Shown here: positions 1 to 64,000 of the stretch, piece after piece
Layout of the letters: every line of letters starts with the position of its first letter
Numbering within the stretch: position 1 is the first letter of the stretch
IMG/VR virus record: IMGVR_UViG_3300048854_000273
Coordinates: 43,413 to 107,412 of that record
Source: a virus
Taxonomy: Duplodnaviria > Heunggongvirae > Uroviricota > Caudoviricetes
DNA length: 64,000 nucleotides
Strand: one strand, 5' to 3'
Made by a program: the position numbers and the translations under genes
The notes under the pieces: generated by a model
Databases searched by the model: none
What the model was told of the DNA's origin: nothing
Seen by the model: the letters and a program-made list of their open reading frames with translations, nothing else

Positions 1-635
1 TCGTCATCCCCTTCGTCGACCACGTCGTCATCAAGGTCGCTGACGTCTTCCTCGTTATCTGGCAGATCGTCCAGCTCGCTCTCGTCGCGCTCCCGAAGTG
101 CCTCGATCTGCTCGGCCGTGAGTTCGCTGATGACCAGCTCCGGCATGCCGTCTTCATCCATGCCGTCGTCCTTGTCGAGACCCAGCACGGCCCAGCGCTC
201 CTCGCGCGCCTTTTTCAGCACGGTCATGGCCGCGTCGAGCGACTTCAGGTTGTTCAGGACGGTGGAAAATGCGTGTCCCGCGGCCTTCGCCTGCAGGATT
301 TCGTTCCAAGAGAGCTTCGCGAGGCCCGAGGCCATCTTGTAGTGCTCCTCCTTGGTCTCCTTTATCCGGGCGGCCAGCACTGTCGCGTCGTCGATCGCTG
401 CTTTTTTGACTTCCGCCTTCACGGCAGCCGCGTGTTCTTCCTTACGGCAGCCGCGAACGGTGCCTTTGGCCTTGAAGTGGGTCGAGAAAGCGGACTTGTG
501 CTTGCCAAAACGGGTGGCGAGATCAACGAGCGTGACTTCACCCGACTCCCATAGCGCCTCGGCCTCCGCCCATTGCTTCGGGGTGAGGCGGGCGTGCTTG
601 CTCTTGGGTGCTACTGGTGCCGGAGCCTTCGTCAC
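1..635 (-). CDS. partial CDS running off window start; HTH-like DNA-binding protein, GTG start (633-635) after AAGGA RBS
   Basis: minus-strand translation VTKAPAPVAPKSKHARLTPKQWAEAEALWESGEVTLVDLATRFGKHKSAF... then acidic C-tail; absent from ORF track because non-ATG start and truncated. Confidence 0.45.
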   Translation of the reverse strand, partial: MTKAPAPVAPKSKHARLTPKQWAEAEALWESGEVTLVDLATRFGKHKSAFSTHFKAKGTVRGCRKEEHAAAVKAEVKKAAIDDATVLAARIKETKEEHYKMASGLAKLSWNEILQAKAAGHAFSTVLNNLKSLDAAMTVLKKAREERWAVLGLDKDDGMDEDGMPELVISELTAEQIEALRERDESELDDLPDNEEDVSDLDDDVVDEGDD

Positions 636-661
636 TGCCAATCCTTCTGGTTCGTTTTTTC

Positions 662-690
662 AAAAAAAAAGGGCGCGGAGGTTGGCGCCC
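662..690 (-). terminator. rho-independent-type hairpin GGGCGC..GCGCCC followed by U9 on minus strand
   Basis: stem 671-676/685-690, A9 at 662-670 on plus strand (U-run on minus transcript); lies between motif 752-765 and GTG start at 635. Confidence 0.5.
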
Positions 691-751
691 ATTCGGAGAC
701 AGAAAAACGAATCAGGGCTCCAATGTAGCCGCGGCCGCGGCATTTGTCAAC

Positions 752-765
752 AGTCAGTTTTGACT
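752..765 (+). promoter_or_regulatory. motif AGTCAGTTTTGACT
   Basis: overlaps the stop codon of 754..1146; followed 62 bp downstream (minus sense) by hairpin 662-690. Confidence 0.6.
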
Positions 766-1146
766 GTCCTCTCGCACAGCAATAAGCAATGCCGTCGCGC
801 GGGCAAGGTTTTCGTCAGATTGCGCAGACGTCTCCCTGGGTGTGCCATCGAGTTCGAAGCGACACACCCATCCCCCGCCCGGTTCGGGCATCACAGAGTG
901 CGGGATTTCGCGCTTAGCGAGCGCTTCTAGCGTGAGAGTCTCGCGTTCGCTGAACCGGGGTGCTGTAACCCAGTTGGTTTCGTCGGGATGGATGCCATTT
1001 TCCCAGCACTTGATGAGACCATCCTGGATTTCGACGAGGTAGCCGAGCGCAACCGCGATGGCTGCATCGAGCCTCAGTCTGTCTCTATCCACGGGGTCAG
1101 CCCAAGTTGGGTCCGCCTCGCATTCCCGGTATTCTTTATCTTTCAT
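754..1146 (-). CDS. hypothetical protein (130 aa)
   Basis: ORF with coding-like composition; last gene of minus-strand operon. Confidence 0.45.
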   Translation of the reverse strand: MKDKEYRECEADPTWADPVDRDRLRLDAAIAVALGYLVEIQDGLIKCWENGIHPDETNWVTAPRFSERETLTLEALAKREIPHSVMPEPGGGWVCRFELDGTPRETSAQSDENLARATALLIAVREDSQN

Positions 1147-1216
1147 TCTTTGTTTCTTTATTACTTATTACTTAATCTATACGGGAACGACTTGGGAGCC
1201 CAAGTGCGGACCCAAG

Positions 1217-1543
1217 TCAGGAACCCTCGAAAATCTCGTCGAGGAGTGAGTCTTCTTCTGAAGCAATGAATGCCGGACCCGGAGATGTCACGGGCGAGAC
1301 GACATAGCCGCGGCCTTCCTTCGTGATCGAGATCAGCACCCGCTTGCGGTCCCGGCGCTTCTCGGCCCCAGTCTTCTCAATGAGCCCATGCTTGATGAGA
1401 GCGCGGATCGAAAACTGGATAGACGCCTTCGTGGTCTCGTAGTTGATTCGCTCGATGACCTGGTCGAGATCGCACGCGGAGCCATCCGGGTTAGCCGCGG
1501 TAATCACGCGCAGCAGCTCGATCTGTTTGGTGGTCAGGTGCAT
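1217..1543 (-). CDS. MarR-type winged-helix transcriptional regulator
   Basis: IQFSIRALIKHGLIEKTGAEKRRDRKRVLISITKEGRGY resembles MarR wHTH recognition helix and wing. Confidence 0.55.
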   Translation of the reverse strand: MHLTTKQIELLRVITAANPDGSACDLDQVIERINYETTKASIQFSIRALIKHGLIEKTGAEKRRDRKRVLISITKEGRGYVVSPVTSPGPAFIASEEDSLLDEIFEGS

Positions 1544-2465
1544 TAAACGGTCCCCGCGAGCTTTGAGAGGTCGAGCGGCGCGTCCACCGGCTGGTTGTCA
1601 TACGCGAGCAGCGGAACGCGAGCGGGCAGCTCCCGCGGTGCTCCGAGATCGACGTCATAGTCCGGGTTGAGGTAGACGCCGTAGAGCGGGCTGGCGAAGA
1701 CCAGTTGCTGAAGTTGCTTGAGCAGCCAGCCCACTTCCATACCCTCAATGCGCTCCTGGGCGTCAAAGCGCTTGTTGCCCGACTTCTCGCGGCTCGAGTT
1801 GCGGAAATAAAAGGCCCGCAGCTCAGCCACACACTTCCCGCGGATGTGCGCGGGCATGGCGTTGATTTCTTCCATCACGCCGACATAGTCGGACGGCACC
1901 GATTCGAACCAGCGCCGGAACAGTTCGAGGCCCGATTTGTATTTGGCACTGGGCCGCGGCCGCACAAACCGCACACCCGCCTTGGCCGCGAATGGGTTGA
2001 ACTTCGACATGGACGACTGGAACTCCACGATGCTCGAGCCCGACAGGCGCATCATGAGGTTCTGCATCCGGTAAGCGATGCCGGCCCCGCGATACATGGT
2101 GTCCAGCACCAGGCGGCTGTTCGTGCAGGCGTTGTCGTTCAGCCAGTTCATCCGATACTTGTTGATGAGCTTGGTGTCCATCCCGTTCTGGTTGGGGCGC
2201 AGATGCTTGAACACTTCGTTGCGGCCCGAGGACAGCGCGGAGGACACCGTCATGACGCCCACTCCGATGGTCTGGTCGCGCAGCACGCACCGATAGAAAT
2301 TCGGCCCGAACGGCAGGTTCTCGGCTTTGTAGTGCAGCTCATGCAGCAGATCCCAGTCCGCCTTGGTGCCGCGTTCGACGTAAATCTCGGGCAGCAGTGA
2401 CAGGCTCACGCGGCCGACGTCGTGCCGCTCGATCAGGACGTCGGGGTTGTCAACGACGATCGCCA
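1543..2465 (-). CDS. hypothetical protein (~307 aa; start taken at MAIVVDNPDV)
   Basis: long ORF; upstream in-frame extension is Arg-rich and overlaps the neighbouring membrane-protein gene. Confidence 0.45.
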
Positions 2466-2734
2466 TTGCGTTTGCTTTCCATAAACCGTTGATAGAACCA
2501 GATGCTGGTTGCGATGCCTGAGCAGCCGCCGGCAGCGCTCGCGAGAAACGCATAGAGCGATCCTGACGCTGCCGCGTGGGCAAAGGTGAACTGACCCACG
2601 CTGATCCCGAAGGACGTCACCACGGACGCGAAATAGCGCCCCTGATTGACGTTCTTCGACTGCACACCGAGAAGAAACACCGACCCGAATGATGCGGCGA
2701 AAAGAATGAGCAGCGTGAGCCAGGTCATTCGCAT
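2450..2734 (-). CDS. small membrane protein (2 predicted TM segments)
   Basis: MRMTWLTLLILFAASFGSVFLLG... hydrophobic; ORF-track version 2450..3040 carries a spurious Arg-rich N-terminal extension. Confidence 0.45.
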   Translation of the reverse strand: MRMTWLTLLILFAASFGSVFLLGVQSKNVNQGRYFASVVTSFGISVGQFTFAHAAASGSLYAFLASAAGGCSGIATSIWFYQRFMESKRNGDRR

Positions 2735-3063
2735 GCCCGCGCGGCGGCTGAGAGCTCGGCCATCGACACGGACGACGCCGCGGTGCTCGCCAGCGTCGTA
2801 GTGTTTATGCAGGTGGGGCCGCCGATTACGCCCGTGAAACCGCCGGGTGTGAGGCCGATACCGACACCTCGCAGGTAGCCGTCGGGGCTGACCATTAGCG
2901 AGTCCTGCACCGTCTTCGGTCGATCGGCGGCCGGCTGCTTCTGTGCCGGCGCTGCGCCCACCTGACTCAGCTTGTCCCGAAGCTGTTCGCGCACGTCCAT
3001 GTTGATATCGGCGCCGCCGTCGAGGAACCCTTCGAGCCACCAGATGAATTGTTCGGGCGTCAT
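2725..3063 (-). CDS. hypothetical protein (112 aa)
   Basis: MTPEQFIWWLEGFLDGGADINMDVREQLRDKL...; ATGA start/stop coupling with the upstream small ORF. Confidence 0.45.
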   Translation of the reverse strand: MTPEQFIWWLEGFLDGGADINMDVREQLRDKLSQVGAAPAQKQPAADRPKTVQDSLMVSPDGYLRGVGIGLTPGGFTGVIGGPTCINTTTLASTAASSVSMAELSAAARACE

Positions 3064-3236
3064 ACGGCGTTCACCAGGATCGTGGTTGCGTTGGCGATGT
3101 CCAGATCGGACACACCACCGGTCGGCGGCAGGTCGTCATCGTCCCGGCGGTCCTTGCTGTCGACCATCTTGACGATCAGCGCCCAGAAAGCGAGCAGGCC
3201 GATGATGATCAGAGGCAGGGTCAGGCAAAGGTCCAT
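3060..3236 (-). CDS. small membrane protein (58 aa), not in ORF track (<60 aa)
   Basis: MDLCLTLPLIIIGLLAFWALIVKMVDSKDRRDDDDLPPTGG...; stop TGA overlaps next ATG; start 2 nt after thioredoxin stop. Confidence 0.4.
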   Translation of the reverse strand: MDLCLTLPLIIIGLLAFWALIVKMVDSKDRRDDDDLPPTGGVSDLDIANATTILVNAV

Positions 3237-3237
3237 G

Positions 3238-3588
3238 TCAGAACTCCAGTTTGAGTGCGGACTCGCCGAGTCCGAGTTCGCCGAAATACTCTTTCAGCGC
3301 GGCTTCGGTGCGGTCGCCCGAGAAGCGGCCCTTGGGCAGCCCGCCGTCGAGGGTGATGACTGTCGGAACCGCGCGCACGCCAAAGAGACCGGCCAGTTCC
3401 GGCTGATCACCGGCATCGACCACGGCGAGCGTGAAGCCCCACTCGTCGGCGAGTTTCGCGAGCTTGGGCTTGAGCTGCCTGCACGGGCCGCACCACGAGG
3501 CCGTGAAAACCACGACCACGGGCTCCTGCTGCGACTTTTCAGTGACGAAGTGGTCGAACGTTTCCTTCGTCGGGTTAATGACCGGCAT
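3238..3588 (-). CDS. trx: thioredoxin
   Basis: WCGPC active-site motif (ASWCGPCRQLKP) and thioredoxin fold spacing; start taken at MPVINPTKE. Confidence 0.85.
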   Translation of the reverse strand: MPVINPTKETFDHFVTEKSQQEPVVVVFTASWCGPCRQLKPKLAKLADEWGFTLAVVDAGDQPELAGLFGVRAVPTVITLDGGLPKGRFSGDRTEAALKEYFGELGLGESALKLEF

Positions 3589-4237
3589 CTTTGTATCCTT
3601 CGGGGGTGTAGGCGACCTCGATCTTTTCGCGGTAGCGCTTCTCGATGTAGACGGAAGGCGCCAAGTCCGCGCGCAGGTCGAGGTGAGTGGTAGCGACAAG
3701 CAGCGTCGCGCCGGCGGTGCGGGCGACCTTCTGCATGTTGAAAGCAATGACGCGGGCAGTGTCCCGGTCGACCACGGCGAGAAACTCGTCGGCAACCCAG
3801 ACCTTGGCGTTCGCTTCGATCAGCTTGGCGAGACGGAACCGGTAGCGCTGCCCGTCCGACAGCTCGGCGGGCTTGCGAATGAACAGGTAGGCGTCGTTCA
3901 GGCCCGCGATCGACAGGTATTTCAGCGCGTCGTTGGTGTCGGTGCCGATCTGGTTGATGAGCGGGCAGTCCTGGAACTGGATCTCATCGATATCGCACAC
4001 GGCGTCGCCGGCGGCCTTCATCTGCGCCTTCAGCTCTCGCAGGACTGTGGACTTTCCCGAGCCGGACTGGCCGGTCACGTAGACCACATCTCCCTGCTCG
4101 ATATCGATTGCCTGGTTGTCGAAAACGACGAATTCCTTGTCGTCCAGACCCAGCCCGAACGCTTCGGCGATCTCCAGCACGCGGTCGGTGCGCTCAACCG
4201 TCGCCGTGAAGCGCTTGTTCACCATGTATTGAGTCAT
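3575..4237 (-). CDS. ABC-transporter-type ATP-binding domain protein (stand-alone NBD)
   Basis: Walker A GQSGSGKST, ABC signature LSDGQRYRFRLA, Walker B VWVADEF, H-loop TTHLD; start taken at MTQYMVNKRF. Confidence 0.65.
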   Translation of the reverse strand: MTQYMVNKRFTATVERTDRVLEIAEAFGLGLDDKEFVVFDNQAIDIEQGDVVYVTGQSGSGKSTVLRELKAQMKAAGDAVCDIDEIQFQDCPLINQIGTDTNDALKYLSIAGLNDAYLFIRKPAELSDGQRYRFRLAKLIEANAKVWVADEFLAVVDRDTARVIAFNMQKVARTAGATLLVATTHLDLRADLAPSVYIEKRYREKIEVAYTPEGYKDAGH

Positions 4238-4557
4238 GCCGCAGCCTGCCTGTTGATCGACACCCACCAGACCATCGCATTGGGGTTGTCCTGCCATAGC
4301 AAACAGAGGCCGCGGGCGCCGAACAGCGTGAAGTCCTCTTCGTCGTTCTCGTCGCCCAGATCGAAGTAGTAGTGGATCGCGTGCATGGCCTCGTGCAGGA
4401 ACGTGTCCGCGAGATTCTGTGCGGTCTGGTCCGGCGCCACACGAATCTTGTGGTTCATCGGGTTCATGTGGCCGAACGAGCGCGAGGCGGTTGAGTCGCC
4501 GGCGTCCTCGATCTCCACCGCAAAGCGGAAGTGGCCGATCTTCAGCGATTTGGGCAT
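4234..4557 (-). CDS. HExxH zinc-metallopeptidase-like small protein
   Basis: FLHEAMHAIHYY motif; start taken at MPKSLKIGHF; the upstream part of the ORF-track frame is low-complexity. Confidence 0.45.
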   Translation of the reverse strand: MPKSLKIGHFRFAVEIEDAGDSTASRSFGHMNPMNHKIRVAPDQTAQNLADTFLHEAMHAIHYYFDLGDENDEEDFTLFGARGLCLLWQDNPNAMVWWVSINRQAAA

Positions 4558-4583
4558 ACCCCTGTAGGGGTCGTCCGCGCGCT

Positions 4584-4721
4584 TCAGTCGTCCGGCGTGA
4601 GAATCAGCGCGAGCAACACCAGTTCGTCGGCCGTCAGCTCGACTGGCTCGCGACGCCACGCCCACACGGCCGCCAGAGCGGCCAGAACCAGAAGTGTCAC
4701 CAGCAGCATTGGAATCGTCAT
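4584..4721 (-). CDS. very small membrane protein (45 aa)
   Basis: MTIPMLLVTLLVLAALAAVWAWRREPVELTADELVLLALILTPDD; alternative frame inside ORF-track 4234..4764. Confidence 0.3.
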   Translation of the reverse strand: MTIPMLLVTLLVLAALAAVWAWRREPVELTADELVLLALILTPDD

Positions 4722-4760
4722 CGCGGTCCTCGATTACGGCTTTGGGGTGGGTAAAGGTCT

Positions 4761-5411
4761 TCATGCGCTTGTCACTTCCTTTGCGTGAGCAACCAGCGCG
4801 TCGGCGCCGGTCAAACCTGTCTGGGATTCGATCGTTGCCATGAAGCGCGCAAGGTGACGCTCATCGCGGCCCGCGATGCTCTTGAAGCCCAGCACCTTGT
4901 CGAGCCGCACATCACGCGAATCGGTTTCCTCGACTGCCTTGGTTGCCGACTGAGCCTGCTCACGCACGACCACGTTCAGATCCTCGACGAACGGTGCGTC
5001 GTTGATTTCGCCCAGGTCCGCGGTCATGAACTCCAGCTCCTTCGCGTCGAAGATGCCTTCGAGGCTGACTTCAAGCGAGGCCAGTTCTTCCTGAAGCAGG
5101 CGCGCGTCGATCTCCGAGATCGCAACGCGGTTGTCGGCCAGACGCAGCGCCTTGGCTTCTTCCTTCGAGAGGTCATCGCGGACCACGACCGGAACGTGCT
5201 TCAGCACAGGTTCAAGTAGCGATGCGAGGCGCCGGCCGTGACCCGCGATGATCGTGCCGTCGGCTTCCGTGACGATCGCCGTGGTCCAGCCGAACGTGTC
5301 GATGGACTTTCTGATCTTGGCGATCTGCGCGGCGTCGTGGATCTTCGCGTTGCCCGCGTAGGGCTTCAGGAAGTCGATCGGCTTCAGTTGTGGCTTGAAT
5401 TCTTGACTCAT
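4761..5411 (-). CDS. ParB-like nuclease domain protein
   Basis: ParB/Srx N-terminal motif TIIAGHGRRLA. Confidence 0.65.
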   Translation of the reverse strand: MSQEFKPQLKPIDFLKPYAGNAKIHDAAQIAKIRKSIDTFGWTTAIVTEADGTIIAGHGRRLASLLEPVLKHVPVVVRDDLSKEEAKALRLADNRVAISEIDARLLQEELASLEVSLEGIFDAKELEFMTADLGEINDAPFVEDLNVVVREQAQSATKAVEETDSRDVRLDKVLGFKSIAGRDERHLARFMATIESQTGLTGADALVAHAKEVTSA

Positions 5412-5599
5412 GCTGCGACGGGCTCCAACCAGATCGTGTCTTCGTTTTCGGCCTTGTCGATCGCCTGCAGCTTGCGCAGGTCTTCGTCATAGCCATCGTC
5501 TTCGCCGTTGTGCTCGTAGTTCGAGCCCTCGTCGCAAGTTCTGCACTGGAACGGGTCGTATTCCAGATTCAGGCAGGTTCGGCAGAAAGCGAATTTCAT
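5408..5599 (-). CDS. small Cys-rich (zinc-ribbon-like) protein
   Basis: CRTC...CRTC pairs. Confidence 0.4.
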   Translation of the reverse strand: MKFAFCRTCLNLEYDPFQCRTCDEGSNYEHNGEDDGYDEDLRKLQAIDKAENEDTIWLEPVAA

Positions 5600-5600
5600 G

Positions 5601-5987
5601 TCAGACGATCACCCAGTCTTCAGCCAGCATGTCGGTCTGAGTTGGCACCCACGGGACTAACTTGTCGTCGGTTGTCTTGATGCAGACCCAGGGCAGCTCC
5701 GGCAGCTCGCCACCCTTACTGCTCGTCAGCAAGCAGCCCTGTGGGTCAAAAATTTCGAGCCACATGCCCTTGCCGTTCCATCCCGCGCGCGCGACTCGCT
5801 GGTCTAGCTTCACCGCGTCAATCGCTAGTCCAAACGTGAGACCATCAGCGGCGCGATAGGCTTTGTGGAACGTGTCAGCAGGTGACCAGCTCATGTAGCC
5901 GTCCTCGTATTGAACGGTGTAACCGTCGACGCCCTCACGGGCCTGCGGCTGTGCCTGGACGATCTTTGTGCCGATATAGCGCTTCAT
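5601..5987 (-). CDS. DUF2829-like protein
   Basis: ARAGWNGKGMWLEI matches the conserved GWNGKGM core of the phage-associated DUF2829 family (from memory). Confidence 0.5.
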   Translation of the reverse strand: MKRYIGTKIVQAQPQAREGVDGYTVQYEDGYMSWSPADTFHKAYRAADGLTFGLAIDAVKLDQRVARAGWNGKGMWLEIFDPQGCLLTSSKGGELPELPWVCIKTTDDKLVPWVPTQTDMLAEDWVIV

Positions 5988-6004
5988 GCGTCTATCCTTT
6001 AACC

Positions 6005-6018
6005 AGTCAGTATTGACT
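6005..6018 (+). promoter_or_regulatory. motif AGTCAGTATTGACT
   Basis: 17 nt upstream of the ATG of 5601..5987. Confidence 0.6.
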
Positions 6019-6021
6019 GTT

Positions 6022-6669
6022 TTAATGCGTAAGCAGATGGACCAGCGCGTTGCCAGCGTTGGTCAGGGAGTCGTCTTCGGTGAACCGCTGGGCCTTCATC
6101 GTGGACTCGATCAACTCCGTGATGGTGCTGACGTCCTCGACCGGAACCTTGAAGCGCATCACCTGGTGGGTCTGAACCGCCTTCTCTTTCGGGAGAACGC
6201 TCGGGCTCCCGTCATCGTCCGGTATGTCTAAATCATCCAGCGCTATATTTACTGACGAGAAGATCGACGCGAAATCAGCGTCGGTGTAGGGCATGAAGCT
6301 CGCGAGGTCATCGGGTGAGCCCAGACCTTCCAGAAGCTCCGCCAGGCGCAACGTGTCGTCGTTGCCGTAGCGGCCGTTGTCGACCAGGCTGATCTCTTTT
6401 GCCCGCTTGTCGTCAATGCGACCGAGGTTCGTCACCGGCACCTGCGATAGCTTCAAACGGATCGCTGCATCGCGCCGGTGTGCGCCGCCCAGGATCTCCA
6501 GTGAGCCGTCATCCAGTTCGCGAACGATGATCGGCTTGAAGAGGCCCAGGCGCGTGATGGACGCGTCAATCTTGGCCTCGTTCTCGGGGCTGACCACGTT
6601 CGTGTTCCAGCCGTTGTGCTTCAATCGCTCGGGCGCGATCTGCACCGACTGGAATGGGGTTTTGCTCAT
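6022..6669 (-). CDS. ParB-like nuclease domain protein
   Basis: LEILGGAHRRDAAIRL ParB-type motif; AGGA RBS; motif 6690-6703 lies 20 nt upstream. Confidence 0.65.
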   Translation of the reverse strand: MSKTPFQSVQIAPERLKHNGWNTNVVSPENEAKIDASITRLGLFKPIIVRELDDGSLEILGGAHRRDAAIRLKLSQVPVTNLGRIDDKRAKEISLVDNGRYGNDDTLRLAELLEGLGSPDDLASFMPYTDADFASIFSSVNIALDDLDIPDDDGSPSVLPKEKAVQTHQVMRFKVPVEDVSTITELIESTMKAQRFTEDDSLTNAGNALVHLLTH

Positions 6670-6689
6670 GAGGTTCCTGATAATTTGAT

Positions 6690-6703
6690 AGTCAGTTTTG
6701 ACT
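6690..6703 (+). promoter_or_regulatory. motif AGTCAGTTTTGACT in divergent region
   Basis: 20 nt upstream of 6022..6669 start and 37 nt upstream of helicase ATG. Confidence 0.6.
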
Positions 6704-6740
6704 TATACTACGCCTAACTTATCGATATGGCAACCAAGCT

Positions 6741-8297
6741 ATGACACGCGTCACGATCGCTTACAACGCCACCACCGCAAAGCTCCATGAGCCGGATCGT
6801 GCGATCAAGCTCGAAGTCCAGCGGCTGATCTCCTACAAGGTGTCGGGGGCGGACAAGACCGACGCATTCAAGCGCGGCGGCTGGGATGGCCGCAGCTCGT
6901 TCTTCGACTTCAGGAAGGGCACCTTCCCCGCCGGCTTCGTGCATCTTGTGACGGCGGGTCTGCGGCGCGCGGGGCATGAGGTGCTGCATGCGGCACGACC
7001 CGCACCCGAGCCGCTCGGGCCGTCCAAGCCGAAGATCGACAGCTTTCCCGACGACCCCCGCTACGACTATCAGCCCGAAGTGGTCGAGCGGCTCGTCAAG
7101 CATCGCCAGATCATCGCGCAGATCGCAACCGGCGGCGGCAAGTCCCGGATCGCGCGGCTTGCCTTCGCCCGTATCCGCCGCCCCACCCTGTTTCTGACGA
7201 CGCGCTCGATCCTCATGTATCAGATGAAGGACGCATTCGAAGAGATGGGCGTGAAGTGCTCGGTGCTTGGCGACGGTCAGTTCGGAACGGTCTCAGTCGA
7301 TGCCGACGGTGTCGAACGTCATTCTGTGAAGATGATGAGCGTTGGCATGGTTCAGACGCTCGTCTCGCGTCTTGCAGAACCGTGCCCGGATGATGACGTC
7401 GAAAAGCAGAACGAGCAGACACGCATCAGGAACAAGACGATCGCGTTGCTGGAAAAGTTCGAGTTCGTGATCGGCGAGGAAGCTCACGAGGCTGGCGGCA
7501 ACAGCTATTACGAGATCCTGCGCCACTGCAAGAACGCGCATTACCGCCTGGCCCTGACAGCGACGCCTTTCATGAAGGACGACGAGGAGTCGAACATGCG
7601 CCTGATGGCCGCGTTCGGCCCGATCGGTATCAAGATCAGCGAGAAGATGCTGATCGACCGCGGCATCCTGGCCACCCCCTGCTTCAAATACATCGAATTG
7701 CAGAACAAGCCGGCCAAGCTGTTCCGTGGCACCACCTGGCAAGCCGCCTATCGTCTGGGCATCGTGGACAACGCCGAGCGCAACGCTCATACCGTCTACG
7801 AGGCTCGCCGGGCGGCTGCGTTGAAGCAGCCGGTGATGATCCTGGTGCAGCAGACGCGCCACGGTGAGCTTTTACGGGAACAACTCGCCGCAAAGGGCGT
7901 GCGCGTTGAGTTTCTGCAGGGCGAAAACAAGCCGAAAGAGCGTAAAACCGCACTTGGCAAGCTCGCGAATGGCGAAACCGAGGTTCTGATCGGCACCACC
8001 ATCCTGGACGTCGGCGTGGACGTGCCGGCCGTTGGTTTGGTGATTCTTGCCGGCGGTGGAAAAGCGGAAGTTGCGCTTCGCCAGCGCATCGGACGCGGTG
8101 CCCGAGCGAAAAAGAAAGGCCCAAACCGGTTTCTGGTTGTGGACTTCAATGATCCGTGGAACTCGCACACTAAGGAGCATGCCCTGCAGCGCCGCGCGAT
8201 CGTTGATTCGACGCCGGGTTTCGCGGAGAACGTGTTGCCGGCTGGCGCCGACTTCGACTTCGTCAAACTCGGGTTTGCGACTCGCAAGGCTGCCTGA
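6741..8297 (+). CDS. superfamily-2 DNA helicase (DEAH-type, UvsW-like)
   Basis: Walker A IATGGGKSRIA, DEAH-like GEEAHE, motif III LTATPF, motif V LIGTTILDVGVDVP, motif VI QRIGRGAR. Confidence 0.85.
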   Translation: MTRVTIAYNATTAKLHEPDRAIKLEVQRLISYKVSGADKTDAFKRGGWDGRSSFFDFRKGTFPAGFVHLVTAGLRRAGHEVLHAARPAPEPLGPSKPKIDSFPDDPRYDYQPEVVERLVKHRQIIAQIATGGGKSRIARLAFARIRRPTLFLTTRSILMYQMKDAFEEMGVKCSVLGDGQFGTVSVDADGVERHSVKMMSVGMVQTLVSRLAEPCPDDDVEKQNEQTRIRNKTIALLEKFEFVIGEEAHEAGGNSYYEILRHCKNAHYRLALTATPFMKDDEESNMRLMAAFGPIGIKISEKMLIDRGILATPCFKYIELQNKPAKLFRGTTWQAAYRLGIVDNAERNAHTVYEARRAAALKQPVMILVQQTRHGELLREQLAAKGVRVEFLQGENKPKERKTALGKLANGETEVLIGTTILDVGVDVPAVGLVILAGGGKAEVALRQRIGRGARAKKKGPNRFLVVDFNDPWNSHTKEHALQRRAIVDSTPGFAENVLPAGADFDFVKLGFATRKAA

Positions 8298-8313
8298 AAC
8301 GTGCTACTTTGAT

Positions 8314-8327
8314 AGTCATTACTGACT
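8314..8327 (+). promoter_or_regulatory. motif variant AGTCATTACTGACT
   Basis: 12 nt upstream of ATG 8340. Confidence 0.45.
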
Positions 8328-8339
8328 ATGGAGCATTCA

Positions 8340-8530
8340 TGAAGCACGCCCTGATCCTGAACGTGATGATCGTCCTGGCCGTGGTGCTGGCGATCGTCGT
8401 TTCGCGCAGCCCGGTGCCGCTATTCGCGCTGTTCATGCTGCGGGAGTTTCCGTATGCGCTGATGGTGCCGCAGCCGCAGGTAGCGACCGATGACGGCGAG
8501 CCCCGGATCGGATTCACCGCCGCCGTCTAG
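8340..8530 (+). CDS. small membrane protein
   Basis: MKHALILNVMIVLAVVLAIVVSRSP... with GGAG RBS; motif variant 12 nt upstream. Confidence 0.4.
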
Positions 8531-8593
8531 TTGACCTGATCTGACAAATGCTTTGCCGTAAAATGGGTGCCCCTCACGGGCACCCCACTTTCG

Positions 8594-8633
8594 TTAGAAG
8601 AAAAAACGTCGTGACTATAATTTGCATGCAAAT
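8594..8633 (+). promoter_or_regulatory. sigma70-like promoter TTAGAA-16-TATAAT overlapped by perfect palindrome ATTTGCATGCAAAT (8620-8633) and GCAAAT repeats
   Basis: -35 at 8594-8599, -10 at 8616-8621, GGAG RBS at 8654, ATG at 8666. Confidence 0.5.
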
Positions 8634-8665
8634 GCAAATGCACGTTTTTCAATGGAGCATTATAG

Positions 8666-8935
8666 ATGGATCAGGACAAACAAACGCGCTACACGGTCGT
8701 CGTCGGTAAGCTCGCGCAGTCGCGACTCGCATCGATCGCCAAGCAGTTCAAGATCAGCCAGGGCGCCGTCATGGAGGTGATGATCGAGAACGTGGATGTC
8801 CAGGCGCTCGAGGAGCAGTTCAAGGCCCGGCGCGAGCTAAAGGTCCAGAGTCGCGGCAGCAAAAGCGAACTGATGAACACTCTCAAGGCTCTCACGCCCG
8901 AGCAGCGGGCCTATCTGGAAAGCCTGAAGGGGTAA
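8666..8935 (+). CDS. hypothetical protein (89 aa)
   Basis: clean ORF behind the sigma70-like promoter and RBS. Confidence 0.5.
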   Translation: MDQDKQTRYTVVVGKLAQSRLASIAKQFKISQGAVMEVMIENVDVQALEEQFKARRELKVQSRGSKSELMNTLKALTPEQRAYLESLKG

Positions 8936-8938
8936 AGC

Positions 8939-9319
8939 GTGCGTGCGCTGGTCTGTGGAGGTCGCGACTTTGTCGACCAGACATTTTGTAACTGGGCGCT
9001 CGACGCAATTCACTCACGGCGACCCATCACGCTTCTGATGGAGGGCGGAGCCCGCGGCGGCGATCGCTGTGCCCGGAACTGGGCAATCTCCCGCGGCGTC
9101 ACATATCGCACCTTCGACGCGGACTGGACAAGATACCGGCATCGCGCCGGCCCCATCCGAAACCAGCAGATGCTCGATGAAGGCTGCCCCGATCTCACGA
9201 TCGCCTTGCCAGGCGGCAAGGGCACGACCGACATGGTGCTGAAGTCACGGGCGGCTGGCGTAACGGTCAAGACACTCTGGCACCTCTACGAGTCCTATAA
9301 GACCGCAATGATTGCCTGA
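8939..9319 (+). CDS. DUF2493 / SLOG-family (YspA-like) protein
   Basis: MRALVCGGRDF...GGARGGDRCARNWA...GPIRNQQML...ALPGGKGTTDMV matches the DUF2493 pattern (from memory). Confidence 0.55.
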   Translation: MRALVCGGRDFVDQTFCNWALDAIHSRRPITLLMEGGARGGDRCARNWAISRGVTYRTFDADWTRYRHRAGPIRNQQMLDEGCPDLTIALPGGKGTTDMVLKSRAAGVTVKTLWHLYESYKTAMIA

Positions 9320-9354
9320 CCGACGTATCCTAGAGCGACACACAGGAGGTCGCC

Positions 9355-9549
9355 ATGATGAACGACAAGGAGTGGCAGGAAAAGGTCGTCGAGCGCGCGG
9401 AGACGTTCTGCCCGGAGTGTGGCTCGACGAACCTGACGATGGGGGCCTGTGCGATCGGCGCATGGACGGTCCACCAGGAATACGTCTGCAACGCCTGCCA
9501 GTTCGAATTCAAGGCGCTGTTCGGTCTGATCGGCGCCTACCCCACCTGA
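9355..9549 (+). CDS. small zinc-ribbon protein
   Basis: CPECGS...CNACQFEF. Confidence 0.45.
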   Translation: MMNDKEWQEKVVERAETFCPECGSTNLTMGACAIGAWTVHQEYVCNACQFEFKALFGLIGAYPT

Positions 9550-9550
9550 C

Positions 9551-9995
9551 TCAGAACTGCTCGTTCAGAAACGGCGCGAAGTGGTTCTGCACGTCCGTGA
9601 TGCGATTAAAGCACGGCCAGTATGCCTGGCCCTGCCCGCCTGACGATGACGCATACATGCCCCGGCACACGCCTTCGAGGGTAATCGTCGCGCCTGCCCC
9701 TGCATCGAGGTAGGTCGCGCGGAACGACGCCTCGCCGGTATGTGCGGGCAGATAGGTCTCGACCGCCGTGTCATCGGAGCGGCGCACCCGCATATCCGAG
9801 TTCTGTTCGACAAAGACCTTTGTGAGGCGCCACGTCTTCGCACACGCCGCTGCATCGGTGCAGGTGATGGTTGCCCGCTTCTGGATCACGGCAAGCGCCT
9901 GCTCGGCGTCGGTGTAATCCTTCTCTGTTTTGGCTTGCTCCGCCGGCGACGCGCAGCCTATGAGTGCGAGCGCAGCGAGCCCGATGACGATGGTC
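9551..9995 (-). CDS. lipoprotein (148 aa)
   Basis: MKATIVIGLAALALIGCASP signal peptide with LIGC lipobox; start taken at internal Met. Confidence 0.55.
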
Positions 9996-10153
9996 GCTTT
10001 CATGGTGTCGTTCTCCCCCGTTTTTGACGGTCGGATTATAGACAGCCTCAGCGCCGAAATGGGCAAGGTGTAAGGATTGCCCAACACCTACCCAACTATG
10101 GGGCGCGAGCGATTCGGGGTGGCTGTCTATATTCATTCGGTTACGACTGAATA

Positions 10154-10658
10154 TGAGGGCAGCATGATCGAAGAATGGCGGGATGTGGTGGGCGCAGCGG
10201 GTCTTTACGAGGTGTCGAACCTTGGGCGAGTGCGGAAGGACGGCGGTCGCGTCATGGCGACTCAGCGGGTCTCCAAAGACGACGCTCATCGACGGGCGCG
10301 CCTGACCATTGCCGATAAGCGCGTGAAGCGACTGGTTCACGTTCTTGTTCTGGAAGCGTTTGTCGGGCCGCGGCCGCTCGGAATGGAAAGTTGTCATGAC
10401 GACGACGACCCCGAAAACAACGCTCTCTCGAACCTGCGATGGGACACCTCGCTCGGGAACAAGCAGGACGCTCAGCGGAACGGTCGCACGGCTCGGGGTG
10501 AGCGCATTGCACAATCAACCCTCACAGAGGCTCAGGTGCGAAAGATCAAGTCGGCGGCCGGCAAGAGCGAGCGTGAACTGGCTCGTGAATTCGGCGTCAC
10601 GCGCGGGGCAATTCAGGGCGTGAAGCGCGGCACCACGTGGGCGTGGCTGGAAGTATAA
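10154..10658 (+). CDS. HNH homing endonuclease (NUMOD4 + HNH + C-terminal HTH)
   Basis: YEVSNLGRVR (NUMOD4), CHDDDDPENNALSNLRWDT (HNH), ...LAREFGVTRGAIQ (HTH); GAGGG RBS. Confidence 0.75.
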
Positions 10659-10986
10659 GGAGAGGGGCTCCTGGGCGGCCTGGATCTGTAAGGATGCGTC
10701 CTGGGGACCGGAAGTTCCACAAGGGAGGGCCATCAGCTCGACCGGGATTTTCTAGGACTTCGACTCTCCCGGTGGACGCGAATCGTCCGCGTCCAGTCAG
10801 CGCACGACAGCGCGCGCTATCGTGTTGTGTGTCGTGCGGTTCGCAATGCGTTTGCAGTCACGCGAGACCGCTTGTAACGCGCTATCGTGCGCATATGAAT
10901 ACAGACACAGCAGACCGCATGCGATCAGCAACAGAGACACGATCAGCAACAAATCGAACATACAACCCTCTCGAATGAGAACTGAG

Positions 10987-11002
10987 CGTTTCACGTGAAA
11001 CA
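10987..11002. promoter_or_regulatory. canonical parS centromere-like site CGTTTCACGTGAAACA
   Basis: 15/16 match to the chromosomal parS consensus TGTTTCACGTGAAACA; perfect 14-bp palindrome GTTTCACGTGAAAC. Confidence 0.6.
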
Positions 11003-11015
11003 CTCAGTTTTGACT
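11002..11015 (+). promoter_or_regulatory. motif ACTCAGTTTTGACT abutting parS
   Basis: read directly. Confidence 0.55.
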
Positions 11016-11023
11016 ATCTCTAG

Positions 11024-11770
11024 TTACACAGAAAAGAGCGCTTGCACTTTCTTAGCTGCGTTCGACTCAGTGAGCGTGATTGAGTCGTCTTTACGACCCT
11101 TCACGACGTTGCAAATGTTCATAAAGCGCAACATTTGACGCGTGCTAGATGCTTGCGTGCTTGCGGTTGACGGTTCGCACATTTTGAAGCTGCGCACCGC
11201 TTCGGTTTGCATATCTTCACTAAAGACAACTTTATTTGAGAGCGAGATTTGCGAACCGCGATTAGACAGCGCTTGCAACTTCGTCAGATTACGCAGAATA
11301 GCGACCGTGTAACCGTCAAATACTGACGTCATACCGCATGCGAGAGCAAACACCGCTTTACGGATCTTTTGCGCTGCATAGATAGCGATGTAGTCGTGTG
11401 CGCGTGCATCGCTAATGGCGTATTGGCGCGACAGCGCTTCAAAGTCAATTTCAAGCTCAATGCAACGCTCAATAGCGATCAGAGCATTACGACCGCTCAA
11501 AGCGCTCAATTCAGCGTTCATGTTCTTTTTGAAGTTATCGGACGGTGCATTCACAATGCGCGTTTTGATCGATTCGAGAATCAGCGTTTGCATGCGAACC
11601 GCTTTATCTGCATTCGATTCAGTTTGAACCGGTGCAGCGCTTTCAATCGTCGTTTCGACTGCGAGCGCTTCAACCGTTTGCACTTCGTCTCGCGTGAGCG
11701 TTTCGACAGCTTGAACCGGTGCGTTCTTACGTGCGCGCTTTGCTTTCGTGACGTTTGCTTGTGCGTTCAT
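11024..11770 (-). CDS. hypothetical protein (248 aa) in a low-GC island
   Basis: ORF with distinctly lower GC than neighbours; flanked by parS (10987) and a half-parS TGTTTCACGTG (11783-11793). Confidence 0.5.
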   Translation of the reverse strand: MNAQANVTKAKRARKNAPVQAVETLTRDEVQTVEALAVETTIESAAPVQTESNADKAVRMQTLILESIKTRIVNAPSDNFKKNMNAELSALSGRNALIAIERCIELEIDFEALSRQYAISDARAHDYIAIYAAQKIRKAVFALACGMTSVFDGYTVAILRNLTKLQALSNRGSQISLSNKVVFSEDMQTEAVRSFKMCEPSTASTQASSTRQMLRFMNICNVVKGRKDDSITLTESNAAKKVQALFSV

Positions 11771-11800
11771 TTTTCGACTCTCAAAGTGTGTTGTGTTTCA

Positions 11801-11814
11801 CGTGTCAGACAGTC
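11801..11814 (+). promoter_or_regulatory. motif AGTCAGTTTTTACT
   Basis: 30 nt upstream of 11024..11770 start; preceded by half-parS. Confidence 0.55.
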
Positions 11815-11982
11815 AGTTTTTACTGTCTGTCTCGCTACAACGTTGCAGCGAGTAGAGACAGTATGACGACATATGAAACACATGTAAATATCTTTCGCAC
11901 GTATTTTCTAGAGTCGTTACTGGAGTTGTTTTTGCGCGGAACCGCTTGCAGGGCCGCTCGGGCGGGTGTAGTGGCGAGGGCT

Positions 11983-12058
11983 GGATGAGGACGCTCCTCA
12001 GTCAGGCGGGTGGATGAGGATGATCCTTGTCCTAGGGCGTGGATGAGGACGCTCCTCA
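11983..12058 (+). repeat. three direct repeats GGATGAGGA(CGCTCCTCA) at 11983, 12012, 12041 (exact 29-bp period)
   Basis: read directly; non-coding stretch that also contains CCTAGG x3. Confidence 0.6.
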
Positions 12059-12182
12059 CCCTGAGCCGCCCTAGGCCACGCCACGACCTCGGGTAACGGC
12101 CTAGGAGCTTCCCCAAGGGCGGCCTTAAAAATCCCGAAAGCGTGTCGGCGGCCTCTCCCGTTCCGACACCCTGGCCCTACCC

Positions 12183-12368
12183 TCAATACGCCTCCATCAC
12201 ACCCAGACGGCCGTTGGTGCGGATCTGGGCACGCAGGTGGTTGATCTCGGCCTCCTCCTGCTGCATCTCCAGCCAGTCGATCAACTGGTGCGGCTTCATT
12301 CCGCGGTATTGGGTGATCGACGGCTCGGCAGCTTCAGTGTGGATTTCGACAGGGCGGAGGTTCATGGT
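12183..12368 (-). CDS. small hypothetical protein (~61 aa)
   Basis: MRTTMNLRPVEIHTEAAEPSITQYRGMKPHQLIDWLEMQQEEAEINHLRAQIR; motif 11 nt upstream. Confidence 0.35.
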   Translation of the reverse strand, partial: TMNLRPVEIHTEAAEPSITQYRGMKPHQLIDWLEMQQEEAEINHLRAQIRTNGRLGVMEAY

Positions 12369-12379
12369 AGTTCTCATTT

Positions 12380-12393
12380 CAGGGTTTAAGTCA
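12380..12393 (+). promoter_or_regulatory. motif AGTCAGTTTTGACT
   Basis: 11 nt upstream of ATG 12368. Confidence 0.6.
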
Positions 12394-12554
12394 GTTTTGA
12401 CTGTATGTGGTGATACGGAATTAACGGGTAGCCATGCGGAAGATGCCGTAGGCCGTCTTGTAGGCTTCGCGGGGCGAAGCACCGGCCCGGCGAGCTCCGA
12501 GATACGCGTCACGCTCGATGGGTCGCAGCGAGCGAAAGGCAGCAGCAAGGGCGC

Positions 12555-12714
12555 TCATGCGTGCTCTCCCGGTGTGCGGTGTGCGTCACCCTGCACCCGT
12601 TTGATGACCCAGAGCAGCCCGTCGATTGCCTTGACCCAGGCGAAGGTGATCACGGCACCGGCGAGGATGACGAGAAGGAACGCGCAGATCCACTGCAGGA
12701 GGTCTTCGTTGTTC
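12555..12714 (-). CDS. small membrane protein (~53 aa)
   Basis: MNNEDLLQWICAFLLVILAGAVITFAWVKAIDGLLWVIKRV. Confidence 0.35.
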
Positions 12715-12735
12715 ATGGCGTGTGTTTCGCTGTTG

Positions 12736-12781
12736 TGTGAGCGATCAGTATCTCGACCGCTCACAGGGCTTGTGGTGGGTA
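12736..12781 (-). promoter_or_regulatory. hairpin TGTGAGCG-n14-CGCTCACA followed by CAGGGCTTGTGGTGGGTA (copy 1 of paired element)
   Basis: 8-bp perfect inverted repeat immediately 3' of the stop of 12783..13124. Confidence 0.5.
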
Positions 12782-12782
12782 G

Positions 12783-13124
12783 TTAAGCGGCGCTCAGTTC
12801 GGGGATCAGCATCGGCAGGCTGGTGACGCACTCGGGGTCGCATTGCAGGGCAAACGCGTCGGCAAGGGGCACACCGCGGCGACGAAAGGCGTTCAACGTG
12901 GCACTGACGCAGGCTTCGAGGTGCTGGGCATCGCGGTAGCGATCACAGACGGGCATAAAGGACTCGACCGTGAGGGCGCTACCGTCAAGCGTGAGCTTTC
13001 CAATGCGCTGGCCCTGCGCGTCATTGACGACGAGCACACAGGCACCGTTCGTGCGCTGATGCAGGCGGTAAAGACGGGTGCGGTGAGTGCGGTAGGCTGC
13101 GCGCTGTGCGGGGGTCGTTGTCAT
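12783..13124 (-). CDS. hypothetical protein (113 aa)
   Basis: ORF with coding-like composition. Confidence 0.45.
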   Translation of the reverse strand: MTTTPAQRAAYRTHRTRLYRLHQRTNGACVLVVNDAQGQRIGKLTLDGSALTVESFMPVCDRYRDAQHLEACVSATLNAFRRRGVPLADAFALQCDPECVTSLPMLIPELSAA

Positions 13125-13148
13125 CGTGTGTCTGCGTCGTTTGTTAAG

Positions 13149-13192
13149 TGAGATTGCAGTGTCGCAATCTCATACAGGGCATGTGGTGGGTA
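13149..13192 (-). promoter_or_regulatory. hairpin TGAGATTGC-n6-GCAATCTCA followed by CAGGGCATGTGGTGGGTA (copy 2 of paired element)
   Basis: 9-bp perfect inverted repeat immediately 3' of the stop of 13205..13399; 18-mer 17/18 identical to copy 1. Confidence 0.5.
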
Positions 13193-13204
13193 TCGGCTCG
13201 GCTC

Positions 13205-13399
13205 TCAGGCGAGGGCGTGCAACTGGACTTCGTAGCTGCGGCCGATCATGGCGACCGGGTCGTCGACGTCGGCTTCGAGCGGGATCAGGACGGCGGGGAT
13301 CGCAGCTTCGGAAGGCAGGTCAGCGGGGAACGGGTAGGTCACGTCGCACACGAAGGTGTCGGTGGAGATGTCGTAGTCTTTGATCTTGATGGTCAGCAT
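13205..13399 (-). CDS. small hypothetical protein (64 aa)
   Basis: ORF; motif 13441-13454 lies 41 nt upstream. Confidence 0.4.
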   Translation of the reverse strand: MLTIKIKDYDISTDTFVCDVTYPFPADLPSEAAIPAVLIPLEADVDDPVAMIGRSYEVQLHALA

Positions 13400-13440
13400 T
13401 TCTGTTCTCGGTTGCGTCGCACGTCGCGACAGACATCATT

Positions 13441-13454
13441 ATTCAGTTTTGACT
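13441..13454 (+). promoter_or_regulatory. motif ATTCAGTTTTGACT
   Basis: 41 nt upstream of ATG 13399. Confidence 0.5.
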
Positions 13455-13499
13455 GTGGCTTTACTGTGGGAATCGGCTCGGCGTTTCCCTAGCTCCCTC

Positions 13500-13730
13500 T
13501 CCGTCGGCCTAGGACGATCCCCTTGGCCAGCTCCTGCATTCCCTCACCCTGACACCCGAGCCGGCCTAGGCTCATCACCAAAGGGCGGCCTAGGTCACCT
13601 CCCGATCCGCCCTCGGAAACGTCATAAGGGTGTCGGCCGCGGCTCCCGTTGCCTTGGTGCTCGGCCTAGGGCGAACCCCGTGGAGTCTTCTGAAACTTGG
13701 GTAGGTGTGTCGGCGACGGCGCCCGTTCTT
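13500..13730. repeat. non-coding repeat cluster: CGGCCTAGG x4 (13508, 13565, 13589, 13665) plus GTGTCGGC..CTCCCGTT x2 (13630-13650, 13707-13727)
   Basis: read directly; no convincing ORF. Confidence 0.55.
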
Positions 13731-14016
13731 ATACTTCCCATACAGCTACAATTCGACTAATGAAGGGGTTGGGTTGAAGCTCAGCGCAGATGTAATGGAA
13801 GCAACGATCATCAGTAGCTAGGCTCTCAACTCCAGTGGCCCCTCACTGTCTCCAGGCTCATCACCCGTCAACCCTTTCTCGCTACGTTCATGCCTTCCGT
13901 TCTGTCCGTCAGGCAACCGGCCCCCTTCAATGCCGGCATCGCTTCTGTCCTGTTTTCTTCCCGACGACCCAGGCAGGGGTCTCATAGTCTTGGAGCGGGG
14001 AGTGCTCTTGCAGCGG

Positions 14017-14030
14017 TAGGGATCATACTC
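14017..14030 (+). promoter_or_regulatory. motif ACTCAGTTTTGACT
   Basis: in the non-coding region 13760-14190. Confidence 0.5.
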
Positions 14031-14195
14031 AGTTTTGACTGTTGTCGTCAATGCAGGTTGGGAGGCAATGTGTAAGTGTTGGCGGGCGCGCAACGATTTT
14101 CGTCGCTGTATAGCTATACCGCCTCCCCTCTCCCCGCACCTTTACGTCTTATCCTTTCCATACCGTAAGCCGCACCCCTTGCCGGAGCCACTGCT

Positions 14196-14540
14196 ATGGA
14201 CTGGATATACATCTCCTACGTCGTCATGATCGCCGGCTTACTGGGGCTGATCTGGTCTACGTGGCAGCGTAGGGTGCGCTTTGCGGTTTATCACAGCATT
14301 CCTCCCCACCCGAATAAGGTGCCCAAGTCAGATGAGCTTGCCGATCTGAAACCCGAGCTGGCGGGGTCGCCTACTGTCGGGGATCGCGGAACAATTGCGA
14401 TGAGGATCTTCCTGACGGTCCTGGTAGCCATCGCCGCTCTCTACGGTATCTTCCTCGCCCACGATAGTGACCCTGCTGTAAAGGAATGGTCCTTCGGGGC
14501 TATCGGCACTCTGCTCGGCTTCTGGCTTAGACGGGATTGA
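14196..14540 (+). CDS. membrane protein (114 aa)
   Basis: two or three hydrophobic segments, high GC3. Confidence 0.4.
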   Translation: MDWIYISYVVMIAGLLGLIWSTWQRRVRFAVYHSIPPHPNKVPKSDELADLKPELAGSPTVGDRGTIAMRIFLTVLVAIAALYGIFLAHDSDPAVKEWSFGAIGTLLGFWLRRD

Positions 14541-14544
14541 GCGC

Positions 14545-14805
14545 TTACCAGCTCCCCTCACACCCTGTGGGTTCGTCCAGCCCCGGATCGAGGTATCTGA
14601 TCAGGCTGAAGTCGAATGGCTCGAACCCTGTGCCGATGATCATCTCGTCTGTCCAGTCTCGGTTCTCCAGTCCAGTGCCCCTGCGAAAGTCTCGGTCCCT
14701 TACCCAGCCTTCTGCCCAGTCCTTCCCTCTGCGGCTCCACTGGATCTCGAACCACTCAGCATTCTTGCGGCCGGTAACGCGGATCTTCACTGTGTTGCCC
14801 ATCAC
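14545..14805 (-). CDS. hypothetical protein (86 aa), C-terminus ...CEGSW
   Basis: ORF; ATGA overlap with the upstream gene. Confidence 0.45.
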   Translation of the reverse strand: MMGNTVKIRVTGRKNAEWFEIQWSRRGKDWAEGWVRDRDFRRGTGLENRDWTDEMIIGTGFEPFDFSLIRYLDPGLDEPTGCEGSW

Positions 14806-15047
14806 CAGGTCTCGCCGGCTGACTGCGGAATGTCCTTCGCGCCTGACTTGATCAATACGGCTCGGGAGACGTCGCTCATCCGGTGCCGGGTTCGACCTTC
14901 CATACTGTCGTCGCGGGAGCCTACGCGGACGTGGAATCCCTCGATCCGCATTTCTTCGCCTTCGGTGGTGTCGGGGTCGCCGTCGTATGCCATGACGATG
15001 TATTCGTCCTCGTTGCTGTCGTAACCGATGATCTCGATTGTTGCCAT
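14802..15047 (-). CDS. hypothetical acidic protein (81 aa), C-terminus ...AGETW
   Basis: ORF. Confidence 0.45.
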   Translation of the reverse strand: MATIEIIGYDSNEDEYIVMAYDGDPDTTEGEEMRIEGFHVRVGSRDDSMEGRTRHRMSDVSRAVLIKSGAKDIPQSAGETW

Positions 15048-15392
15048 TGGATTGCTCTCGCTATGTGTTGTCTGATTCTCTCGCGCGACTCATGGAATGT
15101 CTTCGGGGACCGGGATGGCTTCGACGCGTTTAAAGACGTTTTGAGCGGTCGGGCTCTTTAGATGCGCAGAGTCACGTCGAGCGTCTTTGTCGCGGTTTCT
15201 GACGCGTTCTAGACGGTTCCTGACGTGCTTTGTCTTGTTCGGTTCAGTGCTGCGATGCTTACTCAACCGGGCGTTGAGGTAGCTTATACATCGGGGCGGG
15301 TTGGCCTTATAGGGCGAGCCACGGTTTGTTGTTTACATTCAAAGACTTAGATCGTGCGGCCTAGGGCTCACGCCTTGGACGGCTAATTCAAC

Positions 15393-15415
15393 AAAAAGGC
15401 GCCATTTCTGGCGCC
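15393..15415 (-). terminator. rho-independent terminator GGCGCCA-tttc-TGGCGCC plus U5 (minus strand) after mazF
   Basis: perfect 7-bp stem; A5 on the plus strand precedes the stem. Confidence 0.6.
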
Positions 15416-15422
15416 CTTCGAA

Positions 15423-15761
15423 TCACAGATCGAGGATCATTTTCACCGCAAATTTAGCGGCATCAAGTTCTTCCTCTGTAGCCCGCTCCCCGTTGAACTT
15501 GAACTCCCTCGCCTTGAAGGAAAGCGTGGTTATCTGGTCGACAAGGGCAACGCCTGGACGTGCGAGACTGGACAGCGGAATCTCCGTCTCCCACCCGCGC
15601 ACCGTGGAGGTGATTGGCAGCCCAATGATCCGGCCGGTCAGTTCGTTTATGTCCTGCGGACTGAGCACTACAACGGCTCGATACCCGTCCTGTTCGTTAC
15701 CCTTGCTCGGCCCGATGTAGAGCCGAATAATGTCGCCAGCTTCCGGTATTCCGTTTTGCAT
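15423..15761 (-). CDS. mazF: MazF/PemK-family endoribonuclease toxin
   Basis: GDIIRLYIGPSKGNEQDGYRAVVVLSP...GVALVDQITTLSFKAR aligns with E. coli MazF (DLIWVDFDPTKGSEQAGHRPAVVLSP...GVALADQVKSIAWRAR). Confidence 0.8.
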   Translation of the reverse strand: MQNGIPEAGDIIRLYIGPSKGNEQDGYRAVVVLSPQDINELTGRIIGLPITSTVRGWETEIPLSSLARPGVALVDQITTLSFKAREFKFNGERATEEELDAAKFAVKMILDL

Positions 15762-15767
15762 TCGTAT

Positions 15768-16055
15768 TTACCATTTGTCGAATCGCGTTGGATCGTCGGA
15801 ACCCCCGAGTTCCGAACCCTGCGGCTCGCCAAAGTCGATCGTCTCATGCGGCACAAGCTGGCGATCACGGAGCTGCTGCAAATACCGCTCGCGTGAGAAC
15901 CTCCTAATTGCCTTGTGCGGACGGATCAATACCTTCCCGTCCTGCACTTCGACGTCTACCTCCTGACCCTCCGAGAACGCCACCTCACCGGCGACGCTCG
16001 CGGGAATCCGAACCGCAAGGCTATTACCCCAACGCTTCAGGGTTTGAATAGCCAT
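15768..16055 (-). CDS. mazE: MazE-type antitoxin (AbrB/SpoVT fold)
   Basis: MAIQTLKRWGNSLAVRIPASVA vs E. coli MazE VKRWGNSPAVRIPATLM; C-terminus DFGEPQ...RFDKW vs DWGEPKDKEVW. Confidence 0.75.
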   Translation of the reverse strand: MAIQTLKRWGNSLAVRIPASVAGEVAFSEGQEVDVEVQDGKVLIRPHKAIRRFSRERYLQQLRDRQLVPHETIDFGEPQGSELGGSDDPTRFDKW

Positions 16056-16166
16056 CAAACTCTCTCCATCAGTGACGCGACCGGGAGGAGCCCGGTTCCC
16101 CTTCGTCTTCGATCCCTCAGCACACACGTAAGGAAGCTACGTGTCATTTTTTTATGTTTATACATC

Positions 16167-16222
16167 GTTGATACAAGACCGATCATATACTTCGTTCGCA
16201 GGCGTGTCAACGTTGTATCAAC
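16167..16222 (-). promoter_or_regulatory. AT-rich mazEF promoter/operator region with inverted repeat GTTGATACAA ... TTGTATCAAC
   Basis: 10-bp arms at 16167-16176 and 16213-16222, upstream of mazE. Confidence 0.45.
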
Positions 16223-16281
16223 ATTGCCCAGGCGCCACCCTTCCCCTAGGCTACCACTGTATATCCATACAGCCCTAAGCC

Positions 16282-16557
16282 ATGCCCCTACCCAACTACT
16301 CCACCCCAACCATCAACGAGTTGCGGGCCTTGTGGCGCCTCCACGACGACCACGACATTCGTCGGCTCATTCTCGAAATCCAGCACCTGCGCGAGGTCCA
16401 GGAGGAAATCGAGTATCTGCGCTCTGTAACCGAGCGCGCGTGGAAGGCTGAGAACCTCGGCACGCTGGTCGCGCTTGAAAAGCTCCGCGTGCTGATGCAG
16501 TCGGAGCGTTCGAGACTGGGCATCCTGTCCGGGTTGCCGCCGACGCCGAAAGAATGA
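16282..16557 (+). CDS. hypothetical coiled-coil protein (91 aa)
   Basis: high GC3, non-repetitive sequence. Confidence 0.4.
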   Translation: MPLPNYSTPTINELRALWRLHDDHDIRRLILEIQHLREVQEEIEYLRSVTERAWKAENLGTLVALEKLRVLMQSERSRLGILSGLPPTPKE

Positions 16558-16558
16558 G

Positions 16559-16828
16559 CTACCACGTGCCGGCGTCCGGGTATCCAGCCGGCAACTCGAT
16601 CCTCTGCCTGGCGGTCGTGTAGAGCGCGTCAGCGACAGTCGAGCGGATTGCCGCGGATTCGCCATCCAGCTCCGCACAGACAAACCGCCGGGTTGCATAC
16701 AGGGACAGCTCCCTGCCTTCGCTGTCGAGCCATGCATTGAAGCGGTCGATCATTTCGTCGGTGATCCCGTCGAACTCGTCCATCACCAGCTCCCCAGGTC
16801 CGGGTAGCGCGGCGGGCGGGGCGGGCAC
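16559..16828 (-). CDS. hypothetical protein, C-terminus ...YPDAGTW
   Basis: ORF; C-terminal tail paralogous to the next gene. Confidence 0.4.
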   Translation of the reverse strand: MPAPPAALPGPGELVMDEFDGITDEMIDRFNAWLDSEGRELSLYATRRFVCAELDGESAAIRSTVADALYTTARQRIELPAGYPDAGTW

Positions 16829-17001
16829 AGCGACGACATGAGGCTGTAGGCCACGTTGTCGATCATCACGTAGCTCTCGCCTTCCATCTGCCTGCGCACA
16901 TAGTCGCGGGCCGCATCCATCACGTTTGCCCGTAGGTGGCGCCGGCGATGCTGCTCATAGCCATCGATCATGCTTTCGGCGATTTCCTCCCATTCAGTCA
17001 T
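16783..17001 (-). CDS. hypothetical protein, C-terminus ...YPDLGSW
   Basis: ORF. Confidence 0.45.
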   Translation of the reverse strand: MTEWEEIAESMIDGYEQHRRRHLRANVMDAARDYVRRQMEGESYVMIDNVAYSLMSSLCPPRPPRYPDLGSW

Positions 17002-17345
17002 GGCTTGTGCTCTGAGATCGAGTCGATTCGGTGGCTGACACTGACGGGCAACTCGGCCATCGTTGTCGCCTTCTTGCGGCCGCGCGGTTTAGGCGACTGC
17101 TTTTCTGGCATCGCCATGCTCACCGCGACACGCGCCTCAAGTGCTTTCGACCTGTGATAGTCCCGCGCGCCGTCATGGTCGTAAGGGAACAGGGTGTAGA
17201 GCGTGTTCGGGTCCGGCAGCAGGGCGACGTCGAGGACTAGGGTCATCGAGCCGTTCTCGTTGCACCAGAGTGCGCCGATCTTGCCCGAGCGCGCTTCCGT
17301 CACCTTGTTGAGCGCTTTGAGGATGAAGTCGGGGCTGCGGCTCAC
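16998..17345 (-). CDS. hypothetical protein (115 aa)
   Basis: ORF. Confidence 0.45.
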   Translation of the reverse strand: MSRSPDFILKALNKVTEARSGKIGALWCNENGSMTLVLDVALLPDPNTLYTLFPYDHDGARDYHRSKALEARVAVSMAMPEKQSPKPRGRKKATTMAELPVSVSHRIDSISEHKP

Positions 17346-17599
17346 AGCTTCGGCTCCCGCGCACGCATCATGGCGTCCGCCATCCGGTAGGCGAGCGCCG
17401 CGTATTCATCGACGTTCAGGGCGCTTCCCGGCAGCGTTCCGGTGATTGCCGCAATCGCGAACTTGTCGCGCAGCTTCTGGCGGGCGTCGAGCAGGTCACG
17501 AGTGGCGTGCATGTTCTCGCGCACGTATTCCACCGCGTCGCGGGTGTTGCAGCCGGCATTAATCAGCAGGTTCTTGACCTGAGTGTGGTCGAGTGGCAT
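17342..17599 (-). CDS. hypothetical protein (start taken at MPLDHTQ)
   Basis: ORF; N-terminal extension in the track is Gly/Arg-rich. Confidence 0.4.
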   Translation of the reverse strand: MPLDHTQVKNLLINAGCNTRDAVEYVRENMHATRDLLDARQKLRDKFAIAAITGTLPGSALNVDEYAALAYRMADAMMRAREPKL

Positions 17600-17904
17600 C
17601 AGTCCTCTCCCCGGTTTTTGCGATCCTCGTCGTCCAGGTCCACGTCCAGCACATTCCACAGTTCGACCGAGCACTCCTCGATCTCTAAACCCGCCGGCGA
17701 TACTCCAGGGTCCAGCAGTTGCTGGATGCAGTTTTCGAAATTGGGGCTACCATCTTCTTCCGTCAGATCCTCGCGCGCCGCTGGCTCATTCACGTAGAAC
17801 GGCCGACCATCGGGCCCAGGCAGCATCGCGCTTGCGACGGCCGCCTCCAGCATTGCCTTCTCGTCGACCACCTTGACGGTCATCGTTATGTCGAACGTCC
17901 GCAT
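17599..17904 (-). CDS. hypothetical acidic protein (101 aa)
   Basis: ORF. Confidence 0.45.
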   Translation of the reverse strand: MRTFDITMTVKVVDEKAMLEAAVASAMLPGPDGRPFYVNEPAAREDLTEEDGSPNFENCIQQLLDPGVSPAGLEIEECSVELWNVLDVDLDDEDRKNRGED

Positions 17905-17922
17905 TCACTCCTCCATTGAAAA

Positions 17923-17991
17923 CTCATGGCTGGCGTCTACCGTTTCGCCACCGACAGACGCCAGCCATGAGGGCACTGCCGAAGCAGTGCC
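17923..17991 (-). promoter_or_regulatory. tandem hairpins: 16-bp stem CTCATGGCTGGCGTCT/AGACGCCAGCCATGAG then GGCACTG/CAGTGCC
   Basis: between genes 18001..18519 and 17599..17904; on the minus transcript the large hairpin is followed by UUUU. Confidence 0.45.
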
Positions 17992-18000
17992 GGTCCCGAG

Positions 18001-18519
18001 TTAGTGAGTGGTCGGATGGGTCTTGCCCGCGTGCTCGCGGATCGCGTTGAAGATCGCCTCAGCGAACTCTTCCGGGCTGGCATCGGCCCGCATGCTGATG
18101 CTGCCGATCGGCACGAACTTGAAGCCAAGCGTTTCGTGCGAGCTTGCCGGCTGCTCGGCCATGCCCTTCAGTTCCGCGAAGCCGGCCTCGTCGCGCTGCT
18201 CGGAGAATGAGCGCACGGCCGCCTCCTGGTTAGCGCGACGCTCGTTGAGGAATTCCTGGATGGTCTGCGGGCTCGGCGCGGGATTGACTGGCTCGCGGCT
18301 AGTCATCTCCAGGCGTTCGACTTCGATGCCCAACGCCTCACGCACGGATGCATCAATAGTGCCCACCCCTTCAGCCAGCATGGCGATGTGTTGGAGCGAC
18401 AGCGTGGCCTTGCCAGTCATCACGGCTTCGAGCGCGAGCGACGCAACGACGCCGTTCAGGCTTTTCGTGGCTACGCTCAGGTTCGTCAGGATGGGCGCGT
18501 TCGAGATCGTTTTGCTCAT
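18001..18519 (-). CDS. hypothetical protein (172 aa)
   Basis: ORF. Confidence 0.5.
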   Translation of the reverse strand: MSKTISNAPILTNLSVATKSLNGVVASLALEAVMTGKATLSLQHIAMLAEGVGTIDASVREALGIEVERLEMTSREPVNPAPSPQTIQEFLNERRANQEAAVRSFSEQRDEAGFAELKGMAEQPASSHETLGFKFVPIGSISMRADASPEEFAEAIFNAIREHAGKTHPTTH

Positions 18520-18605
18520 GTGGTGGTGCTCCTTGTAAGTTGCGCTTCGTTGCGCGGTTTCGATATGTGTATTGTCGCGAGCAGTTCGCGGGGTTAGTCG
18601 GTGGG

Positions 18606-18803
18606 TTAGTCGGTTCCCGACGCGTTACCCTTGCTCGACGGCGACAGGACGTAGCCGCCTCGCCGATCCTTTGCCTCCATAGCTTCTGCAAGGCTGGCGA
18701 ACCGCTCGACGCAGGCGTGGTGATCCAGGCCATCCTCGACGAGCGTCCACTTCGTTTCGTGCCAGAGCCGGACAGGCGCCTGTTGCTGGTGCCAAGTGCT
18801 CAT
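18606..18803 (-). CDS. small hypothetical protein (start taken at MSTWHQQQ)
   Basis: ORF. Confidence 0.35.
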   Translation of the reverse strand: MSTWHQQQAPVRLWHETKWTLVEDGLDHHACVERFASLAEAMEAKDRRGGYVLSPSSKGNASGTD

Positions 18804-19087
18804 TGCGCCGCCATGAAGACCCACCAGTTGCCTTCTTCCTTCGTGATGCCGTAGGCAGTGGCGTCCTGGATATTGCTGAAGGGGCCGATGACCTCAAAGC
18901 CTTCGAGGATGGGATCGCCGCGCAGCAGGAAGGCGCGGCCGTCGCGGTCCTCGATGCCGCCTTCCGGCGTGGCGATTTCAATGACCTCCGGGCCATCGAT
19001 CCCGTCCTTCTCGGCGTGGGCGATCGGCCCAGTGATGGTGAAGCCGCCGCTGAAGGTGCCTTCAACGATTAGGTAAAGTTTTTCCAT
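18800..19087 (-). CDS. hypothetical protein (95 aa)
   Basis: ORF. Confidence 0.45.
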   Translation of the reverse strand: MEKLYLIVEGTFSGGFTITGPIAHAEKDGIDGPEVIEIATPEGGIEDRDGRAFLLRGDPILEGFEVIGPFSNIQDATAYGITKEEGNWWVFMAAQ

Positions 19088-19182
19088 GACTGCCTCTGTT
19101 ATTCATCAAACCACTCGATCTGACACCACAGGACTTCCGCCAAAGTGATGAACACCACCTCGTCAGTCTCCCGCCCGCGTTC

Positions 19183-19347
19183 CTAGACGACCAGCCCAAT
19201 GCCGCCGTCGACCAACGCCGTTGCGTGGTCGCTCAACACGGTGCCCACGATCTTGCGACCGTAGCGGATGGTGACATTCAAGCAGAACGCCCGGTCGGCG
19301 TTGCCTTCACGCTCCGTATGCCGCAAGGCGGCGAGGACTGCGCTCAT
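19183..19347 (-). CDS. small protein (54 aa), not in ORF track
   Basis: MSAVLAALRHTEREGNADRAFCLNVTIRYGRKIVGTVLSDHATALVDGGIGLVV; GAGGT RBS 5 nt upstream. Confidence 0.35.
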   Translation of the reverse strand: MSAVLAALRHTEREGNADRAFCLNVTIRYGRKIVGTVLSDHATALVDGGIGLVV

Positions 19348-19417
19348 TTCTACCTCTACGTGTTATTTTCGACATATTTATTTGTCGTAACGAATGTGGA
19401 ATGGATGCGGGAATAAT

Positions 19418-19431
19418 ACTCAGTTTTTACT
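19418..19431 (+). promoter_or_regulatory. motif ACTCAGTTTTTACT
   Basis: AT-rich divergent region 19350-19630. Confidence 0.5.
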
Positions 19432-19540
19432 ATTCTTAGCAAGAGCATAGGCCATCTTATCTTTCGAAATCATGCAGTTTTGTTGCCTTTAAGCTGAACA
19501 CCGTGGTCCCGCTTGGTGCGACGATCTTCGCACGCTAGTG

Positions 19541-19554
19541 TGTCAGTATTGACT
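19541..19554 (+). promoter_or_regulatory. motif TGTCAGTATTGACT
   Basis: 76 nt upstream of the (+) ATG at 19631. Confidence 0.5.
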
Positions 19555-19630
19555 GATCGATAATTTGCGCATACCGATCATTCTGTGATACGTCCTCCCT
19601 GCTACACTTCGGTTTTCCGAGGAGGATGTA

Positions 19631-19942
19631 ATGAGCTGGAACATTTATAAGATTGCACGGCCGTCCAACGAGCTTAATTGGCTGCGCACGTCGACAGAGG
19701 TGATTGAACGCGCAGCCGCGGATCGCGATTTTCTGGTTGCGATTGTTGAGGCTGAGTTGGATGCAGCATTTGCTGCTGCTAAAGAGGCAGGTTGGGACGG
19801 ACAAATGGACGAGGAGCCTCACGCCTTCGTGCTTCCCGCGTCGGACGAGTTCAGGTTTGGTTTTGTATGGACCTGCACAGATATCGAGCGACCGCTGATC
19901 GTGGCTTCGCCACTCCCCCTTCCCTGGCTGGAGAATCTCTAA
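19631..19942 (+). CDS. hypothetical protein (103 aa); paralog of next gene
   Basis: MSWNIYKIARP... vs MAWHIYRMPLG...; GAGGAGGA RBS. Confidence 0.5.
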   Translation: MSWNIYKIARPSNELNWLRTSTEVIERAAADRDFLVAIVEAELDAAFAAAKEAGWDGQMDEEPHAFVLPASDEFRFGFVWTCTDIERPLIVASPLPLPWLENL

Positions 19943-20235
19943 TGGCGTGGCACATTTATCGCATGCCATTGGGCGCGTTCACGCAGGTTGTGGGCGCTTA
20001 TCAAGGCGCCTGGTCGCCGCCCCTGCAGGATACGTTTGAGCAGGCCATTGTCGCGGCGTCGCACCACCACGTGGAAGTTGATCCGAGTGCCAACGCGCAG
20101 ATCGTTCCAGTGGTTGATCTGGATGACAGCCGATTGACCATGTTTGTCACGACCGACACCAAGGGTCGCCAAGTCATGATGTCGGAGAACGATTTGCCCT
20201 CTTTCGCTGCTTTCAAGGTTGGCGTGTCGTTCTGA
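19942..20235 (+). CDS. hypothetical protein (97 aa); TAATG coupling to previous gene
   Basis: start taken at MAWHIYRM. Confidence 0.5.
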   Translation: MAWHIYRMPLGAFTQVVGAYQGAWSPPLQDTFEQAIVAASHHHVEVDPSANAQIVPVVDLDDSRLTMFVTTDTKGRQVMMSENDLPSFAAFKVGVSF

Positions 20236-20253
20236 CCTAGGCCGGCGCTGTGC

Positions 20254-20281
20254 AAAAAAAAAGGGGCGACCGAAGTCGCCC
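20254..20281 (-). terminator. hairpin GGGCGAC-cgaa-GTCGCCC with A9/U9 run (minus-strand terminator)
   Basis: A9 at 20254-20262 then stem 20264-20281. Confidence 0.5.
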
Positions 20282-20346
20282 TAAACGTAAAACACACACT
20301 TCGGAGTTGCAACCTGCGGACGCCAACTCCTACGCCTTATGTCCTG

Positions 20347-20688
20347 TTACCAGCGCACACCCGTCGGCGTGCTGGGTTTGTCACCACCCACAACCGCAAC
20401 CGCCTCCGGGGTAAGCAGGCTCGGCGCCACGCGCCACTTTGCCGTCTCAAGCTGATTGCCGTCCGGGCCAATCTCGGTGCAGTTGGCGGTTTTGACGTTG
20501 ATCTTGTCCACGACCACCATCACCTTGCGGCCGTTGCGATTCACGAACCAGGCCTTGCCACCGATCCGCAGCCGTGAGCCCGCCTCCATCTGCTTCTGGG
20601 ACTGGCGGTAGCGCAACACGGACACGATGTGGGTATTCATGTCGCGAAGGGTTTCGGTCGAGAGGGCGTTGAGTTTCGAAAGATCCAT
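20347..20688 (-). CDS. hypothetical protein (start taken at MDLSKLNAL)
   Basis: ORF; direct repeat CCGGCTGTCA x2 at 20723-20746 upstream. Confidence 0.45.
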   Translation of the reverse strand: MDLSKLNALSTETLRDMNTHIVSVLRYRQSQKQMEAGSRLRIGGKAWFVNRNGRKVMVVVDKINVKTANCTEIGPDGNQLETAKWRVAPSLLTPEAVAVVGGDKPSTPTGVRW

Positions 20689-20781
20689 GATTGCCTCGAA
20701 AAGCGATTGTTCAATATGGAAGCCGGCTGTCAACAACCGGCTGTCAGATTGAGGGAGGGCTTGCGCCCTCCACCCACCGCA

Positions 20782-21747
20782 TTAGAGGCCGAGTTCCAAC
20801 TTCGCCTTTGCGAGAATCAGGCTGTCCGGGTTCGCGATCATGCGGCCCTTCTCGCGCTTGGTGACCCGCAGCATCGGCAGGAGCATGAACATCTGGTTGG
20901 CTTGCGAGGCAGCCGTGCCCTTGCTATACGGCTTGGCAAGCAGGTTCTGCTGCAGGTTGCCCTTCTCACCCGACGTGATCTCTCCGTCCTTCGCCAGCAC
21001 CTCGAACGTGCGCTTCATCACCTCGTTAAGCGATCCGCCGTTCTTCAGCCAGCCGAACAGTTGCACGGCCTTCTCCGACACCTTCTTGGCGAGACCGTCG
21101 ATCTCGGCAAGCACCGCGTCCTGCTTCGCCTTCAGTGCTGCTTCGTCGAGCTCCGCGTCGGCCAGCTCCAGCACCAAGAACTCGCTGGCCTTCTCGCCCA
21201 GCTTCGAGGCAACCTTCTGCGACTTGGAGAGCACGACGTGACGCTCGCTCGGGTCAGCTTTCGGGCGGCCTTTGCCCTTCTTTTCGCCCGCCTCGCTGGC
21301 TTCGCTCGGCTTGTCGGCTTCGCTGCCCGACGCATGAGCGCCCTGTTCCGCATACGCTTTCGCGGTGGCTTCGGCAATCGCCGCTTGAAGCGCGACGTCA
21401 TCGAAGTCGGCATCCGGGATCGGGCGGTGCTTCACTGGCGCGGCGTCGACCGGGGTGGCGTCAGTCGGCGCGACTTCTACCGGCAGCTCGGCAAGCGCCG
21501 CGTCCAGCTCGGCTTCAACGGCAATCTCTGCGGCTGCGGCTTCGACGACAGGCTCGATGGCGGCTTCAATTGCCGGCTCGATGATCGCCTCTTCCAGAAT
21601 CTCGTCGGGTGCTGCGCCGATCGTCACTTCACCGCCGTCGTCCAGCTCCAGCAGCAGATCGTTCAGAACTGCGTTTTCATCCACCGTGCCGGCGCTCAGC
21701 GCTTCCACGACCGTTGCCATCTTCACTGCATTGGTTTTGCGTGCCAT
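20782..21747 (-). CDS. hypothetical protein with Ala/Glu-rich acidic N-terminal half (start taken at MARKTNAVKM)
   Basis: ORF. Confidence 0.5.
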   Translation of the reverse strand: MARKTNAVKMATVVEALSAGTVDENAVLNDLLLELDDGGEVTIGAAPDEILEEAIIEPAIEAAIEPVVEAAAAEIAVEAELDAALAELPVEVAPTDATPVDAAPVKHRPIPDADFDDVALQAAIAEATAKAYAEQGAHASGSEADKPSEASEAGEKKGKGRPKADPSERHVVLSKSQKVASKLGEKASEFLVLELADAELDEAALKAKQDAVLAEIDGLAKKVSEKAVQLFGWLKNGGSLNEVMKRTFEVLAKDGEITSGEKGNLQQNLLAKPYSKGTAASQANQMFMLLPMLRVTKREKGRMIANPDSLILAKAKLELGL

Positions 21748-22048
21748 TTTTGAATCTCCGAATGTATGAAAAAAGTGTGTTATCGCTGCAACGTTTCTAA
21801 TGCTACGGATCAATCAGAGGATTTAAAACTGACTGCTTAAAAGTTCCCGCTGACCGTCTTTTGCTGCTGTCTCGCGTTCGTTGCTGCGATGTATGAATAT
21901 TAAAGATTGACTGTTGGAGTCGTGGTGGGCAACGGCAAGGAAATGCAGGCGCTTTTCGGTGAATGAGCGAGCGCGTGCGGCGCGCGCGAATAGCACGCGT
22001 GGTGAGGGGTGTGGTCAGGCTAGAATGGGCGCTTTTAAGGAGACCAAG

Positions 22049-22279
22049 ATGAAATACAACTACACCTTTTTCCTTCGGAAGAACCCCGGAGTCGATCAAG
22101 AGATTTGCTCAGTTGACACGCCGGCGCCGCTGCCTCATTTGGCGGTGGGTCAAAAGGTTCTGATCGGGCCGGACGACGTCAATCTGGGTTTCTACATGGT
22201 TCGAGAAATCATGACGGTCACCTACCCCGGCGCCGACGCTATTGGCGCTAGCGTAATGGTCGACGAGGCGTTGAAATAA
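22049..22279 (+). CDS. small protein in a low-GC island (76 aa)
   Basis: AAGGAG RBS; followed by a terminator-like hairpin. Confidence 0.5.
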   Translation: MKYNYTFFLRKNPGVDQEICSVDTPAPLPHLAVGQKVLIGPDDVNLGFYMVREIMTVTYPGADAIGASVMVDEALK

Positions 22280-22302
22280 AAAAGCGCCCGAAGGCGCCTT
22301 TA
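22277..22302 (+). terminator. hairpin GCGCC-cgaa-GGCGC flanked by an A-run and CTTT
   Basis: read directly. Confidence 0.45.
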
Positions 22303-22303
22303 G

Positions 22304-23218
22304 TTACTGCAGCCCGATCGCCTTTCGGTAGGCGATCAGATCGAGGGGTTTGCGGCCAACGTCCTTGGCCTTCTCGTAGCGCAGGTCCGGGTTCTTGAGC
22401 CACGCCTCGACGACGCCCAGGACCACGTCACGGATTTTCTTCTGTGACGTGCCGTTACCCCAGCCGTCCTGCTTCATCACCAGCAGCCACTGCGCGAGCC
22501 CTTCGACCGCGTCATAGCCGCTCTCGCCCTTGGTGCCGCGGCCCTCGACGAACGCTCGCCAGAACCCAAGCACCGGCTCGCCATGCTTGCGATACGTGAT
22601 CAGGAAGATGGACGTAACCGGGTTGATAAACTGCGTGCGCTTCACGTCCAGCTCGTCCAGCGCCATTAGCTCCGTCGCCCAGAAGCCTGCGCGCTCACCT
22701 CGGTCGGTGATGGCCGCGGGTGTGATCGGCGTGAGTGCGGCCGAGAACCGCATGTCCTTGCAGTAGCTGGACTGGAACTCGAGCCCGAGCATGCGGCACG
22801 CGCCATAGACCTTGTCCGTTACAGTCTCCACAGCTGCCGCGCTGTCGTAGAACGAGTAGAGGGTGCGGGCGTGGGCCAGGTTCTCCACTTTGTGGACCGT
22901 GACTAGCAGCTTGTCTGGTGCCGGCGCGCGTCCCTCACGCCAGAGCAGATCGCGGCTGTGGCCGTTGATCTTGACGAGCGATCCGTCCGGCAGGCGTGCG
23001 GCGTGGACCTCGCGGTGCGGCGAAGCGTAGGTCTGCATGTGCCTCTCGATCCGACCTGCATGCTTCTCTGTGTCACGCTGGACGTCGATCGCCGCGACGG
23101 TTGCCCATTCGGCGGGCGTCATCAGCAGGATTTCCAGATCCTCGGGGATCGCATTACTGTGGAGTTTTACGCCAGCCGACGTCGGCTGCACTGAAACTAG
23201 GGTGTGCTTAATGTTCAT
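22304..23218 (-). CDS. hypothetical protein (304 aa)
   Basis: ORF with coding-like composition. Confidence 0.5.
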   Translation of the reverse strand: MNIKHTLVSVQPTSAGVKLHSNAIPEDLEILLMTPAEWATVAAIDVQRDTEKHAGRIERHMQTYASPHREVHAARLPDGSLVKINGHSRDLLWREGRAPAPDKLLVTVHKVENLAHARTLYSFYDSAAAVETVTDKVYGACRMLGLEFQSSYCKDMRFSAALTPITPAAITDRGERAGFWATELMALDELDVKRTQFINPVTSIFLITYRKHGEPVLGFWRAFVEGRGTKGESGYDAVEGLAQWLLVMKQDGWGNGTSQKKIRDVVLGVVEAWLKNPDLRYEKAKDVGRKPLDLIAYRKAIGLQ

Positions 23219-23374
23219 TGGATAGTCCTCAAATGGCCTAATCGGCCTGCACGCGCGGCCGCATAGAAAGTGTAGTGGCCTTGGGATTTAAGACTACCAG
23301 GATCGTGGCACAAAGGCACGCCATACAAAGGGAAAAGGCCGAGGGGTAACGCCAAGGACGGCCGAGGGAGCAGC

Positions 23375-23412
23375 CTTAAAACCCGATAGAAGTGTCGGCC
23401 GCCGCTCCCGTT
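23375..23412. repeat. copy of CCTTAAAA..GTGTCGGCCGCCGCTCCCGTT element (compare 12123-12162)
   Basis: read directly; non-coding stretch 23220-23430. Confidence 0.5.
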
Positions 23413-23431
23413 TCCAGGAGCAGCGTTGACA

Positions 23432-23620
23432 TTATCCTTCCGACTTCATGTGGCCGTTCTCGATCAGCCACTCTTCAATGTCGCCCTCCGCCGTCGAACA
23501 GGCGCGCCGATAGGAGGCGAACGAGTCGTCTCCAAAGCGGCGCGTGTGCATCAGATTGCTCTTGAGCCGCTTCAGGAGCTCGACGGCGCTTTTTTTGAGT
23601 TCGTCGTCCGGCATCACCAA
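23432..23620 (-). CDS. small hypothetical protein
   Basis: ORF. Confidence 0.4.
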   Translation of the reverse strand: MVMPDDELKKSAVELLKRLKSNLMHTRRFGDDSFASYRRACSTAEGDIEEWLIENGHMKSEG

Positions 23621-24063
23621 GCTCCTACATCGTCGTCCACTTCAGTGGTCGGCCGGTTCGGGTCATCCGGCACCGCCGGCACCAAGACGTTGCCCTCCTC
23701 GACCAGCTCCTCCTCGCCGGTGACGCCGTTCGTCTCCATGTGGCTTTCGGTCCAGTCGACGAGGAACTTCTCGTATGCCTTCAGCGCTTCGCTCTCTTCC
23801 GAGAACGTCTTGCCGTGCATGATCGGGTCTTCACGCGTGACGCCTGAGCTGTCGTAGTTCCAGACACTGATCATGAAAAGTGCCCACGTGTCGCGCCACG
23901 AATTAGTCGGGTCCGTGACACGGCCAGTCCATTCCAGCGTCACGCGCACGCTGCCGTTGTCGAACTCCTTGAGCATCGTGTAGGCCGCGTCTGCACGCTT
24001 TGCCTTCCACAGATCCTTCGAAATCGCGTCGCCTTCGCGATCGTAGTAGCCAATCTTTGCCAT
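23614..24063 (-). CDS. hypothetical protein, C-terminus ...DDDVGAW
   Basis: ORF. Confidence 0.45.
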   Translation of the reverse strand: MAKIGYYDREGDAISKDLWKAKRADAAYTMLKEFDNGSVRVTLEWTGRVTDPTNSWRDTWALFMISVWNYDSSGVTREDPIMHGKTFSEESEALKAYEKFLVDWTESHMETNGVTGEEELVEEGNVLVPAVPDDPNRPTTEVDDDVGAW

Positions 24064-24064
24064 C

Positions 24065-24379
24065 TCAGTCCTGTTCCTTTAGCCAGTTAAATCGCGTCGG
24101 CTTGCCGGCCAGAATCGCCTCGAATTCGCCAATGTCATCCCACCAGGAATGCATCGAGCCAACCTTTCCGGCATGCTGCCGCATCATCTTCGTGGCTGCC
24201 TTCAACGCGTTCTGCAGGCGCAGCACGTGGTCGTAGGCCGCGACGCGTTCAAGCGGCAGATCGTGGCGTTCCAGCAGCACGCGGGCGCGGCGCACCTGAT
24301 CCGCGTGGTTCGCCTTCCAATGATCGCGCTCCTTTATGAGCGAAACGACCCGCTGCTCTAGCTCCTCGATCCGGTTCAT
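24065..24379 (-). CDS. hypothetical protein (start taken at MNRIEELEQ)
   Basis: ORF. Confidence 0.45.
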   Translation of the reverse strand: MNRIEELEQRVVSLIKERDHWKANHADQVRRARVLLERHDLPLERVAAYDHVLRLQNALKAATKMMRQHAGKVGSMHSWWDDIGEFEAILAGKPTRFNWLKEQD

Positions 24380-24469
24380 CACTCCACCCCAAGATACTGG
24401 GCCGACAGGCGGAGGACTTCCTCCGTTGACAGTTCCGTGTGCTGCATGCAGGCGTCCGCAGGCGCTTCG
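24380..24469 (-). CDS. possible tiny Cys-containing ORF (coordinates approximate)
   Basis: MFFEAPADACMQHTELSTEEVLRLSAQYLGVE; TGATG coupling to the downstream gene; weak RBS. Confidence 0.2.
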
Positions 24470-24548
24470 AAGAACATTTCGCAATGTCCCGGCTCCGCCT
24501 GTCTCGCGCGGCGATAGCCACACGTGCTGCAATTATTTGGATTGGTTT

Positions 24549-24770
24549 TCAAATGACCTCCACTGTTGCTACTGCTGTTTTTTGAATAAAGACCTGTCGC
24601 GCTTTGCCGCCGCCGACGGTCGTGCAGGCGACTTCCATCATCAGGCAGTCACCGCAGTCCTGTTCGAGCTTGCCGAGCAGCTTTTCGCCGCTGAACAGTT
24701 GGATATGCAGGCGGGGCTTCTGCCCGACCGGCACGCGGGCATACCGGAGCGCGAGGCTGACTGCGTTCAA
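24549..24770 (-). CDS. small hypothetical protein
   Basis: ORF. Confidence 0.4.
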   Translation of the reverse strand: MNAVSLALRYARVPVGQKPRLHIQLFSGEKLLGKLEQDCGDCLMMEVACTTVGGGKARQVFIQKTAVATVEVI

Positions 24771-25162
24771 AGCCCCTCCTCGCTGATTGCGGCGTTGATC
24801 GCGGCCGCATACCCACCGCTTGCGATGACAAGCGCCGCGTCCTTGCGGAATCCGCCGCGCGGAACCACAGGAGCCGCAGTCGGCGCCTCGATCACTTCGA
24901 ACTCGTGCGCCGCCGTGCTTCCTTCATTCGAGCGGAAGCGGGTGAGGCTGATCACACGCAGGGTCTGCCGGTAATAGCCGAGCGGCAGCGCCTCGAGCCA
25001 GGCTTCAATCTGCTCCTCAGTGGCACTGGTGCGCGCCGCGTTGAGGACCGGGTTCATGATCCGGTCCATCGTTCTGAAAAGATCCTCGCGCTCCTCAAAG
25101 GACTTGAACTGGAGCTGCTCGGTCGAGAGATGGACGACACGGAGTTGCGGAAGCGTCAGCAT
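24767..25162 (-). CDS. hypothetical protein (start taken at MLTLPQL)
   Basis: ORF. Confidence 0.45.
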   Translation of the reverse strand: MLTLPQLRVVHLSTEQLQFKSFEEREDLFRTMDRIMNPVLNAARTSATEEQIEAWLEALPLGYYRQTLRVISLTRFRSNEGSTAAHEFEVIEAPTAAPVVPRGGFRKDAALVIASGGYAAAINAAISEEGL

Positions 25163-25164
25163 GC

Positions 25165-25635
25165 TCACTCCCCCGAGACCGGAAAATGCCACGCGCCAGA
25201 GTGTTCGGTGGCGGGATTCGGGTAGTTCTTCGTGGTCAGCAGTTTGCGCATCCGGTCGGCGAACTCGTCAAGGCTACGAGCGCCGCACCCCAAGCCAGAA
25301 AGGTGGTCGAAATCGCTCTGGATCACACGGGCAAGACCCGGTTCCAGTCCGGTCATGGCGTGGAAATTCTCGCGTCCGATAACTCGCGCCAAGTCAGCGG
25401 TATCGCCGCCTAGCTTGCGACGCGATGCAACATGGTCCAGTTGCTCGTCCGTGAAGAAAGTGCCGATTGCGCACATGCAGGAAGTGCCGTCCCGGCGCTT
25501 GCAGCGATATGTGGCATGTGCAGCCGCACTGATCCGACCGGTGTCCAGATCCTGCAGGATCTTTTTGATGGCGTCGTGCTTCGTGGCCGGCACGATGTGA
25601 CCGTTGATGTTGATGACGTTGTAAGCGCGGGGCAT
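25165..25635 (-). CDS. hypothetical protein (start taken at MPRAYNV)
   Basis: ORF. Confidence 0.45.
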   Translation of the reverse strand: MPRAYNVININGHIVPATKHDAIKKILQDLDTGRISAAAHATYRCKRRDGTSCMCAIGTFFTDEQLDHVASRRKLGGDTADLARVIGRENFHAMTGLEPGLARVIQSDFDHLSGLGCGARSLDEFADRMRKLLTTKNYPNPATEHSGAWHFPVSGE

Positions 25636-25859
25636 GTGCCTCTCCGTGTTTGATTGCGTTGATGTAATTGTCTCGACCCGACGATGGGGAAACTGCGGGA
25701 ACACGCGCTCCCGGAATGGGTTGCCGCTTACTGCAATCTGTTCGTGTAGCGAGCGATCGACAGGTCGTTTTGGGTCTTCATGTCGGCGATCGGATCGGAG
25801 ATCACCAGCGAGCCATCTGAGGGGCGCACCATCAGGTTTGCGCTGTGAATGTCCAACGC

Positions 25860-26369
25860 TCAGCCAGCATCGATCCTGTGGACGAAGTCGTGCAGATCGC
25901 CAAAGGCGAATTGCAGTGAATCAGGCAGGCTCTCGTCCTGCGACAGCTCCTCGATTGCAAGACACAGAGCTTGGCGCGTGCTGACGCCACCGAATGAGCG
26001 GGTCATCATGTGATGTGACGTATGCTTCGTGGTGCGCTTGGCAATTTTTCGGGCAAGGCTGCGCAGCTCTCCCGTTTTCGGCAGCTTCTCCAGCTTCTCG
26101 CACTCGAACAGATAAAGCGGCTCGCCCCAGACCTCGCCCACCTCACCGTGGTTGTAGACCATGCGGGTGAAGTGATCGCCCTTCAGCCCCATCACGACGT
26201 CGCAGGCCATCGAATAGGCGTGCTTGTCGAGCGTGAGCTTGAGGACGGTTTTGTCGTTGTCGAATACAGCCGAAAATGCACCGCGCGCCATGACCTTTTT
26301 ACCGATGATTGCTTCGTGTTGGCGGGCAGCCTTGACGCCCGCATCGCTCAAACGTAGAGCCTTAAACAT
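25860..26369 (-). CDS. hypothetical protein (169 aa)
   Basis: GGAGGTG RBS; motif 27 nt upstream. Confidence 0.5.
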   Translation of the reverse strand: MFKALRLSDAGVKAARQHEAIIGKKVMARGAFSAVFDNDKTVLKLTLDKHAYSMACDVVMGLKGDHFTRMVYNHGEVGEVWGEPLYLFECEKLEKLPKTGELRSLARKIAKRTTKHTSHHMMTRSFGGVSTRQALCLAIEELSQDESLPDSLQFAFGDLHDFVHRIDAG

Positions 26370-26396
26370 TGCACCTCCAGAACGACTTGCTTAGAT

Positions 26397-26410
26397 AGTC
26401 AATTGTGACT
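26397..26410 (+). promoter_or_regulatory. motif AGTCAATTGTGACT
   Basis: 27 nt upstream of ATG 26369. Confidence 0.55.
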
Positions 26411-26429
26411 GTCTGAGTCTGGATAGTAT

Positions 26430-26443
26430 AGTCAGTTTTTACT
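26430..26443 (+). promoter_or_regulatory. motif AGTCAGTTTTTACT
   Basis: second copy in the same divergent region. Confidence 0.55.
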
Positions 26444-26581
26444 ATCATTAAACACGGTTTTTCGCGCGCCGTTGCTCTGCTGCGACTACTGACGTCAACC
26501 GCTTGATGTGGCGGGCTTAGAACGCGCTATGATCGCGCTCCAGAGACCGTGAAATTATCAAAACAGAGCATCGGGGAAAAT

Positions 26582-26959
26582 ATGAGAAAGATCGCTTTGG
26601 CAATGGCATTGCTGACTAGTGCTGCGACGGCGAGCGCTACGGATTGGACACTCCTAGGTAGGAGCGACAACAGCGTTCTCTACGTCGCGATGGACAAGCT
26701 CGAATATCGAGGCAACACGGTCGTATTTTGGGACAAGCAGATATATGGAAAACCCGTAACTATCGGCCCTTACACGTATCTATATTCAGTCGCAAAGGAA
26801 GAACTTTCATGCACCGAGAGTAAATTTCGGTCCCTGACGACTTCCATCTATTCGGCGGCTGGCGAAGTTCAGAGCACGTTTAATACAACCAACTGGTTCG
26901 ACATTCCGCCAGACACAATGATGGAAAAGGTTGCCACTACCCTGTGTCGGCCACAGTAA
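26582..26959 (+). CDS. secreted protein (signal peptide), paralog A, low GC
   Basis: MRKIALAMALLTSAATASATDWTLL... Confidence 0.55.
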   Translation: MRKIALAMALLTSAATASATDWTLLGRSDNSVLYVAMDKLEYRGNTVVFWDKQIYGKPVTIGPYTYLYSVAKEELSCTESKFRSLTTSIYSAAGEVQSTFNTTNWFDIPPDTMMEKVATTLCRPQ

Positions 26960-26970
26960 GGAGGGGGGTG

Positions 26971-27354
26971 ATGAAAAGGCAAGCTCTCGGGCTAGCGTTG
27001 CTTGGCTTTGTTGGGTTCGCCCATGCGACCGACTGGATGCTTTATGCCAAGACCGACAATGTGTCGGTATTCGTGGCCGCCGATCGAATTACTCGCGAAG
27101 ACAAATACGCGGAAACATGGCAAAAATGGGTCTTTAATAAGCCGCAAAGCTATAACGGCAAGGCCTACAACTATTCCATAGAGCAAGTCAGCGTCTACTG
27201 TGACGCGGCTGGCTACTCAACTCGCGTTCATGCCGTGACTACCTATAAAACGAAAGGGCAGCCCGTCGCTTCTGCTACTGCGGCTGGCGAATGGACAACA
27301 GTGATCCCGGATTCCATCGGCGAGGCGGTGGCTATGGCTATCTGCAAGCAATAA
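26971..27354 (+). CDS. secreted protein (signal peptide), paralog B, low GC
   Basis: MKRQALGLALLGFVGFAHATDWMLY...; AAGGAGGGGGG RBS. Confidence 0.55.
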   Translation: MKRQALGLALLGFVGFAHATDWMLYAKTDNVSVFVAADRITREDKYAETWQKWVFNKPQSYNGKAYNYSIEQVSVYCDAAGYSTRVHAVTTYKTKGQPVASATAAGEWTTVIPDSIGEAVAMAICKQ

Positions 27355-27383
27355 AAAAGAAGGGCGACTCATCGTTCGCCCTT
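27353..27383 (+). terminator. hairpin GGGCGA..TCGCCC with A-run before and TTT after (bidirectional-type)
   Basis: read directly after the paralog pair. Confidence 0.5.
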
Positions 27384-27420
27384 TAAACACACGCCGTCTT
27401 GCGACAGCGTCCAGCTTTCT

Positions 27421-27618
27421 TCACTTCGGCAGACAGACCGCCTTGACGCGAGGAATATGGAGTAGGCCTTCCTCTTTTGCCTGCTCGATGATCGCGTTGC
27501 GCGCTTCCTGCCCCGCCTTCATACACGTCAGGAAAGACCCGAATTCTTGCATCTTGGTCGTTGAACGAATGTCGGGCGTCAAACATAGCACGGTCAGAAT
27601 CAGGACGTAGGCTTGCAT
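27421..27618 (-). CDS. small hypothetical protein (start taken at MQAYVLIL)
   Basis: ORF. Confidence 0.35.
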   Translation of the reverse strand: MQAYVLILTVLCLTPDIRSTTKMQEFGSFLTCMKAGQEARNAIIEQAKEEGLLHIPRVKAVCLPK

Positions 27619-27884
27619 TGCGCCTCCAGCTCGGCGATCCGCGCCTTCAACTGCTCGTTTTCCTTCTTGAGGTTCGTCACGTAGTTGCCGTAGCCGCCTG
27701 TGACGCGGCCGCACTCAGGGCTGCCGCAGATGAAGTCGCAGGTTTCCCACAACGTGCCGTTCGTCTGCACTTCCTTGCTGCGCAAATCCTTCTTCGAGAA
27801 CTGACGCCAGAGTCTGCTCGGCGCCGTGATGATGGTTTGCACCATGATCCGGCCTTCCGAACCGCAGTGAGGGCATTTAAGCAT
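27600..27884 (-). CDS. zinc-ribbon protein with C-terminal coiled coil
   Basis: MLKCPHCGSEG...CDFICGSPEC...LKKENEQLKARIAELEAQ. Confidence 0.45.
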   Translation of the reverse strand: MLKCPHCGSEGRIMVQTIITAPSRLWRQFSKKDLRSKEVQTNGTLWETCDFICGSPECGRVTGGYGNYVTNLKKENEQLKARIAELEAQCKPTS

Positions 27885-28083
27885 CCGCCCCTCCACGCTT
27901 GCTATAGCCGAATGCGAAGCACCACTTGCCGACAATCAAACGCCAGAAGGACTCGCCCTGCCCGTTGACGACACGTGCGAGGCCAAACGCGTGATACTGT
28001 CGGCTGCACGCGCCATCTTTCGGGCTGACTTTGCGGTCATACCACCGTCGTGCGCCACCGTGTCCGTGTGCCTTCCTGATGAT
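27877..28083 (-). CDS. small hypothetical protein (ATGA coupling)
   Basis: MIIRKAHGHGGARRWYDRKVSPKDGACSRQYHAF... Confidence 0.4.
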   Translation of the reverse strand: MIRKAHGHGGARRWYDRKVSPKDGACSRQYHAFGLARVVNGQGESFWRLIVGKWCFAFGYSKRGGADA

Positions 28084-28502
28084 CATTGGACACCGCCCTT
28101 CGCGACCAGGAAAACGGCCAGCAGAAGCGCGAACGATAGGGCAGCCGACAGATCCACTCGCTTCGCCCATAGCCGAGCCTTCAGCTTCCTGATTTCCGAC
28201 TCCTTGATGGCGAACCACTGCTCGCGGGTTGCCAGGTAGCCGCAGTCGTCCGGTGTTGCTCGGCGAAACGTGCCGACATTTAGGGAGCTTCCCAGCCCGA
28301 CGCGGGCGGACTCACCCGGCCGGTTGTTCAGCGATACACCACCTACAAAGTCACCGATGTGCGGGTTATTGACCATCAGCAGATCGCCAACGTGCTGCGA
28401 TTGCTTATCCGGGGCATGCCGGAAAAAGGCGATTTCCGTTGCGACGATCTGGTCGCCCGCTTTCAATTCGCGTCGCAATGCTTCGCCGTCCGTTTTGCTC
28501 AT
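28083..28502 (-). CDS. hypothetical protein with C-terminal TM segment (start taken at MSKTDGE)
   Basis: ORF; ORF-track N-terminal extension is Arg/Gln-rich. Confidence 0.45.
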   Translation of the reverse strand: MSKTDGEALRRELKAGDQIVATEIAFFRHAPDKQSQHVGDLLMVNNPHIGDFVGGVSLNNRPGESARVGLGSSLNVGTFRRATPDDCGYLATREQWFAIKESEIRKLKARLWAKRVDLSAALSFALLLAVFLVAKGGVQ

Positions 28503-28717
28503 TGCGAGACCTCCTTGAGTGGAATGCCGAAGAACGCGGACGCCTGCTCCGCAGTCCAGCGGTTGCGATCTTCGCGACCTTCGAGCTTCTTCCTGTCGTT
28601 CTCGCAAGCGTGGTAGATCTTCGTGGCGAGATTGATCTTGCCGTCGACCAGAGCCTGGTGCATCTGGCTGCCGGGCGCGGCCCACGTGTCCTTGAACTTG
28701 ATGGATTTGCTGTTCAT
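28499..28717 (-). CDS. small hypothetical protein (start taken at MNSKSIKF)
   Basis: ORF. Confidence 0.45.
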   Translation of the reverse strand: MNSKSIKFKDTWAAPGSQMHQALVDGKINLATKIYHACENDRKKLEGREDRNRWTAEQASAFFGIPLKEVSQ

Positions 28718-29088
28718 GCCAGCACCTTTTCGACCAACGCTGACGCTGCATCGTAGCTCTCGTCCGACACGTAGCTCAGTTCGCCATAGCCGCTGACCGA
28801 GTAGCCGATCAGTTGCGCGAACTGAGCCCGGTCCTCGTCCGTGAAGTCCTGCATGCCGATCTGGCTGAGGTTGATGCCGCCATTGTCGAGCAGGTAGCGC
28901 ACGATCGGGTTCGCCTTGAAACGGACGGCGCCGTGTTCGTCCTTGACAACTGGCTGCATCGGCAGCGGCGGCACCGCACCGCGGCGTTCCCAACCGTCAC
29001 CGAATGCCGCACGTAGCACCGTCGAACCGTAAAGACCGTCCTTGCGTAGGTCGGCGACCCACTGTTCAATCGCTTCGTCTTTGGTCAT
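28714..29088 (-). CDS. hypothetical protein (124 aa)
   Basis: ORF. Confidence 0.45.
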   Translation of the reverse strand: MTKDEAIEQWVADLRKDGLYGSTVLRAAFGDGWERRGAVPPLPMQPVVKDEHGAVRFKANPIVRYLLDNGGINLSQIGMQDFTDEDRAQFAQLIGYSVSGYGELSYVSDESYDAASALVEKVLA

Positions 29089-29498
29089 GACCTTCCCTTC
29101 GCGCTTAACGGCGCCGCCGGCGCGTCTTGCCAGTGCGTGACAAAGCTCTCACGCGTGCCGTGAACTCGCCAGAAGCGCTTTTCGTGGTCGTAGAAGCCAA
29201 GACGGATACCCCAACCGCCGCCCTTTCGTGCTTCGTTGTCGAGCAGCCCGCAGTGACCGTTGAGGAACACAATGACTTCACGCTCGTCGTTCGGCACCTC
29301 GACGTCCGCGTCGGTCCAGCCCTCCTTCGGCGCGGCGGGAGTGCCAATCAAAGCGCGCGATTGCTCCTTCGCCAGCTCGAACACCTTCTTCAGCATGTCC
29401 GAGTCGAACATGGTCCGCTCCTTCACGTGCATGATGAGGAAGGTCGGATCGCAGCGCTCGATGAACTCCAGCTCCTTGCGTTGTTCGGGCGTCATCAT
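29085..29498 (-). CDS. hypothetical protein (137 aa)
   Basis: ORF. Confidence 0.45.
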   Translation of the reverse strand: MMTPEQRKELEFIERCDPTFLIMHVKERTMFDSDMLKKVFELAKEQSRALIGTPAAPKEGWTDADVEVPNDEREVIVFLNGHCGLLDNEARKGGGWGIRLGFYDHEKRFWRVHGTRESFVTHWQDAPAAPLSAKGRS

Positions 29499-29926
29499 GT
29501 CGGCTCTCCTTCCGGCGTCGGCACGAAAAGCGGGTCGGCACCGATGTAGCAGTCGTCAGGCGCGTCGGGCCACTCGCGGCGACACGCTTCGAAGTTGCCT
29601 TCGTTCCAGCATTCGAGGAATTGCAAACCGTCGTCGCCATGACCCGCATCGATCGCATATTGGATCGCTGCGACGGCGGGGTTCGTCTGCGCCTCCGCAC
29701 TGAGCATCTCCAGCGCTTCGTCCATAGCCTTCTTCGCCATGCACGTGTCCACCGTCGCGGCGACGGTGTGCTGCTTGCTTCCGAGTCGAACCGCGGCCGC
29801 TTCCAGCATCGTGCGGGCATGACCACCGACACCGTGCGGAACTAGCGCGCCCTTCGCGTCCAGATCGAGCAGCGCTGCGATAGCGCTGATCAGTTTGGCG
29901 TTGTCGCCCTTGAATTGATCTTTCAT
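29495..29926 (-). CDS. hypothetical protein (143 aa)
   Basis: ORF. Confidence 0.45.
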   Translation of the reverse strand: MKDQFKGDNAKLISAIAALLDLDAKGALVPHGVGGHARTMLEAAAVRLGSKQHTVAATVDTCMAKKAMDEALEMLSAEAQTNPAVAAIQYAIDAGHGDDGLQFLECWNEGNFEACRREWPDAPDDCYIGADPLFVPTPEGEPT

Positions 29927-29935
29927 CCTCGCCTC

Positions 29936-30034
29936 TTACGGAATGCATAAATCGTGACCGCCATCGTCGCTACCGCTCCAACAATGACGCCGGTGAAAAA
30001 GACCTCGACCACGTGGCCGAGCGTGCAAAACATC
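29936..30034 (-). CDS. possible tiny membrane peptide (32 aa)
   Basis: MFCTLGHVVEVFFTGVIVGAVATMAVTIYAFR. Confidence 0.25.
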   Translation of the reverse strand, partial: DVLHARPRGRGLFHRRHCWSGSDDGGHDLCIP

Positions 30035-30039
30035 GTCAA

Positions 30040-30399
30040 TTACTGTTCCTCGAATCGTTGCCAGCCAGTGAGACAGACCTTTCCCAAACTCGGGTCGCCG
30101 TCCTGAATGATCTTTTGCAGCCCCTCGATATCCTCGACGCCCGCGATCGGACGCTCCCGCAACATTGCGACCCATCCGCTACCGTTCCGGGTGGGACTGG
30201 AGAACGAATAGGAGACGAAATAAAGCGTGCGCGTCTCGCTCTCGACCGGCGTCTCTGCGCCCTGAACGCCCTTGAGGTGTTTCCACGCCTCGTAGGCAAA
30301 CGTCCGCGAGTATTCAGTGCCGCCCGATCGCATGAACTGCCCGTGATCGAGCCACCACTTATCGAAGTCGGGCAGATCGGTTTTCGTCCAGCCGCTCAC
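30040..30399 (-). CDS. hypothetical protein (119 aa)
   Basis: ORF. Confidence 0.45.
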   Translation of the reverse strand: MSGWTKTDLPDFDKWWLDHGQFMRSGGTEYSRTFAYEAWKHLKGVQGAETPVESETRTLYFVSYSFSSPTRNGSGWVAMLRERPIAGVEDIEGLQKIIQDGDPSLGKVCLTGWQRFEEQ

Positions 30400-30977
30400 G
30401 CTGCCAGTCCCATCGCACTCACGCGATCACGGAACGCTTCGGGCAGCACCCAGACACCGCGCTTCAGCGCCTCGAAGAAACAGGCCATCATCCGTTCGAC
30501 GTCATACTCGGCTGCGTGAGCGGCCGCCAGGTCATACGGAATGCCGAGTGCGAAGCAAAGCTCGCCAAGACGCGGGTATTTGCCGTCAGGACAGGCCCAA
30601 CGCGACTCGCTCATGGTGTCCCAGCCATCGACGTCGGGAATCGGCACACCGGCCTCCGTGAACTCAGAGATCAGAAACTCCAGATCGAACGCGATGTTGT
30701 GGGCGATGATCAGGTGGCTCTCGCTCACGCGGCGATGCACTTCCGGCGCGATATCGCGGAATTTGGGCTTGCCAACGAGGTCCGAGTAGGCGATGCCGTG
30801 AACCTCCTGGGCGCCGGCACTGATCGCGCGCTCCGGGTCCACGCGCTCGACGTATTTGTCGACCAGCCTGGCCGTCGCGAAGTCGTAGGTCAGCAGAGCG
30901 ATTTCGATGATCTTGTCGCCCCTCTCCACGCTCACGCCTGTGGTCTCGGTGTCGAAGCCCGTAACGAGAATGGTCAT
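30396..30977 (-). CDS. DnaQ-like 3'-5' exonuclease (DEDDh proofreading family)
   Basis: Exo I FDTETTG, Exo II HNIAFDLEFL, Exo III HAAEYDVE. Confidence 0.8.
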   Translation of the reverse strand: MTILVTGFDTETTGVSVERGDKIIEIALLTYDFATARLVDKYVERVDPERAISAGAQEVHGIAYSDLVGKPKFRDIAPEVHRRVSESHLIIAHNIAFDLEFLISEFTEAGVPIPDVDGWDTMSESRWACPDGKYPRLGELCFALGIPYDLAAAHAAEYDVERMMACFFEALKRGVWVLPEAFRDRVSAMGLAA

Positions 30978-31366
30978 GCCGCCACCGCTTTCGCTTTCGC
31001 GATTTCTGCCTGCAACTTCAGGACGTAATCCTTCACCTGACCGCCGTCGTGCTCCTCTTTCTGCCCCAAGTTCAGCAGATAGGCGCCTTCCGGCAGCTCG
31101 CGTCGATTGACGAGATCCTGGAATGCGATGCTCGGTCGGATCAGGCCGGTGATCGCGGACAACTCGTCTTGCAGCTCCTTCGCCTCCAGCTCCGACAGAT
31201 CACCCTGCACGAAGCGACCCACTTGCTTGAGCGATTCCTGTCCACGACCCGCGACCGCGAGATACAGGCCTTCCTTCTTGTGGACCTTGCGCAGCAACGC
31301 CTCGACGTCATCGATCTGCACCTGTAAAGCCTTGACCACCTTCGTTTCGATCAGCAACGTTGCCAT
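30974..31366 (-). CDS. hypothetical protein (start at MATLLIETK with AAGGAG RBS)
   Basis: ORF; 30-bp perfect inverted repeat containing the motif lies 43 nt upstream. Confidence 0.5.
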   Translation of the reverse strand: MATLLIETKVVKALQVQIDDVEALLRKVHKKEGLYLAVAGRGQESLKQVGRFVQGDLSELEAKELQDELSAITGLIRPSIAFQDLVNRRELPEGAYLLNLGQKEEHDGGQVKDYVLKLQAEIAKAKAVAA

Positions 31367-31400
31367 CGATTTCTCCTTCAACGGGTTGAACACTTAAACT

Positions 31401-31430
31401 AGATACATAGTCAGTTTTGACTATGTATCT
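31401..31430 (+). promoter_or_regulatory. motif AGTCAGTTTTGACT (31409-31422) embedded in a 13-bp-arm perfect inverted repeat AGATACATAGTCA/TGACTATGTATCT
   Basis: read directly; 43 nt upstream of ATG 31366. Confidence 0.65.
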
Positions 31431-31462
31431 ATGTTAAAAGCTCAACACTGGAATGTGTTCGG

Positions 31463-32290
31463 CTACTTGATGTTCAGCATCGTGTTGCCACTCTGGCCGA
31501 TCACCATCGTGCAATGCTCGTTCGAGGCACACGACTGCAACGCGAGGTTGTATTCGTGCTGAAGGAATGCGGGCGTCAACGTTTTCTGGAGCTGGTCGTT
31601 GGCATTCGCCTGGCCCTCTGCGCGAATCTTGGCGATCTCGGCGTCCTTGTGCGCGACCTGGGCCTGGTTTTCCTTCTGCGCCAGTTGCTGCTGGGCGAGC
31701 ACGGTCTGCTGGATAGCCTGGTCGATGGTCGGGTCCGTCTGGATCTTTCGCACGACCACGCGAGTGACAACGAAGGTGCCCTTCACGGATGGATCGGCAT
31801 CGAGCGCGGCCTGTGTGGCGGCCTTAATATCGACTTCCAGATCGGCGCGCTTCTGGTTCAGGTCCAGGCTGTCGAACTTGGGCACCGCGTCGTAGATCGC
31901 CGCTTTGGCAAGGTTGGACACGAGGTTGTAGCCGGGTCGATAAAAGTTCTCGCCCTCGATGCCGATCGACTGGCCCGCGTGGGTCGACACATATTTCGCC
32001 ACGGTGCCGGGAACGGCGCGGTAATAGACCGTGACTTCCAGATCCTTCAGCAAGAGCTTGTCCTTCGCGCGCGGCATCAGGTCGTTCAGGTCGATGGACG
32101 TTTCCTTGACCGTGTAGTGGTCGACGTGACTGAACACCGCGACGTAGACGCCCTGACCTTCTTCCTGCTGGCTGACGTCGCCCATCGTGGTGCGCACGCC
32201 GACTTCGCCCGTGTTGATCACGCCACCGCAACCCGAGAGGCCCATCGTCAGTGCCAGCGCCGTGATGGCGCCGAGAAGCAATCGTTTCAT
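31463..32290 (-). CDS. SPFH/band-7 (HflC/prohibitin-like) domain lipoprotein
   Basis: MKRLLLGAITALALTMGLSGCGG lipobox; band-7 core then Gln/Ala-rich coiled coil. Confidence 0.65.
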   Translation of the reverse strand: MKRLLLGAITALALTMGLSGCGGVINTGEVGVRTTMGDVSQQEEGQGVYVAVFSHVDHYTVKETSIDLNDLMPRAKDKLLLKDLEVTVYYRAVPGTVAKYVSTHAGQSIGIEGENFYRPGYNLVSNLAKAAIYDAVPKFDSLDLNQKRADLEVDIKAATQAALDADPSVKGTFVVTRVVVRKIQTDPTIDQAIQQTVLAQQQLAQKENQAQVAHKDAEIAKIRAEGQANANDQLQKTLTPAFLQHEYNLALQSCASNEHCTMVIGQSGNTMLNIK

Positions 32291-32304
32291 GTGTGTCGTT
32301 CCTT

Positions 32305-32502
32305 TTAATGTCGTTCGACCGTAATTGCGAGTGCCAGAATCGTCACGGTCAGACCGATCGAGGCAAGAGCGAGGAAAGCTCTCAAAAGAATTCGACGCAC
32401 CCGCTCGCGGCTCTTGAAGAACGGTGTCGAGGTAGCAAGCCACCCGATGCCGTAGAGCCCGCACGCGAGCAGAAGCGCCACGAAGAAGGCGCGGGCGAGC
32501 AT
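32305..32502 (-). CDS. small membrane protein upstream of the SPFH gene (NfeD-like partner?)
   Basis: two hydrophobic helices; overlaps the SPFH gene start. Confidence 0.4.
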   Translation of the reverse strand: MLARAFFVALLLACGLYGIGWLATSTPFFKSRERVRRILLRAFLALASIGLTVTILALAITVERH

Positions 32503-32505
32503 GGC

Positions 32506-32862
32506 TTACTGGACGGTGACCGGCGGCTGAGCGAGATCAGCAGCCAGTTGCTGAGCCTTTTCTGCGCCAAGCGCTTCCGTCAGGTCCGCGACGAATCCAT
32601 CTGGGTCCGACTTGGCACGTTGCGGCAGAATCGCGCGCAGTTCGTCGGCGTTGTCGAGCAGGAATGCCGCCAGCGTCGCCACCGTGACTTCATCCAGATA
32701 GGCGAGGTGCGGGTTCGGATCGCTCGTGGAGAAGGCTTCGGTGATCAGGTTTTGCAGATCGCTCAAGCGGTCCACGTGCTTCTGATGCTGGTGCGCGGCC
32801 TTCTTGTCGGTGAACACCTGGCCATCGGTGGTTTCGTAGGACGCAACGCGCTTGATCTTCAT
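32506..32862 (-). CDS. hypothetical protein (118 aa)
   Basis: ORF; motif 27 nt upstream. Confidence 0.45.
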   Translation of the reverse strand: MKIKRVASYETTDGQVFTDKKAAHQHQKHVDRLSDLQNLITEAFSTSDPNPHLAYLDEVTVATLAAFLLDNADELRAILPQRAKSDPDGFVADLTEALGAEKAQQLAADLAQPPVTVQ

Positions 32863-32889
32863 GAAAAACTCCTTCGTTTGTTGAATGCT

Positions 32890-32903
32890 AGTCAGTTTTG
32901 ACT
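32890..32903 (+). promoter_or_regulatory. motif AGTCAGTTTTGACT
   Basis: 27 nt upstream of ATG 32862. Confidence 0.6.
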
Positions 32904-32932
32904 GACGCTATTAAAACAAGAAAAAGCAGGGG

Positions 32933-33310
32933 TTACAGCAGAGTTGCAGCGGCGGATTTGACATCGCCGAACTCGATCCGGTTGATATGTGCGAGCGGCA
33001 CATAAAAGCGGCAGCTCGACTTGATCAGATGGCCATTCACCGTTACAGGCGCTTCGCGACCACACAGGACAACGGCGACTTCGTGCTGTGCAGGATCAGC
33101 CGTGCGCTTGACGTTGTAGGTGTCGATCTTGATCACGGCGCCTGCCGGAATGGTGACGTCGTGTGTGGGCTGGTCGTAATAGTCCTTCGTTGCCCGCAGC
33201 TTCAACGCGTTGGACAGCGCCTTGCAGTGCCAGTCCTGCTTGAACGTCAGGTTCCAGTCTGCCGCGAGCGTGAGGCGGGTGCCCGTCGCGGGTATGAAAA
33301 GTCGTGTCAT
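32933..33310 (-). CDS. hypothetical protein (start taken at MTRLFIP)
   Basis: ORF. Confidence 0.45.
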   Translation of the reverse strand: MTRLFIPATGTRLTLAADWNLTFKQDWHCKALSNALKLRATKDYYDQPTHDVTIPAGAVIKIDTYNVKRTADPAQHEVAVVLCGREAPVTVNGHLIKSSCRFYVPLAHINRIEFGDVKSAAATLL

Positions 33311-33750
33311 TGAATTACCACTCCATTGTCCATTGCTGCCTTGATGTTTTCCTCGTAGGCCACGCGCTCGAATGCCTTCTTCATGGCCTTGAGTTGCGTG
33401 AGCGTCGGCTTCACCTTTGCGTTGTGATAGGCGATGCCGTCTAGCCAAGAGCGCAAACGCTTCTCGTCCATTGCGTCGCGGATTCGCGGCGTCATCTTGA
33501 CGAGTTGCAGCCCGTAGCTGCGGCCAACTTCACGCCCATCGGCGCGCCGGAATCGCATTTCCCGGTTGTAATCCGTCTTGCCAATGATCTGCGTGCTCGT
33601 CAGGCGCTCCACCGTGAACAATGTATAGTCGGCATTGCCCGTGATGACCGCGCCCTGTCCCGGTTGCAGTGAGCGCAGCCAAAGGTTGTATTCGCTGCGC
33701 TCTCGCTCCTGTCTTTCGAAATAAGTTTCTTCCATCACCAGCTCCCCCAT
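33307..33750 (-). CDS. hypothetical protein (147 aa)
   Basis: ORF. Confidence 0.45.
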   Translation of the reverse strand: MGELVMEETYFERQERERSEYNLWLRSLQPGQGAVITGNADYTLFTVERLTSTQIIGKTDYNREMRFRRADGREVGRSYGLQLVKMTPRIRDAMDEKRLRSWLDGIAYHNAKVKPTLTQLKAMKKAFERVAYEENIKAAMDNGVVIQ

Positions 33751-34379
33751 CCGTTATCGGTCAGCACTTCCGTGCGTTGCGCGTCCATGCGCTCCTGCTC
33801 GGTCTTCGCGAATTCGGCATCGTCGCGCTCCTTGCGGTGCTCGGGCGTCTCGTTCAGCACCATGTTCGCGGGCTGGAAGTTACCCACAAAGCTCGGGTAA
33901 TAGTCGTCGGTGTTGGAGGTGCCGAACTCGATCACGGTCTTGCCCGTCACCTCATCCACCAGCTCAACGAGGTCGCTTTTGTAATACCCCGCCTCTCCCC
34001 TCCTGCCAGTCACTTTCACCGGCAAGAAGCGGTTCGTGATCTTGGTGCCCTTCGTCAGAGCCAGTCTGTTCAGCGAGGATCTATAGCCATCGCTCGGGTC
34101 TTCGATCGCCGTGTAGCAGTTGCCGTTCAGCACAAACGAGAAGTGGGTGGACTCCTCGCCGGACCCGTAACTAGTCTTCAGACGGACCTGTTCCTGCCCC
34201 ACGCCCGTCAGCTCGAACGTCTTGCCGACAAACCAGTCCAGATCCACCTCGCCTGTGTCTTCGCCCGAGAACGCCGACCGGACTTCGACCTCGTCGTCGA
34301 CCTCCTGCAGCAGTTCAGGTAGTTTCACCTCCGTCAACGTCAGCTTCTTTCCCATTTCCTCATCCATATCGCGCGGCAT
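33735..34379 (-). CDS. hypothetical acidic protein (214 aa), C-terminus ...DNGWGSW
   Basis: ORF. Confidence 0.45.
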   Translation of the reverse strand: MPRDMDEEMGKKLTLTEVKLPELLQEVDDEVEVRSAFSGEDTGEVDLDWFVGKTFELTGVGQEQVRLKTSYGSGEESTHFSFVLNGNCYTAIEDPSDGYRSSLNRLALTKGTKITNRFLPVKVTGRRGEAGYYKSDLVELVDEVTGKTVIEFGTSNTDDYYPSFVGNFQPANMVLNETPEHRKERDDAEFAKTEQERMDAQRTEVLTDNGWGSW

Positions 34380-34391
34380 TACTGTTCACCA

Positions 34392-34814
34392 TCAAAATGG
34401 AGTCAGATCGTCCTCGTCGTTGACGAGCACTGAGTTCGCCGCGTAGACAGCCTTGAACGCTCTGCAAGCAGCCCCGCACGCACGTCCAAACCTGCCAAGT
34501 CGCATCGCTAGCGCTATCTGCCGACGGCGAGCCCATCGCACGATTGCGTAGCTCGAAAGCTGATACTCAATCCATGCAATGGTGTCCTCGTATTCGATGC
34601 CTCCCAAACCTCGCGGCAATTCGCCGGCCCAGATGATCGTGGCCGGGAAAGTGTCTTTCGTGTAGTGGACGAGCAGCGAGCCATCCGTCAGCGTGAAGTC
34701 CCAGGAGCCGTTGATGACGTGCCCGGTGATCTCGCGCCCTTTGACGTTTCGCACTTCACACAACAGGCTGACGTTCTTACCCTTGCCGATCGCGAAGTAG
34801 TCGCCGCGAATCAT
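34392..34814 (-). CDS. hypothetical protein (140 aa)
   Basis: ORF. Confidence 0.45.
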   Translation of the reverse strand: MIRGDYFAIGKGKNVSLLCEVRNVKGREITGHVINGSWDFTLTDGSLLVHYTKDTFPATIIWAGELPRGLGGIEYEDTIAWIEYQLSSYAIVRWARRRQIALAMRLGRFGRACGAACRAFKAVYAANSVLVNDEDDLTPF

Positions 34815-34816
34815 GA

Positions 34817-35440
34817 TTAGGCGACGGCTACCAGACCACCCGAGACAGGCGCACTCTTGATTACGCCGACCTTGATGCCCGCAGCCTTCAGTGCAGCGTT
34901 CAAATCACCCACCGGCAAAGCCGGGAGCATCGGCTTCGGCGCGGTGACTTCAGCCGGCAGGAACCCTTCGACCTCAGGCCACATGTCGATCAGCTTATTG
35001 AGGGACGTGGTCGAGTAGACGGTTCGCTTAAGGCTTGCCTTCAAGTCGCCGACCTTGTTGTCGAGCACGACCTTGTCTTCCATGATTTCTCGGTATTCCG
35101 CGTGGAGCGCGTCGTTGTCGATTGTCAGGCTGCTGCTGCGTCCCGGAAACGGCACAACCCGCGACAGATCCATCGAACTCAGCGAGTCACGGTAATAGCC
35201 AGTCTTCGGATCTTTGAAGGTGATGTGACAAACGTTCGACAGATTCAGGAACTCGTCCGGCGCCAAACGCGCGGCCTTTTCCTGCGCCGGAGACACGACG
35301 AAGCGATAGCACTTGTCGGCCAGCTTTACGAGGCGTTTCTTGTGCTGCTGAAATTCTTTCTCGAAAGCCCCTTTCATGGCGTTTTCGGTGATTTTGTCTC
35401 GCATAAAGTTGGACAGCTTTACATTACTCGTCATAGTCAA
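34817..35440 (-). CDS. hypothetical protein (207 aa)
   Basis: ORF. Confidence 0.45.
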   Translation of the reverse strand: MTMTSNVKLSNFMRDKITENAMKGAFEKEFQQHKKRLVKLADKCYRFVVSPAQEKAARLAPDEFLNLSNVCHITFKDPKTGYYRDSLSSMDLSRVVPFPGRSSSLTIDNDALHAEYREIMEDKVVLDNKVGDLKASLKRTVYSTTSLNKLIDMWPEVEGFLPAEVTAPKPMLPALPVGDLNAALKAAGIKVGVIKSAPVSGGLVAVA

Positions 35441-35871
35441 AACTCCTTGTAGCCGTTTGCCTGCAACGCGCGAGGCACGGCGGTTGAAAAGAATTCCTGG
35501 GCCTTCTTCGTCGAGTCGAGGGTCTTGTCATGGCGCTTTCCGCTCTTGAGAAACGTAATCGCCACATCCTCCTGACCGACGATCCACTCCGCCGTGACCA
35601 GGCGGTCATCGTCCTTATGCGCAAACACGCGCTTGAGAACCAGCGGCTCTTTCGGGCACTGCTCCTGCGCCGCGGTGATCAGGTCGATAAAGTCCTTCTT
35701 CAGCAGGCCCGATACGGTCATGAACAGGACGTCGATGCCGACGCTGAACTGGTCCGCCGTCATGCGTCCCTGATCGACCGAGTAGCACAGCCACTCCAGC
35801 GTTTCGAACGCTTTACGGTCGATCTCTTCCTGGAGGGTTGGAACGTCAGTTTTGACTATCGCAGCACGCAT
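35437..35871 (-). CDS. hypothetical protein (144 aa); motif copy encodes residues IVKTD near the N-terminus
   Basis: AAGAGG RBS 8 nt before the ATG at 35871; alternative start MTADQ at 35763. Confidence 0.4.
   Translation of the reverse strand: MRAAIVKTDVPTLQEEIDRKAFETLEWLCYSVDQGRMTADQFSVGIDVLFMTVSGLLKKDFIDLITAAQEQCPKEPLVLKRVFAHKDDDRLVTAEWIVGQEDVAITFLKSGKRHDKTLDSTKKAQEFFSTAVPRALQANGYKEF
35844..35857 (+). promoter_or_regulatory. motif CGTCAGTTTTGACT (inside the first codons of 35437..35871)
   Basis: read directly. Confidence 0.45.
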
Positions 35872-35943
35872 GCCGAAAACCTCTTAAATGCTCGCGCAAC
35901 GTTGCGCTCAGAAAGAATCTTATAGATTGTCGTCAGGGAAAAC

Positions 35944-35957
35944 AATCAGTTTTGACT
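35944..35957 (+). promoter_or_regulatory. motif AATCAGTTTTGACT
   Basis: 72 nt upstream of ATG 35871. Confidence 0.5.
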
Positions 35958-35980
35958 GTTCCCTGACGATTTACCACAAC

Positions 35981-36610
35981 TCAGTGCAACATCGCACCCG
36001 CTTCGACTTCCGCGTGCATCAGTTGCAGCGTGCGAGCCTCGCCCCGCTTCACCGCATACTCGACCGCCTCGATCCGCTCCTTTAGACCCGTCATCTTGCG
36101 CGGGATGTAGAAGTGGATCGGCTTGACCCTCTCATCCACTGTGAAGCCGAGGATGAGCGAATTCAAATGCTCGATGTAGGCAGCATTTGCGACCGCCTTG
36201 CCCTCCGCCGCGATGATCGGAATACCGGGCTGCACCAGCATCAGAATCCCGAAGCGCCGGTTGGTCACGTCGATGCACTTCTGAACGTAACGCGCAAAGC
36301 GCCCCTGGTCTTCCTCCGCAACTCGGTCGTTGATCGCTTCGGCCATCGTGTAGGCGATCATGTCCAGCGGTGTGCGGTCGGTGATGACGTCCTCACCCGC
36401 ATGCTCACCGTAAATGCGGTCGATACGTTCCAGAATCTTCTCCTGGTGAGCCAACCGCTCGGCGAACGTGTGCTCCCTCGTCAGATCAAAGCCAAGATCG
36501 CGGTTGATGGCGCTGACCGACGTTTCGAGGAACGTGCTGCCGGACTTCAACGCGTAGCCCTTCGCCAGCGTTGTCTTCCCAGTCCGGTGGGCGCCACACA
36601 GACCGATCAT
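35981..36610 (-). CDS. P-loop NTPase, putative (d)NMP/nucleoside kinase-like
   Basis: Walker A GAHRTGKTTLA; start taken at MIGLCGAH; the track's N-terminal extension is Arg-rich. Confidence 0.55.
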   Translation of the reverse strand: MIGLCGAHRTGKTTLAKGYALKSGSTFLETSVSAINRDLGFDLTREHTFAERLAHQEKILERIDRIYGEHAGEDVITDRTPLDMIAYTMAEAINDRVAEEDQGRFARYVQKCIDVTNRRFGILMLVQPGIPIIAAEGKAVANAAYIEHLNSLILGFTVDERVKPIHFYIPRKMTGLKERIEAVEYAVKRGEARTLQLMHAEVEAGAMLH

Positions 36611-37284
36611 TACGCCACCGCTTCCTGAGCCGCGCCTTCTTCCAGCAGCACGCGCTCGGCGACGACGTCGCGATTGACCGCCGCATTCGGGTCGAACGCG
36701 CCTTTCTGATAGCGGCCTGCCTTTTTGTCGTTCAGCTTGTTGATGTTGGCGAAATTGCACTGCTCGCGGGTGTAGCCGAGCACGTCGAGCGCGACCTCGC
36801 CATACCACGACGAGTCGCCCTGTTCTTCCAGCAGGTTGACCTTGTCCACCTGCTGACCCAGTAGCGTCGGCACGATGCCCTCGATGAATTCGCCAGCTTC
36901 AGTGAATTGGCCGATCGCTGCGTGCAGCAGGCGCAGGTCCACGCCGTCCGCGCTGAGACTCTTCGCCACCTCTTCCGGCAGGTTCTGCATGAAGAAGTGA
37001 ACGTCCTGCGGATCGCGGTAGCGACCAGTGCTGACCGGGAATTTCAGCGACTCGGCGGTTGCCTGCACGACGGCGATCGCTTCGAGCATTTTCTTCTGGT
37101 CCATGTCGCGACCGTAGTAGATGGCGCGCTTGACCTGATCGAGCGCTGTGCTTGCGGCGATTGCCATGTTCAGCGCAACCAGCAAGGTGGCCGGGCCGAA
37201 GTTCAGGGCTGTCGGCCGGCTTTCGGTCGAGAGAACGGCGGTGCGGTAGTCGGCGTTGTTCAGGGTGGTTTGTGCTTGCGTCAT
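36610..37284 (-). CDS. MazG-like nucleoside-triphosphate pyrophosphohydrolase
   Basis: AIGQFTEAGEFIEGIV and LLEEQGDSSWYG match the MazG/HisE EExxE and EExGDxxWY motifs (from memory). Confidence 0.55.
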   Translation of the reverse strand: MTQAQTTLNNADYRTAVLSTESRPTALNFGPATLLVALNMAIAASTALDQVKRAIYYGRDMDQKKMLEAIAVVQATAESLKFPVSTGRYRDPQDVHFFMQNLPEEVAKSLSADGVDLRLLHAAIGQFTEAGEFIEGIVPTLLGQQVDKVNLLEEQGDSSWYGEVALDVLGYTREQCNFANINKLNDKKAGRYQKGAFDPNAAVNRDVVAERVLLEEGAAQEAVA

Positions 37285-37304
37285 GTAGTGATACTCCTTC
37301 GGTG

Positions 37305-37637
37305 TTACAGAATGGGTGAAAAGAAATGCGCCAGAAGCGCGGCAATGGCAAAAGAACTGATCGCCGGCATAACTACGTCCAGCACCATGTAGGCTTCCCA
37401 CTGCCAGGGGAACCAGCCCACGGTCCAGGAATCGACGTGACTCTCATCAGCAGCGAGGAAGGCGATTTCCGCTTCCAGCTTCTTGCGGCTCCAATACCAG
37501 ACCACTACCGCCAGCGCTCCGAACCAGAAGCTCTGGCTCAGAAGCGTGACGGGCGTCTGGATCAGGAGCCCCTCAAAGCAGTGCGAGAGGGACATGCGCC
37601 AGCGAGCGCCCTTGATCCAGTTCAGGATCGAATTCAT
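37305..37637 (-). CDS. membrane protein (110 aa)
   Basis: multiple Trp-rich hydrophobic segments. Confidence 0.45.
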   Translation of the reverse strand: MNSILNWIKGARWRMSLSHCFEGLLIQTPVTLLSQSFWFGALAVVVWYWSRKKLEAEIAFLAADESHVDSWTVGWFPWQWEAYMVLDVVMPAISSFAIAALLAHFFSPIL

Positions 37638-37936
37638 GCGGCGAGTCGGACCGGATCAGCAGGAGCTTCGGGTGCCGGCACGGGCGCTTCGGACGGCGTG
37701 CCAACGACTGCGGCGAGCTTGTCGGCAATATCGCTTGCGCGCTGGGCTTCAGCTTCCGAGGCAGCAGCCATTTCGCTGTGCGCCTCGACAGCGGCCTTGT
37801 GTTCGTCGGCCTTCAGTGAGTGATGCTCGGCCACATCCTTCAGCTTCGCGATCGTGTCGTGGAATGCCGACATAACGCCGTCGACGGTCTTGGTCAGGGT
37901 GGGTTCGTTGCCCAGAATGTTCGAAAAGAAGCTCAT
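37634..37936 (-). CDS. hypothetical protein (100 aa)
   Basis: ORF. Confidence 0.45.
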   Translation of the reverse strand: MSFFSNILGNEPTLTKTVDGVMSAFHDTIAKLKDVAEHHSLKADEHKAAVEAHSEMAAASEAEAQRASDIADKLAAVVGTPSEAPVPAPEAPADPVRLAA

Positions 37937-37963
37937 GCCTTTCTCCTTCAGTGTGTGATTGGT

Positions 37964-38140
37964 TCAACCGAAAGTGGCGCGGGTGACGACGCCATTTTCA
38001 ATAGTCAGGTTGCAGCGGTGAAACACGACGTCGGCGGTGATCAGCCCCGCTTTTCCGTCCTGGCTCACGATGCGATAGGTCTTGCCGGCCTGCCGCAATG
38101 CCTTGATCGCTTCCTTCTCGGTCAGCCCGACGAGCTTCAT
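37964..38140 (-). CDS. small hypothetical protein (start taken at MKLVGLTEKE)
   Basis: ORF; ATGA overlap with the thyX stop. Confidence 0.4.
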   Translation of the reverse strand: MKLVGLTEKEAIKALRQAGKTYRIVSQDGKAGLITADVVFHRCNLTIENGVVTRATFG

Positions 38141-39036
38141 GCGGCCGCCTCGAATTCGACGCGTTCGCGGAACTGGCGCCAACCGAAGAAGTTCTTCGAC
38201 TGCGCGGCCGCATGGGCCATCGGATACGCCTGATGCTCTGTCGGCGATGCGTGCAGCGGGCGCGAACCCACCAATCGGTCGTAAAGCTCCAGATCCTTCT
38301 CGATCTGCGGAGCTTGGCCGTCGTGCGTCAGGTAGCTCACGCGGGCGCAGCGGGCCACCGACAGCTTCGCCGCGATCTCCGGCTCCTGCATGTAAATGAG
38401 GCGCTCGTTGTCGCTCACATACGGCAGGTGCCAGTTGAATGCGTCAGTGCGGTCCAGCTTGCGCTGCTCGGGCAAACTGCGGCCCATTGCGGCACTCATT
38501 TGCATCGCAAGTTCGTGGATCTCCGGCTGTGCATCTTCGTGGGCGCGCAGCTCGAAGAAGTTATCCCACTCCGTCGCCGTCACGATGGTCTGCATCCACT
38601 GGAATGGCTCGAGGAGACGGTTGACGACCTGCTTGTGGTAGCCCGCCTTGTTCATGGCTTCCGCCACTTCCGCTGCGCGGTGCGCCGCTTCGATCCACGC
38701 TTCCTGAATCGTGAACTGCTGATCGAAGCCGGTGAACAGGTTGTCGGTCGGCGCGTCCACATTGGCGTATTCGAACAACATGACGGGAGCGTCATGCTCC
38801 TCGCGCGCCTGCATGCCCGGCTGGTTCTTACCCCAGTGGACCGGCATCGCAGGGTCGTTGCGCACCTGCTCGATCATCTTGGCGACCGGAATTGCGCGGC
38901 TCGAGCTGGCATTGCGGCTGAAGACCCGGTGCGTCATCACTTCGCCGTGAATGAATCGCGGATACTTCAACTGGAACGTCGTCAGGCGCTTGCCGGCCGG
39001 GCTGATCGAGTCCTCGATGACTTTTGCGCTGATCAT
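38137..39036 (-). CDS. thyX: FAD-dependent thymidylate synthase ThyX
   Basis: ThyX signature RHRx7S: MTHRVFSRNASSSRAIP. Confidence 0.85.
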   Translation of the reverse strand: MISAKVIEDSISPAGKRLTTFQLKYPRFIHGEVMTHRVFSRNASSSRAIPVAKMIEQVRNDPAMPVHWGKNQPGMQAREEHDAPVMLFEYANVDAPTDNLFTGFDQQFTIQEAWIEAAHRAAEVAEAMNKAGYHKQVVNRLLEPFQWMQTIVTATEWDNFFELRAHEDAQPEIHELAMQMSAAMGRSLPEQRKLDRTDAFNWHLPYVSDNERLIYMQEPEIAAKLSVARCARVSYLTHDGQAPQIEKDLELYDRLVGSRPLHASPTEHQAYPMAHAAAQSKNFFGWRQFRERVEFEAAA

Positions 39037-39584
39037 TACCGGCGTCCTCCAAAGCTCGAACGGCTGCTGTAGCTGCTGCTCGAATAGGAGCTGCGGCTGC
39101 TGTAGCTGCCCGAGTAGGAGGTCGACGGGCGCGACGTGTAGCCCGAATAGGCTGCGCGGCTCGTCGTGCTGCTGTAGGCCGGTGCGGAGTAGCTCGGGCG
39201 GGGCGCGACGACTGGAGCGGCAGCCGTCGTGTTCACCGTCTTGTTGATCGTCACGTTCTTGGTGACGTTCTGAACCACGTTGCGCTGCGGTGTCGGCGCG
39301 CTGTTGATGTAGTGGTGCTCGACGCGCGAGGAACCGCCACCGCTCATCAGGTGACCCATCAGCATGCCGGTCAGGAAACCGTCATGCGCGGGTGCTGCCT
39401 GAACCACGACAGCCGGCGGCGCCGCGTAGATGGGTGCGACGCCTTGAGCCACCATCGGTGCGGCTACTTGCGCCGGCTGCTGCACGTAGGCGACGTCGTC
39501 GTGGCGACTGCACGAAGCAATCACACACAGAACAGCGAATCCACCCAGCGAAGCAATGGCGATGCGTTTCATTTTGGTGTTCAT
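39036..39584 (-). CDS. lipoprotein with Ser/Tyr-rich low-complexity C-terminus
   Basis: MNTKMKRIAIASLGGFAVLCVIASCS lipobox; AGAGGAAA RBS; leader hairpin 39613-39630 between motif and RBS. Confidence 0.5.
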   Translation of the reverse strand: MNTKMKRIAIASLGGFAVLCVIASCSRHDDVAYVQQPAQVAAPMVAQGVAPIYAAPPAVVVQAAPAHDGFLTGMLMGHLMSGGGSSRVEHHYINSAPTPQRNVVQNVTKNVTINKTVNTTAAAPVVAPRPSYSAPAYSSTTSRAAYSGYTSRPSTSYSGSYSSRSSYSSSSYSSRSSFGGRR

Positions 39585-39657
39585 GTTTCCTCTAACGTAA
39601 GGATCGAAACTGCCCCGGTAGCGACCGGGGCTTAGTTACTGCTGACAAATAAATTAT

Positions 39658-39671
39658 AGTCAGTTTTTACT
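39658..39671 (+). promoter_or_regulatory. motif AGTCAGTTTTTACT
   Basis: between the nrdB stop and the lipoprotein gene; followed by leader hairpin 39613-39630. Confidence 0.55.
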
Positions 39672-39699
39672 ATCATTCGACGACAAAATAAACCGGGCT

Positions 39700-40695
39700 T
39701 CAGTCTTCCCAGTCGTCAAGCGTGCCGACGGCGTAATCGCCCACTTTCGCTTCAAAAAAGTTGGACTCTTCGCCTTCGCTGAACTTCTTGAACCACGGCA
39801 CTGGCGACTTCACGCCAGGGAACAGTTCCGGCAACCCGATTTCGTGCGCGTGCTCGTTGGCCGTCGCCTGCAGAAAGCCCGTCACAATTGGCGCGGTGAG
39901 CCCCAGCATGCCCTTGCTGACGCTGTAGGCGCCCCACTTCGCTTCCAGGTCAACGGCGTCGCGCAGCAGGAACTCCGCGTCCCTCCAGAACTGTGCGTCG
40001 TAGAGCTCCGGTCGCTCCCGCCGGTTCGTCTGGTGCATCAGCTTGAACAGCTTCAGGTGGTTCCGCTCGTCCCGGTGAATCAGCTTCACACTGTCAGCGC
40101 TGCCAGTCATTTTTCCGTTACGTGCGAGTGCATAGAACACGAGGAACGCGCTGTAGAAGTAGATCCCCTCCAGAGCGACGTTTGCGACAAGTGAGCGCGC
40201 AAACTGCGCGGGCGTCTGTTCGCCGGCGAGGACGCGCGACTGCTTGAGGATATGTTCGTTCTTGGCCGCCAGCATGCCGTCGCGTTCAAAGCGCATGTAG
40301 ACCGCCATCGGATCAGCCGACACCGTCTCCACCATTTCGCTGTAGGCATCCACGTGCAGCGCCTCCTCGTAGCGCTGGCGCATGATGCACATTTCCACTT
40401 CTGGCGACGTGATGCACGACTCGATGTTCGCGAGGCTGTGGAGCTGGATGCCGTCGAGGTTGGAAGCGAACGACAGGGCGCTGTCGTAGGCGAAACGCTC
40501 ACCCTCGGTCAGGCGGGTGCGGTAGCAGGGGCCGTCCTCGGTCAGATCGGTCTCGTGGAGATCCCAATTGGCCGCCTTCATGGTCTTCCACATGTCGCGC
40601 GCCCACTTGTGCTTGGCGGGCGAGATCGCCATTAGATCCGATCTGGGTCCGAAAGCGAGCCGGCGGTCGTTAATAATCTGGGCGTGGTTACTCAT
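39700..40695 (-). CDS. nrdB: ribonucleotide reductase class I small subunit (R2/NrdB-like)
   Basis: ferritin-like di-iron motifs EEALHVDAYSE, VALEGIYFYSAF, IHRDERNH. Confidence 0.85.
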   Translation of the reverse strand: MSNHAQIINDRRLAFGPRSDLMAISPAKHKWARDMWKTMKAANWDLHETDLTEDGPCYRTRLTEGERFAYDSALSFASNLDGIQLHSLANIESCITSPEVEMCIMRQRYEEALHVDAYSEMVETVSADPMAVYMRFERDGMLAAKNEHILKQSRVLAGEQTPAQFARSLVANVALEGIYFYSAFLVFYALARNGKMTGSADSVKLIHRDERNHLKLFKLMHQTNRRERPELYDAQFWRDAEFLLRDAVDLEAKWGAYSVSKGMLGLTAPIVTGFLQATANEHAHEIGLPELFPGVKSPVPWFKKFSEGEESNFFEAKVGDYAVGTLDDWED

Positions 40696-40982
40696 GCTGC
40701 AGCTCCTGGCTGTGGGGTAATGGCGATCATGGCGTCACGTGCGCGAGCCCCGTGATCAAAGCCCTGATCAGCATAAAAGACGAGGGCGTCACCCATACGC
40801 TGCAACACGCTCATGGGCAGCGTCACGCGCGGATCGCGGATCAGGGGCTCGCCTTTCGGGATAATCTGCTCGCCGCGGGCCGGCGGCTGGGGCGCAGCAG
40901 GGGCGCCGCTATCGAGCGCTTGTGGGTGGCGATCTTCGGCCCTCATCGCGCGCGGCGGGAAGCTCAATACTTTGGCTGACAC
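40692..40982 (-). CDS. hypothetical protein (96 aa), apparent GTG start
   Basis: ORF between nrdA and nrdB; preceded by terminator-like hairpin 40995-41013 and motif 41024-41037. Confidence 0.35.
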   Translation of the reverse strand: MSAKVLSFPPRAMRAEDRHPQALDSGAPAAPQPPARGEQIIPKGEPLIRDPRVTLPMSVLQRMGDALVFYADQGFDHGARARDAMIAITPQPGAAA

Positions 40983-40994
40983 TGTATTCTCCGG

Positions 40995-41013
40995 AAAAAG
41001 CCCCGCACGGGGC
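40995..41013 (-). terminator. hairpin GCCCCG-ca-CGGGGC followed by U5 on the minus strand (downstream of nrdA)
   Basis: read directly; possible attenuator between nrdA and downstream genes. Confidence 0.45.
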
Positions 41014-41023
41014 GGGGGTTTAT

Positions 41024-41037
41024 ACTCAGTTTTGACT
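41024..41037 (+). promoter_or_regulatory. motif ACTCAGTTTTGACT
   Basis: 7 nt after the nrdA stop; followed by hairpin+U5 40995-41013. Confidence 0.55.
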
Positions 41038-41043
41038 GTTTTA

Positions 41044-43305
41044 CTACTGACAGCTTTCGCAGTTGGGGTTGTCGATGGAGCAAAGCGTGACTTCCTGCTC
41101 CATGACGTCCACGACCGGCGTTGCTGCCTGCGGCGCGGTTTCTTCTTTCATCTGGACCGACTCGGTGCGCAGGTAGTAGGTCGTTTTCAGACCTTCCTTC
41201 CACGCCATAATGTAGAGCGCCGAGAGCGCTTTACCCTTGGTGCCGGCCTTGATCCATATGTTGGTCGACTGCGCCTGGTCGATCCACTTCTGACGACGCG
41301 CGGCTGCCTTGACGATCCACTCGGGCGCGACCTCAAAGACCGTCTTGACCTTGTAGCCGGGCGCCGCATGACGCAGGCTCGGTGCGATCACCAGGAACTT
41401 GCCACCCATGTTCTTCTTCGAGTGATGCAGTTCGAAGTTCGGCTCGATGCAGGGCGACACGCCGATGATGTTGCTGATCGTGGCGGTGGGTGCAATCGCC
41501 ATCGTGTTGCTGTTGCGCATGCCGTAGGTCATCACGCGGTGACGCAATTCGTCCCACTGCGAGCCAAGCGTGGTCGACCGATCGCGGGCTGTGTCGATCG
41601 GCAGGATGCCCAGCGACCATTTGGACCCAGCGAACGTGCTGTAGGCGCCACGATCACGTGCCAGGTCGCACGACGCGTGGATCGCCTCATACGAGAGGCG
41701 TTCTAGCAGCAGGTCATTCAGCACGAGACACGATTCTGATTCCCAATCGATGCCCTTTTGCGCCATCAGGTCGCTCAGACCCATTAGACCCAGGCCCACC
41801 GGGCGGTGACGCATGTTGGCGGCCTTTGCGCGGTCGCTCGGGTAGAAGTTAATGTCGATCACATTGTCCAGCATGCGCATCGCCGTTTTCACCACACGGC
41901 TGAACCGTGCCCGTTCATCGAACGGGTTCACCTTGGCGACGTTCACCGAGCCGAGATTGCACACGAACGTTTCCTCGGGCGAGTTGTTCAACGCGATCTC
42001 GGTGCACAGGTTGGTGTTGTGGATCACACCGACATGGCTTTGCGGATTGCGCCGGTTCATTTCGTCCTTGAAGCAGATCCACGGATTGCCTGTTTCGAAC
42101 AGGGCAACCAGCATCTTGCGCCACAGCTCGACCGCCGGGATTTCAGCCACATACTGGCCGGCAGCTTCCAGCTCCTCGTAGCGCTTCTTGAACGCCTCGC
42201 CATAGAGTTCATGCAGTTCCGGGTAGGCGTGCGGATCGAACAGGCGCCACATGCCCTTCTGCTCGACGCGCTCCATGAACAGGTCGGGAATCCAGTTGTT
42301 CGGGAAAATGTCCGGCGTGCGTTCGTGGTCGTCGCCCGTGTTTTTCTTCAGGTCCAGGAACGCGAGGATATCCGGGTGCCAGGTCTCGAGATTCGGCGAG
42401 AACGAGCCCTTGCGCTTGCCACCCTGATTCACTGCCACCGCGGTGTCGTTGTAGACCTTCAGATACGGCACGACGCCCGAACTCTGGCCGTTGGTGCCCT
42501 TGATGTGTGCGCCCTTGCCTCGCACCGGCGTCCAGTCGGTGCCGATGCCGCCCGCGTATTTGGAGAGCAGCGCGCACTCGGTGATCGCGCCATAGATCGA
42601 GTCGAAGGGGTGGTCGCCCGGTTCCGCCACGATCTGGTCGCCCACCATGTTTCCGTAGCAGGACGACATTTGCTGGTGCAGCGTGCCCGAGTTGAACAGC
42701 GTCGGCGTCGAGGACATGAATTCGAACTGCGACAGGACGTTGTAGAACTCGATGGCGCGCAGCGTTGGGTTATCTTCGCGCAGCGCGAGGCCCATCGCGA
42801 CCCGCATGAAGAAGTGCTGCGGCATTTCCATGATGCGGCCGTCCGGCGTCTCACGGATGAAATACCGGTCAGCCAGCGTCTGCAAGCCCAGATAGTCGAA
42901 CTGGTCGTCGCGCTCGGGTTGGATCGCACCTTCAAGTATCCACAGGTCAAATCGCCCGTCGACCAACTCCGGCGTGAGCTTGTCGTAGGCGACCGCATCG
43001 GCGAGGTAGACGTGCAGCGGCGGGTAGTCGATCGAGCCGACCGACTCCTTGAACATCTGCTGTTTAAGCAGGCGCGCGGCGACGTATGTGTAGTCCGGCG
43101 ATTCGAGACTGATCAGGCCGCCCGCCGCGAGGATCGTGGCGCGGTGGATCTGTTCGGTGCTCATGCCGTCGAACAGCATGTCGCCGACACTGGTTTCAAG
43201 TTCGGACTGAGCGACGTCCAGGCCGGAGCAGGCCCAGGCGACACACTTCTGGATTTTGGCGATATCGAGCGGTGCGCGCGATCCGTCGCGCTTTGTGACT
43301 TGCAT
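41044..43305 (-). CDS. nrdA: ribonucleotide reductase class I large subunit (NrdA) with N-terminal ATP-cone
   Basis: ATP-cone MQVTKRDGSRAPLDIAKIQ...; 753 aa; C-terminal CESCQ Cys pair. Confidence 0.9.
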   Translation of the reverse strand: MQVTKRDGSRAPLDIAKIQKCVAWACSGLDVAQSELETSVGDMLFDGMSTEQIHRATILAAGGLISLESPDYTYVAARLLKQQMFKESVGSIDYPPLHVYLADAVAYDKLTPELVDGRFDLWILEGAIQPERDDQFDYLGLQTLADRYFIRETPDGRIMEMPQHFFMRVAMGLALREDNPTLRAIEFYNVLSQFEFMSSTPTLFNSGTLHQQMSSCYGNMVGDQIVAEPGDHPFDSIYGAITECALLSKYAGGIGTDWTPVRGKGAHIKGTNGQSSGVVPYLKVYNDTAVAVNQGGKRKGSFSPNLETWHPDILAFLDLKKNTGDDHERTPDIFPNNWIPDLFMERVEQKGMWRLFDPHAYPELHELYGEAFKKRYEELEAAGQYVAEIPAVELWRKMLVALFETGNPWICFKDEMNRRNPQSHVGVIHNTNLCTEIALNNSPEETFVCNLGSVNVAKVNPFDERARFSRVVKTAMRMLDNVIDINFYPSDRAKAANMRHRPVGLGLMGLSDLMAQKGIDWESESCLVLNDLLLERLSYEAIHASCDLARDRGAYSTFAGSKWSLGILPIDTARDRSTTLGSQWDELRHRVMTYGMRNSNTMAIAPTATISNIIGVSPCIEPNFELHHSKKNMGGKFLVIAPSLRHAAPGYKVKTVFEVAPEWIVKAAARRQKWIDQAQSTNIWIKAGTKGKALSALYIMAWKEGLKTTYYLRTESVQMKEETAPQAATPVVDVMEQEVTLCSIDNPNCESCQ

Positions 43306-43345
43306 GTAATGCCCTTCTGGTTCGGTTGGCGGGGTGAGGATAATA

Positions 43346-43359
43346 AATCAGTTTTGACT
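43346..43359 (+). promoter_or_regulatory. motif AATCAGTTTTGACT
   Basis: 40 nt upstream of the nrdA ATG. Confidence 0.55.
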
Positions 43360-43380
43360 GTTACTCTATATGAGCCGAAA

Positions 43381-43914
43381 TTACCAGGCGTCGCCGGCAG
43401 CAGTCACGGGCTGGTCGCGATTGATCGGTGATGTGCTGACGGGCGCAGGGGACGGCTGCGTCATGTATTGGCTCTGGAAGTCTTCCGGCGACAGATAGCG
43501 CATCGCGTCGGCATCGTGGTTGTGCCAGTCAGTCCAGTCATGGGGCCGGCCCGTCGAGGCGGGATTAGGCACGGCGATCATCTTGACCATGCCGTCCAGA
43601 CCCTTGACCTCTTTCCAGCGCAGCGTGGGCCGCTCCTCATGCGGGCAGGCTTTGGGCGTGGCACACGACGCGTCGAGCGTCGTTTCCATGGTCGCCATGG
43701 AGACATGACGGTCGAGCTTGATCTTGCCGCATTCAACGCAGTCGGCGCAGCCTGCACTGAGCAATGCATCGGCGACTCTCTGCATCTCGCGGCGCTCGCG
43801 CGCAAGGGCGGTTAATCCCAAGGTCTCAACTTGGCTGATCGGCATGCGAAAGCGCGTGTTTTTGAGCAGGGTCTTTTTGCGTTCAGCAATAGAATGATCG
43901 GCGAAGGCGCCCAT
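43381..43914 (-). CDS. hypothetical Cys-rich protein (177 aa)
   Basis: ORF; motif 39 nt upstream. Confidence 0.45.
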   Translation of the reverse strand: MGAFADHSIAERKKTLLKNTRFRMPISQVETLGLTALARERREMQRVADALLSAGCADCVECGKIKLDRHVSMATMETTLDASCATPKACPHEERPTLRWKEVKGLDGMVKMIAVPNPASTGRPHDWTDWHNHDADAMRYLSPEDFQSQYMTQPSPAPVSTSPINRDQPVTAAGDAW

Positions 43915-43953
43915 GAAACTCTCCAGGAAACGAACTGACTACACGCTAAGTAT

Positions 43954-43967
43954 AGTCAGTTTTTACT
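43954..43967 (+). promoter_or_regulatory. motif AGTCAGTTTTTACT
   Basis: 39 nt upstream of ATG 43914. Confidence 0.55.
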
Positions 43968-43987
43968 ATCCTAATAGCTACGGGAAC

Positions 43988-44572
43988 TTAGGCGGCCGCC
44001 CGAAGACCCCGCATTAACGCAATGGCCTGCTTGAGTTGATCCGTTTTCAGGCCAGCCTCGATTGCGCCGATCGCATCTGCCAGATGCTCGTTGGCCGCAA
44101 CCGGCACCATCTGCCCGGCCCGTTTCGTGAGCAGCCAGTTGGCAGTCGGAAACTTATTCATCGCCCACTCGATCATTTCGTCTTTTGTGCCCGACTTGTA
44201 GCCGGTGCCGGCGAGCTTCACCTCCGACGGCGTGACCTGGATGAGCGGGATGGGACATGCCGCCAGGACGCCCACACAGACCCCATACGAGGCCATTGCG
44301 CGCGCCGACTGCGACCCCACGGGAACTTCAGCGATCGCCAGGGTTGCGCCTTTGCAGGCCTCGATCATGCCTTCGTAGAGGGCGCGGGCGCGCTCAAGAT
44401 CCTCCGAGTTCTTGCGCACCGTCTTTTTGAGCTTCTTGTCCTTCTCGTTCTCGGTTTTCACCAGCACCAGCTCGTCCACCATGTAAAGCATGGTGGCGGG
44501 GTCGAGGGTGGCTTTGGCGAAGCCGAAGTTCGAGAGGCTCGGGTCCATACCGATGATTTTCAGGCCGTTCAT
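43988..44572 (-). CDS. RuvC-like Holliday junction resolvase (RNase H fold)
   Basis: LKIIGMDPSLSNFGFA resembles RuvC ILGIDPGSRVTGYGV; start taken at MNGLKII. Confidence 0.5.
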   Translation of the reverse strand: MNGLKIIGMDPSLSNFGFAKATLDPATMLYMVDELVLVKTENEKDKKLKKTVRKNSEDLERARALYEGMIEACKGATLAIAEVPVGSQSARAMASYGVCVGVLAACPIPLIQVTPSEVKLAGTGYKSGTKDEMIEWAMNKFPTANWLLTKRAGQMVPVAANEHLADAIGAIEAGLKTDQLKQAIALMRGLRAAA

Positions 44573-44811
44573 TTGTCCGCATACCCCCAAAGTTCATACA
44601 CTGCCGCGTTGTAGAGTTGCACCTGCCAACCGCGGCCCCGGTAAATGTCCACACCCAGCACCGTGCGGCGCGGGCGTCCTATGCCGACGAGGAAGGAGCG
44701 CTCAACCACGTTGATCGTTACGGCGCCGAACGGAGCCTCGACCAGCACGCATTCCTTGTCGTATTGCGAGGCCTTCCAACCTTCAGGGAGTTCGATCGGG
44801 AGCTTCACCAT
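44569..44811 (-). CDS. hypothetical protein (80 aa)
   Basis: ORF. Confidence 0.4.
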   Translation of the reverse strand: MVKLPIELPEGWKASQYDKECVLVEAPFGAVTINVVERSFLVGIGRPRRTVLGVDIYRGRGWQVQLYNAAVYELWGYADK

Positions 44812-45572
44812 GATCCAAACCCCTCGTATAGCTTCATTGCGCCGGCATTGCGCGCTATTTCGTTCTGCCGTGATGCCTGCGCGGCCAGCTCCTCCTTCTG
44901 CTCGAGGACGTCTTTCAACGTTTCACGCAAATAGGTCGTAAAGCCAGCCCCGAACACTTTCGCGCACTGCTTCTCCGGCACTTCGAGGTATTCGAAGTCG
45001 CTCGGATCGGTCGGCCTGAGCATGATTAGCGTCTGCCCTTTCTTGCCGATATACGCGCTCGATGGCCGGAAATCCTCACCGCCGATGAACGCGGTGTTCC
45101 GATATTCCTTGCCCTTCTTCGTGATCAGCTTCATCGGGGCGGTAAGACTGAACGCCTGCGGCGACTGGGCAAACGCATCGCCGTATTGCGCGACAAGGTC
45201 CGCGAGTTGCGCGTCCATGTCAGTGCCCGCTGGTGCTTCCATGTAGTCCTCCATCTGTTTTGGGGTGAGAGGGGTGTGGGTGTATTGCCGGATCGGATTT
45301 GCGATCGGCTTGGGCTTGCCGTATTTCGGCGGCTTACCCTGCTTGACCAGCAACTCGTCGACGTAGCCTTCATGGCCGCCACCGTGCCGACTCGCGTCCT
45401 CGCTGTTGTAGCCGGTGATCATGAGATCAGCCATCGACGACTTGCCAGCGCGCCGCGGTGTCAAGATCACCTTCTCAATGAGACGCCCCGACGTGTCGTA
45501 GCGGCTTGCGCCGGCGCTCTCGATCAGCTTTTCGAGAACACCAGGCGTCGAGTAGGGCAGCTTAGAAGCCAC
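44805..45572 (-). CDS. hypothetical protein (255 aa), C-terminus ...YEGFGSW
   Basis: ORF. Confidence 0.45.
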   Translation of the reverse strand: MASKLPYSTPGVLEKLIESAGASRYDTSGRLIEKVILTPRRAGKSSMADLMITGYNSEDASRHGGGHEGYVDELLVKQGKPPKYGKPKPIANPIRQYTHTPLTPKQMEDYMEAPAGTDMDAQLADLVAQYGDAFAQSPQAFSLTAPMKLITKKGKEYRNTAFIGGEDFRPSSAYIGKKGQTLIMLRPTDPSDFEYLEVPEKQCAKVFGAGFTTYLRETLKDVLEQKEELAAQASRQNEIARNAGAMKLYEGFGSW

Positions 45573-47508
45573 GTTCCGTCGCTCCGCTGACCTTCGTGAT
45601 GCCGCCGGCCTTCTCGGCCACGATCACGTTGTCAATCCAATCCCCGAGCGCGTTATGGCTGATCACCAGCACCGTGCCGCGCTCGCGTGCCTTGCGTTCA
45701 AGAATAGTCATCAGACGCTCCAGACCGGCGTCATCAAGCGCGTGGTCGATCTCGTCACCGATCCACAGGTTGATCGGCTTCGACGCGCGGGTCGCCACCA
45801 TGTCCTGCAGTGCCATCGACGATGCGACGCGCGCCTTGCGCTTTTCACCGCCCGACAGACCGGCGAAGGACTTCGCGCCCTTGTCGTTCGTGACCTCGAT
45901 GTTGAACTTCTCCTTCAGTTCGCCCTTCGCGGTCTTGGCAAGCGTGTTCCAGGTCGCGTGAATGTTCCCGTCTGCCAGCACGCCCAGGTAATCGCTCGTC
46001 TGGTCGTTCAGGATCGGCGTCACAGTGTCGAGAATGTGGGCGCGCACACCGGCGGGGCCGAACACCTTCACCGCGAGATCGGCCAGCTCCTTCGCCTTGT
46101 CAGACTGGAACAACGCGTCCTCTGCATCGCCGACGCGCTTTTCCACCTTCTCGCGCTTCTCGCGCCGGTCGGCTTCGATCTTGACCCAGGGGTTCTCCGC
46201 TTCCAGGTGGGCCTTCGCCGCCTTCTTCAGCGCGTCGATCTGTGCGGTCAGCGTCGATTGCTGCCGCTTGTATGCGCGAACCGTGTTCAGGGTGGCGTTC
46301 GTCGCGGTCACGTCGCGCGCCACTTCAGATACGTCAGTCATTGACGCTTTGTAAGTTGCGGCGCTCTCTTGCAGCGTTTTGAGTTCTTCCTGTTTTGCGC
46401 GAATCCGACCGACGAGCGGCACCAGTTCGGCCTTCGTTTCGCCGAGTCGCTTGGTGCGGGCCGTCTTCGCCGCTTCGAGGTCGTGTTCGCAATACGCCTT
46501 CCCACACTCGCCACACGGTTTGCCGATCTGCGACTCGATCTCGGCGAGACCCTTCTGCTGCACTTCCAGGTTCCGTTTGCCCGCCGCGAGCGTTGCCATG
46601 TCGGAGGCGATCTCGCGCTCCTTTGCCGACACAGCGGAGTTGCGCACGTCGAGGATCTTCTGCTCGCCCTTTTGCGCATCCAGCTTCGTCTGGAGACCGG
46701 CAATCTTGGTTACGAGGTCCGCCTCGTCCGGTTCGGCACCCAGCAGCGCCCCGACCTTCGCAAGTTCCGCCGTGATCGGAGGCACTTTTGCCAGTTCGGT
46801 GCGCGCTTTGTCCTTGCGTTGCGACTCGAACAGCGCCTTCTGTTCCTCAGCCGCCTTCAGCTCATCCTCACTCGCCGTGAGCGCGGTCTTAGCGTTCGTC
46901 AGCTCGTTGGCCGCGATGTTGCGTGCGCTGTCGGCGTCGAGGGCACGTTTGCGGGCTTCTGCATAGGCTTCGGACAGCACTTCGACGCCGGCCGCTTCCT
47001 CGATCAAGAGCTTGAGTTGCTTGTCGGTCATGCCGGGCAGGTCGGGCATCTTTTCCTGTCCCGCATAGACGGCAGCCGTGAACACCTCCTTTGACGAGCC
47101 GATGATCTTCTCGACCACCTTCTGCGTCTCCTTGTCGGTGCCCTTCGTCAGGTCCAGATTGCCGGTCGGCAGGATCTGCTTGGCGATCAGCGCGTTCTTG
47201 ATCTCCTTCGACTTTCGGCCGCGCGAGATTTCGAACAGATCGGCGCCGTCTTCCACCGTCACGCTCACGTGACAGTCTTTGCCGACCGTTTCGTTGATCA
47301 CGTCGTCGCCTGACACGCCACGTGCGGTTTCGCCGTAAAGCACCCAGAACAGTGCGTCGACGATGGAAGACTTTCCGGCGCCGTTGCTCTTGGCAGAGGG
47401 GTCGTCGTTGTTCACGCCCTGGATGAGAATCAGACCGCGGCTGTCGAGGTCGATCTGCGCCTCACCGATCGTGAGGAAATTCCTGATTGAAAGTCGTTTA
47501 AAGTCCAT
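45562..47508 (-). CDS. sbcC: SbcC/Rad50-like ATPase (T4 gp46-like)
   Basis: Walker A NGAGKSSIVDAL, long coiled coil with zinc-hook CGECGKAYCEHD, signature LSGGEKRKARVA, D-loop LWIGDEIDHALD. Confidence 0.85.
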   Translation of the reverse strand: MDFKRLSIRNFLTIGEAQIDLDSRGLILIQGVNNDDPSAKSNGAGKSSIVDALFWVLYGETARGVSGDDVINETVGKDCHVSVTVEDGADLFEISRGRKSKEIKNALIAKQILPTGNLDLTKGTDKETQKVVEKIIGSSKEVFTAAVYAGQEKMPDLPGMTDKQLKLLIEEAAGVEVLSEAYAEARKRALDADSARNIAANELTNAKTALTASEDELKAAEEQKALFESQRKDKARTELAKVPPITAELAKVGALLGAEPDEADLVTKIAGLQTKLDAQKGEQKILDVRNSAVSAKEREIASDMATLAAGKRNLEVQQKGLAEIESQIGKPCGECGKAYCEHDLEAAKTARTKRLGETKAELVPLVGRIRAKQEELKTLQESAATYKASMTDVSEVARDVTATNATLNTVRAYKRQQSTLTAQIDALKKAAKAHLEAENPWVKIEADRREKREKVEKRVGDAEDALFQSDKAKELADLAVKVFGPAGVRAHILDTVTPILNDQTSDYLGVLADGNIHATWNTLAKTAKGELKEKFNIEVTNDKGAKSFAGLSGGEKRKARVASSMALQDMVATRASKPINLWIGDEIDHALDDAGLERLMTILERKARERGTVLVISHNALGDWIDNVIVAEKAGGITKVSGATERGF

Positions 47509-48573
47509 TTATGCCTCCACCGCACGAACTGAATCGAGGATTGCCTGACATGCCTTCGCGACTTCGGCTTCGCGTGCATGCCCTAGCGTCTTGACGTAAT
47601 CACCCACCGAAGCGTCGAGCGTCGCGCCTGACTTGATTGCCGCTGCTCCGCCACGCGTCGGTGCCGTGGTGTTCTTCTGGACGTTCAACACGACGCCTTT
47701 CGCGCCGGCCTCGATCAGGAACTCGCGCAGCGCGGCGACTTCTTCCATCTTTGCCGTGTGGATGGACGCACGCACGTAATTTCCGTCCACGATCAGCGGC
47801 ACTTCGCTCGGATCGGTCGAACCGTCGATCTCCACGAACTCCGGTGCGTGCGACTTCATCCAGCGCACGTCCGTGTCCGACACGATCAGGAAGCCCGACT
47901 TCGCGCCCACGTCCGACCAGGTCTGCGGGGTAAGCGAGCCGATGCTGTAGACGCCGCCACCGAAGTCCTTGTTATGGTGATAGTGGCCGCAGAAGATGCG
48001 CCGGAAGCCGAGCGACTGGAGATAGCCCGCGTCGAGTCCGTGCGGCGGGATGCCCGCGATCACACCGTCAACCGGCGCGTGAAGCATCAGATCGCAGGCA
48101 CCGCGGTCTGCCGAGTCGATAGACTCGATCTGCTTTTTCAGCCCATCGATCGACGGGTTCCAGGGGATCATGGCAACGTCATCCGACGCAGCGAGTCCGC
48201 CAAAGTTGAAATCGTTGATCACCTTGCAGCCGATGCCTTCGAGCGCTGTAATGGCACTCGACACGCGGTTCGCTTCCTTCGATTCAAGGTCGTGGTTGCC
48301 GGCGAGGATCACGATACGCACGCCGCTGTCGATGATCTTCTTGTAGGTGTCGATCGTCGGATTTAGGACCGACGGCGCGATAGAGCCGCGCACGTGGAAC
48401 AGGTCGCCGCAGTGGTAGATCGTGTCGCCGCCGAGCGTCTGCACGGTAGCCGCGCAACGCAGCGTCTCGTCGAGGATCATCTGCAGACGGGTGTTGATCC
48501 CGCGCTCATTGGTCGTCGCGAACGCGCTCCAATTGTGGTGATGGGTGTCACTGATAATGCCATACGGCTTCAT
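47509..48573 (-). CDS. sbcD: SbcD/Mre11-like nuclease (T4 gp47-like)
   Basis: calcineurin-like phosphoesterase motifs GDLFHVRG, GNHD, GHYHHN; GGAGGAA RBS. Confidence 0.85.
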   Translation of the reverse strand: MKPYGIISDTHHHNWSAFATTNERGINTRLQMILDETLRCAATVQTLGGDTIYHCGDLFHVRGSIAPSVLNPTIDTYKKIIDSGVRIVILAGNHDLESKEANRVSSAITALEGIGCKVINDFNFGGLAASDDVAMIPWNPSIDGLKKQIESIDSADRGACDLMLHAPVDGVIAGIPPHGLDAGYLQSLGFRRIFCGHYHHNKDFGGGVYSIGSLTPQTWSDVGAKSGFLIVSDTDVRWMKSHAPEFVEIDGSTDPSEVPLIVDGNYVRASIHTAKMEEVAALREFLIEAGAKGVVLNVQKNTTAPTRGGAAAIKSGATLDASVGDYVKTLGHAREAEVAKACQAILDSVRAVEA

Positions 48574-48582
48574 GATTCCTCC

Positions 48583-48596
48583 AGTCAGTTTTGACT
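48583..48596 (+). promoter_or_regulatory. motif AGTCAGTTTTGACT forming the whole spacer between the SleB-like stop and the sbcD RBS
   Basis: minus-sense read: TAG-TGTAGAT-AGTCAAAACTGACT-GGAGGAATC-ATG. Confidence 0.65.
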
Positions 48597-48603
48597 ATCT
48601 ACA

Positions 48604-49008
48604 CTATTTGAAAAAGACGTGGTTTCCTGTTGCGTAGACCCGCGTCATGTCCTTGTCCCACACCGGATGCACCCACTTCGTGTGGTAGTAGGTCGCACCC
48701 TGCGTAAAGTCCTGCGCCTTCCCCTTCAGGGTCACATACGCGACCGCGCGGGCCAGTCGCCATGCGTTCTCGTCGCGGGGCAGCGCCTGGTTCGTGATCG
48801 TCCAGCCGTGCTTGTGGCGTTTGACGAGGCCGTTTGTCCATGAGAACTGCTTGGGCGCCATTACTACTCCGCAAACCTTTTTCTGGTCGCCTTCTGCGCG
48901 GTTCATCGTCGTCATTGCGACCGCCAGTTGCCCGGCGACCGGTTCGCCGCGAGCTTCGTGGAAAACGTTTAGTGCGAGACACAGAAAGGCGCTTGCTAGT
49001 AGCATCAA
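48604..49008 (-). CDS. SleB-family cell-wall hydrolase (secreted)
   Basis: signal peptide then ALNVFHEARGEPVAGQLAVAMTTMNR and YYHTKWVHPVW, typical of SleB/Hydrolase_2. Confidence 0.6.
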   Translation of the reverse strand: MMLLASAFLCLALNVFHEARGEPVAGQLAVAMTTMNRAEGDQKKVCGVVMAPKQFSWTNGLVKRHKHGWTITNQALPRDENAWRLARAVAYVTLKGKAQDFTQGATYYHTKWVHPVWDKDMTRVYATGNHVFFK

Positions 49009-49049
49009 AACTCCATCAATTCACTCACAATTGTCATTATACAATCATC

Positions 49050-49063
49050 AGTCAGGGATGACT
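49050..49063 (+). promoter_or_regulatory. motif spacer variant AGTCAGGGATGACT
   Basis: half-sites kept, spacer changed; 41 nt upstream of the SleB-like ATG. Confidence 0.5.
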
Positions 49064-49064
49064 G

Positions 49065-49445
49065 TTATTTCAGTTTCATCGCCGAAGCGATTCCCTTCGT
49101 TGTCTTGCCAGGATTGTGGCGAAAACGAATCAGCGGAAGTCCTCTTTGTCGCGTGTCGCCCCAGTGAGGAAACGAATGAGGATCATCAAAGAAATCTTCA
49201 ACAAGTGTGAGATACAACCTCCACGACTTACCGGTCGTTTTGACGCCGATATACTTGATCCCCTTCAGCCGGCATTCTTCGAGCGTCGCCACGTCGATGC
49301 ACCACGCATTCATCTTGTGGTAAATCTCGCGCGACTTTCGTGAAGCGATGTAGCAGGCGCGGCCACTGTCGAGGTAGTGCCACCACCCATAAAATTTGCC
49401 ATTGCGACTGTGGATGTAGCGGTTCGTCATCAGAAGCCGCCCCAC
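49065..49445 (-). CDS. hypothetical protein (126 aa)
   Basis: ORF. Confidence 0.4.
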   Translation of the reverse strand: MGRLLMTNRYIHSRNGKFYGWWHYLDSGRACYIASRKSREIYHKMNAWCIDVATLEECRLKGIKYIGVKTTGKSWRLYLTLVEDFFDDPHSFPHWGDTRQRGLPLIRFRHNPGKTTKGIASAMKLK

Positions 49446-49762
49446 TCGCCATACTGCTCGGTCTTGTGGACGTCCTCGAGTTCCTCCTCTACCTGCCGGA
49501 GGGTTGCCTCAACACGCTCCTGCCGGCGCGCGCGCTTCGCTGCCTTGCCGACCAGCCTGTCGCGGCGCTTCGTCGCGCCCTTCTCACGCTGCTCCGGTTG
49601 CTCGATATCCTTCTGACCGCCCTTTCCATTGAGCATTCGACCATATCCGGCTTCATAGAAATCCCAACCAGCCCACTCAGATGCCGGAGCCTTCATTGCA
49701 GCGTCCCGCTCACCGCTGATTCGATCCCAGCGATTCCGTTCACGTGAATAGTCTTGACGCAT
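49430..49762 (-). CDS. hypothetical basic protein, C-terminus ...YGEWGGF
   Basis: ORF. Confidence 0.4.
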   Translation of the reverse strand: MRQDYSRERNRWDRISGERDAAMKAPASEWAGWDFYEAGYGRMLNGKGGQKDIEQPEQREKGATKRRDRLVGKAAKRARRQERVEATLRQVEEELEDVHKTEQYGEWGGF

Positions 49763-50121
49763 CAGAACGCTCCCCAGCCCGAATCACTGTAGAGCGCCTC
49801 GCGCTGTGCTTGCTCTTGTTCACGTGCGCGTTTCTCGGCACGCTTCTCTGCGGTGTATTCGTCCGGCAGCAGGTAGGAATAGCGCTCAAGCTCGGGCAGG
49901 TCGATGATCTTGTCGAGAATCGCCGTCATCAGAGGCGCCGAAAAGTTGACGCGGACAGGTCGTTGCGGGTGGTCCGCCACTTCCTTATCGAGCAGCCACA
50001 CGAGGTAGCCGGGCTGCTTTTCCAGCAGATAGGCGACATCCCTTCCCTTGTTCTTGCCGAACGGCACGAAGGAGTCGAGATCGAGGTTGTAGGTCGCGAA
50101 CTTGGTCAAAACGCACCCCAC
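49762..50121 (-). CDS. DUF3820-like (ExoX C-terminal-type KGxxL..YLxWL) protein, C-terminus ...SGWGAF
   Basis: FGKNKGRDVAYLLEKQPGYLVWLL. Confidence 0.5.
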   Translation of the reverse strand: MGCVLTKFATYNLDLDSFVPFGKNKGRDVAYLLEKQPGYLVWLLDKEVADHPQRPVRVNFSAPLMTAILDKIIDLPELERYSYLLPDEYTAEKRAEKRAREQEQAQREALYSDSGWGAF

Positions 50122-50462
50122 TCGCTACCGTAGCCGGCGAATGCGACGGTTGTGGCCTGGGCCATGACCGCTTCGGTAACGACCGCGGCTTCCTCGATCT
50201 GGATCTTGGCTTCGCGCTTCATGGCGGCAAAGTCAGGCGGCGTCTTCGTCCAGTTGCGATACCGGCCGCTACCGTCCTTCTGCACCCAGCGGTCAAGCGC
50301 ATCATTCACGTCCTGATCGAAGAACGCCTGCCGCTTGGTTTTGAGCGTCTCGTCGCGTAGCCAACAAAGGTAGCCAGGCTCGACCGTAATCAGCCGCCCG
50401 ATCTCCTTGTCTTTGTGCTTGCCGAAGTTCAGCTTGTCGCTGCGGCCATTCCCTTCATTCAT
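50106..50462 (-). CDS. DUF3820-like protein (tandem paralog), C-terminus ...SEWGAF
   Basis: FGKHKDKEIGRLITVEPGYLCWL. Confidence 0.5.
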   Translation of the reverse strand: MNEGNGRSDKLNFGKHKDKEIGRLITVEPGYLCWLRDETLKTKRQAFFDQDVNDALDRWVQKDGSGRYRNWTKTPPDFAAMKREAKIQIEEAAVVTEAVMAQATTVAFAGYGSEWGAF

Positions 50463-50809
50463 TCAAGCCTCCGTAGGTAAATCACGGTCGTTTTCTTCGT
50501 GGGCGTCGCAATATGCGGCCCGTTGATCTTTTGCAGCAGCGCATACAGCCGGTCTGCGTTCTGCCCATCCGGCGAGTCCAGCTCCGTATGGTTCGACGCG
50601 GCGTGCTGCGCACACATTTCGGCGAGTCGGCCCACTTCGACCTTCTCGACAACTGCTTTGCCAAACACCTCACGAGCCTTCGAGTCCATCAGGAAGACCT
50701 GCTCGCCCTGTGTCAGGTGCTTGGCGTAGAAGCCGCCAATTCGAAACGTGTTGAATGAACCTTCTGTGCCGACGATCGGCGGGATGAAATCAATAACGCG
50801 CGTAGCCAT
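50459..50809 (-). CDS. hypothetical protein (116 aa)
   Basis: ORF. Confidence 0.45.
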   Translation of the reverse strand: MATRVIDFIPPIVGTEGSFNTFRIGGFYAKHLTQGEQVFLMDSKAREVFGKAVVEKVEVGRLAEMCAQHAASNHTELDSPDGQNADRLYALLQKINGPHIATPTKKTTVIYLRRLE

Positions 50810-50866
50810 CTGAACCCCCTTCTGTTGACGTGTAAGTCAAGTATAGAAAGGGGCCAGAAAGGGCTA

Positions 50867-51943
50867 TCAGGCGGCTGCCGCTACGGGAGCGATGGGTGTT
50901 TCGAACTCGGTTTCGATCGCCTTCGACGGCAGGAACTTCAGCAGTTCGGCGCGGGTGCCTTCTGCATTGATCTTTGCTGCGAGCACCTTCGGCTGATACT
51001 TCTTGCCGTCGATCCAAGTCACCCACGACTTGTCGCCCGTGATCAGCTTGTTCTCGATCAGGAATTCCAGCGTGCTGTATGCCGGGTCGAAGCGGGCCAC
51101 GTCGTTCTCGTCAAACATCATGCGCAGCGCGGCCTTCTTAAAGGGCTTGGTGAGCTTCGACTTGACCACGTGAATCTTCACGTTCTGGCCGATGAACTCC
51201 TTGCCGCCCTTCACTTCGGCCATGATTTTCTCGCGGGCGAGGGACAGACGGGCCGTCGCGTAGAACTCCATCGCGGAACCGCCAGGCGTTGTCGTCGGAT
51301 CGCCGAACATCACGCCGATCTTGGTGCGGATCTGGTTCAGGTAGACCAGCGTCGCGTTGGTATCTTCCGCGTGCTGCGCCATCACCTTGAGCGTCGTGGA
51401 CGTCACGCGCGAGAGCGCCGACGTGTCGTTCATGGTCAGCTCGTCAATGCCGCGTTCCTTGCCCTTGCTGTCGACCAGCATCGACTTTGGGATGGCGGAG
51501 GCGATCGAGTCGGAGATCACGAGGATCGGTGCGTCGGCGGGGATCGCACCCGACGAGCGGATCGCGTGAATCGCCTTCGCGGCGATGGTGTTGCCTTCTT
51601 CCCAGGTGCGCGGCTTAACGTAGATCCAGAAGGGCCGGTCGGTCTTGAGACCAAACTGTTGGGCCAGGCCCACGTCGAAGGAGCGCTCATAGTCAACGAA
51701 GATGGCGCAGCCGCCCATACGCTGGGCTTGCACCATCCATTCGGTCGCCATCGCGGTCTTGCCCGACGAGGAACCGCCGAACACTTCAACCATCCGGCCA
51801 TACGGCAGACCGCCGTCGTAGCGACCCGAGATCGCGTGGTTCAGCGGCGGGTAGCCGGTATCGATGAACTGGGTCACCGCTTGGTCGGCGTGGTTCTCGC
51901 CGATTGCCTTGTCGAGTGCGTCACACAAATCGGCAATGCTCAT
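50867..51943 (-). CDS. recA: RecA-family recombinase (UvsX/RecA-like)
   Basis: Walker A GGSSSGKTAMA; LVYLNQIRTKIGVMFGDPTTTPGGSAMEFYATARLSL aligns with E. coli RecA [37 protein letters not shown]. Confidence 0.85.
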   Translation of the reverse strand: MSIADLCDALDKAIGENHADQAVTQFIDTGYPPLNHAISGRYDGGLPYGRMVEVFGGSSSGKTAMATEWMVQAQRMGGCAIFVDYERSFDVGLAQQFGLKTDRPFWIYVKPRTWEEGNTIAAKAIHAIRSSGAIPADAPILVISDSIASAIPKSMLVDSKGKERGIDELTMNDTSALSRVTSTTLKVMAQHAEDTNATLVYLNQIRTKIGVMFGDPTTTPGGSAMEFYATARLSLAREKIMAEVKGGKEFIGQNVKIHVVKSKLTKPFKKAALRMMFDENDVARFDPAYSTLEFLIENKLITGDKSWVTWIDGKKYQPKVLAAKINAEGTRAELLKFLPSKAIETEFETPIAPVAAAA

Positions 51944-51960
51944 GATGTTTTCCTTGAGAA

Positions 51961-51974
51961 CGTCAGTTTTGACT
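51961..51974 (+). promoter_or_regulatory. motif CGTCAGTTTTGACT
   Basis: 17 nt upstream of the recA ATG. Confidence 0.55.
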
Positions 51975-52027
51975 GTTGCTATGTCTATTGAAACATAACG
52001 ACGAAGGGGTTAAAACGGTGGCTGCTG

Positions 52028-52984
52028 CTATGCCCGAAACGGAGCAGTCCAAGCACGCATGTCGCGCAGGATGCTGAAGAACGAGAGCTCCTCGCAGACC
52101 TCAACGAACTTGTCCTCGTCGAACTTGCCGACGATGACTCGCATGTCCTCGCGCTGCGGCTTCTCAACTTTCAGGAGTTGCATCAGCTTCAGGTTACGGG
52201 CGAAAATCTTGCGGCCTTCAGGCGACGCGAGATTCTTGTGATACTTATATTTCGGGACGAAGTCGCCGCTGTCGACGCGCTTCCAGAAGTTGCGAACCGA
52301 TCCGAACTCGGCAATGAACTCCGGCGCGCGCCCGTCACCGATCCCACCCACGCCGCTGATCACGTCGGACGTATCGCCCACGAGACACTTGCCTTCGAGG
52401 AACGCATACGGTGTCGGGTAGCCGGTCTTGTCCATCAGGTTGGCGAGCGTGAAGCGCTTGTCGTCGTCCCGGTGGTCCTGCCACTCGACGTTGCGGCGAA
52501 CCAGTTGCGCCCAGTCCTCGTCGCCCGTCAGCAGTTCGATCTCATTCTCGGGGTTCTTGGACAGCTCGCCAACGAAGTAGCCCGCCATGTCGTCGGCTTC
52601 GTGCTTCATTGCCGTCACCTGACGAACGCCCAAGTGCTGCAGGGCGCGTTCGATGTAGGGGCGCTGCTTCTTGTAGGACTCGCGCTCGATCACCTTCTTG
52701 GCATCGTTCTCGCGGTTGGACTTATAGAGCGGGTGCAACGCGAAGCGCCATTCCGCACGGCCATCCCACAGCGTCATCGGTGTGTAGTTGGGCCGGCGAC
52801 GAATGGCGTTACGCACCGAGCGGATCGTGCCGAAGATAGCTTGGGTTTCGAGTTCGCCAGAGCGTAGCTTGGTGCCGCGGTGTGCCGCATGCCCCACGCT
52901 ATTGCCGTCGATCAAAAGGGTCTTGCTCACTTCTCTCTCCACGTGGACGAAAAAAGGGCTGGCACCCGAGAGCGCCAGCCCCAA
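52028..52984 (-). CDS. 5'-3' exonuclease / flap endonuclease (Pol I 5'-nuclease, T4 RNase H-like)
   Basis: N-terminal LLIDGNSVGHAAHRG like the Pol I 5'-nuclease domain; acidic metal-binding clusters. Confidence 0.75.
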   Translation of the reverse strand: MGLALSGASPFFVHVEREVSKTLLIDGNSVGHAAHRGTKLRSGELETQAIFGTIRSVRNAIRRRPNYTPMTLWDGRAEWRFALHPLYKSNRENDAKKVIERESYKKQRPYIERALQHLGVRQVTAMKHEADDMAGYFVGELSKNPENEIELLTGDEDWAQLVRRNVEWQDHRDDDKRFTLANLMDKTGYPTPYAFLEGKCLVGDTSDVISGVGGIGDGRAPEFIAEFGSVRNFWKRVDSGDFVPKYKYHKNLASPEGRKIFARNLKLMQLLKVEKPQREDMRVIVGKFDEDKFVEVCEELSFFSILRDMRAWTAPFRA

Positions 52985-53000
52985 GCGGGCCGGTTACTGC

Positions 53001-53840
53001 TTACGTGCCGGTCGCTTCGAGGTCGCCCAACAGATCGTCGAGTTCCTCGTTCAGTGCGACGCTTGCGCCTGCCGGCGTTGCGTCCACCTTCGCGCTGCGT
53101 AGTTCCAGCTCACGCAGTTCGTCATCGCCGTCCAGCTCCGGTGCTGCGAGCGACTTCGGCTTGTCTGCGGACGACGTTGCAGCCGGCAGCAGTCCTGCGA
53201 CCGAGCTGATCGCGGAGATCGCGCGACGGGTTTGCTCCTCGTTTTCCTGGGTGACATACTCATCCAGGTTGTGGAGCTTGCCAGCCGTTCCCGCCGGCAG
53301 CGTGTAGGTCTTCGGCGAAACCTGAACGGTGTATTTCGTGTTCAAGCCCTTGCCGTCACGCTGGATCACCACGATCTGCGGCGCCACCGGATCGAACAGC
53401 TTTTCGCCCCACTCCTCGATCGTGTCCACAAGTTGCGTGAACGCCGACTTGCCGAGTTCGTAGATGACCGGGTCCGCGCCGGTCGGGCCGTCGATATCGA
53501 TGACGTTCAGGACGAAGCCCTGCTTCGACTTCGCACCCTTCAGCAGCTCCACCGTTTCGTCGTCGCTCGTCACGCGCATCGCCTTGTTCAGCGATTCACA
53601 TGCCGCGCACGGTTTGCCGAACGTGGCTTCAGCACACGGAATCACCGCCTGGATTTCGCCGGCGGAATTCTTGATGAAGTGCTGACCCCACTCGTGGAAG
53701 AACTGCTGCTCCTCGCCCTTGCGCCAACCGCCGAGAACAACGATCTTGTTCGTGCCGGGACGCGGCTTGACCGTCTTTTCCTTCGGTTTGAGCGCAGCCT
53801 TCTTGGCTTTCATCAGGCTCATCAGTTTGCTTGTATCCAT
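53001..53840 (-). CDS. T4 gp32-like single-stranded DNA-binding protein (alternative GTG start at 53918)
   Basis: basic N-terminus; zinc ligands H..C-x8-C-x2-C (HEWGQHFIKNSAGEIQAVIPCAEATFGKPCAAC); acidic C-tail LDGDDELRELEL...; AAGGA RBS before the ATG at 53840. Confidence 0.6.
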   Translation of the reverse strand: MDTSKLMSLMKAKKAALKPKEKTVKPRPGTNKIVVLGGWRKGEEQQFFHEWGQHFIKNSAGEIQAVIPCAEATFGKPCAACESLNKAMRVTSDDETVELLKGAKSKQGFVLNVIDIDGPTGADPVIYELGKSAFTQLVDTIEEWGEKLFDPVAPQIVVIQRDGKGLNTKYTVQVSPKTYTLPAGTAGKLHNLDEYVTQENEEQTRRAISAISSVAGLLPAATSSADKPKSLAAPELDGDDELRELELRSAKVDATPAGASVALNEELDDLLGDLEATGT

Positions 53841-53947
53841 CTTTTTTCCTTTTTCCAGTTTTCTTTTGATCGTAGAGAGATGCCTTTTAGACAACGCGGT
53901 GTGGTGCTGATGCTTCACCGCGTCATCGTTTCAGCAAGAAAGATTAT

Positions 53948-53961
53948 AGTCAGTTTTGACT
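53948..53961 (+). promoter_or_regulatory. motif AGTCAGTTTTGACT
   Basis: 29 nt upstream of the GTG at 53918 (107 nt upstream of ATG 53840) of the SSB gene. Confidence 0.6.
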
Positions 53962-53979
53962 ATCCTTCGACAGGCAAAA

Positions 53980-55014
53980 TTACCCGTTTGATACTCGTGC
54001 AGCGTTCACAGCCCGATTTGCCAGATTTTCGCGTTCGGCCTGGGCCGCCATGATGCGTGCCTGTCCCTTGCTCTCGTCGCGGCGATCGGCACCCAACTGG
54101 ATGATCATGTCGCGGCGATCCGACAGCGCGAACACGCAGGACTTCGCCACCGCGGCGATCGATTCAGCCTCGATCACAAGCTGCTTGCCTGCAATCCAGC
54201 GCGGGTCGATCTTGACCATGTTCTCGACAGCCTTCTCGGTCACCTTCTCGCCCGACGTCACGAGCGCCTTGCGATGCTCGTCGTAGATTTTTGCCTCGCG
54301 CACTTCAAAGCGGGTCTTGATGCTTGAGGCCTGCGCTTCCGCACGTGCGGCACGTGCACCGTAAAAAGCACGCAAACTGGCTTGCTGCATCATGCAATCG
54401 TCCAGATTGTTTTCCGTGACCTGCATGTCTGCTTTAAAGCTGTCCACGTCGATGTAGTAGTCGAGCGCAGCCGCTGCTTTCTTCGCCTTCGCGATGGCTG
54501 CGACTTCCTCTTCCTCTATCGATGACTTCGTCGGGGCCGGTGCGGGTGCGGGTGCTACAGGCTCAAGTTCTTCTGCGGGCGGGTGCGGCATCGTCAAGGT
54601 CTCGGCCGGTTCGGTCGATTCTTCGTCCCACGGTGGCGTGGCGGGCGGTGCGACTGTGCCCGATTCGATCTCCGCTTCGAGCGCCGCGAGTTCGTCGTCC
54701 ACGTTCGATTCGTCAGCGACCGGTGCTGCCAGCGGAGTCGGTGCGGGAGCCGCCAGCACGACCGTCGTGCCCTCTTCTTCCAGAACGATCAGATCCTCAT
54801 CCGACAGCGTCAGATCGGCTTCAACCGGGGTAGATGCCGGTGCCTCATCAAGTTCGTCCAGACCTTCCAGCTCGTCACTGGTCGGCTCGGGTGTGGCAAC
54901 GACGGGGGTCTTCTTTGGCGCGGGGGCTGCGGCCGGCACCCCGGTCGCTTCTTCCAGCTCCAGCATCAACGAATCGAGTTCATCATCCGGCACCGGGATT
55001 TCGGGGGTTGTCAT
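53980..55014 (-). CDS. hypothetical protein, acidic Pro/Ala-rich N-terminal half plus conserved C-terminal domain (possible recombination mediator)
   Basis: ORF; GAGGAG RBS; sits between the SSB and dnaE genes. Confidence 0.45.
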   Translation of the reverse strand: MTTPEIPVPDDELDSLMLELEEATGVPAAAPAPKKTPVVATPEPTSDELEGLDELDEAPASTPVEADLTLSDEDLIVLEEEGTTVVLAAPAPTPLAAPVADESNVDDELAALEAEIESGTVAPPATPPWDEESTEPAETLTMPHPPAEELEPVAPAPAPAPTKSSIEEEEVAAIAKAKKAAAALDYYIDVDSFKADMQVTENNLDDCMMQQASLRAFYGARAARAEAQASSIKTRFEVREAKIYDEHRKALVTSGEKVTEKAVENMVKIDPRWIAGKQLVIEAESIAAVAKSCVFALSDRRDMIIQLGADRRDESKGQARIMAAQAERENLANRAVNAARVSNG

Positions 55015-55078
55015 GTCTGCTCCTCAGTAAGAACTGTTCTTCACGCGTCGAGTATAGCGACGCGCGACAGGGTTTTGC

Positions 55079-55092
55079 ACTCAGTTTTGACT
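55079..55092 (+). promoter_or_regulatory. motif ACTCAGTTTTGACT
   Basis: 6 nt after the dnaE stop; followed by hairpin 55044-55064 then GAGGAG RBS of 53980..55014. Confidence 0.55.
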
Positions 55093-55098
55093 ATTGCC

Positions 55099-58000
55099 TC
55101 AGTTAAGACAATCAGCCACCTTTTCAAATACGGCTGCCAGGATCTCGGCCTTCGATGTGTCGAACAGGATCTGCTGCGCGTTAATGCCGCACACGATGCT
55201 CGCGTCCAACGTCTTGTCGAAGATCACCTTGCCGGCGAGTTCGGCCGTGCCGCCCTTGATGCCCGGCACGAAGTGCTTGATCGACGCCGAGCCAAGCGCC
55301 ACGATCACCGCGGGCTTGATCAGCTCCAGCTCGCGCTGAAGGAAGCCCTTGCAGCCGTTGATCTGGGCGTTCGAGAGGAACTTGTCGCTCTTTTTCGCCT
55401 TGACCAGCGACGTGTAATAGCCCTCTGCCGGATTGAGTCCCGCCTGCTTGATCGCTTCCTTGATGAAGTCGGCCGCATCCCCTTCAAGCATCTTGTCGGC
55501 CTTCTCCTCCTGCCAGCTCGGACAGTCGGACACGACCATGAACTTAACCGTGTGCTTGGCTCGCACAGTCGGGTGTGGCTGACCCGCCAGATCGCAGCCC
55601 TCGCAGTTCTTGTATTCCTGCACGAGGCTGATCACCTTTGCACGCAGGAACGTTTCTTTCAGGTCTGTCGTGCGATCGGCCTTCACGCTGTCGATGATGA
55701 GGCCGCCCATCAGTTCGGTCTGTTCACGGCGTCGGTCCGGGTGTCGCGCAGGTTTTGCCCCTGGTTGCAGCGGCACGAGGGCGCCGACTTTATCCAGCCC
55801 ATCGCGGACCTTGCTGTTGACCTTCGAGCCCTTTGCTTCCGTGATGTTCAGGAACTCATCCATGTCCTTGAACGTGCCGCCGTTCTGGCGCCGCAGCTCC
55901 ACAATGCGCAGTGCCGTGTTCTCGGAGATACCCTTCACGGCCGAGAACGGCGCGAGCAGGTGGTTGTCGTCGGGAATCGTGAAGCGCTCGCGCGACAGGT
56001 TGATATCGGGCGGCAGCACTTCGATGCCGAACTCACGCGCTTCCTCAACGAGACTCGGCAGCTTTTCTTCCTTCACGATCGACATGCAGGCGGCGAAGTA
56101 TTCCGCCGGGTAGCGCACGCGCACCCACATCGTCCAGTAGGAGATGAGCGAATACTCCACCGCGTGCGAGCGGTTGAAACCGTAGCCTGCAAAGGCTTCG
56201 ATCTTGTCGAACAGCTTGCCGGCGGGGATTTCGTCCATGCCCGACTTGGCGAGACAGCCGTCGACCCACTTCTGTCGCATTTCGGCCATCTTGTCCTTGT
56301 CCTTCTTGCCCATCGCTTTGCGCAGGTGATCCGCTTCAGCGCGCGTAAAGCCCGCCAGATCGACCGCCACCTGCATGACCTGTTCCTGATAGACGATGAC
56401 GCCGTAGGTGTCCTTTAGCGCCGCCTCCATGTTCGGATGATCGTAGTAGACAGACTTGGCACCTTGCTTGATCTGGATGAAGTCGTCCATCAGCCCCGAG
56501 TCCATTGGACCTGGCCGGTAAAGCGCGGTCGCGGCGGTTACGTCCTCGAACGTGAGCAGCCCACCCATCGCGAGATTGCGCAGCAGTGCCTTCATGCCGC
56601 CCGAGTCGAACTGGAACACGCCGGTTGTGTCACCCTTGCCGAACGCAGCCATAATGTCTGGCTCCTCCAGCGGCAAGTCCAGGTAGTCGATTTTCTTGCC
56701 GTGCCGCTCCCCGATGTAGGTCTTGGCAATCTCCAGCACGTCGAGCGTGGAGAGCCCCAGAATATCCATCTTGACCAGGCCCCAGTCCTCGACGACGCGC
56801 TTGTCCCAGTTCACGACCGGCGACTCGCCGCGCGTTTCAACGACTGCCCGGTTGATCAGCGGCTCGCCTGCGACAACCACACCGGCTGCGTGCTGCCCGA
56901 ACGAACGCATGGCCCCTTCGAGCTTGAGCGCATGGCCCCAGACCTCCGGGTGGGTGTCACGGAACTTCTCCAGGTCAGCAACCGCCTTCGCCGCTTCGGT
57001 GAGCGTGAAGGAGTTGCCGTGCTCTTTCGGCACGAGCTTGGTCGCGGCCAGGTCCAGGTTCGACAGACCCCACACGCGCCCCGTGTCGCGCAGCGCCGAT
57101 GCAGAGGCGAGCGTCGAGAAATTGGAGATGCCGGCGACGCGGTCGGCGCCGTATTTGCCGGTCAGATATTCAATCACCAGATGGCGCTTGCTCGACATGA
57201 AGTCCAGGTCAGCATCGGGCAAATCCAGACGCTCGGGATTGATGAAGCGCTCGAACAGGAGGTTGAAGCGGATCGGATCCACGTCCGTGATGCCGAGCAG
57301 ATACGCAACGAGCGAGCCGCCGACCGAACCGCGGCCTGGCCCGACGATAATGTCGTTCGCCTTCGCCCACATGACAAGGTCTTCGACCAGCAGGAAGTAG
57401 CCGGCGAAGCCCATTTTCTTGAGCACGCCCAACTCATACTGGAGCCGCGTCTTGTATTCAGGCATGAGCGACACGGGCGGCAGATAGCCGAGCACCGGAT
57501 ACGTGAAGCGCCGCTTCCAGCCCTCAATGCACTTCCTGCCAAGCGTGACGAACTCGTTCTCGGCCATTGCGGGCAGCGAGACCGGGTGTTTCTTGAACTC
57601 GTAGCCGCACTTCGCCGCGAGCTTCTCGACGTTGGTCAAGCCAGCCAGCCACAGATGTGGCTCATGCACGCCGTAGAACCGCTTCACGCGTGTGGCGGCC
57701 GCCTTCAGCCGCTCGATGACGTGCTTGGGCTCGGCGAAACCAAAGTCGCGCACGTGCTGGATGGGTCGATACGAGACGTCCATCTTCGTGTTCGACGTCA
57801 CTGCGCCCAGCACGTCCAGGCTGTCCGCGTCGGTGTTCTCGCGATAGAGCGTCGGATAGTTGACGATCGTCTGGACTTCGTGGACGCGCGCGGCCTTCAG
57901 CGCTTCGGCGTTCAGAGTGTCGAATAGCGGCGTGTTGATCGGGACGAGCTCCACCAAAAAGTCGTCCCTGAACGTCATGTTCAGCCGTAGCGCGATATCG

Positions 58001-58464
58001 AACGCTTCCGGGTGGTGGAACAGGTTGAAGAAGTCGCCCGTTGTCACCACGACGCCTTCGAGCTTCAACACGTCCTCGAGCCCGACGCGCGACACGTAGT
58101 AGAAGTAGTCCGGCGAGTTCGCTTTCGACAGCAGCTTGATCAGTCCGGCGACACCGCGCTCGTCCTTCGCATACACCTTCAGGGTGTAGCCGCGGTTCGG
58201 CTTTTCCTTCTCGCCCGACGCCTTCGGCGGCTTGCGGTAGGTGGGATCGTCGACCACGCGCACCGCACATCCGATGATCGGCTTGATGCCGGCTTTCTTC
58301 GCGCGCTGCGAGAAATCGACCATCGCGTGCAGGCTCATTTCATCGACGAGGGCGACGGACTCGTAGCCCAGCTCCTTCGCCTTGCTGACGATATGGTCGA
58401 CCTGCAAGAGTGACTTGCCGATCGAAAAGTCGGAGCGCACCGCGAGGGCATGTCCGAGATTCAT
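55099..58464 (-). CDS. dnaE: DNA polymerase III alpha subunit (DnaE-type, PHP + Pol-beta-like palm)
   Basis: 1121 aa; N-terminal PHP domain; conserved DnaE blocks (GPGRGS, LLFERF, YRPGPM). Confidence 0.9.
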   Translation of the reverse strand: MNLGHALAVRSDFSIGKSLLQVDHIVSKAKELGYESVALVDEMSLHAMVDFSQRAKKAGIKPIIGCAVRVVDDPTYRKPPKASGEKEKPNRGYTLKVYAKDERGVAGLIKLLSKANSPDYFYYVSRVGLEDVLKLEGVVVTTGDFFNLFHHPEAFDIALRLNMTFRDDFLVELVPINTPLFDTLNAEALKAARVHEVQTIVNYPTLYRENTDADSLDVLGAVTSNTKMDVSYRPIQHVRDFGFAEPKHVIERLKAAATRVKRFYGVHEPHLWLAGLTNVEKLAAKCGYEFKKHPVSLPAMAENEFVTLGRKCIEGWKRRFTYPVLGYLPPVSLMPEYKTRLQYELGVLKKMGFAGYFLLVEDLVMWAKANDIIVGPGRGSVGGSLVAYLLGITDVDPIRFNLLFERFINPERLDLPDADLDFMSSKRHLVIEYLTGKYGADRVAGISNFSTLASASALRDTGRVWGLSNLDLAATKLVPKEHGNSFTLTEAAKAVADLEKFRDTHPEVWGHALKLEGAMRSFGQHAAGVVVAGEPLINRAVVETRGESPVVNWDKRVVEDWGLVKMDILGLSTLDVLEIAKTYIGERHGKKIDYLDLPLEEPDIMAAFGKGDTTGVFQFDSGGMKALLRNLAMGGLLTFEDVTAATALYRPGPMDSGLMDDFIQIKQGAKSVYYDHPNMEAALKDTYGVIVYQEQVMQVAVDLAGFTRAEADHLRKAMGKKDKDKMAEMRQKWVDGCLAKSGMDEIPAGKLFDKIEAFAGYGFNRSHAVEYSLISYWTMWVRVRYPAEYFAACMSIVKEEKLPSLVEEAREFGIEVLPPDINLSRERFTIPDDNHLLAPFSAVKGISENTALRIVELRRQNGGTFKDMDEFLNITEAKGSKVNSKVRDGLDKVGALVPLQPGAKPARHPDRRREQTELMGGLIIDSVKADRTTDLKETFLRAKVISLVQEYKNCEGCDLAGQPHPTVRAKHTVKFMVVSDCPSWQEEKADKMLEGDAADFIKEAIKQAGLNPAEGYYTSLVKAKKSDKFLSNAQINGCKGFLQRELELIKPAVIVALGSASIKHFVPGIKGGTAELAGKVIFDKTLDASIVCGINAQQILFDTSKAEILAAVFEKVADCLN

Positions 58465-58501
58465 CGTTTCTCCTTGTGTGATTCGATCAGCGTCTATTGT
58501 T

Positions 58502-59218
58502 TCAAGCAGACGCAGGGGTTAGCGTCAGGACACCGTCGTTTTCGACGGCAATCTCGAAGCGCGTGAAAATCGGCCAAGCCATGCCCACGTGGGACGCGGC
58601 GGTCGAGTCGCCCCAGTCAAGCGCGTTGACCAGGCACTGCTTCAGAGCGCTTCTAGTCGTGCCACCCGCGATGAGTGCGTCACAGATAACGCGCATGAAT
58701 TCTGGCTTGATCTGAGCGAACGGATTCACGCCGGCCGGTAGCTCTTTGCGCATTGCGTCTAGCAAACCGTGCTTGATAAAGCGCAGCGCGTGTTCGGCGG
58801 ATTTCTTCGGCAGGGTCGCGATCAGGGTGGCCTCCGCCTCGCTCACGCCGAAGGTGACGGTCTCCACCTTCGTGCGGCGCTGGACCTGCGCGGGGACGAC
58901 CGGCCTGGCCGGCTGGGCCGCCACCACCTCGTCATCTTCCTGGGCGGCCATCTGTTCGGCCACCGATGGTGAGGTTGTCTGTGCAGCCGGCGTCGTGCGT
59001 TGGATCACCTGCTTCTTGCGGGCGGCCTCGTGCCGACGCAGCAGGTCGCTCACGTTGATCGTGGCCTGGATTGCTTCAAGGGTCTTCACCGAAGCGCCAG
59101 CACAGTCACCAAAGGCGCCACACTGCTGGCACACGCCAGAGTCGTGGCTGAATACGCTAGCAGCAGCAAAGCAGGCCGGTGCGGCGGCAGGTGCGGTGAC
59201 GTTCTCAAACAACTGCAT
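58502..59218 (-). CDS. hypothetical protein with N-terminal H-x4-C-x2-C cluster (possible zinc anti-sigma-like partner)
   Basis: SHDSGVCQQCGAFGDC; immediately downstream of the sigma-factor gene. Confidence 0.4.
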   Translation of the reverse strand: MQLFENVTAPAAAPACFAAASVFSHDSGVCQQCGAFGDCAGASVKTLEAIQATINVSDLLRRHEAARKKQVIQRTTPAAQTTSPSVAEQMAAQEDDEVVAAQPARPVVPAQVQRRTKVETVTFGVSEAEATLIATLPKKSAEHALRFIKHGLLDAMRKELPAGVNPFAQIKPEFMRVICDALIAGGTTRSALKQCLVNALDWGDSTAASHVGMAWPIFTRFEIAVENDGVLTLTPASA

Positions 59219-59227
59219 GGTGATTCC

Positions 59228-59875
59228 TCAAAGAGTGTCGATAATGCGGCGCACTTCCTGGGCCGCTGCTGCCATGTCGCGCGTGCCGACGTCCTTCTTC
59301 ACCAGGCGAATGAACTTGCAGATGAAGCCGATGTTGACGCCGGCGGCGCACCGCGTGCGAATGCCGATGCTGCGGCTGTAATCGCAGTGCGCCTGGTTCT
59401 TCCTGATCTCCTCCAGCAGCGCGGCCGGTGGGCTCACGATCCACTCTACGATCAGCGCCGCGAGCGGGCTCATGCCCTGCACCGCCTTCTCGATCTGGAG
59501 CGCGCACTGTTGCCGGTCCAGAATTTCCTCCGGCGTCATCGCATCGCTCGGGACGGTTTCTAGAAGGTTGGAGCTTTCGTCGTCGCCCATGCCCTCGATG
59601 CTGAACACGCCGTTCTCGCGCTCCTCCTCACTGCTCTCAGCCTTGCGGTTGATGCGGTTGTAGGCTGCGGTGCCGAAATATGTGGTGAAGGCGAAGCCCT
59701 TGCTCGGGTCAAACTTCGCGTGCGCCAGCAGGAAGGCTTCACGAACGTCGGCGAACACGTCGTCGTATTGGGTGGAAGCCTCCAGGTCCAGGAGACGCCC
59801 ATAGCACTTGCGTGCTATCTGGTGGACGAATCCCAGATTCCCCTGGTAGCACTCGACAATGTCGGCGCTATACAT
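59228..59875 (-). CDS. RNA polymerase sigma-70-family factor (regions 2 and 4; ECF-like size)
   Basis: region 2: YQGNLGFVHQIARKCYG...FDPSKGFAFTTYFGTAAYNRINR; C-terminal HTH-like region; 215 aa. Confidence 0.65.
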   Translation of the reverse strand: MYSADIVECYQGNLGFVHQIARKCYGRLLDLEASTQYDDVFADVREAFLLAHAKFDPSKGFAFTTYFGTAAYNRINRKAESSEEERENGVFSIEGMGDDESSNLLETVPSDAMTPEEILDRQQCALQIEKAVQGMSPLAALIVEWIVSPPAALLEEIRKNQAHCDYSRSIGIRTRCAAGVNIGFICKFIRLVKKDVGTRDMAAAAQEVRRIIDTL

Positions 59876-59881
59876 GGTCGA

Positions 59882-61066
59882 TTAAGCCCCGAAGATGCGT
59901 TGCGAGAGGCCGTCGCAGACTTCGCGATCCACTTTCGACAGCTTGTTGATGAAGGACAGTTGCAGCCCCTGGCGCCACGAACCGCGCTTCATGCCAATCT
60001 TTGCCGCATAGATCAGCGTGCGCGGCGAGATCACGTCCGAAATCTTCGCGCCGTCGTAGGCTTCACGAACCAGCGAGGCGAAGTCGACCAGCTTGTCGGC
60101 GTCGTCCGAGTGGAGACCCACACGCTTCTGCAGGATCAGGCTCTCGAAATTTTTCTTCATGTATTGCTTGTGGATGACCATGCCGAAGCGGTCATAGTTG
60201 GCGCTGTTCTGGAGTGACGTGCCCTGATAGAGGCCCGTTTCGTCGCCCGAACCATTGGTGTTGCCGGTCGCGACGAAGCGGAAGTTCGCGTGCGGCTTGA
60301 TGATCCGGTTGGCAGCGTCCGCTTCCTTGATGATCAGCGGCTTGCCTTCGAGAACGGCCTGATACACCGACAGCACAGACGGCAGCGCGAAGTCGTATTC
60401 GTCGGCGGCATAAACCCAGCCGTGCTTCATGGCGAGCGGCAACGGTCCCAGCTCGAACTGGGTCGAGCCATCTTTCACCGTCCACTGCCCCACGATGTGA
60501 CTTTCTTCGGTGTTGACGGTGTGCTGGACGCGCATCGTGGCGCGACCGGTGCGGGCGCAAATCTGGTCATAGAGCTCCGACTTGCCCGATCCCTTGTGGC
60601 CCCAGACATAGCACGGGATGGACATTTCGAGCGCGAGGATCACGTTCTTCAGCTCGTCCACGTCATAAACGTAGTCGTCCGAGATCACCGGCACCATGTC
60701 GGGATCAGCCGGCGTGGCAATCACGCTGATCGGAATCGGCTCTTTCTTCGAGGACAGGGCGGCAGCGACCTTGCCCAGACCAAACACTTCATGGAACGGC
60801 GCCTTCGTCACCGTGCCGGCGGGCATCAGGGCGGTCACGCTGGCAACCGCGGTGCCTGCCATTGCAACGGGGGCGGGGGCAGCCGCCGCGCGCTCTTGAC
60901 GCTTGCGTTCGAGCTGGGCGAGCGCGAGGTCCGAGAGCAACGGCGCAGCGGGGTATTGCGCCTTGTAATCATCCACCGAAACTTCAGGGTGATCGTCCTT
61001 CAGATGCTTCTGCATCACGTGGACCTGCGCACCGCAAATTTCGCACTTGATCTTGGCATCGCTCAT
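59882..61066 (-). CDS. CobS/MoxR-like AAA+ ATPase (AAA_5) with N-terminal zinc finger
   Basis: Walker A GHKGSGKS, Walker B VYAADEYD; N-terminal CEICGAQVHVMQKHLKDDH. Confidence 0.65.
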   Translation of the reverse strand: MSDAKIKCEICGAQVHVMQKHLKDDHPEVSVDDYKAQYPAAPLLSDLALAQLERKRQERAAAAPAPVAMAGTAVASVTALMPAGTVTKAPFHEVFGLGKVAAALSSKKEPIPISVIATPADPDMVPVISDDYVYDVDELKNVILALEMSIPCYVWGHKGSGKSELYDQICARTGRATMRVQHTVNTEESHIVGQWTVKDGSTQFELGPLPLAMKHGWVYAADEYDFALPSVLSVYQAVLEGKPLIIKEADAANRIIKPHANFRFVATGNTNGSGDETGLYQGTSLQNSANYDRFGMVIHKQYMKKNFESLILQKRVGLHSDDADKLVDFASLVREAYDGAKISDVISPRTLIYAAKIGMKRGSWRQGLQLSFINKLSKVDREVCDGLSQRIFGA

Positions 61067-61152
61067 GTTTTTCTCTCCGAGAGTGAGTTATTACTGACTG
61101 CAGCAACGTTGCTGCGATATGAGAATGATAAAGAAGACCGCTCGGGAATACT

Positions 61153-61166
61153 ACTCAGTTTTTACT
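61153..61166 (+). promoter_or_regulatory. motif ACTCAGTTTTTACT
   Basis: between the cobT-like stop and the cobS-like start. Confidence 0.5.
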
Positions 61167-61189
61167 GTTCTCAAGCGGCAAAAAAAATG

Positions 61190-63202
61190 TCAGCCAATCA
61201 GCAGCGAGCGCAACTCCTTCATCACGCGTGAGGGCAGCTCCGACACGTTGTTAATGATCATGTGGCGCTTGTAGAACTGTTTAACGGCCTCAGACTGGAT
61301 GCCAATGCCGACGACGCGCACCCCTGCCTTCTCGATGTTCACCACCGTGTCCTTCAGGTGCTGGAATACCGCCGCACCGCCGCCATCACAGGCGGGTGCG
61401 CCATCGGACAGGACGATCATGATCTTGCCCGCCTCGCGACGCTGCATGAGGCGTCGGGCGGCAATCTCGATGCACTCGCCATCGACGTTATTGCGCAACG
61501 TGTTGCAGTTCGGCAGCCAGCCAAAGCGATTGCGCACTTCGGTGGACTGCATGCGCTCGTTGAAGGATTTCAGGATCGGCATGTAGAGGCTTTCCGTTCG
61601 GCTGAACCGCTTGCCAAGACGCTTCTCCTCCTTCTCCATCTTTTCTTCATCCACGATGTTGCCAGTGGTGAAGCAGATGGTCTCGGACTTGATGTTCAGG
61701 CGATCGAGGACCGAGGCGAGCGCATATCCCGCCTGCGCCGCCGTGTGGATCTTGCTACCCCACATCGAGCCCGACATGTCGATCACCAGCTCCACCGCAA
61801 CATCCTTGCTGGTTGACTCATGCTTTTTTCGGAACACACGCGCGTCGCCTACTGCCAGCCGTGACAGGTTGCCACTGTGCAGACGTCCGGAGCGGCGGCC
61901 GTTCTCCCAGACAGAGAGCGAACGCGCACTGATGGCACGCTCCAGATCCTTCTGGAGTGGCGCGACCATGTGGTCGACCTCGTCACTGAGCTTCTTGGTC
62001 ATTTCTGGCTTGAAGCCGGAACCCAAGTGCAGCGGCTCGATGACGTCGTTGTCCTTCGTGTAGACCAGGTATTGCGCCCCTTTCGCCGCCTCGATCGCGT
62101 CGTTGGTGATCAGACGTGACATGGTTTCGTCAAAGCCGTTGGCGGTTTCCTTGTCGAGAGCGGCGAGAAAACCCGACGAATCACCGGTGTTGACGTCCTC
62201 GTCATCCTCCCCCGACGGCTCATCGTCGTCGGATTCCGACTCAGCATCGTCCTCACCGTCCTCACCTTCTTCATCTTCCTCGCCGGATTTGGCTTCTTCA
62301 CCTTCCCCGCCGGCCCCGCCGCTTTCCTCGCCCTCGCCCTCGCCCTCGCCCTCGCCCTCGCCTTCTTCGGAGCCTGAGCCGGACTTGCCACCCGGCAGAC
62401 CTGCGCCGGATTCCTCCTCGCTCTCCTCGTCGCTTTCTTCCTCCGACTCCGGCTTTGGCCCGCTCTTTCCCATCGACGGCTTGCCGGAGCTTGCCTTCGA
62501 CCGGGATTTGGCTTTCTTAGGCTTCGGAGGCGCGGCACCGCCGCCAGCCCCACCGCTCGTCGCACGACCGAGCGCGGTCATCACTTCCTGTGCGAGCGTC
62601 ACGGCGTCGCCTGTGGTCGGGCAGTTTGCAATCTTGGACGCGAGGTGCTCGATCTTGTCGACCTCGTCGGCGATCGCTTCCTGCATGTCCGGGTGATCAG
62701 TGAGCCACTGCTTGAAAATGTGCTGTCCGGCCATCGCTCGCAGCGCCGGCACCATCACCAATGCCTTGACGCCGTTCACGTCGCCCTTCTTGGCAGCTTC
62801 GCGAATCTGCGGCTTGACGTATTTGTCTAGGAAGAACTGGCCCGTCACGGCAATGTTGTGACCCGAACCCTGGAAGCGCTTGGCCATCTCCCGCTCGATA
62901 CGGGTGTCCTCGATGATGTTGACCATGTTGTGCAGGCTCGGGTCGCGAATCGCGTTCATCGCCTTGAAGTCGGTGAACAGGATATGTGCGACCTCATGGT
63001 CGAGAAAGCCCTGAATTGCCGCGCATAGCTCATCGCTGGCGTTATCCGGCAGATACGGCAGATTGACGTGCGCGGGTTCACCGTTGGCCCCAGGCTGGAC
63101 GTATGCGCTGATGCCGCGCTGCGTGACCGTGATGCCCTTGCCCGCCAGCATCTGCGTAATCGTGACTACCGCCTCACGCAGAACAAATACTCGTTCGTTC
63201 AT
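61190..63202 (-). CDS. CobT-like von Willebrand factor A domain protein with internal acidic (EGEGEG) region
   Basis: C-terminal VWA MIDAS VIDMSGSMWGS; central poly-acidic block; paired with the upstream AAA+ gene. Confidence 0.65.
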   Translation of the reverse strand: MNERVFVLREAVVTITQMLAGKGITVTQRGISAYVQPGANGEPAHVNLPYLPDNASDELCAAIQGFLDHEVAHILFTDFKAMNAIRDPSLHNMVNIIEDTRIEREMAKRFQGSGHNIAVTGQFFLDKYVKPQIREAAKKGDVNGVKALVMVPALRAMAGQHIFKQWLTDHPDMQEAIADEVDKIEHLASKIANCPTTGDAVTLAQEVMTALGRATSGGAGGGAAPPKPKKAKSRSKASSGKPSMGKSGPKPESEEESDEESEEESGAGLPGGKSGSGSEEGEGEGEGEGEGEESGGAGGEGEEAKSGEEDEEGEDGEDDAESESDDDEPSGEDDEDVNTGDSSGFLAALDKETANGFDETMSRLITNDAIEAAKGAQYLVYTKDNDVIEPLHLGSGFKPEMTKKLSDEVDHMVAPLQKDLERAISARSLSVWENGRRSGRLHSGNLSRLAVGDARVFRKKHESTSKDVAVELVIDMSGSMWGSKIHTAAQAGYALASVLDRLNIKSETICFTTGNIVDEEKMEKEEKRLGKRFSRTESLYMPILKSFNERMQSTEVRNRFGWLPNCNTLRNNVDGECIEIAARRLMQRREAGKIMIVLSDGAPACDGGGAAVFQHLKDTVVNIEKAGVRVVGIGIQSEAVKQFYKRHMIINNVSELPSRVMKELRSLLIG

Positions 63203-63220
63203 CCTTGCACCTCACTATGT

Positions 63221-63234
63221 AGTCAAAATTGACT
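63221..63234 (-). promoter_or_regulatory. motif in reverse orientation AGTCAAAATTGACT
   Basis: 18 nt upstream of the cobT-like ATG (63202). Confidence 0.55.
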
Positions 63235-63274
63235 GAATAAGTGAATCATAAACGCGCGCTCACGGGAGCGCAAT

Positions 63275-63288
63275 AGTCAGTTTTGACT
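63275..63288 (+). promoter_or_regulatory. motif AGTCAGTTTTGACT
   Basis: preceded by hairpin GCGCTC-acgg-GAGCGC (63255-63272). Confidence 0.55.
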
Positions 63289-63347
63289 TATCTAAGTGGC
63301 GATAAAAAAGGGCGACTTTCGTCACCCTTTCTCAGGGGCAGCAGGAG

Positions 63348-63575
63348 CTAAGAGAGCATTGCCGCAGTGATGATTACCGCTCCTCCACCGTCAGTGTTGA
63401 CCATCATCAACACCCCGAGAACAGGGTGAATCACTTTACTGATTGATGCTGAGCCCAGATCGATCGCGCCGACCGTCTCGCCTTCGCCGAGGACTTCTGA
63501 AAAGCGATCCAAGTCGACCATCTCACCGAATGCATGTTGTTTTGCACTATTGGCCATAGAACCCACCGTCACCAT
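63348..63575 (-). CDS. small hypothetical protein
   Basis: ORF, weak. Confidence 0.3.
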   Translation of the reverse strand: MVTVGSMANSAKQHAFGEMVDLDRFSEVLGEGETVGAIDLGSASISKVIHPVLGVLMMVNTDGGGAVIITAAMLS

Positions 63576-63626
63576 CTGATTCTCCAGAAACGTCGAACAC
63601 GTTATGTTGTCTTACGCACACATTAT

Positions 63627-63640
63627 AGTCAGTGTTGACT
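63627..63640 (+). promoter_or_regulatory. motif AGTCAGTGTTGACT
   Basis: read directly. Confidence 0.5.
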
Positions 63641-63728
63641 ATCGAAAGCAAATAGCCGAAACCGCTAGACGTCCCGCACCCGGTCGGGCGAGAGTCCTTT
63701 GCCTGCGGCGTAGCTCTTCAAACCATAT

Positions 63729-63742
63729 TGTCAAAATTGACT
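63729..63742 (-). promoter_or_regulatory. motif reverse-orientation variant TGTCAAAATTGACT
   Basis: read directly. Confidence 0.45.
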
Positions 63743-63774
63743 GTTACCCAAGTAATTGGTAGTCTGCGCGTGAC

Positions 63775-63788
63775 AGTCAAGTTTTACT
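63775..63788 (+). promoter_or_regulatory. motif variant AGTCAAGTTTTACT
   Basis: read directly; 75 nt upstream of the (+) gene ATG. Confidence 0.4.
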
Positions 63789-63793
63789 GATTG

Positions 63794-63838
63794 GCGTCTA
63801 TAATCGACGCAAGAAATCAATTGCGGGACGTCCCGCAA
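63794..63838 (+). promoter_or_regulatory. inverted repeat GCGTC-TATAAT-c-GACGC (63794-63810) and 18-bp perfect palindrome TTGCGGGACGTCCCGCAA (63821-63838) upstream of the (+) gene
   Basis: TATAAT at 63799-63804; half-repeat GACGTCCCGCA also at 63668-63678. Confidence 0.5.
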
Positions 63839-63862
63839 GACCCAAACAAGGAGGTTTATAAA

Positions 63863-64000
63863 ATGGTAAAGAAAGATACCGCCATGTCGGTGGCAGACTA
63901 CTTCTCGAATCAGGTCGCAGCCAATCAGAAAACTCTTGCCGGCCTAAGCAATGACATCGGTGGCGCACTCCGACCCAATGTTCTGTCGATGATCTCCAAC
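63863..64000 (+). CDS. partial CDS running off window end (MVKKDTAMSVADYFSNQVAANQ...)
   Basis: strong RBS AAGGAGG 8 nt upstream. Confidence 0.5.
   Translation, partial: MVKKDTAMSVADYFSNQVAANQKTLAGLSNDIGGALRPNVLSMISN

What the first reader, a model, noticed from the sequence alone, without database searches (positions are those of the whole stretch)
15393..16260. Complete mazEF toxin-antitoxin module, with its own AT-rich operator region and terminator, inside the phage-like element
15768..16055 encodes a MazE-like antitoxin (VKRWGNS..AVRIPA, DFGEP..W tail). 15423..15761 encodes a MazF-like endoribonuclease that aligns along its length with E. coli MazF. Upstream is an AT-rich promoter with inverted repeats GTTGATACAA/TTGTATCAAC. 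Downstream is a clean intrinsic terminator (15393-15415). No copy of the genome-wide motif lies nearby, so the module looks like an independently regulated moron. It could stabilise the element or act in inter-phage or host competition.
Basis: partly seen in the sequence, partly recalled or inferred. Interest (0 to 1): 0.5.

Follow-up and report, generated by a model that had tools for sequence, protein, structure and literature searches.

The report
Host-derived mazEF cassette in temperate phage
A complete, self-regulated MazE-MazF toxin-antitoxin gene pair, apparently exchanged with the chromosomes of Burkholderia-family bacteria, sits as an 833-bp add-on in the accessory region of a large temperate phage related to phage-plasmids; it is a well-formed but ordinary example of a known kind of phage 'moron'.

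Summary
The minus strand carries mazE (15768-16055) and mazF (15423-15761). Both score well above the Pfam cut-offs, both match solved E. coli MazE/MazF structures, and the catalytic Arg and Thr of MazF are intact. Upstream lies a sigma70-type promoter (11 of 12 matches), bracketed by GTATCAAC-type inverted half-sites. Downstream lies a strong intrinsic terminator.

The promoter and operator core is invariant across phage, chromosomal and plasmid copies. A close relative of the phage lacks the module, and there one copy of the 7-nt repeat AGGCGCC replaces the 833-bp cassette. The nearest proteins (88-92% identical) are chromosomal MazF proteins of Paraburkholderia and Burkholderia.

The surrounding element is not a vague 'phage-like element'. 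It belongs to a clade of temperate phages of about 110 kb, collinear with the Acinetobacter 'AB' phage-plasmids. Its relatives carry either Rep plus ParA or integrase plus excisionase next to cobT. Several relatives carry different mazEF alleles. Between two phages the genes show dN/dS of 0.05-0.09.

The most likely role is a lysogen-expressed addiction and/or abortive-infection module, but that role is inferred, not shown. Verdict: new member of a known kind, low to moderate interest.

The parts
15393..15418 (-). Intrinsic terminator of the mazEF operon: GGGCGCCA-GAAA-TGGCGCC followed by TTTTTGTT.
   Evidence: Fold of -21.3 kcal/mol, z = -4.4, 0 of 200 shuffles as stable. The same terminator type follows mazF in phage L002 and plasmid L001; chromosomal copies L003/L004 use a different hairpin.
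15423..15761 (-). mazF, a PemK/MazF-family endoribonuclease toxin of 112 aa.
   Evidence: Pfam PF02452 E 2.3e-15. PDB E. coli MazF E 5e-17. R28 and T51 are invariant. 88-92% identical to Paraburkholderia/Burkholderia MazF. dN/dS 0.048 against the copy in phage L002.
15768..16055 (-). mazE, an AbrB/MazE/SpoVT-fold antitoxin and autorepressor of 95 aa. The start is ATG 16055, preceded by GGAGAGAG.
   Evidence: Pfam PF04014 E 2.1e-12. PDB E. coli MazE E 1e-10, including the C-terminal IDFGEP tail. All homologues start M[A/T]IQTLKRWGNS, and similarity is lost upstream of the ATG. dN/dS 0.093 against L002.
16056..16175 (-). 5' leader of about 120 nt, inferred. It contains a hairpin at 16124-16144. 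Its length and sequence are not conserved between copies.
   Evidence: Distance from the -10 hexamer to the start codon. The hairpin was picked up by the scan. The leader is the variable part of alignment A1. No Rfam family matches.
16182..16210 (-). Sigma70-type promoter TTGACA-17 nt-TATGAT.
   Evidence: 11 of 12 matches. The -35 hexamer is invariant and the -10 nearly invariant in all five aligned copies.
16166..16174 (-). Operator half-site GTATCAACG, just downstream of the -10 hexamer, around the predicted +1.
   Evidence: Invariant in five copies. One of only two GTATCAAC sites in the window. The same half-site lies upstream of the distant alleles in L013 and L026.
16204..16222 (-). Operator half-sites GTTGATAC (16215-16222) and CGTTGACAC (16204-16212); the latter overlaps the -35 hexamer. 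Together with 16166-16174 they form the inverted repeats that bracket the promoter.
   Evidence: Inverted repeats I1 and I7. CGTTGACAC is invariant in five copies; the outer site varies in orientation between copies.
15397..15403 (.). Left copy of the 7-nt direct repeat AGGCGCC that bounds the 833-bp indel.
   Evidence: Junction alignments against the mazEF-less relative L009, which has a single copy.
16230..16236 (.). Right copy of the direct repeat AGGCGCC. Homology to bacterial DNA stops at 16229, and homology to the phage backbone resumes at about 16256.

Best explanation
This is a functional type II MazE-MazF toxin-antitoxin cassette that is shared and exchanged with Burkholderiaceae host chromosomes. 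It is carried as a self-contained moron of about 833 bp in the accessory early region of a temperate phage of roughly 110 kb (size inferred from related contigs), in a clade related to phage-plasmids.

Mechanism, inferred from family knowledge: a host sigma70 promoter transcribes mazE-mazF whether or not the phage's own programme is running. MazE, alone or bound to MazF, binds the GTATCAAC-type half-sites over the -35 hexamer and the +1 position and represses its own operon. The terminator shields the downstream phage genes from this transcription. When MazE supply stops, the labile antitoxin decays and MazF cleaves single-stranded RNA using the conserved Arg/Thr pair, which arrests growth. 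Supply could stop through loss of the prophage or plasmid, or through a transcription shut-off imposed by a superinfecting phage.

Most likely benefit to the element: retention of the prophage or episome (post-segregational killing), and/or abortive-infection-type protection of the lysogen.

What is shown: identity, intact catalytic residues, regulatory architecture, foreign origin and purifying selection. What is inferred: toxicity, neutralisation, autoregulation and biological role.

My estimates: about 0.9 that it is a working MazEF module. For the main role, about 0.35 for addiction and about 0.2 for lysogen defence.
For: Family membership and catalytic residues. The Arg/Thr pair is required for activity in other MazFs (PMC10893535).

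Architecture: canonical antitoxin-first operon with a 6-nt gap. Promoter flanked by inverted half-sites. The promoter/operator core is invariant in copies whose coding DNA is about 79-85% identical. The half-site is unique to this spot in the window and recurs upstream of alleles only 33-41% identical. Strong terminator.

Purifying selection between two phage copies: dN/dS 0.048 (MazF) and 0.093 (MazE), at dS about 0.8-1.0.

Cassette nature: clean indel against L009, homology to bacterial DNA over 15421-16229, and GC3 0.66 against about 0.8 in the backbone.

Temperate or episomal context:
- DnaE is 58-59% identical to that of the ~105-115 kb Acinetobacter plasmids, and gene order matches one of them. 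These are the AB phage-plasmids of PMC7969092.
- Relatives carry Rep3 + ParA + CI (L085), TrfA + ParA + CI (L090, which has mazEF), or integrase + Xis + CI (L084, L091).
- B1VFA-type relatives are described as possible prophage-plasmids (PMC12509600).

Recurrence: mazEF-like pairs occur in 3 of 11 well-covered IMG/VR relatives, plus L002.
Against: No experiment supports toxicity, neutralisation or autoregulation.

The window ends about 0.8 kb upstream of cobT, so the lysogeny or maintenance module of this particular phage was not seen. No rep, parA or integrase was found among the 30 ORFs of at least 172 aa tested.

Presence of mazEF does not track the episomal module. It occurs with Rep/ParA in one relative and with integrase in another, and it is absent from one of each.

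Likely hosts carry chromosomal MazEF that is 88-92% identical. That copy could cross-neutralise the phage toxin and blunt post-segregational killing.

The closest relative lacks the module, so it is dispensable. PADLOC has no model that matches it.
Confidence: 0.55

Rival explanations
1. Anti-defence by antitoxin supply. The host's own chromosomal MazEF aborts infection when the phage shuts off host transcription. The phage copy keeps MazE levels up and so neutralises the near-identical host MazF. On this reading the phage MazF is carried along, or serves to stabilise and regulate MazE.
For: Phage MazE and MazF are 90% and 92% identical to chromosomal copies (L003/L004) and 88% to named Paraburkholderia proteins. 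Phage alleles are interspersed among host alleles: L002 is closer to a Paraburkholderia protein (94.6%) than to the window, and L011 lies in another subclade. This looks as if phage copies track host alleles. Cross-neutralisation between related non-cognate MazEFs has been demonstrated in other systems (PMC10893535). Phages that inactivate host MazF are known (phi3T AimX/YosL, abstract of PMC10769878).
Against: MazF is under purifying selection at least as strong as MazE (dN/dS 0.048). An antitoxin-only function does not predict that, since the toxin would be expected to decay. The promoter is an autorepressed host-type promoter, not a phage early promoter or motif. Interspersion with host alleles can also arise from simple opportunity for gene transfer.
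Confidence: 0.15
2. Selfish passenger. The cassette spreads and persists in the phage's hypervariable region through its own addictive properties and short-homology recombination, with no net benefit to the phage.
For: There is a presence/absence polymorphism among close relatives, bounded by a 7-nt repeat. Different alleles lie at slightly different junctions; in L011 the cassette abuts the homologue of the window's 72-aa gene at 16783-17001 and lacks the 91-aa gene. Alleles are interspersed with bacterial ones. The cassette is absent from the closest relative.
Against: In phage L002 the cassette has diverged about as much as the collinear backbone (about 79-83% against 66-83% nt) while dN/dS stays low. 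That fits long retention, although a selfish TA would also stay intact. Recurrent presence of distinct alleles in one phage clade suggests a repeated advantage.
Confidence: 0.2
3. Lytic-cycle weapon. MazF is released during infection to degrade host mRNA, while phage transcripts escape because they lack the cleavage motif.
For: MazF is an mRNA endoribonuclease by family. The cassette sits among early or accessory genes.
Against: ACA, the E. coli MazF site, is not depleted on the sense strand of 16 backbone genes: observed/expected 0.93, and UACA and ACAU are not depleted either. The true specificity is unknown, so this test is weak. Expression comes from an autorepressed sigma70 promoter with the antitoxin translated first, which is a poor design for timed toxin release.
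Confidence: 0.05
4. Decayed or non-functional remnant.
For: None was found. The only supporting point is that a close relative does without it.
Against: Both genes are full length, with intact catalytic and toxin-binding residues. The promoter and operator are invariant. dN/dS is below 0.1.
Confidence: 0.03

Closest known systems
Chromosomal MazEF of Burkholderiaceae (e.g. Paraburkholderia/Burkholderia WP-type 'PemK/MazF family toxin'; metagenomic chromosomal loci L003/L004 between dnaB and phoU-pitA)
   Same: MazF is 88-92% and MazE about 90% identical, with the same lengths (112 and 95 aa). The promoter/operator core CGTTGACACGCCTGC...TATAAGAT...GTATCAACG is identical. DNA homology covers window 15421-16229.
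   Different: The window's copy is on a phage, not a chromosome. Its terminator resembles the plasmid copy L001 rather than the chromosomal ones. Its 5' leader differs in sequence and is longer.
E. coli MazE-MazF (ChpAI/ChpAK; PDB 1UB4, 5CK9)
   Same: Same folds and operon order. The catalytic Arg/Thr pair, residue E24 and the MazE C-terminal IDxGEP toxin-binding motif are conserved. The alignment covers nearly the full length.
   Different: Only about 36% (MazF) and about 35-40% (MazE) identical. NCBIfam equivalog scores are below the cut-offs (82.8 against 120; 47 against 113). MazE has a 13-residue longer C-terminus. Cleavage specificity is unknown.
Kis-Kid (ParD of plasmid R1) and PemI-PemK (R100): MazF-family TA pairs that stabilise low-copy plasmids
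   Same: Same toxin superfamily (Kid 1m1f_A, E 3.8e-5). An analogous proposed role in retaining a low-copy extrachromosomal element.
   Different: Distant in sequence. Here the episomal state of the carrier is shown only for relatives, not for this phage.
Phd-Doc of phage-plasmid P1
   Same: An autoregulated type II TA carried by a temperate phage that lysogenises as a plasmid, where it acts as an addiction module (my own knowledge; listed among persistent P1 genes in PMC7969092).
   Different: An unrelated toxin family (a Fic kinase rather than a PemK RNase). P1's role is shown experimentally; this one's is not.
MazF-like genes annotated in phages (PHROG 1936 'MazF-like growth inhibitor'; Lactobacillus prophage Lj771, Paenibacillus phages, Pantoea phage G19)
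   Same: Matches PHROG 1936 at E 3e-14, a family filed under moron/host takeover. This shows that MazF on phages is a known phenomenon.
   Different: Only 7 of 50,697 phage records match this MazF at E <= 1e-5, all at 41% identity or less, and none is in a DnaE-carrying phage of about 110 kb.

Membership tests
PemK/MazF toxin family (Pfam PF02452) | Profile HMM score above the gathering threshold over the full domain | tested here: met
   57.1 bits against 23.1, residues 8-107 of 112. PDB MazF chains at E 5e-17.
PemK/MazF toxin family (Pfam PF02452) | Catalytic Arg and Thr (E. coli R29/T52; B. subtilis R25/T48) | tested here: met
   Window R28 and T51 fall in invariant columns of alignment A5. 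The requirement for these residues comes from PMC10893535.
PemK/MazF toxin family (Pfam PF02452) | Sequence-specific endoribonuclease activity that arrests growth | not testable with these tools
   Needs expression and cleavage assays.
MazE / AbrB-SpoVT antitoxin family (Pfam PF04014) | N-terminal swapped-hairpin DNA-binding domain, by HMM | tested here: met
   47.2 bits against 24.7, residues 7-49.
MazE / AbrB-SpoVT antitoxin family (Pfam PF04014) | C-terminal extended toxin-binding tail | tested here: met
   Aligns with E. coli MazE through residue 82, including HExIDxGEP. Binding itself was not tested.
Type II toxin-antitoxin operon | Antitoxin gene first, tightly linked toxin gene, and a promoter overlapped by palindromic operator sites | tested here: met
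   6-nt gap between the genes. Promoter at 16210-16182 between inverted half-sites. The core is invariant in five copies. Autoregulation itself is inferred.
E. coli MazF / MazE equivalogs (NCBIfam NF007386, NF007312) | Score above the curated equivalog cut-off | tested here: not met
   82.8 against 120 for MazF and 47 against 113 for MazE. The pair is a family member, not an orthologue with the same specificity.
Phage moron | Own promoter and terminator, present in some and absent from other closely related phages, with atypical composition | tested here: met
   Promoter and terminator. Empty site in L009, with about 116 nt in place of about 950 nt. GC3 0.66 against about 0.8 in the backbone. 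No phage motif within 1.3 kb.
Phage-plasmid (carrier element) | Phage structural and replication genes together with plasmid replication initiator and partition genes in one replicon | tested here: inconclusive
   The window shows only the replication and nucleotide-metabolism half and a ParB_N protein. It is collinear with an AB-group phage-plasmid. Relatives have Rep3+ParA or TrfA+ParA, but others have integrase+Xis. The module of this phage lies beyond the window.
Catalogued anti-phage defence systems (PADLOC-DB v2) | Match to a defence-system protein model | tested here: not met
   No hit for MazE, MazF or six neighbouring small proteins. This bears on cataloguing, not on possible abortive-infection activity.

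The most novel reading that the evidence does not exclude
The phage-borne mazEF is not simply an addiction module. It may be one side of an allele-matching contest with the host's chromosomal mazEF. On this reading, phages of this clade repeatedly replace their cassette with the local host allele, by recombination at the conserved operator and terminator or at short repeats. Phage MazE then neutralises host MazF-mediated abortive infection. Conversely, host MazE acts as an anti-addiction factor against the phage toxin.
Probability: 0.12. Interest if true: 0.6.

Novelty: new member of a known kind. Interest (0 to 1): 0.3.

Why it matters
TA modules on temperate phages and phage-plasmids are well known, so this case adds an example rather than a concept.

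Its value is as an unusually clean specimen. The cassette limits are defined to the base pair, and an empty site is available for comparison. The native promoter, operator and terminator travelled with the genes. Near-identical host chromosomal copies exist, and several independent alleles occur in one phage clade.

That combination gives a convenient system for one open practical question: whether chromosomal and phage-borne copies of the same TA cross-neutralise, and which side benefits. The possible outcomes are anti-addiction, anti-abortive-infection or lysogen defence.

The work also extends the 'AB'-type phage-plasmid supergroup to Burkholderiaceae-associated phages, and shows integrase and Rep/Par modules occupying the same position in different members.

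Tried and rejected
1. ACA (E. coli MazF site) avoidance. On the sense strand of 16 backbone genes the observed/expected ratio is 0.93, and UACA and ACAU are not depleted. This gives no support for a host-shutoff weapon. The test is weak because the specificity is unknown.

2. GTAC amelioration test. The phage clade has no GTAC at all, but the bacterial mazEF copies also lack GTAC, so the direction and age of transfer could not be inferred this way.

3. LexA-box reading of CTGTATATCCATACAG (16257-16272). The pattern CTGT-N8-ACAG occurs 3 times against 0.83 expected, and 6 of 100 shuffles do as well. L009 has CTGG at this spot. The palindrome belongs to the phage backbone upstream of the 91-aa gene, not to the cassette. 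It was not pursued.

4. The 91-aa divergent gene as a third component of the module. Rejected, because it is present in L009 and L012 without mazEF. It has no Pfam, PHROG or PADLOC match.

5. Walking off the right end of the window to see this phage's own lysogeny module. CobT is not on record. The only contig found through CobS begins inside cobT. Relatives had to be used instead.

6. Correlation of mazEF with the episomal lifestyle. With mazEF: one TrfA/ParA relative and one integrase relative. Without mazEF: one Rep3/ParA relative and one integrase relative. There is no signal with these four contigs.

7. Rfam scan of the cassette and its leader: nothing meaningful.

8. PADLOC: no match.

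9. Monophyly of phage alleles. They are not monophyletic in a neighbour-joining tree of 112-aa proteins. Resolution is low, so 'several exchanges' is likely but not proven for the window and L002 pair.
Full report

Yes. Six nt separate them.

MazF matches Pfam PemK_toxin (E 2.3e-15, 57 bits against a cut-off of 23). MazE matches MazE_antitoxin (E 2.1e-12, 47 bits against 24.7). Against solved structures, MazF aligns over residues 4-107 with E. coli MazF (1UB4, 5CK9; E 5e-17). MazE aligns over residues 4-82 with E. coli MazE (1MVF, 1UB4; E 1e-10), including the C-terminal HExIDxGEP stretch that contacts the toxin.

I aligned eight sequences: three further phage alleles, a chromosomal copy, E. 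coli MazF and B. subtilis MazF. Twelve columns are invariant, and they include window R28 and T51. These are the equivalents of E. coli R29/T52 and B. subtilis R25/T48. The same pair was shown to be required for cleavage in another MazF (PMC10893535).

The NCBIfam equivalog models for E. coli MazF and MazE are matched only below their cut-offs (82.8 against 120; 47 against 113). The pair is therefore a member of the family, not an orthologue of the E. coli system. Its cleavage specificity cannot be assumed.

**2. Regulatory anatomy**

A sigma70-type promoter, TTGACA-17-TATGAT (11 of 12 matches), lies on the minus strand at 16210-16182. One such hit in 2 kb is no more than chance expectation, so the evidence that counts is comparative.

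I aligned the upstream regions of five copies: the window, phage L002, two chromosomal loci (L003/L004) and a Paraburkholderia plasmid (L001). The coding DNA of these copies is only about 79-85% identical. Even so, the stretch CGTTGACACGCCTGC...CGAAG.TATA(A/T)GAT...GTATCAACG is invariant, while the leader downstream and the sequence upstream are not.

The most conserved pair is CGTTGACAC, which overlaps the -35 hexamer, and GTATCAACG, which lies just after the -10 hexamer around the predicted +1.

GTATCAAC occurs only twice in the 64-kb window, and both copies are here. The same half-sites lie upstream of mazE in phage alleles only 33-41% identical. L013 has an inverted pair 22 nt apart, and L026 has a tight palindrome. 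This is what operator sites read by the conserved AbrB-type N-terminus of MazE would look like.

The promoter core has GC 0.395 against 0.594 for the window.

Downstream of mazF, the minus strand reads GGGCGCCA-GAAA-TGGCGCC-TTTTTGTT. It folds at -21.3 kcal/mol (z = -4.4), and none of 200 shuffles is as stable. The consensus scanner missed it, probably because extending the stem with A-U and G-U pairs uses up the T-run.

The leader of about 120 nt contains a hairpin and matches no Rfam family.

**3. It is a cassette**

Homology to the bacterial chromosomal loci runs from window 15421 to 16229. That is from the mazF stop codon to just beyond the operator.

A close relative of the phage, L009 (helicase 89% identical), aligns with the window on both sides but has about 116 nt where the window has about 950 nt. 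In the junction alignments the 7-nt sequence AGGCGCC occurs at 15397-15403 and 16230-16236 in the window and once in L009. This defines an 833-bp indel.

The direction of the event is ambiguous. L009 retains the A-run and the first GGCGCC of the terminator, so a deletion between the repeats is as likely as an insertion by microhomology.

Third-position GC is 0.655-0.667 in mazF and mazE against 0.69-0.84 (mostly about 0.8) in 16 backbone genes.

The genome-wide motif (minus-strand AGTCAAAACTGA) has 17 exact copies and 6 variant copies, all in one orientation and in short gaps between minus-strand genes. None lies between 14041 and 19420. All criteria for a moron are met.

**4. Where the module comes from**

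The closest proteins are chromosomal MazFs of Paraburkholderia and Burkholderia (88%) and of two metagenomic loci (92%). In those two loci mazEF lies between rpsF-ssb-rpsR-rplI-dnaB and phoU-pitA.

Only seven of 50,697 phage records match this MazF at all, and none above 41% identity.

In a neighbour-joining tree the phage alleles are interspersed with bacterial ones. L002's allele is nearer to a Paraburkholderia protein (94.6%) than to the window's allele (92%). L011's allele sits in a different subclade. With 112 residues the resolution is limited. Even so, more than one exchange between phage and host is the simplest reading, and the hosts are very probably Burkholderiaceae.

**5. What carries it**

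The window is the replication and nucleotide-metabolism half of a large phage. It encodes a DnaE-type polymerase fused to a UDG domain, RNR alpha and beta, SbcCD, a RecA/UvsX-like protein, a gp32-like protein, FEN, ThyX, CobS/CobT-like proteins, a DEAD-box helicase and a ParB_N protein.

There is no DNA-level match in the phage collection. By protein, DnaE is 45% identical to isolated phages of about 110-120 kb: Rhizobium B1VFA and RHEph10, Stenotrophomonas BUCTxx99 and Pseudomonas nickie. It is 58-59% identical to the ~105-115 kb Acinetobacter baumannii plasmids. Gene order matches one of those plasmids: CobT, MoxR, two genes, DnaE..., FEN..., SbcD, SbcC..., RNRa, RNRb. These plasmids are the 'AB' phage-plasmid group of Pfeifer and Rocha, who list RHEph10 and nickie as distant relatives (PMC7969092). 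B1VFA has been described as a possible prophage-plasmid (PMC12509600).

The maintenance module lies just beyond the window's right end, so I examined relatives:
- L085 (113-kb contig; CobT 80% identical): Rep3 initiator, ParA/MipZ ATPase and a Cro/CI regulator upstream of cobT.
- L090 (111-kb contig that carries a mazEF allele): TrfA-family initiator, ParA, an H-NS-like protein and CI.
- L084 (the L009 contig; aligns with the window up to 63993 at 80%): a 450-aa tyrosine integrase, an excisionase-like HTH_17 protein and CI.
- L091 (108-kb contig from an isolate genome, with a 41% mazEF allele): integrase, Xis and CI.

The clade is therefore temperate. Episomal and integrative modules occupy the same position in different members. 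Which type this phage has is unknown.

**6. Is the module maintained in phages?**

L005 is the same phage, from sequencing run SRR35924699 (100% identity over 20 kb).

L002 is a collinear relative at about 66-83% nt identity, with mazEF in the same slot. Between the two phage copies dN/dS is 0.048 for mazF and 0.093 for mazE, at dS about 0.8-1.0. Both genes are therefore constrained, and the toxin is constrained at least as strongly as the antitoxin.

Eleven IMG/VR relatives have helicase at least 65% identical and the full 10 kb downstream. Three of them carry Pfam-verified or tblastn-detected MazEF pairs at 69%, 41% and 34% MazF identity. In L011 the cassette abuts a different backbone gene from the one in the window, which again suggests separate events.

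**7. How it most likely works**

Shown: family, catalytic residues, operon order, conserved promoter and operator, terminator, cassette limits, foreign composition, purifying selection, and the temperate nature of the clade.

Inferred from established knowledge of type II MazEF, Kis-Kid and PemIK systems: MazE, or the MazE-MazF complex, represses the promoter through the half-sites. MazE is labile. When its synthesis stops, MazF cleaves RNA and arrests growth.

A host-type autoregulated promoter, an insulating terminator and the absence of the phage's own motif together fit expression in the lysogen rather than in the lytic programme. The window also encodes a protein with a sigma70 region-2 hit (59228-59875, 27.8 bits against a cut-off of 24). 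That protein may read the genome-wide motif, which would separate the two regulatory circuits further. This last point is speculative.

I rank the roles as follows:
- Addiction, meaning retention of the episome or prophage: about 0.35.
- Selfish passenger: about 0.2.
- Lysogen defence by abortive infection: about 0.2.
- MazE supplied to counter the host's near-identical MazF: about 0.15.
- Lytic host shut-off: about 0.05.
- Non-functional: about 0.03.

Against a pure addiction role: likely hosts carry a chromosomal copy 88-92% identical that could cross-neutralise the phage toxin, and mazEF does not track the episomal module in the four informative contigs. Against a pure antitoxin-supply role: the toxin is under strong constraint.

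**8. Comparison with what is known, and verdict**

TA modules on temperate phages and phage-plasmids are textbook (P1 phd-doc). MazF-family modules stabilise plasmids (R1 Kis-Kid, R100 PemIK). MazF-like phage genes already have a PHROG family filed under morons, which this protein matches (PHROG 1936).

What is particular here is the quality of the specimen and the near-identity to host chromosomal copies, not the kind of system. I therefore class it as a new member of a known kind, with interest 0.3.

The most novel reading still open is an allele-matching contest between phage and host mazEF copies. I give it about 0.12.

Noticed in passing
window, + strand starts 754, 6692, 11004, 12391, 13443, 14029, 31411, 32892, 35846, 35946, 41026, 43348, 48585, 51963, 53950, 55081, 63277; variant copies at 11813, 19420, 26432, 39660, 43956, 61155: The genome-wide motif is minus-strand AGTCAAAACTGA, partly palindromic (AGTCA-AAAC-TGACT). 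It has 17 exact copies plus 6 AGTAAAAACTGA variants, all in one orientation, in short gaps between minus-strand genes. It is probably a phage-specific promoter or regulator site.
   Followed up: partly
window 59228-59875 (-): This 215-aa protein has a Sigma70_r2 hit (E 2.1e-6, 27.8 bits against a cut-off of 24). It may be a phage-encoded sigma factor that reads the genome-wide motif.
   Followed up: no
whole window; also L002, L009-L013 and L026: The tetranucleotide GTAC is completely absent: 0 against about 99 expected in 64 kb, and 0 in seven related phage loci of about 20 kb each. Bacterial loci have about 2 per kb. Several 6-bp palindromes are also nearly absent (AAGCTT 0 of 13.9, AGATCT 1 of 17.9, CAGCTG 1 of 13.5, GGATCC 1 of 13.8). 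This indicates strong restriction-site avoidance across the clade.
   Followed up: partly
window 16257-16272: A LexA-box-like palindrome, CTGTATATCCATACAG, lies 9 nt upstream of the 91-aa gene. It is identical in L002 but reads CTGG in L009. The pattern CTGT-N8-ACAG occurs 3 times in the window against 0.83 expected. It belongs to the phage backbone, not the cassette.
   Followed up: partly
window 16282-16557 (+): A 91-aa gene lies divergent from mazE, on the opposite strand to its neighbours. It is conserved but fast-evolving: 37% identical in L002, 78% in L009 and 47% in L012. It is present without mazEF in L009 and L012, and has no Pfam, PHROG or PADLOC match.
   Followed up: partly
L085 4470-7708; L090 2042-6532; L084 5291-7684; L091 1-2383 (all upstream of cobT, just beyond the window's right end): The lysogeny or maintenance module differs among close relatives at one position: Rep3+ParA+CI, TrfA+ParA+H-NS-like+CI, or tyrosine integrase+excisionase-like+CI. 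Episomal and integrative modules thus occupy the same slot in one phage clade.
   Followed up: partly
window 55099-58464 (-): A DnaE-type polymerase III alpha subunit of 1121 aa carries a C-terminal uracil-DNA glycosylase-superfamily domain at residues 972-1070 (E 3.6e-8).
   Followed up: no
window about 5601-5987 (-) (L005 19775-20161): A 128-aa gene carries a precomputed Pfam Tad2-like hit (PF11195). From my own knowledge this family includes an anti-Thoeris protein. It lies next to the ParB_N gene and the helicase.
   Followed up: no
window about 10164-10658 (+) (L005 15104-15598): An HNH_3/NUMOD4 homing-endonuclease-like gene lies on the opposite strand within the accessory region. No equivalent gene is called at the corresponding position in L002.
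   Followed up: no
window 62326-62355: A tandem hexamer CCTCGC, repeated at least 5 times, lies inside the CobT-like ORF. On the coding strand it probably encodes an acidic Glu/Gly-rich repeat.
   Followed up: no
window 3575-4297 (-): A 240-aa P-loop ATPase gives weak PADLOC hits to mad3 and mad8 (E 5e-13 and 1e-8) and a Pfam ABC_tran hit. Only the P-loop region matches.
   Followed up: no

Follow-up and report, generated by a model that had tools for sequence, protein, structure and literature searches.

A palindromic motif that fills the hydrolase-sbcD junction of an SSU5-related phage: a candidate member of a dispersed operator network

Dispersed binding sites have been encountered on both plasmids and prophages, the KorB OB sites on RK2 and the scattered partition sites of prophage N15 being two parallels, and phage P1 carries C1 operators that are asymmetric 17-mers. 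Short repeated units are also said to occur in T4-type phages, where PeSL cassettes, reportedly described by Arbiol et al. in 2010, are located at the 5′ ends of numerous small genes, join a promoter to a stem-loop or terminator, and flank acquired genes. Mycobacteriophages of the L5 type possess more than 20 repressor sites, the stoperators, that are found in promoters and in short intergenic gaps and are oriented with transcription, and those in the gaps have been proposed to halt elongating polymerase (PMC9283540). The late promoters of P1, of which there are 11, consist of a -10 hexamer and an inverted repeat that replaces the -35 element, following the pattern rAC-AAGT[G/T]ACTT-N4-TAnnAT, and the repeat is bound by Lpa (PMC10695390). 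Here, a palindrome located between a cell wall hydrolase gene and sbcD is compared with these systems.

The window, that is the whole stretch of 64,000 nucleotides that was analysed, has a GC content of 60% and, judged by its gene content and order, is a relative of the SSU5/RHEph10/Nickie family of siphophages and phage-plasmids. Its ORFs match those of Salmonella phage-plasmid SSU5, Rhizobium phage RHph_X66, hairong and BUCTxx99 at 25-52% identity (tblastn) with shared gene order, including a common replication-recombination module (CobT-CobS-PolIII alpha-SSB-exonuclease-RecA-SbcDC-RuvC-NrdAB). A T5-like identity, suggested by the first DNA matches, was rejected, as T5 has a different gene upstream of D12 and, over the 50 kb examined, lacks the motif, and the synteny is instead with SSU5, RHph_X66 and Nickievirus. 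An SbcD that is 91% identical is encoded on a 450-kb Paraburkholderia MAG contig (NZ_JASGFN010000003.1), and the window is probably from Paraburkholderia. Within the wider family, RHEph10, a relative of RHph_X66, is homologous to the phage-plasmid pLM21S1, and SSU5-type phage-plasmids are common in Enterobacteriaceae (PMC7969092); temperate behaviour has not been observed for the Nickievirus psageB1 (PMC8537276).

The junction reads, on the minus strand and from 5′ to 3′, TAG (48606-48604)-TGTAGAT-AGTCAAAACTGACT (48596-48583)-GGAGG (48582-48578)-AATC-ATG (48573-48571). The spacer is 30 bases long and is filled by a single copy of a 14-base palindrome, exactly as the original prediction had it in describing the motif as the whole intercistronic spacer between the SleB-like gene and sbcD (Table 1). 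The coding sequence just 5′ of the hydrolase stop reads TTCAAA. In most relatives AGGAG comes after the palindrome, and in distant relatives the TAA stop of the hydrolase gene is itself part of the 5′ flank of the palindrome (TAAGTCA). The SbcD of the window is 33-41% identical to, and its gene syntenic with, the annotated SbcD or exonuclease subunit genes of SSU5, RHph_X66, hairong and BUCTxx99, and the start of sbcC abuts the stop of sbcD, which places sbcC in the same operon.

Table 1. Positions in the window of the junction features, of other motif copies and of candidate DNA-binding proteins
Feature	Position	Strand	Basis or remark
Core palindrome AGTCA-AAAC-TGACT, junction copy	48583..48596	-	Sequence; stop-start placement kept in 16 orthologous junctions and in the Paraburkholderia MAG relative (L162)
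Junction palindrome with weaker symmetric flank	48581-48598	-	Sequence
Shine-Dalgarno GGAGG of sbcD	48578..48582	-	Read from sequence; directly after 3′ arm, 4 nt before ATG 48571-48573
SleB-type cell wall hydrolase gene, 133 aa	48604..49005	-	Pfam PF07486 Hydrolase_2, E=9.4e-19; stop TAG 48604-48606
sbcD-type metallophosphoesterase gene, 354 aa	47509..48573	-	Pfam Metallophos; synteny with annotated SbcD/SbcC pairs
sbcC-type ATPase gene	45562..47508	-	ORF list; tblastn 37-43% identity to exonuclease subunit 2 / SbcC of relatives
Palindrome variant AGTCA-TCCC-TGACT (AGTCATCCCTGACT) upstream of hydrolase gene	49050..49063	-	Left arm at -35 position of TATAAT 49036-49041
TATAAT, -10-like hexamer, putative promoter of hydrolase-sbcDC operon	49036..49041	-	Hydrolase start codon (49005) follows after about 30 nt
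Gap-filling copy	6005..6018	-	Between ParB_N gene 6022-6669 and Tad2-like gene 5601-5987; 3 nt past stop, 17 nt before ATG
Gap-filling copy	8314..8327	+	Co-oriented with plus-strand genes; 11 nt before ATG at 8339
Promoter-embedded class, example AGTCAAAACTGAC-TATAAT, upstream of gp32-like SSB gene	53948..53961	-	Orthologous site L076:7815
Further promoter-embedded members	39658, 63627, 43954, 26430, 19418, 14027, 41024		
Class with -10 hexamer TATACT 22 nt past palindrome, centre near -41.5	55079..55092	-	Orthologous site L076:6080; site 61153 similar
Copy abutting consensus TTGACA-N17-TACATT promoter	752..765	-	Intrinsic terminator then follows in leader of terS-like gene
HTH_27 protein	1217-1543		Pfam/PHROG scan
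ParB-like proteins	4761-5411 and 6022-6669		Pfam/PHROG scan
sigma70_r2 protein	59228-59875		Pfam/PHROG scan

The junction copy lacks a promoter of its own. At the position where other copies carry TATAAT, the hexamer is TGGAGG, which is the Shine-Dalgarno sequence and has neither the A at position 2 nor the T at position 6 of a -10 element, and a sigma-70 consensus scan found 0 promoters in 47000-52500. An upstream ATAG box was considered as a -10 for this copy and rejected, as it is composed of the TAG stop and coding sequence and is not kept in relatives. Upstream of the hydrolase gene stands a second, promoter-like module, AGTCATCCCTGACT-TATAAT, which is retained in L003, L004 and L162, where 8 nt separate the palindrome from TATAAT or TAGAAT, and we infer a promoter function for the hexamer. 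A minus-strand terminator scan between this module and sbcD found none. Because of the module upstream and the lack of a terminator between it and sbcD, the junction copy should lie inside a polycistronic mRNA, and it is very probably transcribed, from the palindrome-bearing promoter about 450 bp upstream. The original prediction is thus upheld in three respects: there is no room for a promoter at the junction, the motif should be situated within a polycistronic message, and it does not serve as a -35/-10 promoter at every locus.

The motif is abundant in the window. With up to two mismatches the 14-mer has 31 matches versus 0.20 expected, a count that 0 of 100 shuffles equalled, and GTCA-N4-TGAC has 19 matches versus 1.1 expected. 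Intergenic positions account for 27 of the 33 distinct sites, though by crude gene calls about 77% of the window is coding, and three gaps of 20-45 nt (the junction, 5988-6021 and 8298-8338) are essentially filled by the motif. The centre is AAAC in 23 of about 30 copies, and 29 sites point the same way as the gene that follows them (23 sense and 6 at divergent junctions), the exceptions being one antisense site and one that faces a convergent gene. Sense orientation also dominates in the closest contigs; further out among the relatives it is mixed or antisense, and there the AAAC centre is often antisense to genes. Several copies are found just upstream of intrinsic terminators, and layouts composed of motif, -10 hexamer and terminator recur.

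Copies differ in their placement with respect to -10-like hexamers. Among 92 sense sites the hexamer abuts the palindrome in 25 (about 27%), lies 8-9 nt past it in 3 and 22-24 nt past it in 9, and in a smaller group of sites it is located 3-4 nt upstream of the palindrome. Measured to the inferred start, the centre of the palindrome stands about 28 or 41.5-43.5 bases upstream in some copies, and in others the palindrome lies over the start. The abutting hexamer is directional, being found downstream at 20 of 88 sites versus 3 of 88 at the mirror position, and these promoter-embedded copies have no recognisable -35 at 17 bp. As the hexamer abuts the motif, transcription in this class would start downstream of the motif. 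The copy at 752..765, which stands beside a complete consensus promoter, has orthologous sites at L036:7901, L036:5858 and L048:2217. In a promoter scan the coding strand is otherwise nearly devoid of canonical sigma-70 promoters, which makes the motif-linked modules the main candidate control points.

Across relatives the arms of the junction copy are kept and the centre is free. More than 15 relatives, with SbcD proteins that are 52-91% identical, retain (A)GTCA-N4-TGAC(T) at the same junction, and across 16 of them the 4-nt centre reads AAAC, GTTT, AAAT, GAAG, CCAC, CGAC, TTAC and others. In L001 the centre is GTTT, the reverse complement of AAAC, with the arm sequence fixed. In five relatives (L011-L013, L015 and L018) the start codon of sbcD either falls within the 3′ arm or follows it by 1 nt, and a Shine-Dalgarno sequence is missing, so that in some relatives the site has been retained at the cost of that element; the stop-start distance here is 13-15 nt, as in termination-reinitiation coupling. 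An inserted NUMOD4/HNH-type gene directly follows the junction copy in L004. Within the window, the left arm has C replaced by A in 6 copies and the right arm has C replaced by G, T or A in 9, none of these changes being compensated, and the two arms differ in substitution spectrum. Between lineages both arms shift together, from GTCA/TGAC in the window to GTAA/TTAC in RHph_X66 and RGTAA/TTACY in SSU5, and in SSU5 the halves TAAGTA and TAGGTA mix freely. On these alignments, dyad symmetry is what evolution preserves.

SSU5 and the Rhizobium phages carry homologous palindromes (TARGTAA-N4-TTACYTA). Like those of the window, the palindromes of SSU5 and RHph_X66 conform to TA-RGTMA-N4-TKACY-TA, are intergenic, in many cases begin at the stop codon of the preceding gene, and include a site upstream of sbcD; by these likenesses, the palindromes of SSU5, RHph_X66 and the window are one element family. 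Unlike the GTCA/TGAC of the window, however, the arms are GTAA/TTAC or GGTAA/TTACC, in RHph_X66 a GCTATAA box is located 4-10 nt upstream of the palindrome, and SSU5 has mirror-symmetric flanks as well as sites within late structural operons. SSU5 possesses a 14-mer version (TAAGT-N4-ACTTA) and an 18-mer version, each of which folds as a hairpin with a 4-nt loop, and the half-sites are 8 or 12 bp apart. A flanking TAnnnT in SSU5, considered as a -10, was rejected: it occurs on the two sides in 13 versus 12 of 25 sites and is a mirror-symmetric extension of the palindrome, therefore not a directional -10. The motif is absent from the examined regions of two lytic relatives, Nickievirus hairong and Stenotrophomonas phage BUCTxx99. 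Its presence in lineages linked to phage-plasmids and its absence from these regions would fit a role in prophage silencing, a comparison that spans five lineages and partial genomes. Literature searches on the motif strings, Nickievirus, RHEph10 and a repressor of SSU5 returned no description of the element and no paper with these sequences.

The reading that we prefer, tentatively and as one that is quite possible, is that the motif forms a dispersed operator network of a candidate dimeric regulator and that the junction copy acts at the DNA level in the manner of a stoperator. The motif would be a double-stranded DNA operator of a putative phage-encoded transcription regulator, with sites spread across the genome, many within promoters and others in short gaps inside operons. 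At sites built into promoters the bound protein would compete with RNA polymerase. The junction copy would be an intra-operon site, lacking its own promoter, within the hydrolase-sbcD-sbcC message, and may act either as a roadblock that keeps polymerase from reading on into the SbcCD nuclease genes or as an auxiliary operator that cooperates with a promoter-proximal site. Whereas the anatomy of the site, its conservation, the want of a promoter at the junction and the missing support for an RNA structure are shown, we infer protein binding, repression and a block to elongation. The evidence favours what had been the second option of the original prediction, a DNA operator serving as a roadblock. 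All placements of the palindrome relative to the -10 fall within the polymerase footprint, which fits occlusion by a repressor better than it fits one fixed activation geometry, and the TTGACA-N17-TACATT promoter that one copy abuts needs no activator. Against this reading, promoter-embedded copies that lack a -35 look activator-dependent and do not resemble repressed constitutive promoters; the differing arm spectra and the roughly 29:1 orientation of the centre in the window clade are not predicted by a symmetric dimer; the two half-site spacings of SSU5 are awkward for one rigid dimer; and a roadblock seems redundant at copies that stand just upstream of intrinsic terminators.

A search for the binding protein covered about 70 proteins of the window (Pfam and PHROG), among which the only clear DNA-binding candidates are the HTH_27 protein, the two ParB-like proteins and the sigma70_r2 protein, and none of these tracks the motif across relatives. 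The HTH_27 protein was rejected as binder since it has homologues in the motif-negative BUCTxx99, and the ParB-like proteins since every relative has them, those without the motif included. The motif was also considered as the promoter of the phage sigma70_r2 protein; SSU5 has the motif with no sigma gene at that position, and this idea was rejected because a palindrome of 14-18 bp cannot hold both a -35 and a -10. A 75-aa ORF (63348-63575) that lies amid five motif copies was likewise rejected as the regulator: it has no family match, is acidic and does not look DNA-binding. Phyletic profiling across partial genomes found no protein specific to motif-positive genomes.

Other readings of the palindrome have to be set against that of an operator. 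We consider it unlikely that the palindrome is instead the site of an activator that works, as Lpa does in P1, at promoters devoid of a -35, where the palindrome would replace the -35 and give a start about 12 nt downstream; the sbcD copy would then be a non-initiating site, whether a vestige, a decoy or a copy kept for another reason. This idea draws on the fixed and directional distance of the abutting hexamer, on the want of a -35 in those modules, on the logic shared with the P1 late promoters, and on the scarcity of consensus promoters in a GC-rich genome, where dependence on an activator would keep lytic genes silent by default. It does not account for the junction, where TGGAGG occupies the -10 position, where initiation 12 nt further on would leave the message without its Shine-Dalgarno sequence, and where the site is nonetheless conserved. 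The first two points apply equally to the copies at 6005, 51961 and 8314 and to that in the gap between TerL and portal genes of SSU5. Palindromes also stand at the other distances given above, over the start or beside a perfect -35, so that no single activation mechanism covers all, and the TAnnnT flank of SSU5 is mirror-symmetric. The original prediction had favoured a role in RNA. On such a reading the hairpin AGUCA-AAAC-UGACU, transcribed immediately 5′ of the ribosome binding site, would serve in processing or stability of the message, act in translation as an operator to which an RNA-binding protein attaches, or make translation of sbcD depend on that of the hydrolase gene. Such a role is in keeping with the near-certain transcription of the junction copy, the predicted 6-bp hairpin, the reinitiation-type layouts without a Shine-Dalgarno sequence, the 4-nt loop in both versions of the SSU5 site, and the orientation of the centre with transcription in the window clade. 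Comparative evidence did not support it, and we regard it as improbable. Compensatory arm changes were found neither among 30 paralogous copies, where 81.0% of cells are paired against a shuffled value of 79.9% that 133 of 500 shuffles raised to the observed level, nor among the 16 orthologous junctions (75.0% versus 74.3%), and every change at the five core pairs breaks the pair. The 70-nt fold of the junction is not more stable than shuffles (z=+0.46), an Rfam scan of the whole window gave 0 matches, the stems are weak (-2 to -7 kcal/mol), and in 14 of the 31 window copies the central hairpin is missing from the minimum-energy fold. Moreover, the class with an abutting -10 would start transcription downstream of the motif, AAAC is often antisense to genes in more distant relatives, and a conserved stem sequence with a free loop is the reverse of typical recognition of hairpins by proteins.

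Two further readings turn on the dispersal of the sites. The palindrome may be mainly a module-boundary or mobile regulatory cassette, similar to PeSLs, that spreads with cassettes and promotes recombination, so that its presence at the junction is a matter of history. A low-GC ORF (11024-11770) that is flanked on both sides by a unit consisting of the motif, CACGTGAAAC, about 25 nt and ATG speaks for this, as do the NUMOD4/HNH-type insertion in L004, the recurrent arrangements with -10 and terminator, and a centre that is nearly invariant within a genome and free between genomes, which suggests copying or homogenisation. It seems very unlikely as the main explanation, however, as it leaves unexplained the dyad symmetry that persists with changed arms across SSU5, the Rhizobium phages and the window clade, the discrete -10 spacing, and the persistence of the site at one orthologous junction even where protein identity falls to 52%. 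Less likely still, a ParB-family protein could use the palindromes as scattered centromere-like or loading sites, with silencing of neighbouring genes as a side effect. In favour stand the palindromic form and the dispersal of the sites, the two ParB-like proteins of the window, and the occurrence of plasmid-prophages in the family (PMC7969092). But a protein with the ParB-like nuclease domain is also found in Nickievirus and BUCTxx99, which are motif-negative in the examined regions, more than 30 sites per 64 kb, nearly all at gene starts, are unlike known centromere arrays, and a canonical parS-like GTTTCACGTGAAAC stands separately at 10988-11001.

Returning to the operator reading, a wider version of it, which we hold with more reserve, is that the SSU5/RHEph10/Paraburkholderia group silences or times most of its lytic genes through the palindromic network TA-RGTMA-N4-TKACY-TA. 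A putative dimeric regulator would have co-evolved in specificity with its sites, conserved intra-operon sites such as that before sbcDC would stop elongating polymerase, and the network would have been lost in lytic relatives. The literature searched gave no account of how SSU5-type phage-plasmids silence about 100 kb of lytic genes when they exist as plasmids. One palindrome family marks most gene-cluster starts in SSU5, the Rhizobium phages and the Paraburkholderia-type element, and it offers a testable handle on the control circuit: the palindrome can be used as bait for the regulator, the lineage-specific arm changes are a natural specificity series, and the promoterless, conserved copy before sbcDC is a clean case in which a roadblock can be set against RNA mechanisms. 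The useful result is partly negative, in that the site is real, conserved and very probably transcribed, and the RNA-hairpin reading is without comparative support.

When compared with known systems, the motif resembles lambda boxB and the MS2/R17 coat-protein site in being a small stem-loop with a loop of 4-5 nt near a ribosome binding site or in a leader. In boxB and the MS2/R17 site recognition is of bases in the loop and bulge, and the stems show covariation, whereas the window motif has a free loop, a fixed stem sequence and broken pairs that go uncompensated. A PeSL-like pattern can be seen at 11002/11811 and at 41024, yet PeSLs are defined by a sigma-70 early promoter and a stem-loop, and the window motif by a conserved palindrome with fixed arm sequence. 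P1 is, like SSU5-type elements, a phage-plasmid with dozens of transcription units that each have a copy of a regulator site, and its late promoters, in which an inverted repeat takes the place of the -35 (PMC10695390), have the same design as the AGTCAAAACTGAC-TATAAT class. However, the Lpa box is 9 bp long, is centred at -22 and lies 4 nt from the -10, whereas the window palindrome is 14-18 bp long, abuts the -10, and is also encountered at other distances or, as at the junction, with no -10. Cluster A stoperators, the sites of the L5 gp71-type repressor, share with the motif their more than 20 dispersed copies and their location in promoters and in short gaps between co-transcribed genes, and the junction copy occupies exactly such a gap. 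They differ in being asymmetric 13-mers bound by a monomer, whereas the window site is a 5-N4-5 palindrome, extending up to 7-N4-7, whose symmetry is conserved across lineages and whose orientation bias is confined to the close clade. The Cluster A stoperator network, here with a palindromic site, is offered as the closest working analogy; if the wider version of the operator reading is true, the network would be the equivalent, in proteobacteria and with palindromic sites, of the stoperators of mycobacteriophages, and of a kind so far undescribed.

On the minus strand, the junction between the SleB-type hydrolase gene and sbcD reads ...TTCAAA-TAG(48606-48604)-TGTAGAT-AGTCAAAACTGACT(48596-48583)-GGAGG(48582-48578)-AATC-ATG(48573-48571), and the sequence across 48571-48606 agrees with the original prediction that the AGTCA-N4-TGACT-type palindrome makes up the whole spacer. 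Where other copies are directly followed by TATAAT (the abutting class), the junction copy has TGGAGG, that is, the Shine-Dalgarno sequence, and a hypothetical start 12 nt past the motif would coincide with the sbcD ATG, which is immovable because the N-terminus MKPYGIISDTHHH holds the first metallophosphoesterase motif. The claim that the motif is not a promoter at every locus thus holds for this copy. We infer that it is transcribed within a hydrolase-sbcD-sbcC message, as had been proposed, because a promoter-like module lies upstream of the hydrolase gene (palindrome, 8 nt, TATAAT; a layout kept in the related loci L003, L004 and L162), no minus-strand terminator was found between this module (49036-49063) and sbcD, and a scan of the hydrolase gene, named earlier as a possible source of another transcript, found no promoter-like site. 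In L004 (IMGVR_UViG_3300047323_000428, 3445-4000) a gene inserted directly 3′ of the junction palindrome separates the hydrolase gene from sbcD, and the product of this inserted gene starts with a NUMOD4-like WKDIAGYEGLY motif of the homing-endonuclease type.

Features of the window referred to in the text
Feature	Position	Strand	Basis or remark
terS-like gene	1-765	-	homologous to SSU5_001; runs past window start; interval includes its upstream region with motif copy 752
Two ParB-like nuclease/partition-domain proteins	4761-5411 and 6022-6669	-	beside divergently transcribed DEAD-box helicase
Tad2-like (anti-Thoeris) domain protein	5601-5987	-	
248-aa ORF, lower GC	11024-11770	-	no assigned function
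Adhesin_E-family surface lipoprotein gene	26971-27354	+	opposite strand; lower-GC stretch
Nmad5 (nucleotide-modification-associated) domain protein and MazG-like pyrophosphatase	34817-35434 and 36610-37284	-	
Metallophos protein, SbcD-type	47509-48573	-	homology and synteny with annotated SbcD/SbcC pairs
648-aa ORF adjoining sbcD, SbcC-type		-	homology and synteny with annotated SbcD/SbcC pairs
Hydrolase_2 / SleB-type cell wall hydrolase, 133 aa	48604-49005	-	Pfam, E=9e-19
TATAAT, 8 nt past AGTCA-TCCC-TGACT, ~30 nt before hydrolase start codon at 49005	49036-49041	-	
AGTCA-TCCC-TGACT upstream of hydrolase gene	49050-49063	-	left arm at -35 position
215-aa Sigma70_r2-domain protein	59228-59875	-	between CobS and PolIII alpha
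CobT-like protein	61190-63202	-	~120-residue acidic Gly/Glu/Ser-rich low-complexity insert

The 14-mer is matched 31 times in the window with at most 2 mismatches (0.20 expected), and GTCA-N4-TGAC occurs 19 times (1.1 expected). Nearly all genes are encoded on the minus strand, and it carries 27 of the 31 matches; 27 of 33 distinct sites are intergenic in a window that is ~77% coding by crude gene calls. The motif takes up essentially the whole of three short gaps of 20-45 nt (5988-6021, 8298-8338 and the hydrolase/sbcD junction), and many copies stand 0-15 nt upstream of intrinsic terminators. The weight matrix of the 27 minus-strand copies reads rA[c/t]-AGT[C/a]AAAACTGA[C/g]T-[a/g]T-www, with A0, G1, T2, A4, A7, T9, G10 and A11 invariant. 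C3 is replaced by A in six copies and C12 by G, T or A in nine, yet the would-be pairing partners G10 and G1 are constant throughout; on the coding strand, variation is confined to the C of each arm, and the two arms differ in substitution spectra. Nearly all copies in the window genome have a sense-oriented AAAC centre, whereas between genomes the centre is free.

A control region at 63200-63870, between divergent gene blocks, holds five copies or variants in ~550 bp (63221+, 63275-, 63390, 63627- and 63729+) around a 75-aa ORF, with a further variant AGTCAAGTTTTACT at 63775 and a plus-strand TATAAT after the last variant. Elsewhere, a perfect parS-like palindrome, GTTTCACGTGAAAC (10988-11001), directly follows motif copy 11002, and a partial one, CACGTGAAAC (11795-11808), directly follows copy 11811. 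Two such units (motif, CACGTGAAAC, ~25 nt, ATG) flank the lower-GC 248-aa ORF and resemble a regulatory cassette that was duplicated on either side of an acquired gene.

The RNA-level hairpin role put forward in the original prediction fared poorly. Minimum-energy folds lack the central hairpin in 14 of the 31 window copies, and stem energies are merely -2 to -7 kcal/mol. For a 7-pair hairpin, 81.0% of cells are paired in the window copies against 79.9% in column shuffles (133 of 500 shuffles were as high), and in the five core pairs each departure leaves an unpaired cell. At the orthologous junctions the values are 75.0% and 74.3%. These junctions come from 19 IMG/VR loci (46-89% identical) recovered with the SbcD protein as query; (A)GTCA-N4-TGAC(T) lies between hydrolase stop and sbcD start in L001-L003, L005-L018 and L116. 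Its centre is AAAC, GTTT, AAAT, GAAG, CAAC, CGAA, CCAG, CCAC, CGAC, CGGA, CCAA or TTAC, the GTTT of L001 (89% identical) being the reverse complement of AAAC. The TAA that ends the hydrolase gene in distant loci falls within the palindrome flank (TAAGTCA), with AGGAG directly after TGAC. L011-L013, L015 and L018 lack a Shine-Dalgarno sequence altogether, and their start codon is either 1 nt past the right arm or within it. Changes in the right arm are uncompensated (TTAC in L005, TGAA in L015, TGAG in L018). Because the palindrome is kept across relatives while its centre is free and arm changes go uncompensated, the comparison indicates that selection on its position at this junction is strong, and that arm sequence and symmetry, rather than pairing or loop, are what is selected. 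The same pattern favours the other option raised earlier, a DNA operator or roadblock.

Placement relative to promoters was examined in a pool of 132 distinct copies, drawn from the window together with 35 related loci, with genes called by GC3. The AAAC centre is co-oriented with transcription in the window and the three closest contigs (29:1, 12:2, 8:1 and 7:1) and is mixed or antisense in more distant ones (e.g. 0:3, 1:4, 3:4). Taking TATAAT matches at 5 or more of 6 positions as -10 hexamers, with offsets counted from the first base of the 14-mer, the hexamers of 92 sense copies cluster at discrete offsets: +13/+14 at 25 sites, where the hexamer adjoins the palindrome as AGTCAAAACTGAC-TATAAT; +22/+23 at three; +36/+38 at nine, looser matches included; and -9/-10, upstream of the palindrome, at five. 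Window sites 55079 and 61153 are examples of a -10 at +36, which places the palindrome centre at ~-41.5. The adjoining hexamer is directional, being present at 20 of 88 sites as against 3 of 88 in the mirror orientation. Modules of this class lack a -35 at the 17-bp spacing; they have a GTCGA box, weakly conserved, and 22-23 bp upstream a TTGCC-like element. Site 752 adjoins a consensus TTGACA-N17-TACATT promoter; otherwise, the coding strand has almost no canonical sigma-70 promoters. The promoter at site 752 is followed in the leader of the terS-like gene by an intrinsic terminator (GGGCGCC...GCGCCC + T9), a layout that resembles lambda PR′-tR′ and by analogy suggests antitermination control of late genes.

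Megablast against phage records gave no match for the window, and distant blastn gave ~70% identity to sbcCD genes of Rhizobium RHEph10-like phages, Pseudomonas Nickievirus, Stenotrophomonas phages and Klebsiella/Salmonella SSU5-like elements. Gene order (CobT-CobS-(sigma70_r2 protein)-PolIII alpha-gp32-like SSB-5′-3′ exonuclease-RecA-...-hydrolase-SbcD-SbcC-RuvC-NrdA-NrdB-ThyX...) matches the Salmonella phage-plasmid SSU5, Rhizobium phage RHph_X66, Nickievirus hairong and Stenotrophomonas BUCTxx99; SSU5, the AB group, RHEph10 and Nickie form one distantly related set (Pfeifer et al., PMC7969092). The Sigma70_r2 protein is shared with RHph_X66; SSU5 and hairong lack it at that position. The Tad2-like/ParB-like/DEAD-box helicase arrangement is the same in SSU5. 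The Nmad5 and MazG-like proteins hint at modified DNA bases, and the Adhesin_E-family gene is likely a moron. The host is probably Paraburkholderia, because a 91%-identical SbcD with the same junction sequence lies at ~392-397 kb of a 449,862-bp Paraburkholderia MAG contig (L162, NZ_JASGFN010000003.1), in agreement with 60% GC. This location suggests that the close relative is an integrated prophage or is carried on a large replicon, and the element is probably temperate.

RHph_X66 has nine intergenic TA-AGTAA-N4-TTACT-TA copies, one 14 nt upstream of sbcD and most with a GCTATAA box 4-10 nt upstream, which puts the palindrome over the expected start site. SSU5 has ~18 copies of TA[A/G]GTAA-N4-TTAC[C/T]TA or the shorter TAAGT-N4-ACTTA, both in late operons (TerL/portal gap, tail genes, before the holin gene) and in early operons (CobT/CobS, after RecA, upstream of sbcD, NrdA and ThyX); A and G mix freely between its halves, and half-site spacing differs between 14-mer and 18-mer variants. 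A flanking TAnnnT in SSU5 was rejected as a -10 box, being mirror-symmetric (13 downstream against 12 mirror positions of 25). No enriched palindrome was found in 28.5 kb of hairong or 44 kb of BUCTxx99, and 50 kb of T5 held no GTCA-N4-TGAC; T5 has a terminator between D11 and D12. A second SSU5 repeat (L158+L159), (AAGA)AAACAA-N-TTGTTT, has 11 exact copies (13-14 by arm counts; e.g. 81, 30449, 42729, 80773-94525), most of them in the accessory region, 8-15 nt ahead of start codons, and others before terS, parA and CobT; it is probably the operator set of another regulator. A literature search found no paper with the window, RHph_X66 or SSU5 palindrome sequences and no description of an operator set in SSU5-type elements; the family appears undescribed for this group, yet a variant of a known system type.

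The palindrome is predicted to be a double-stranded DNA site of a dimeric protein, because arm sequence is conserved with a free centre, both arms shift together between lineages, halves vary independently and uncompensated within one genome, and the several site positions each lie inside the polymerase footprint. The bound protein would be a repressor, since no other single role accounts for all the placements: within the spacer, on the -35, on the start site, beside a perfect -35, or promoterless. The same role is suggested by the motif's occurrence in lineages that are known to be or may be temperate, and by its absence from the stretches examined of two lytic relatives (PMC7969092, PMC8537276). 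A dimeric-repressor operator, stoperator-like at the promoterless copy, is advanced tentatively, at a little under an even chance, because no binder was found among the window proteins scanned, the abutting class lacks a -35, arm spectra are unequal, the centre shows a bias in orientation within the close clade, and half-site spacing varies in SSU5.

The missing -35 would suit an activator site, as in activator-dependent promoters such as the P1 Lpa-type, which like the abutting class have a -10 and no -35 (PMC10695390); we consider this possible though unlikely. An RNA hairpin serving processing, translation or coupling would suit a transcribed junction copy, and in several relatives sbcD starts at the hairpin, at a distance from the hydrolase stop that is typical for coupling, but comparative support is lacking and the reading is improbable. 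Slightly less credence still is given to a module boundary or mobile cassette, and a ParB/KorB-like loading site is the least probable.

Under the dimeric-repressor reading, protein bound at the promoterless junction copy would halt elongation. Stoperators, repressor sites in short intergenic gaps that are proposed to act in this way (PMC9283540), offer a natural parallel for this copy.
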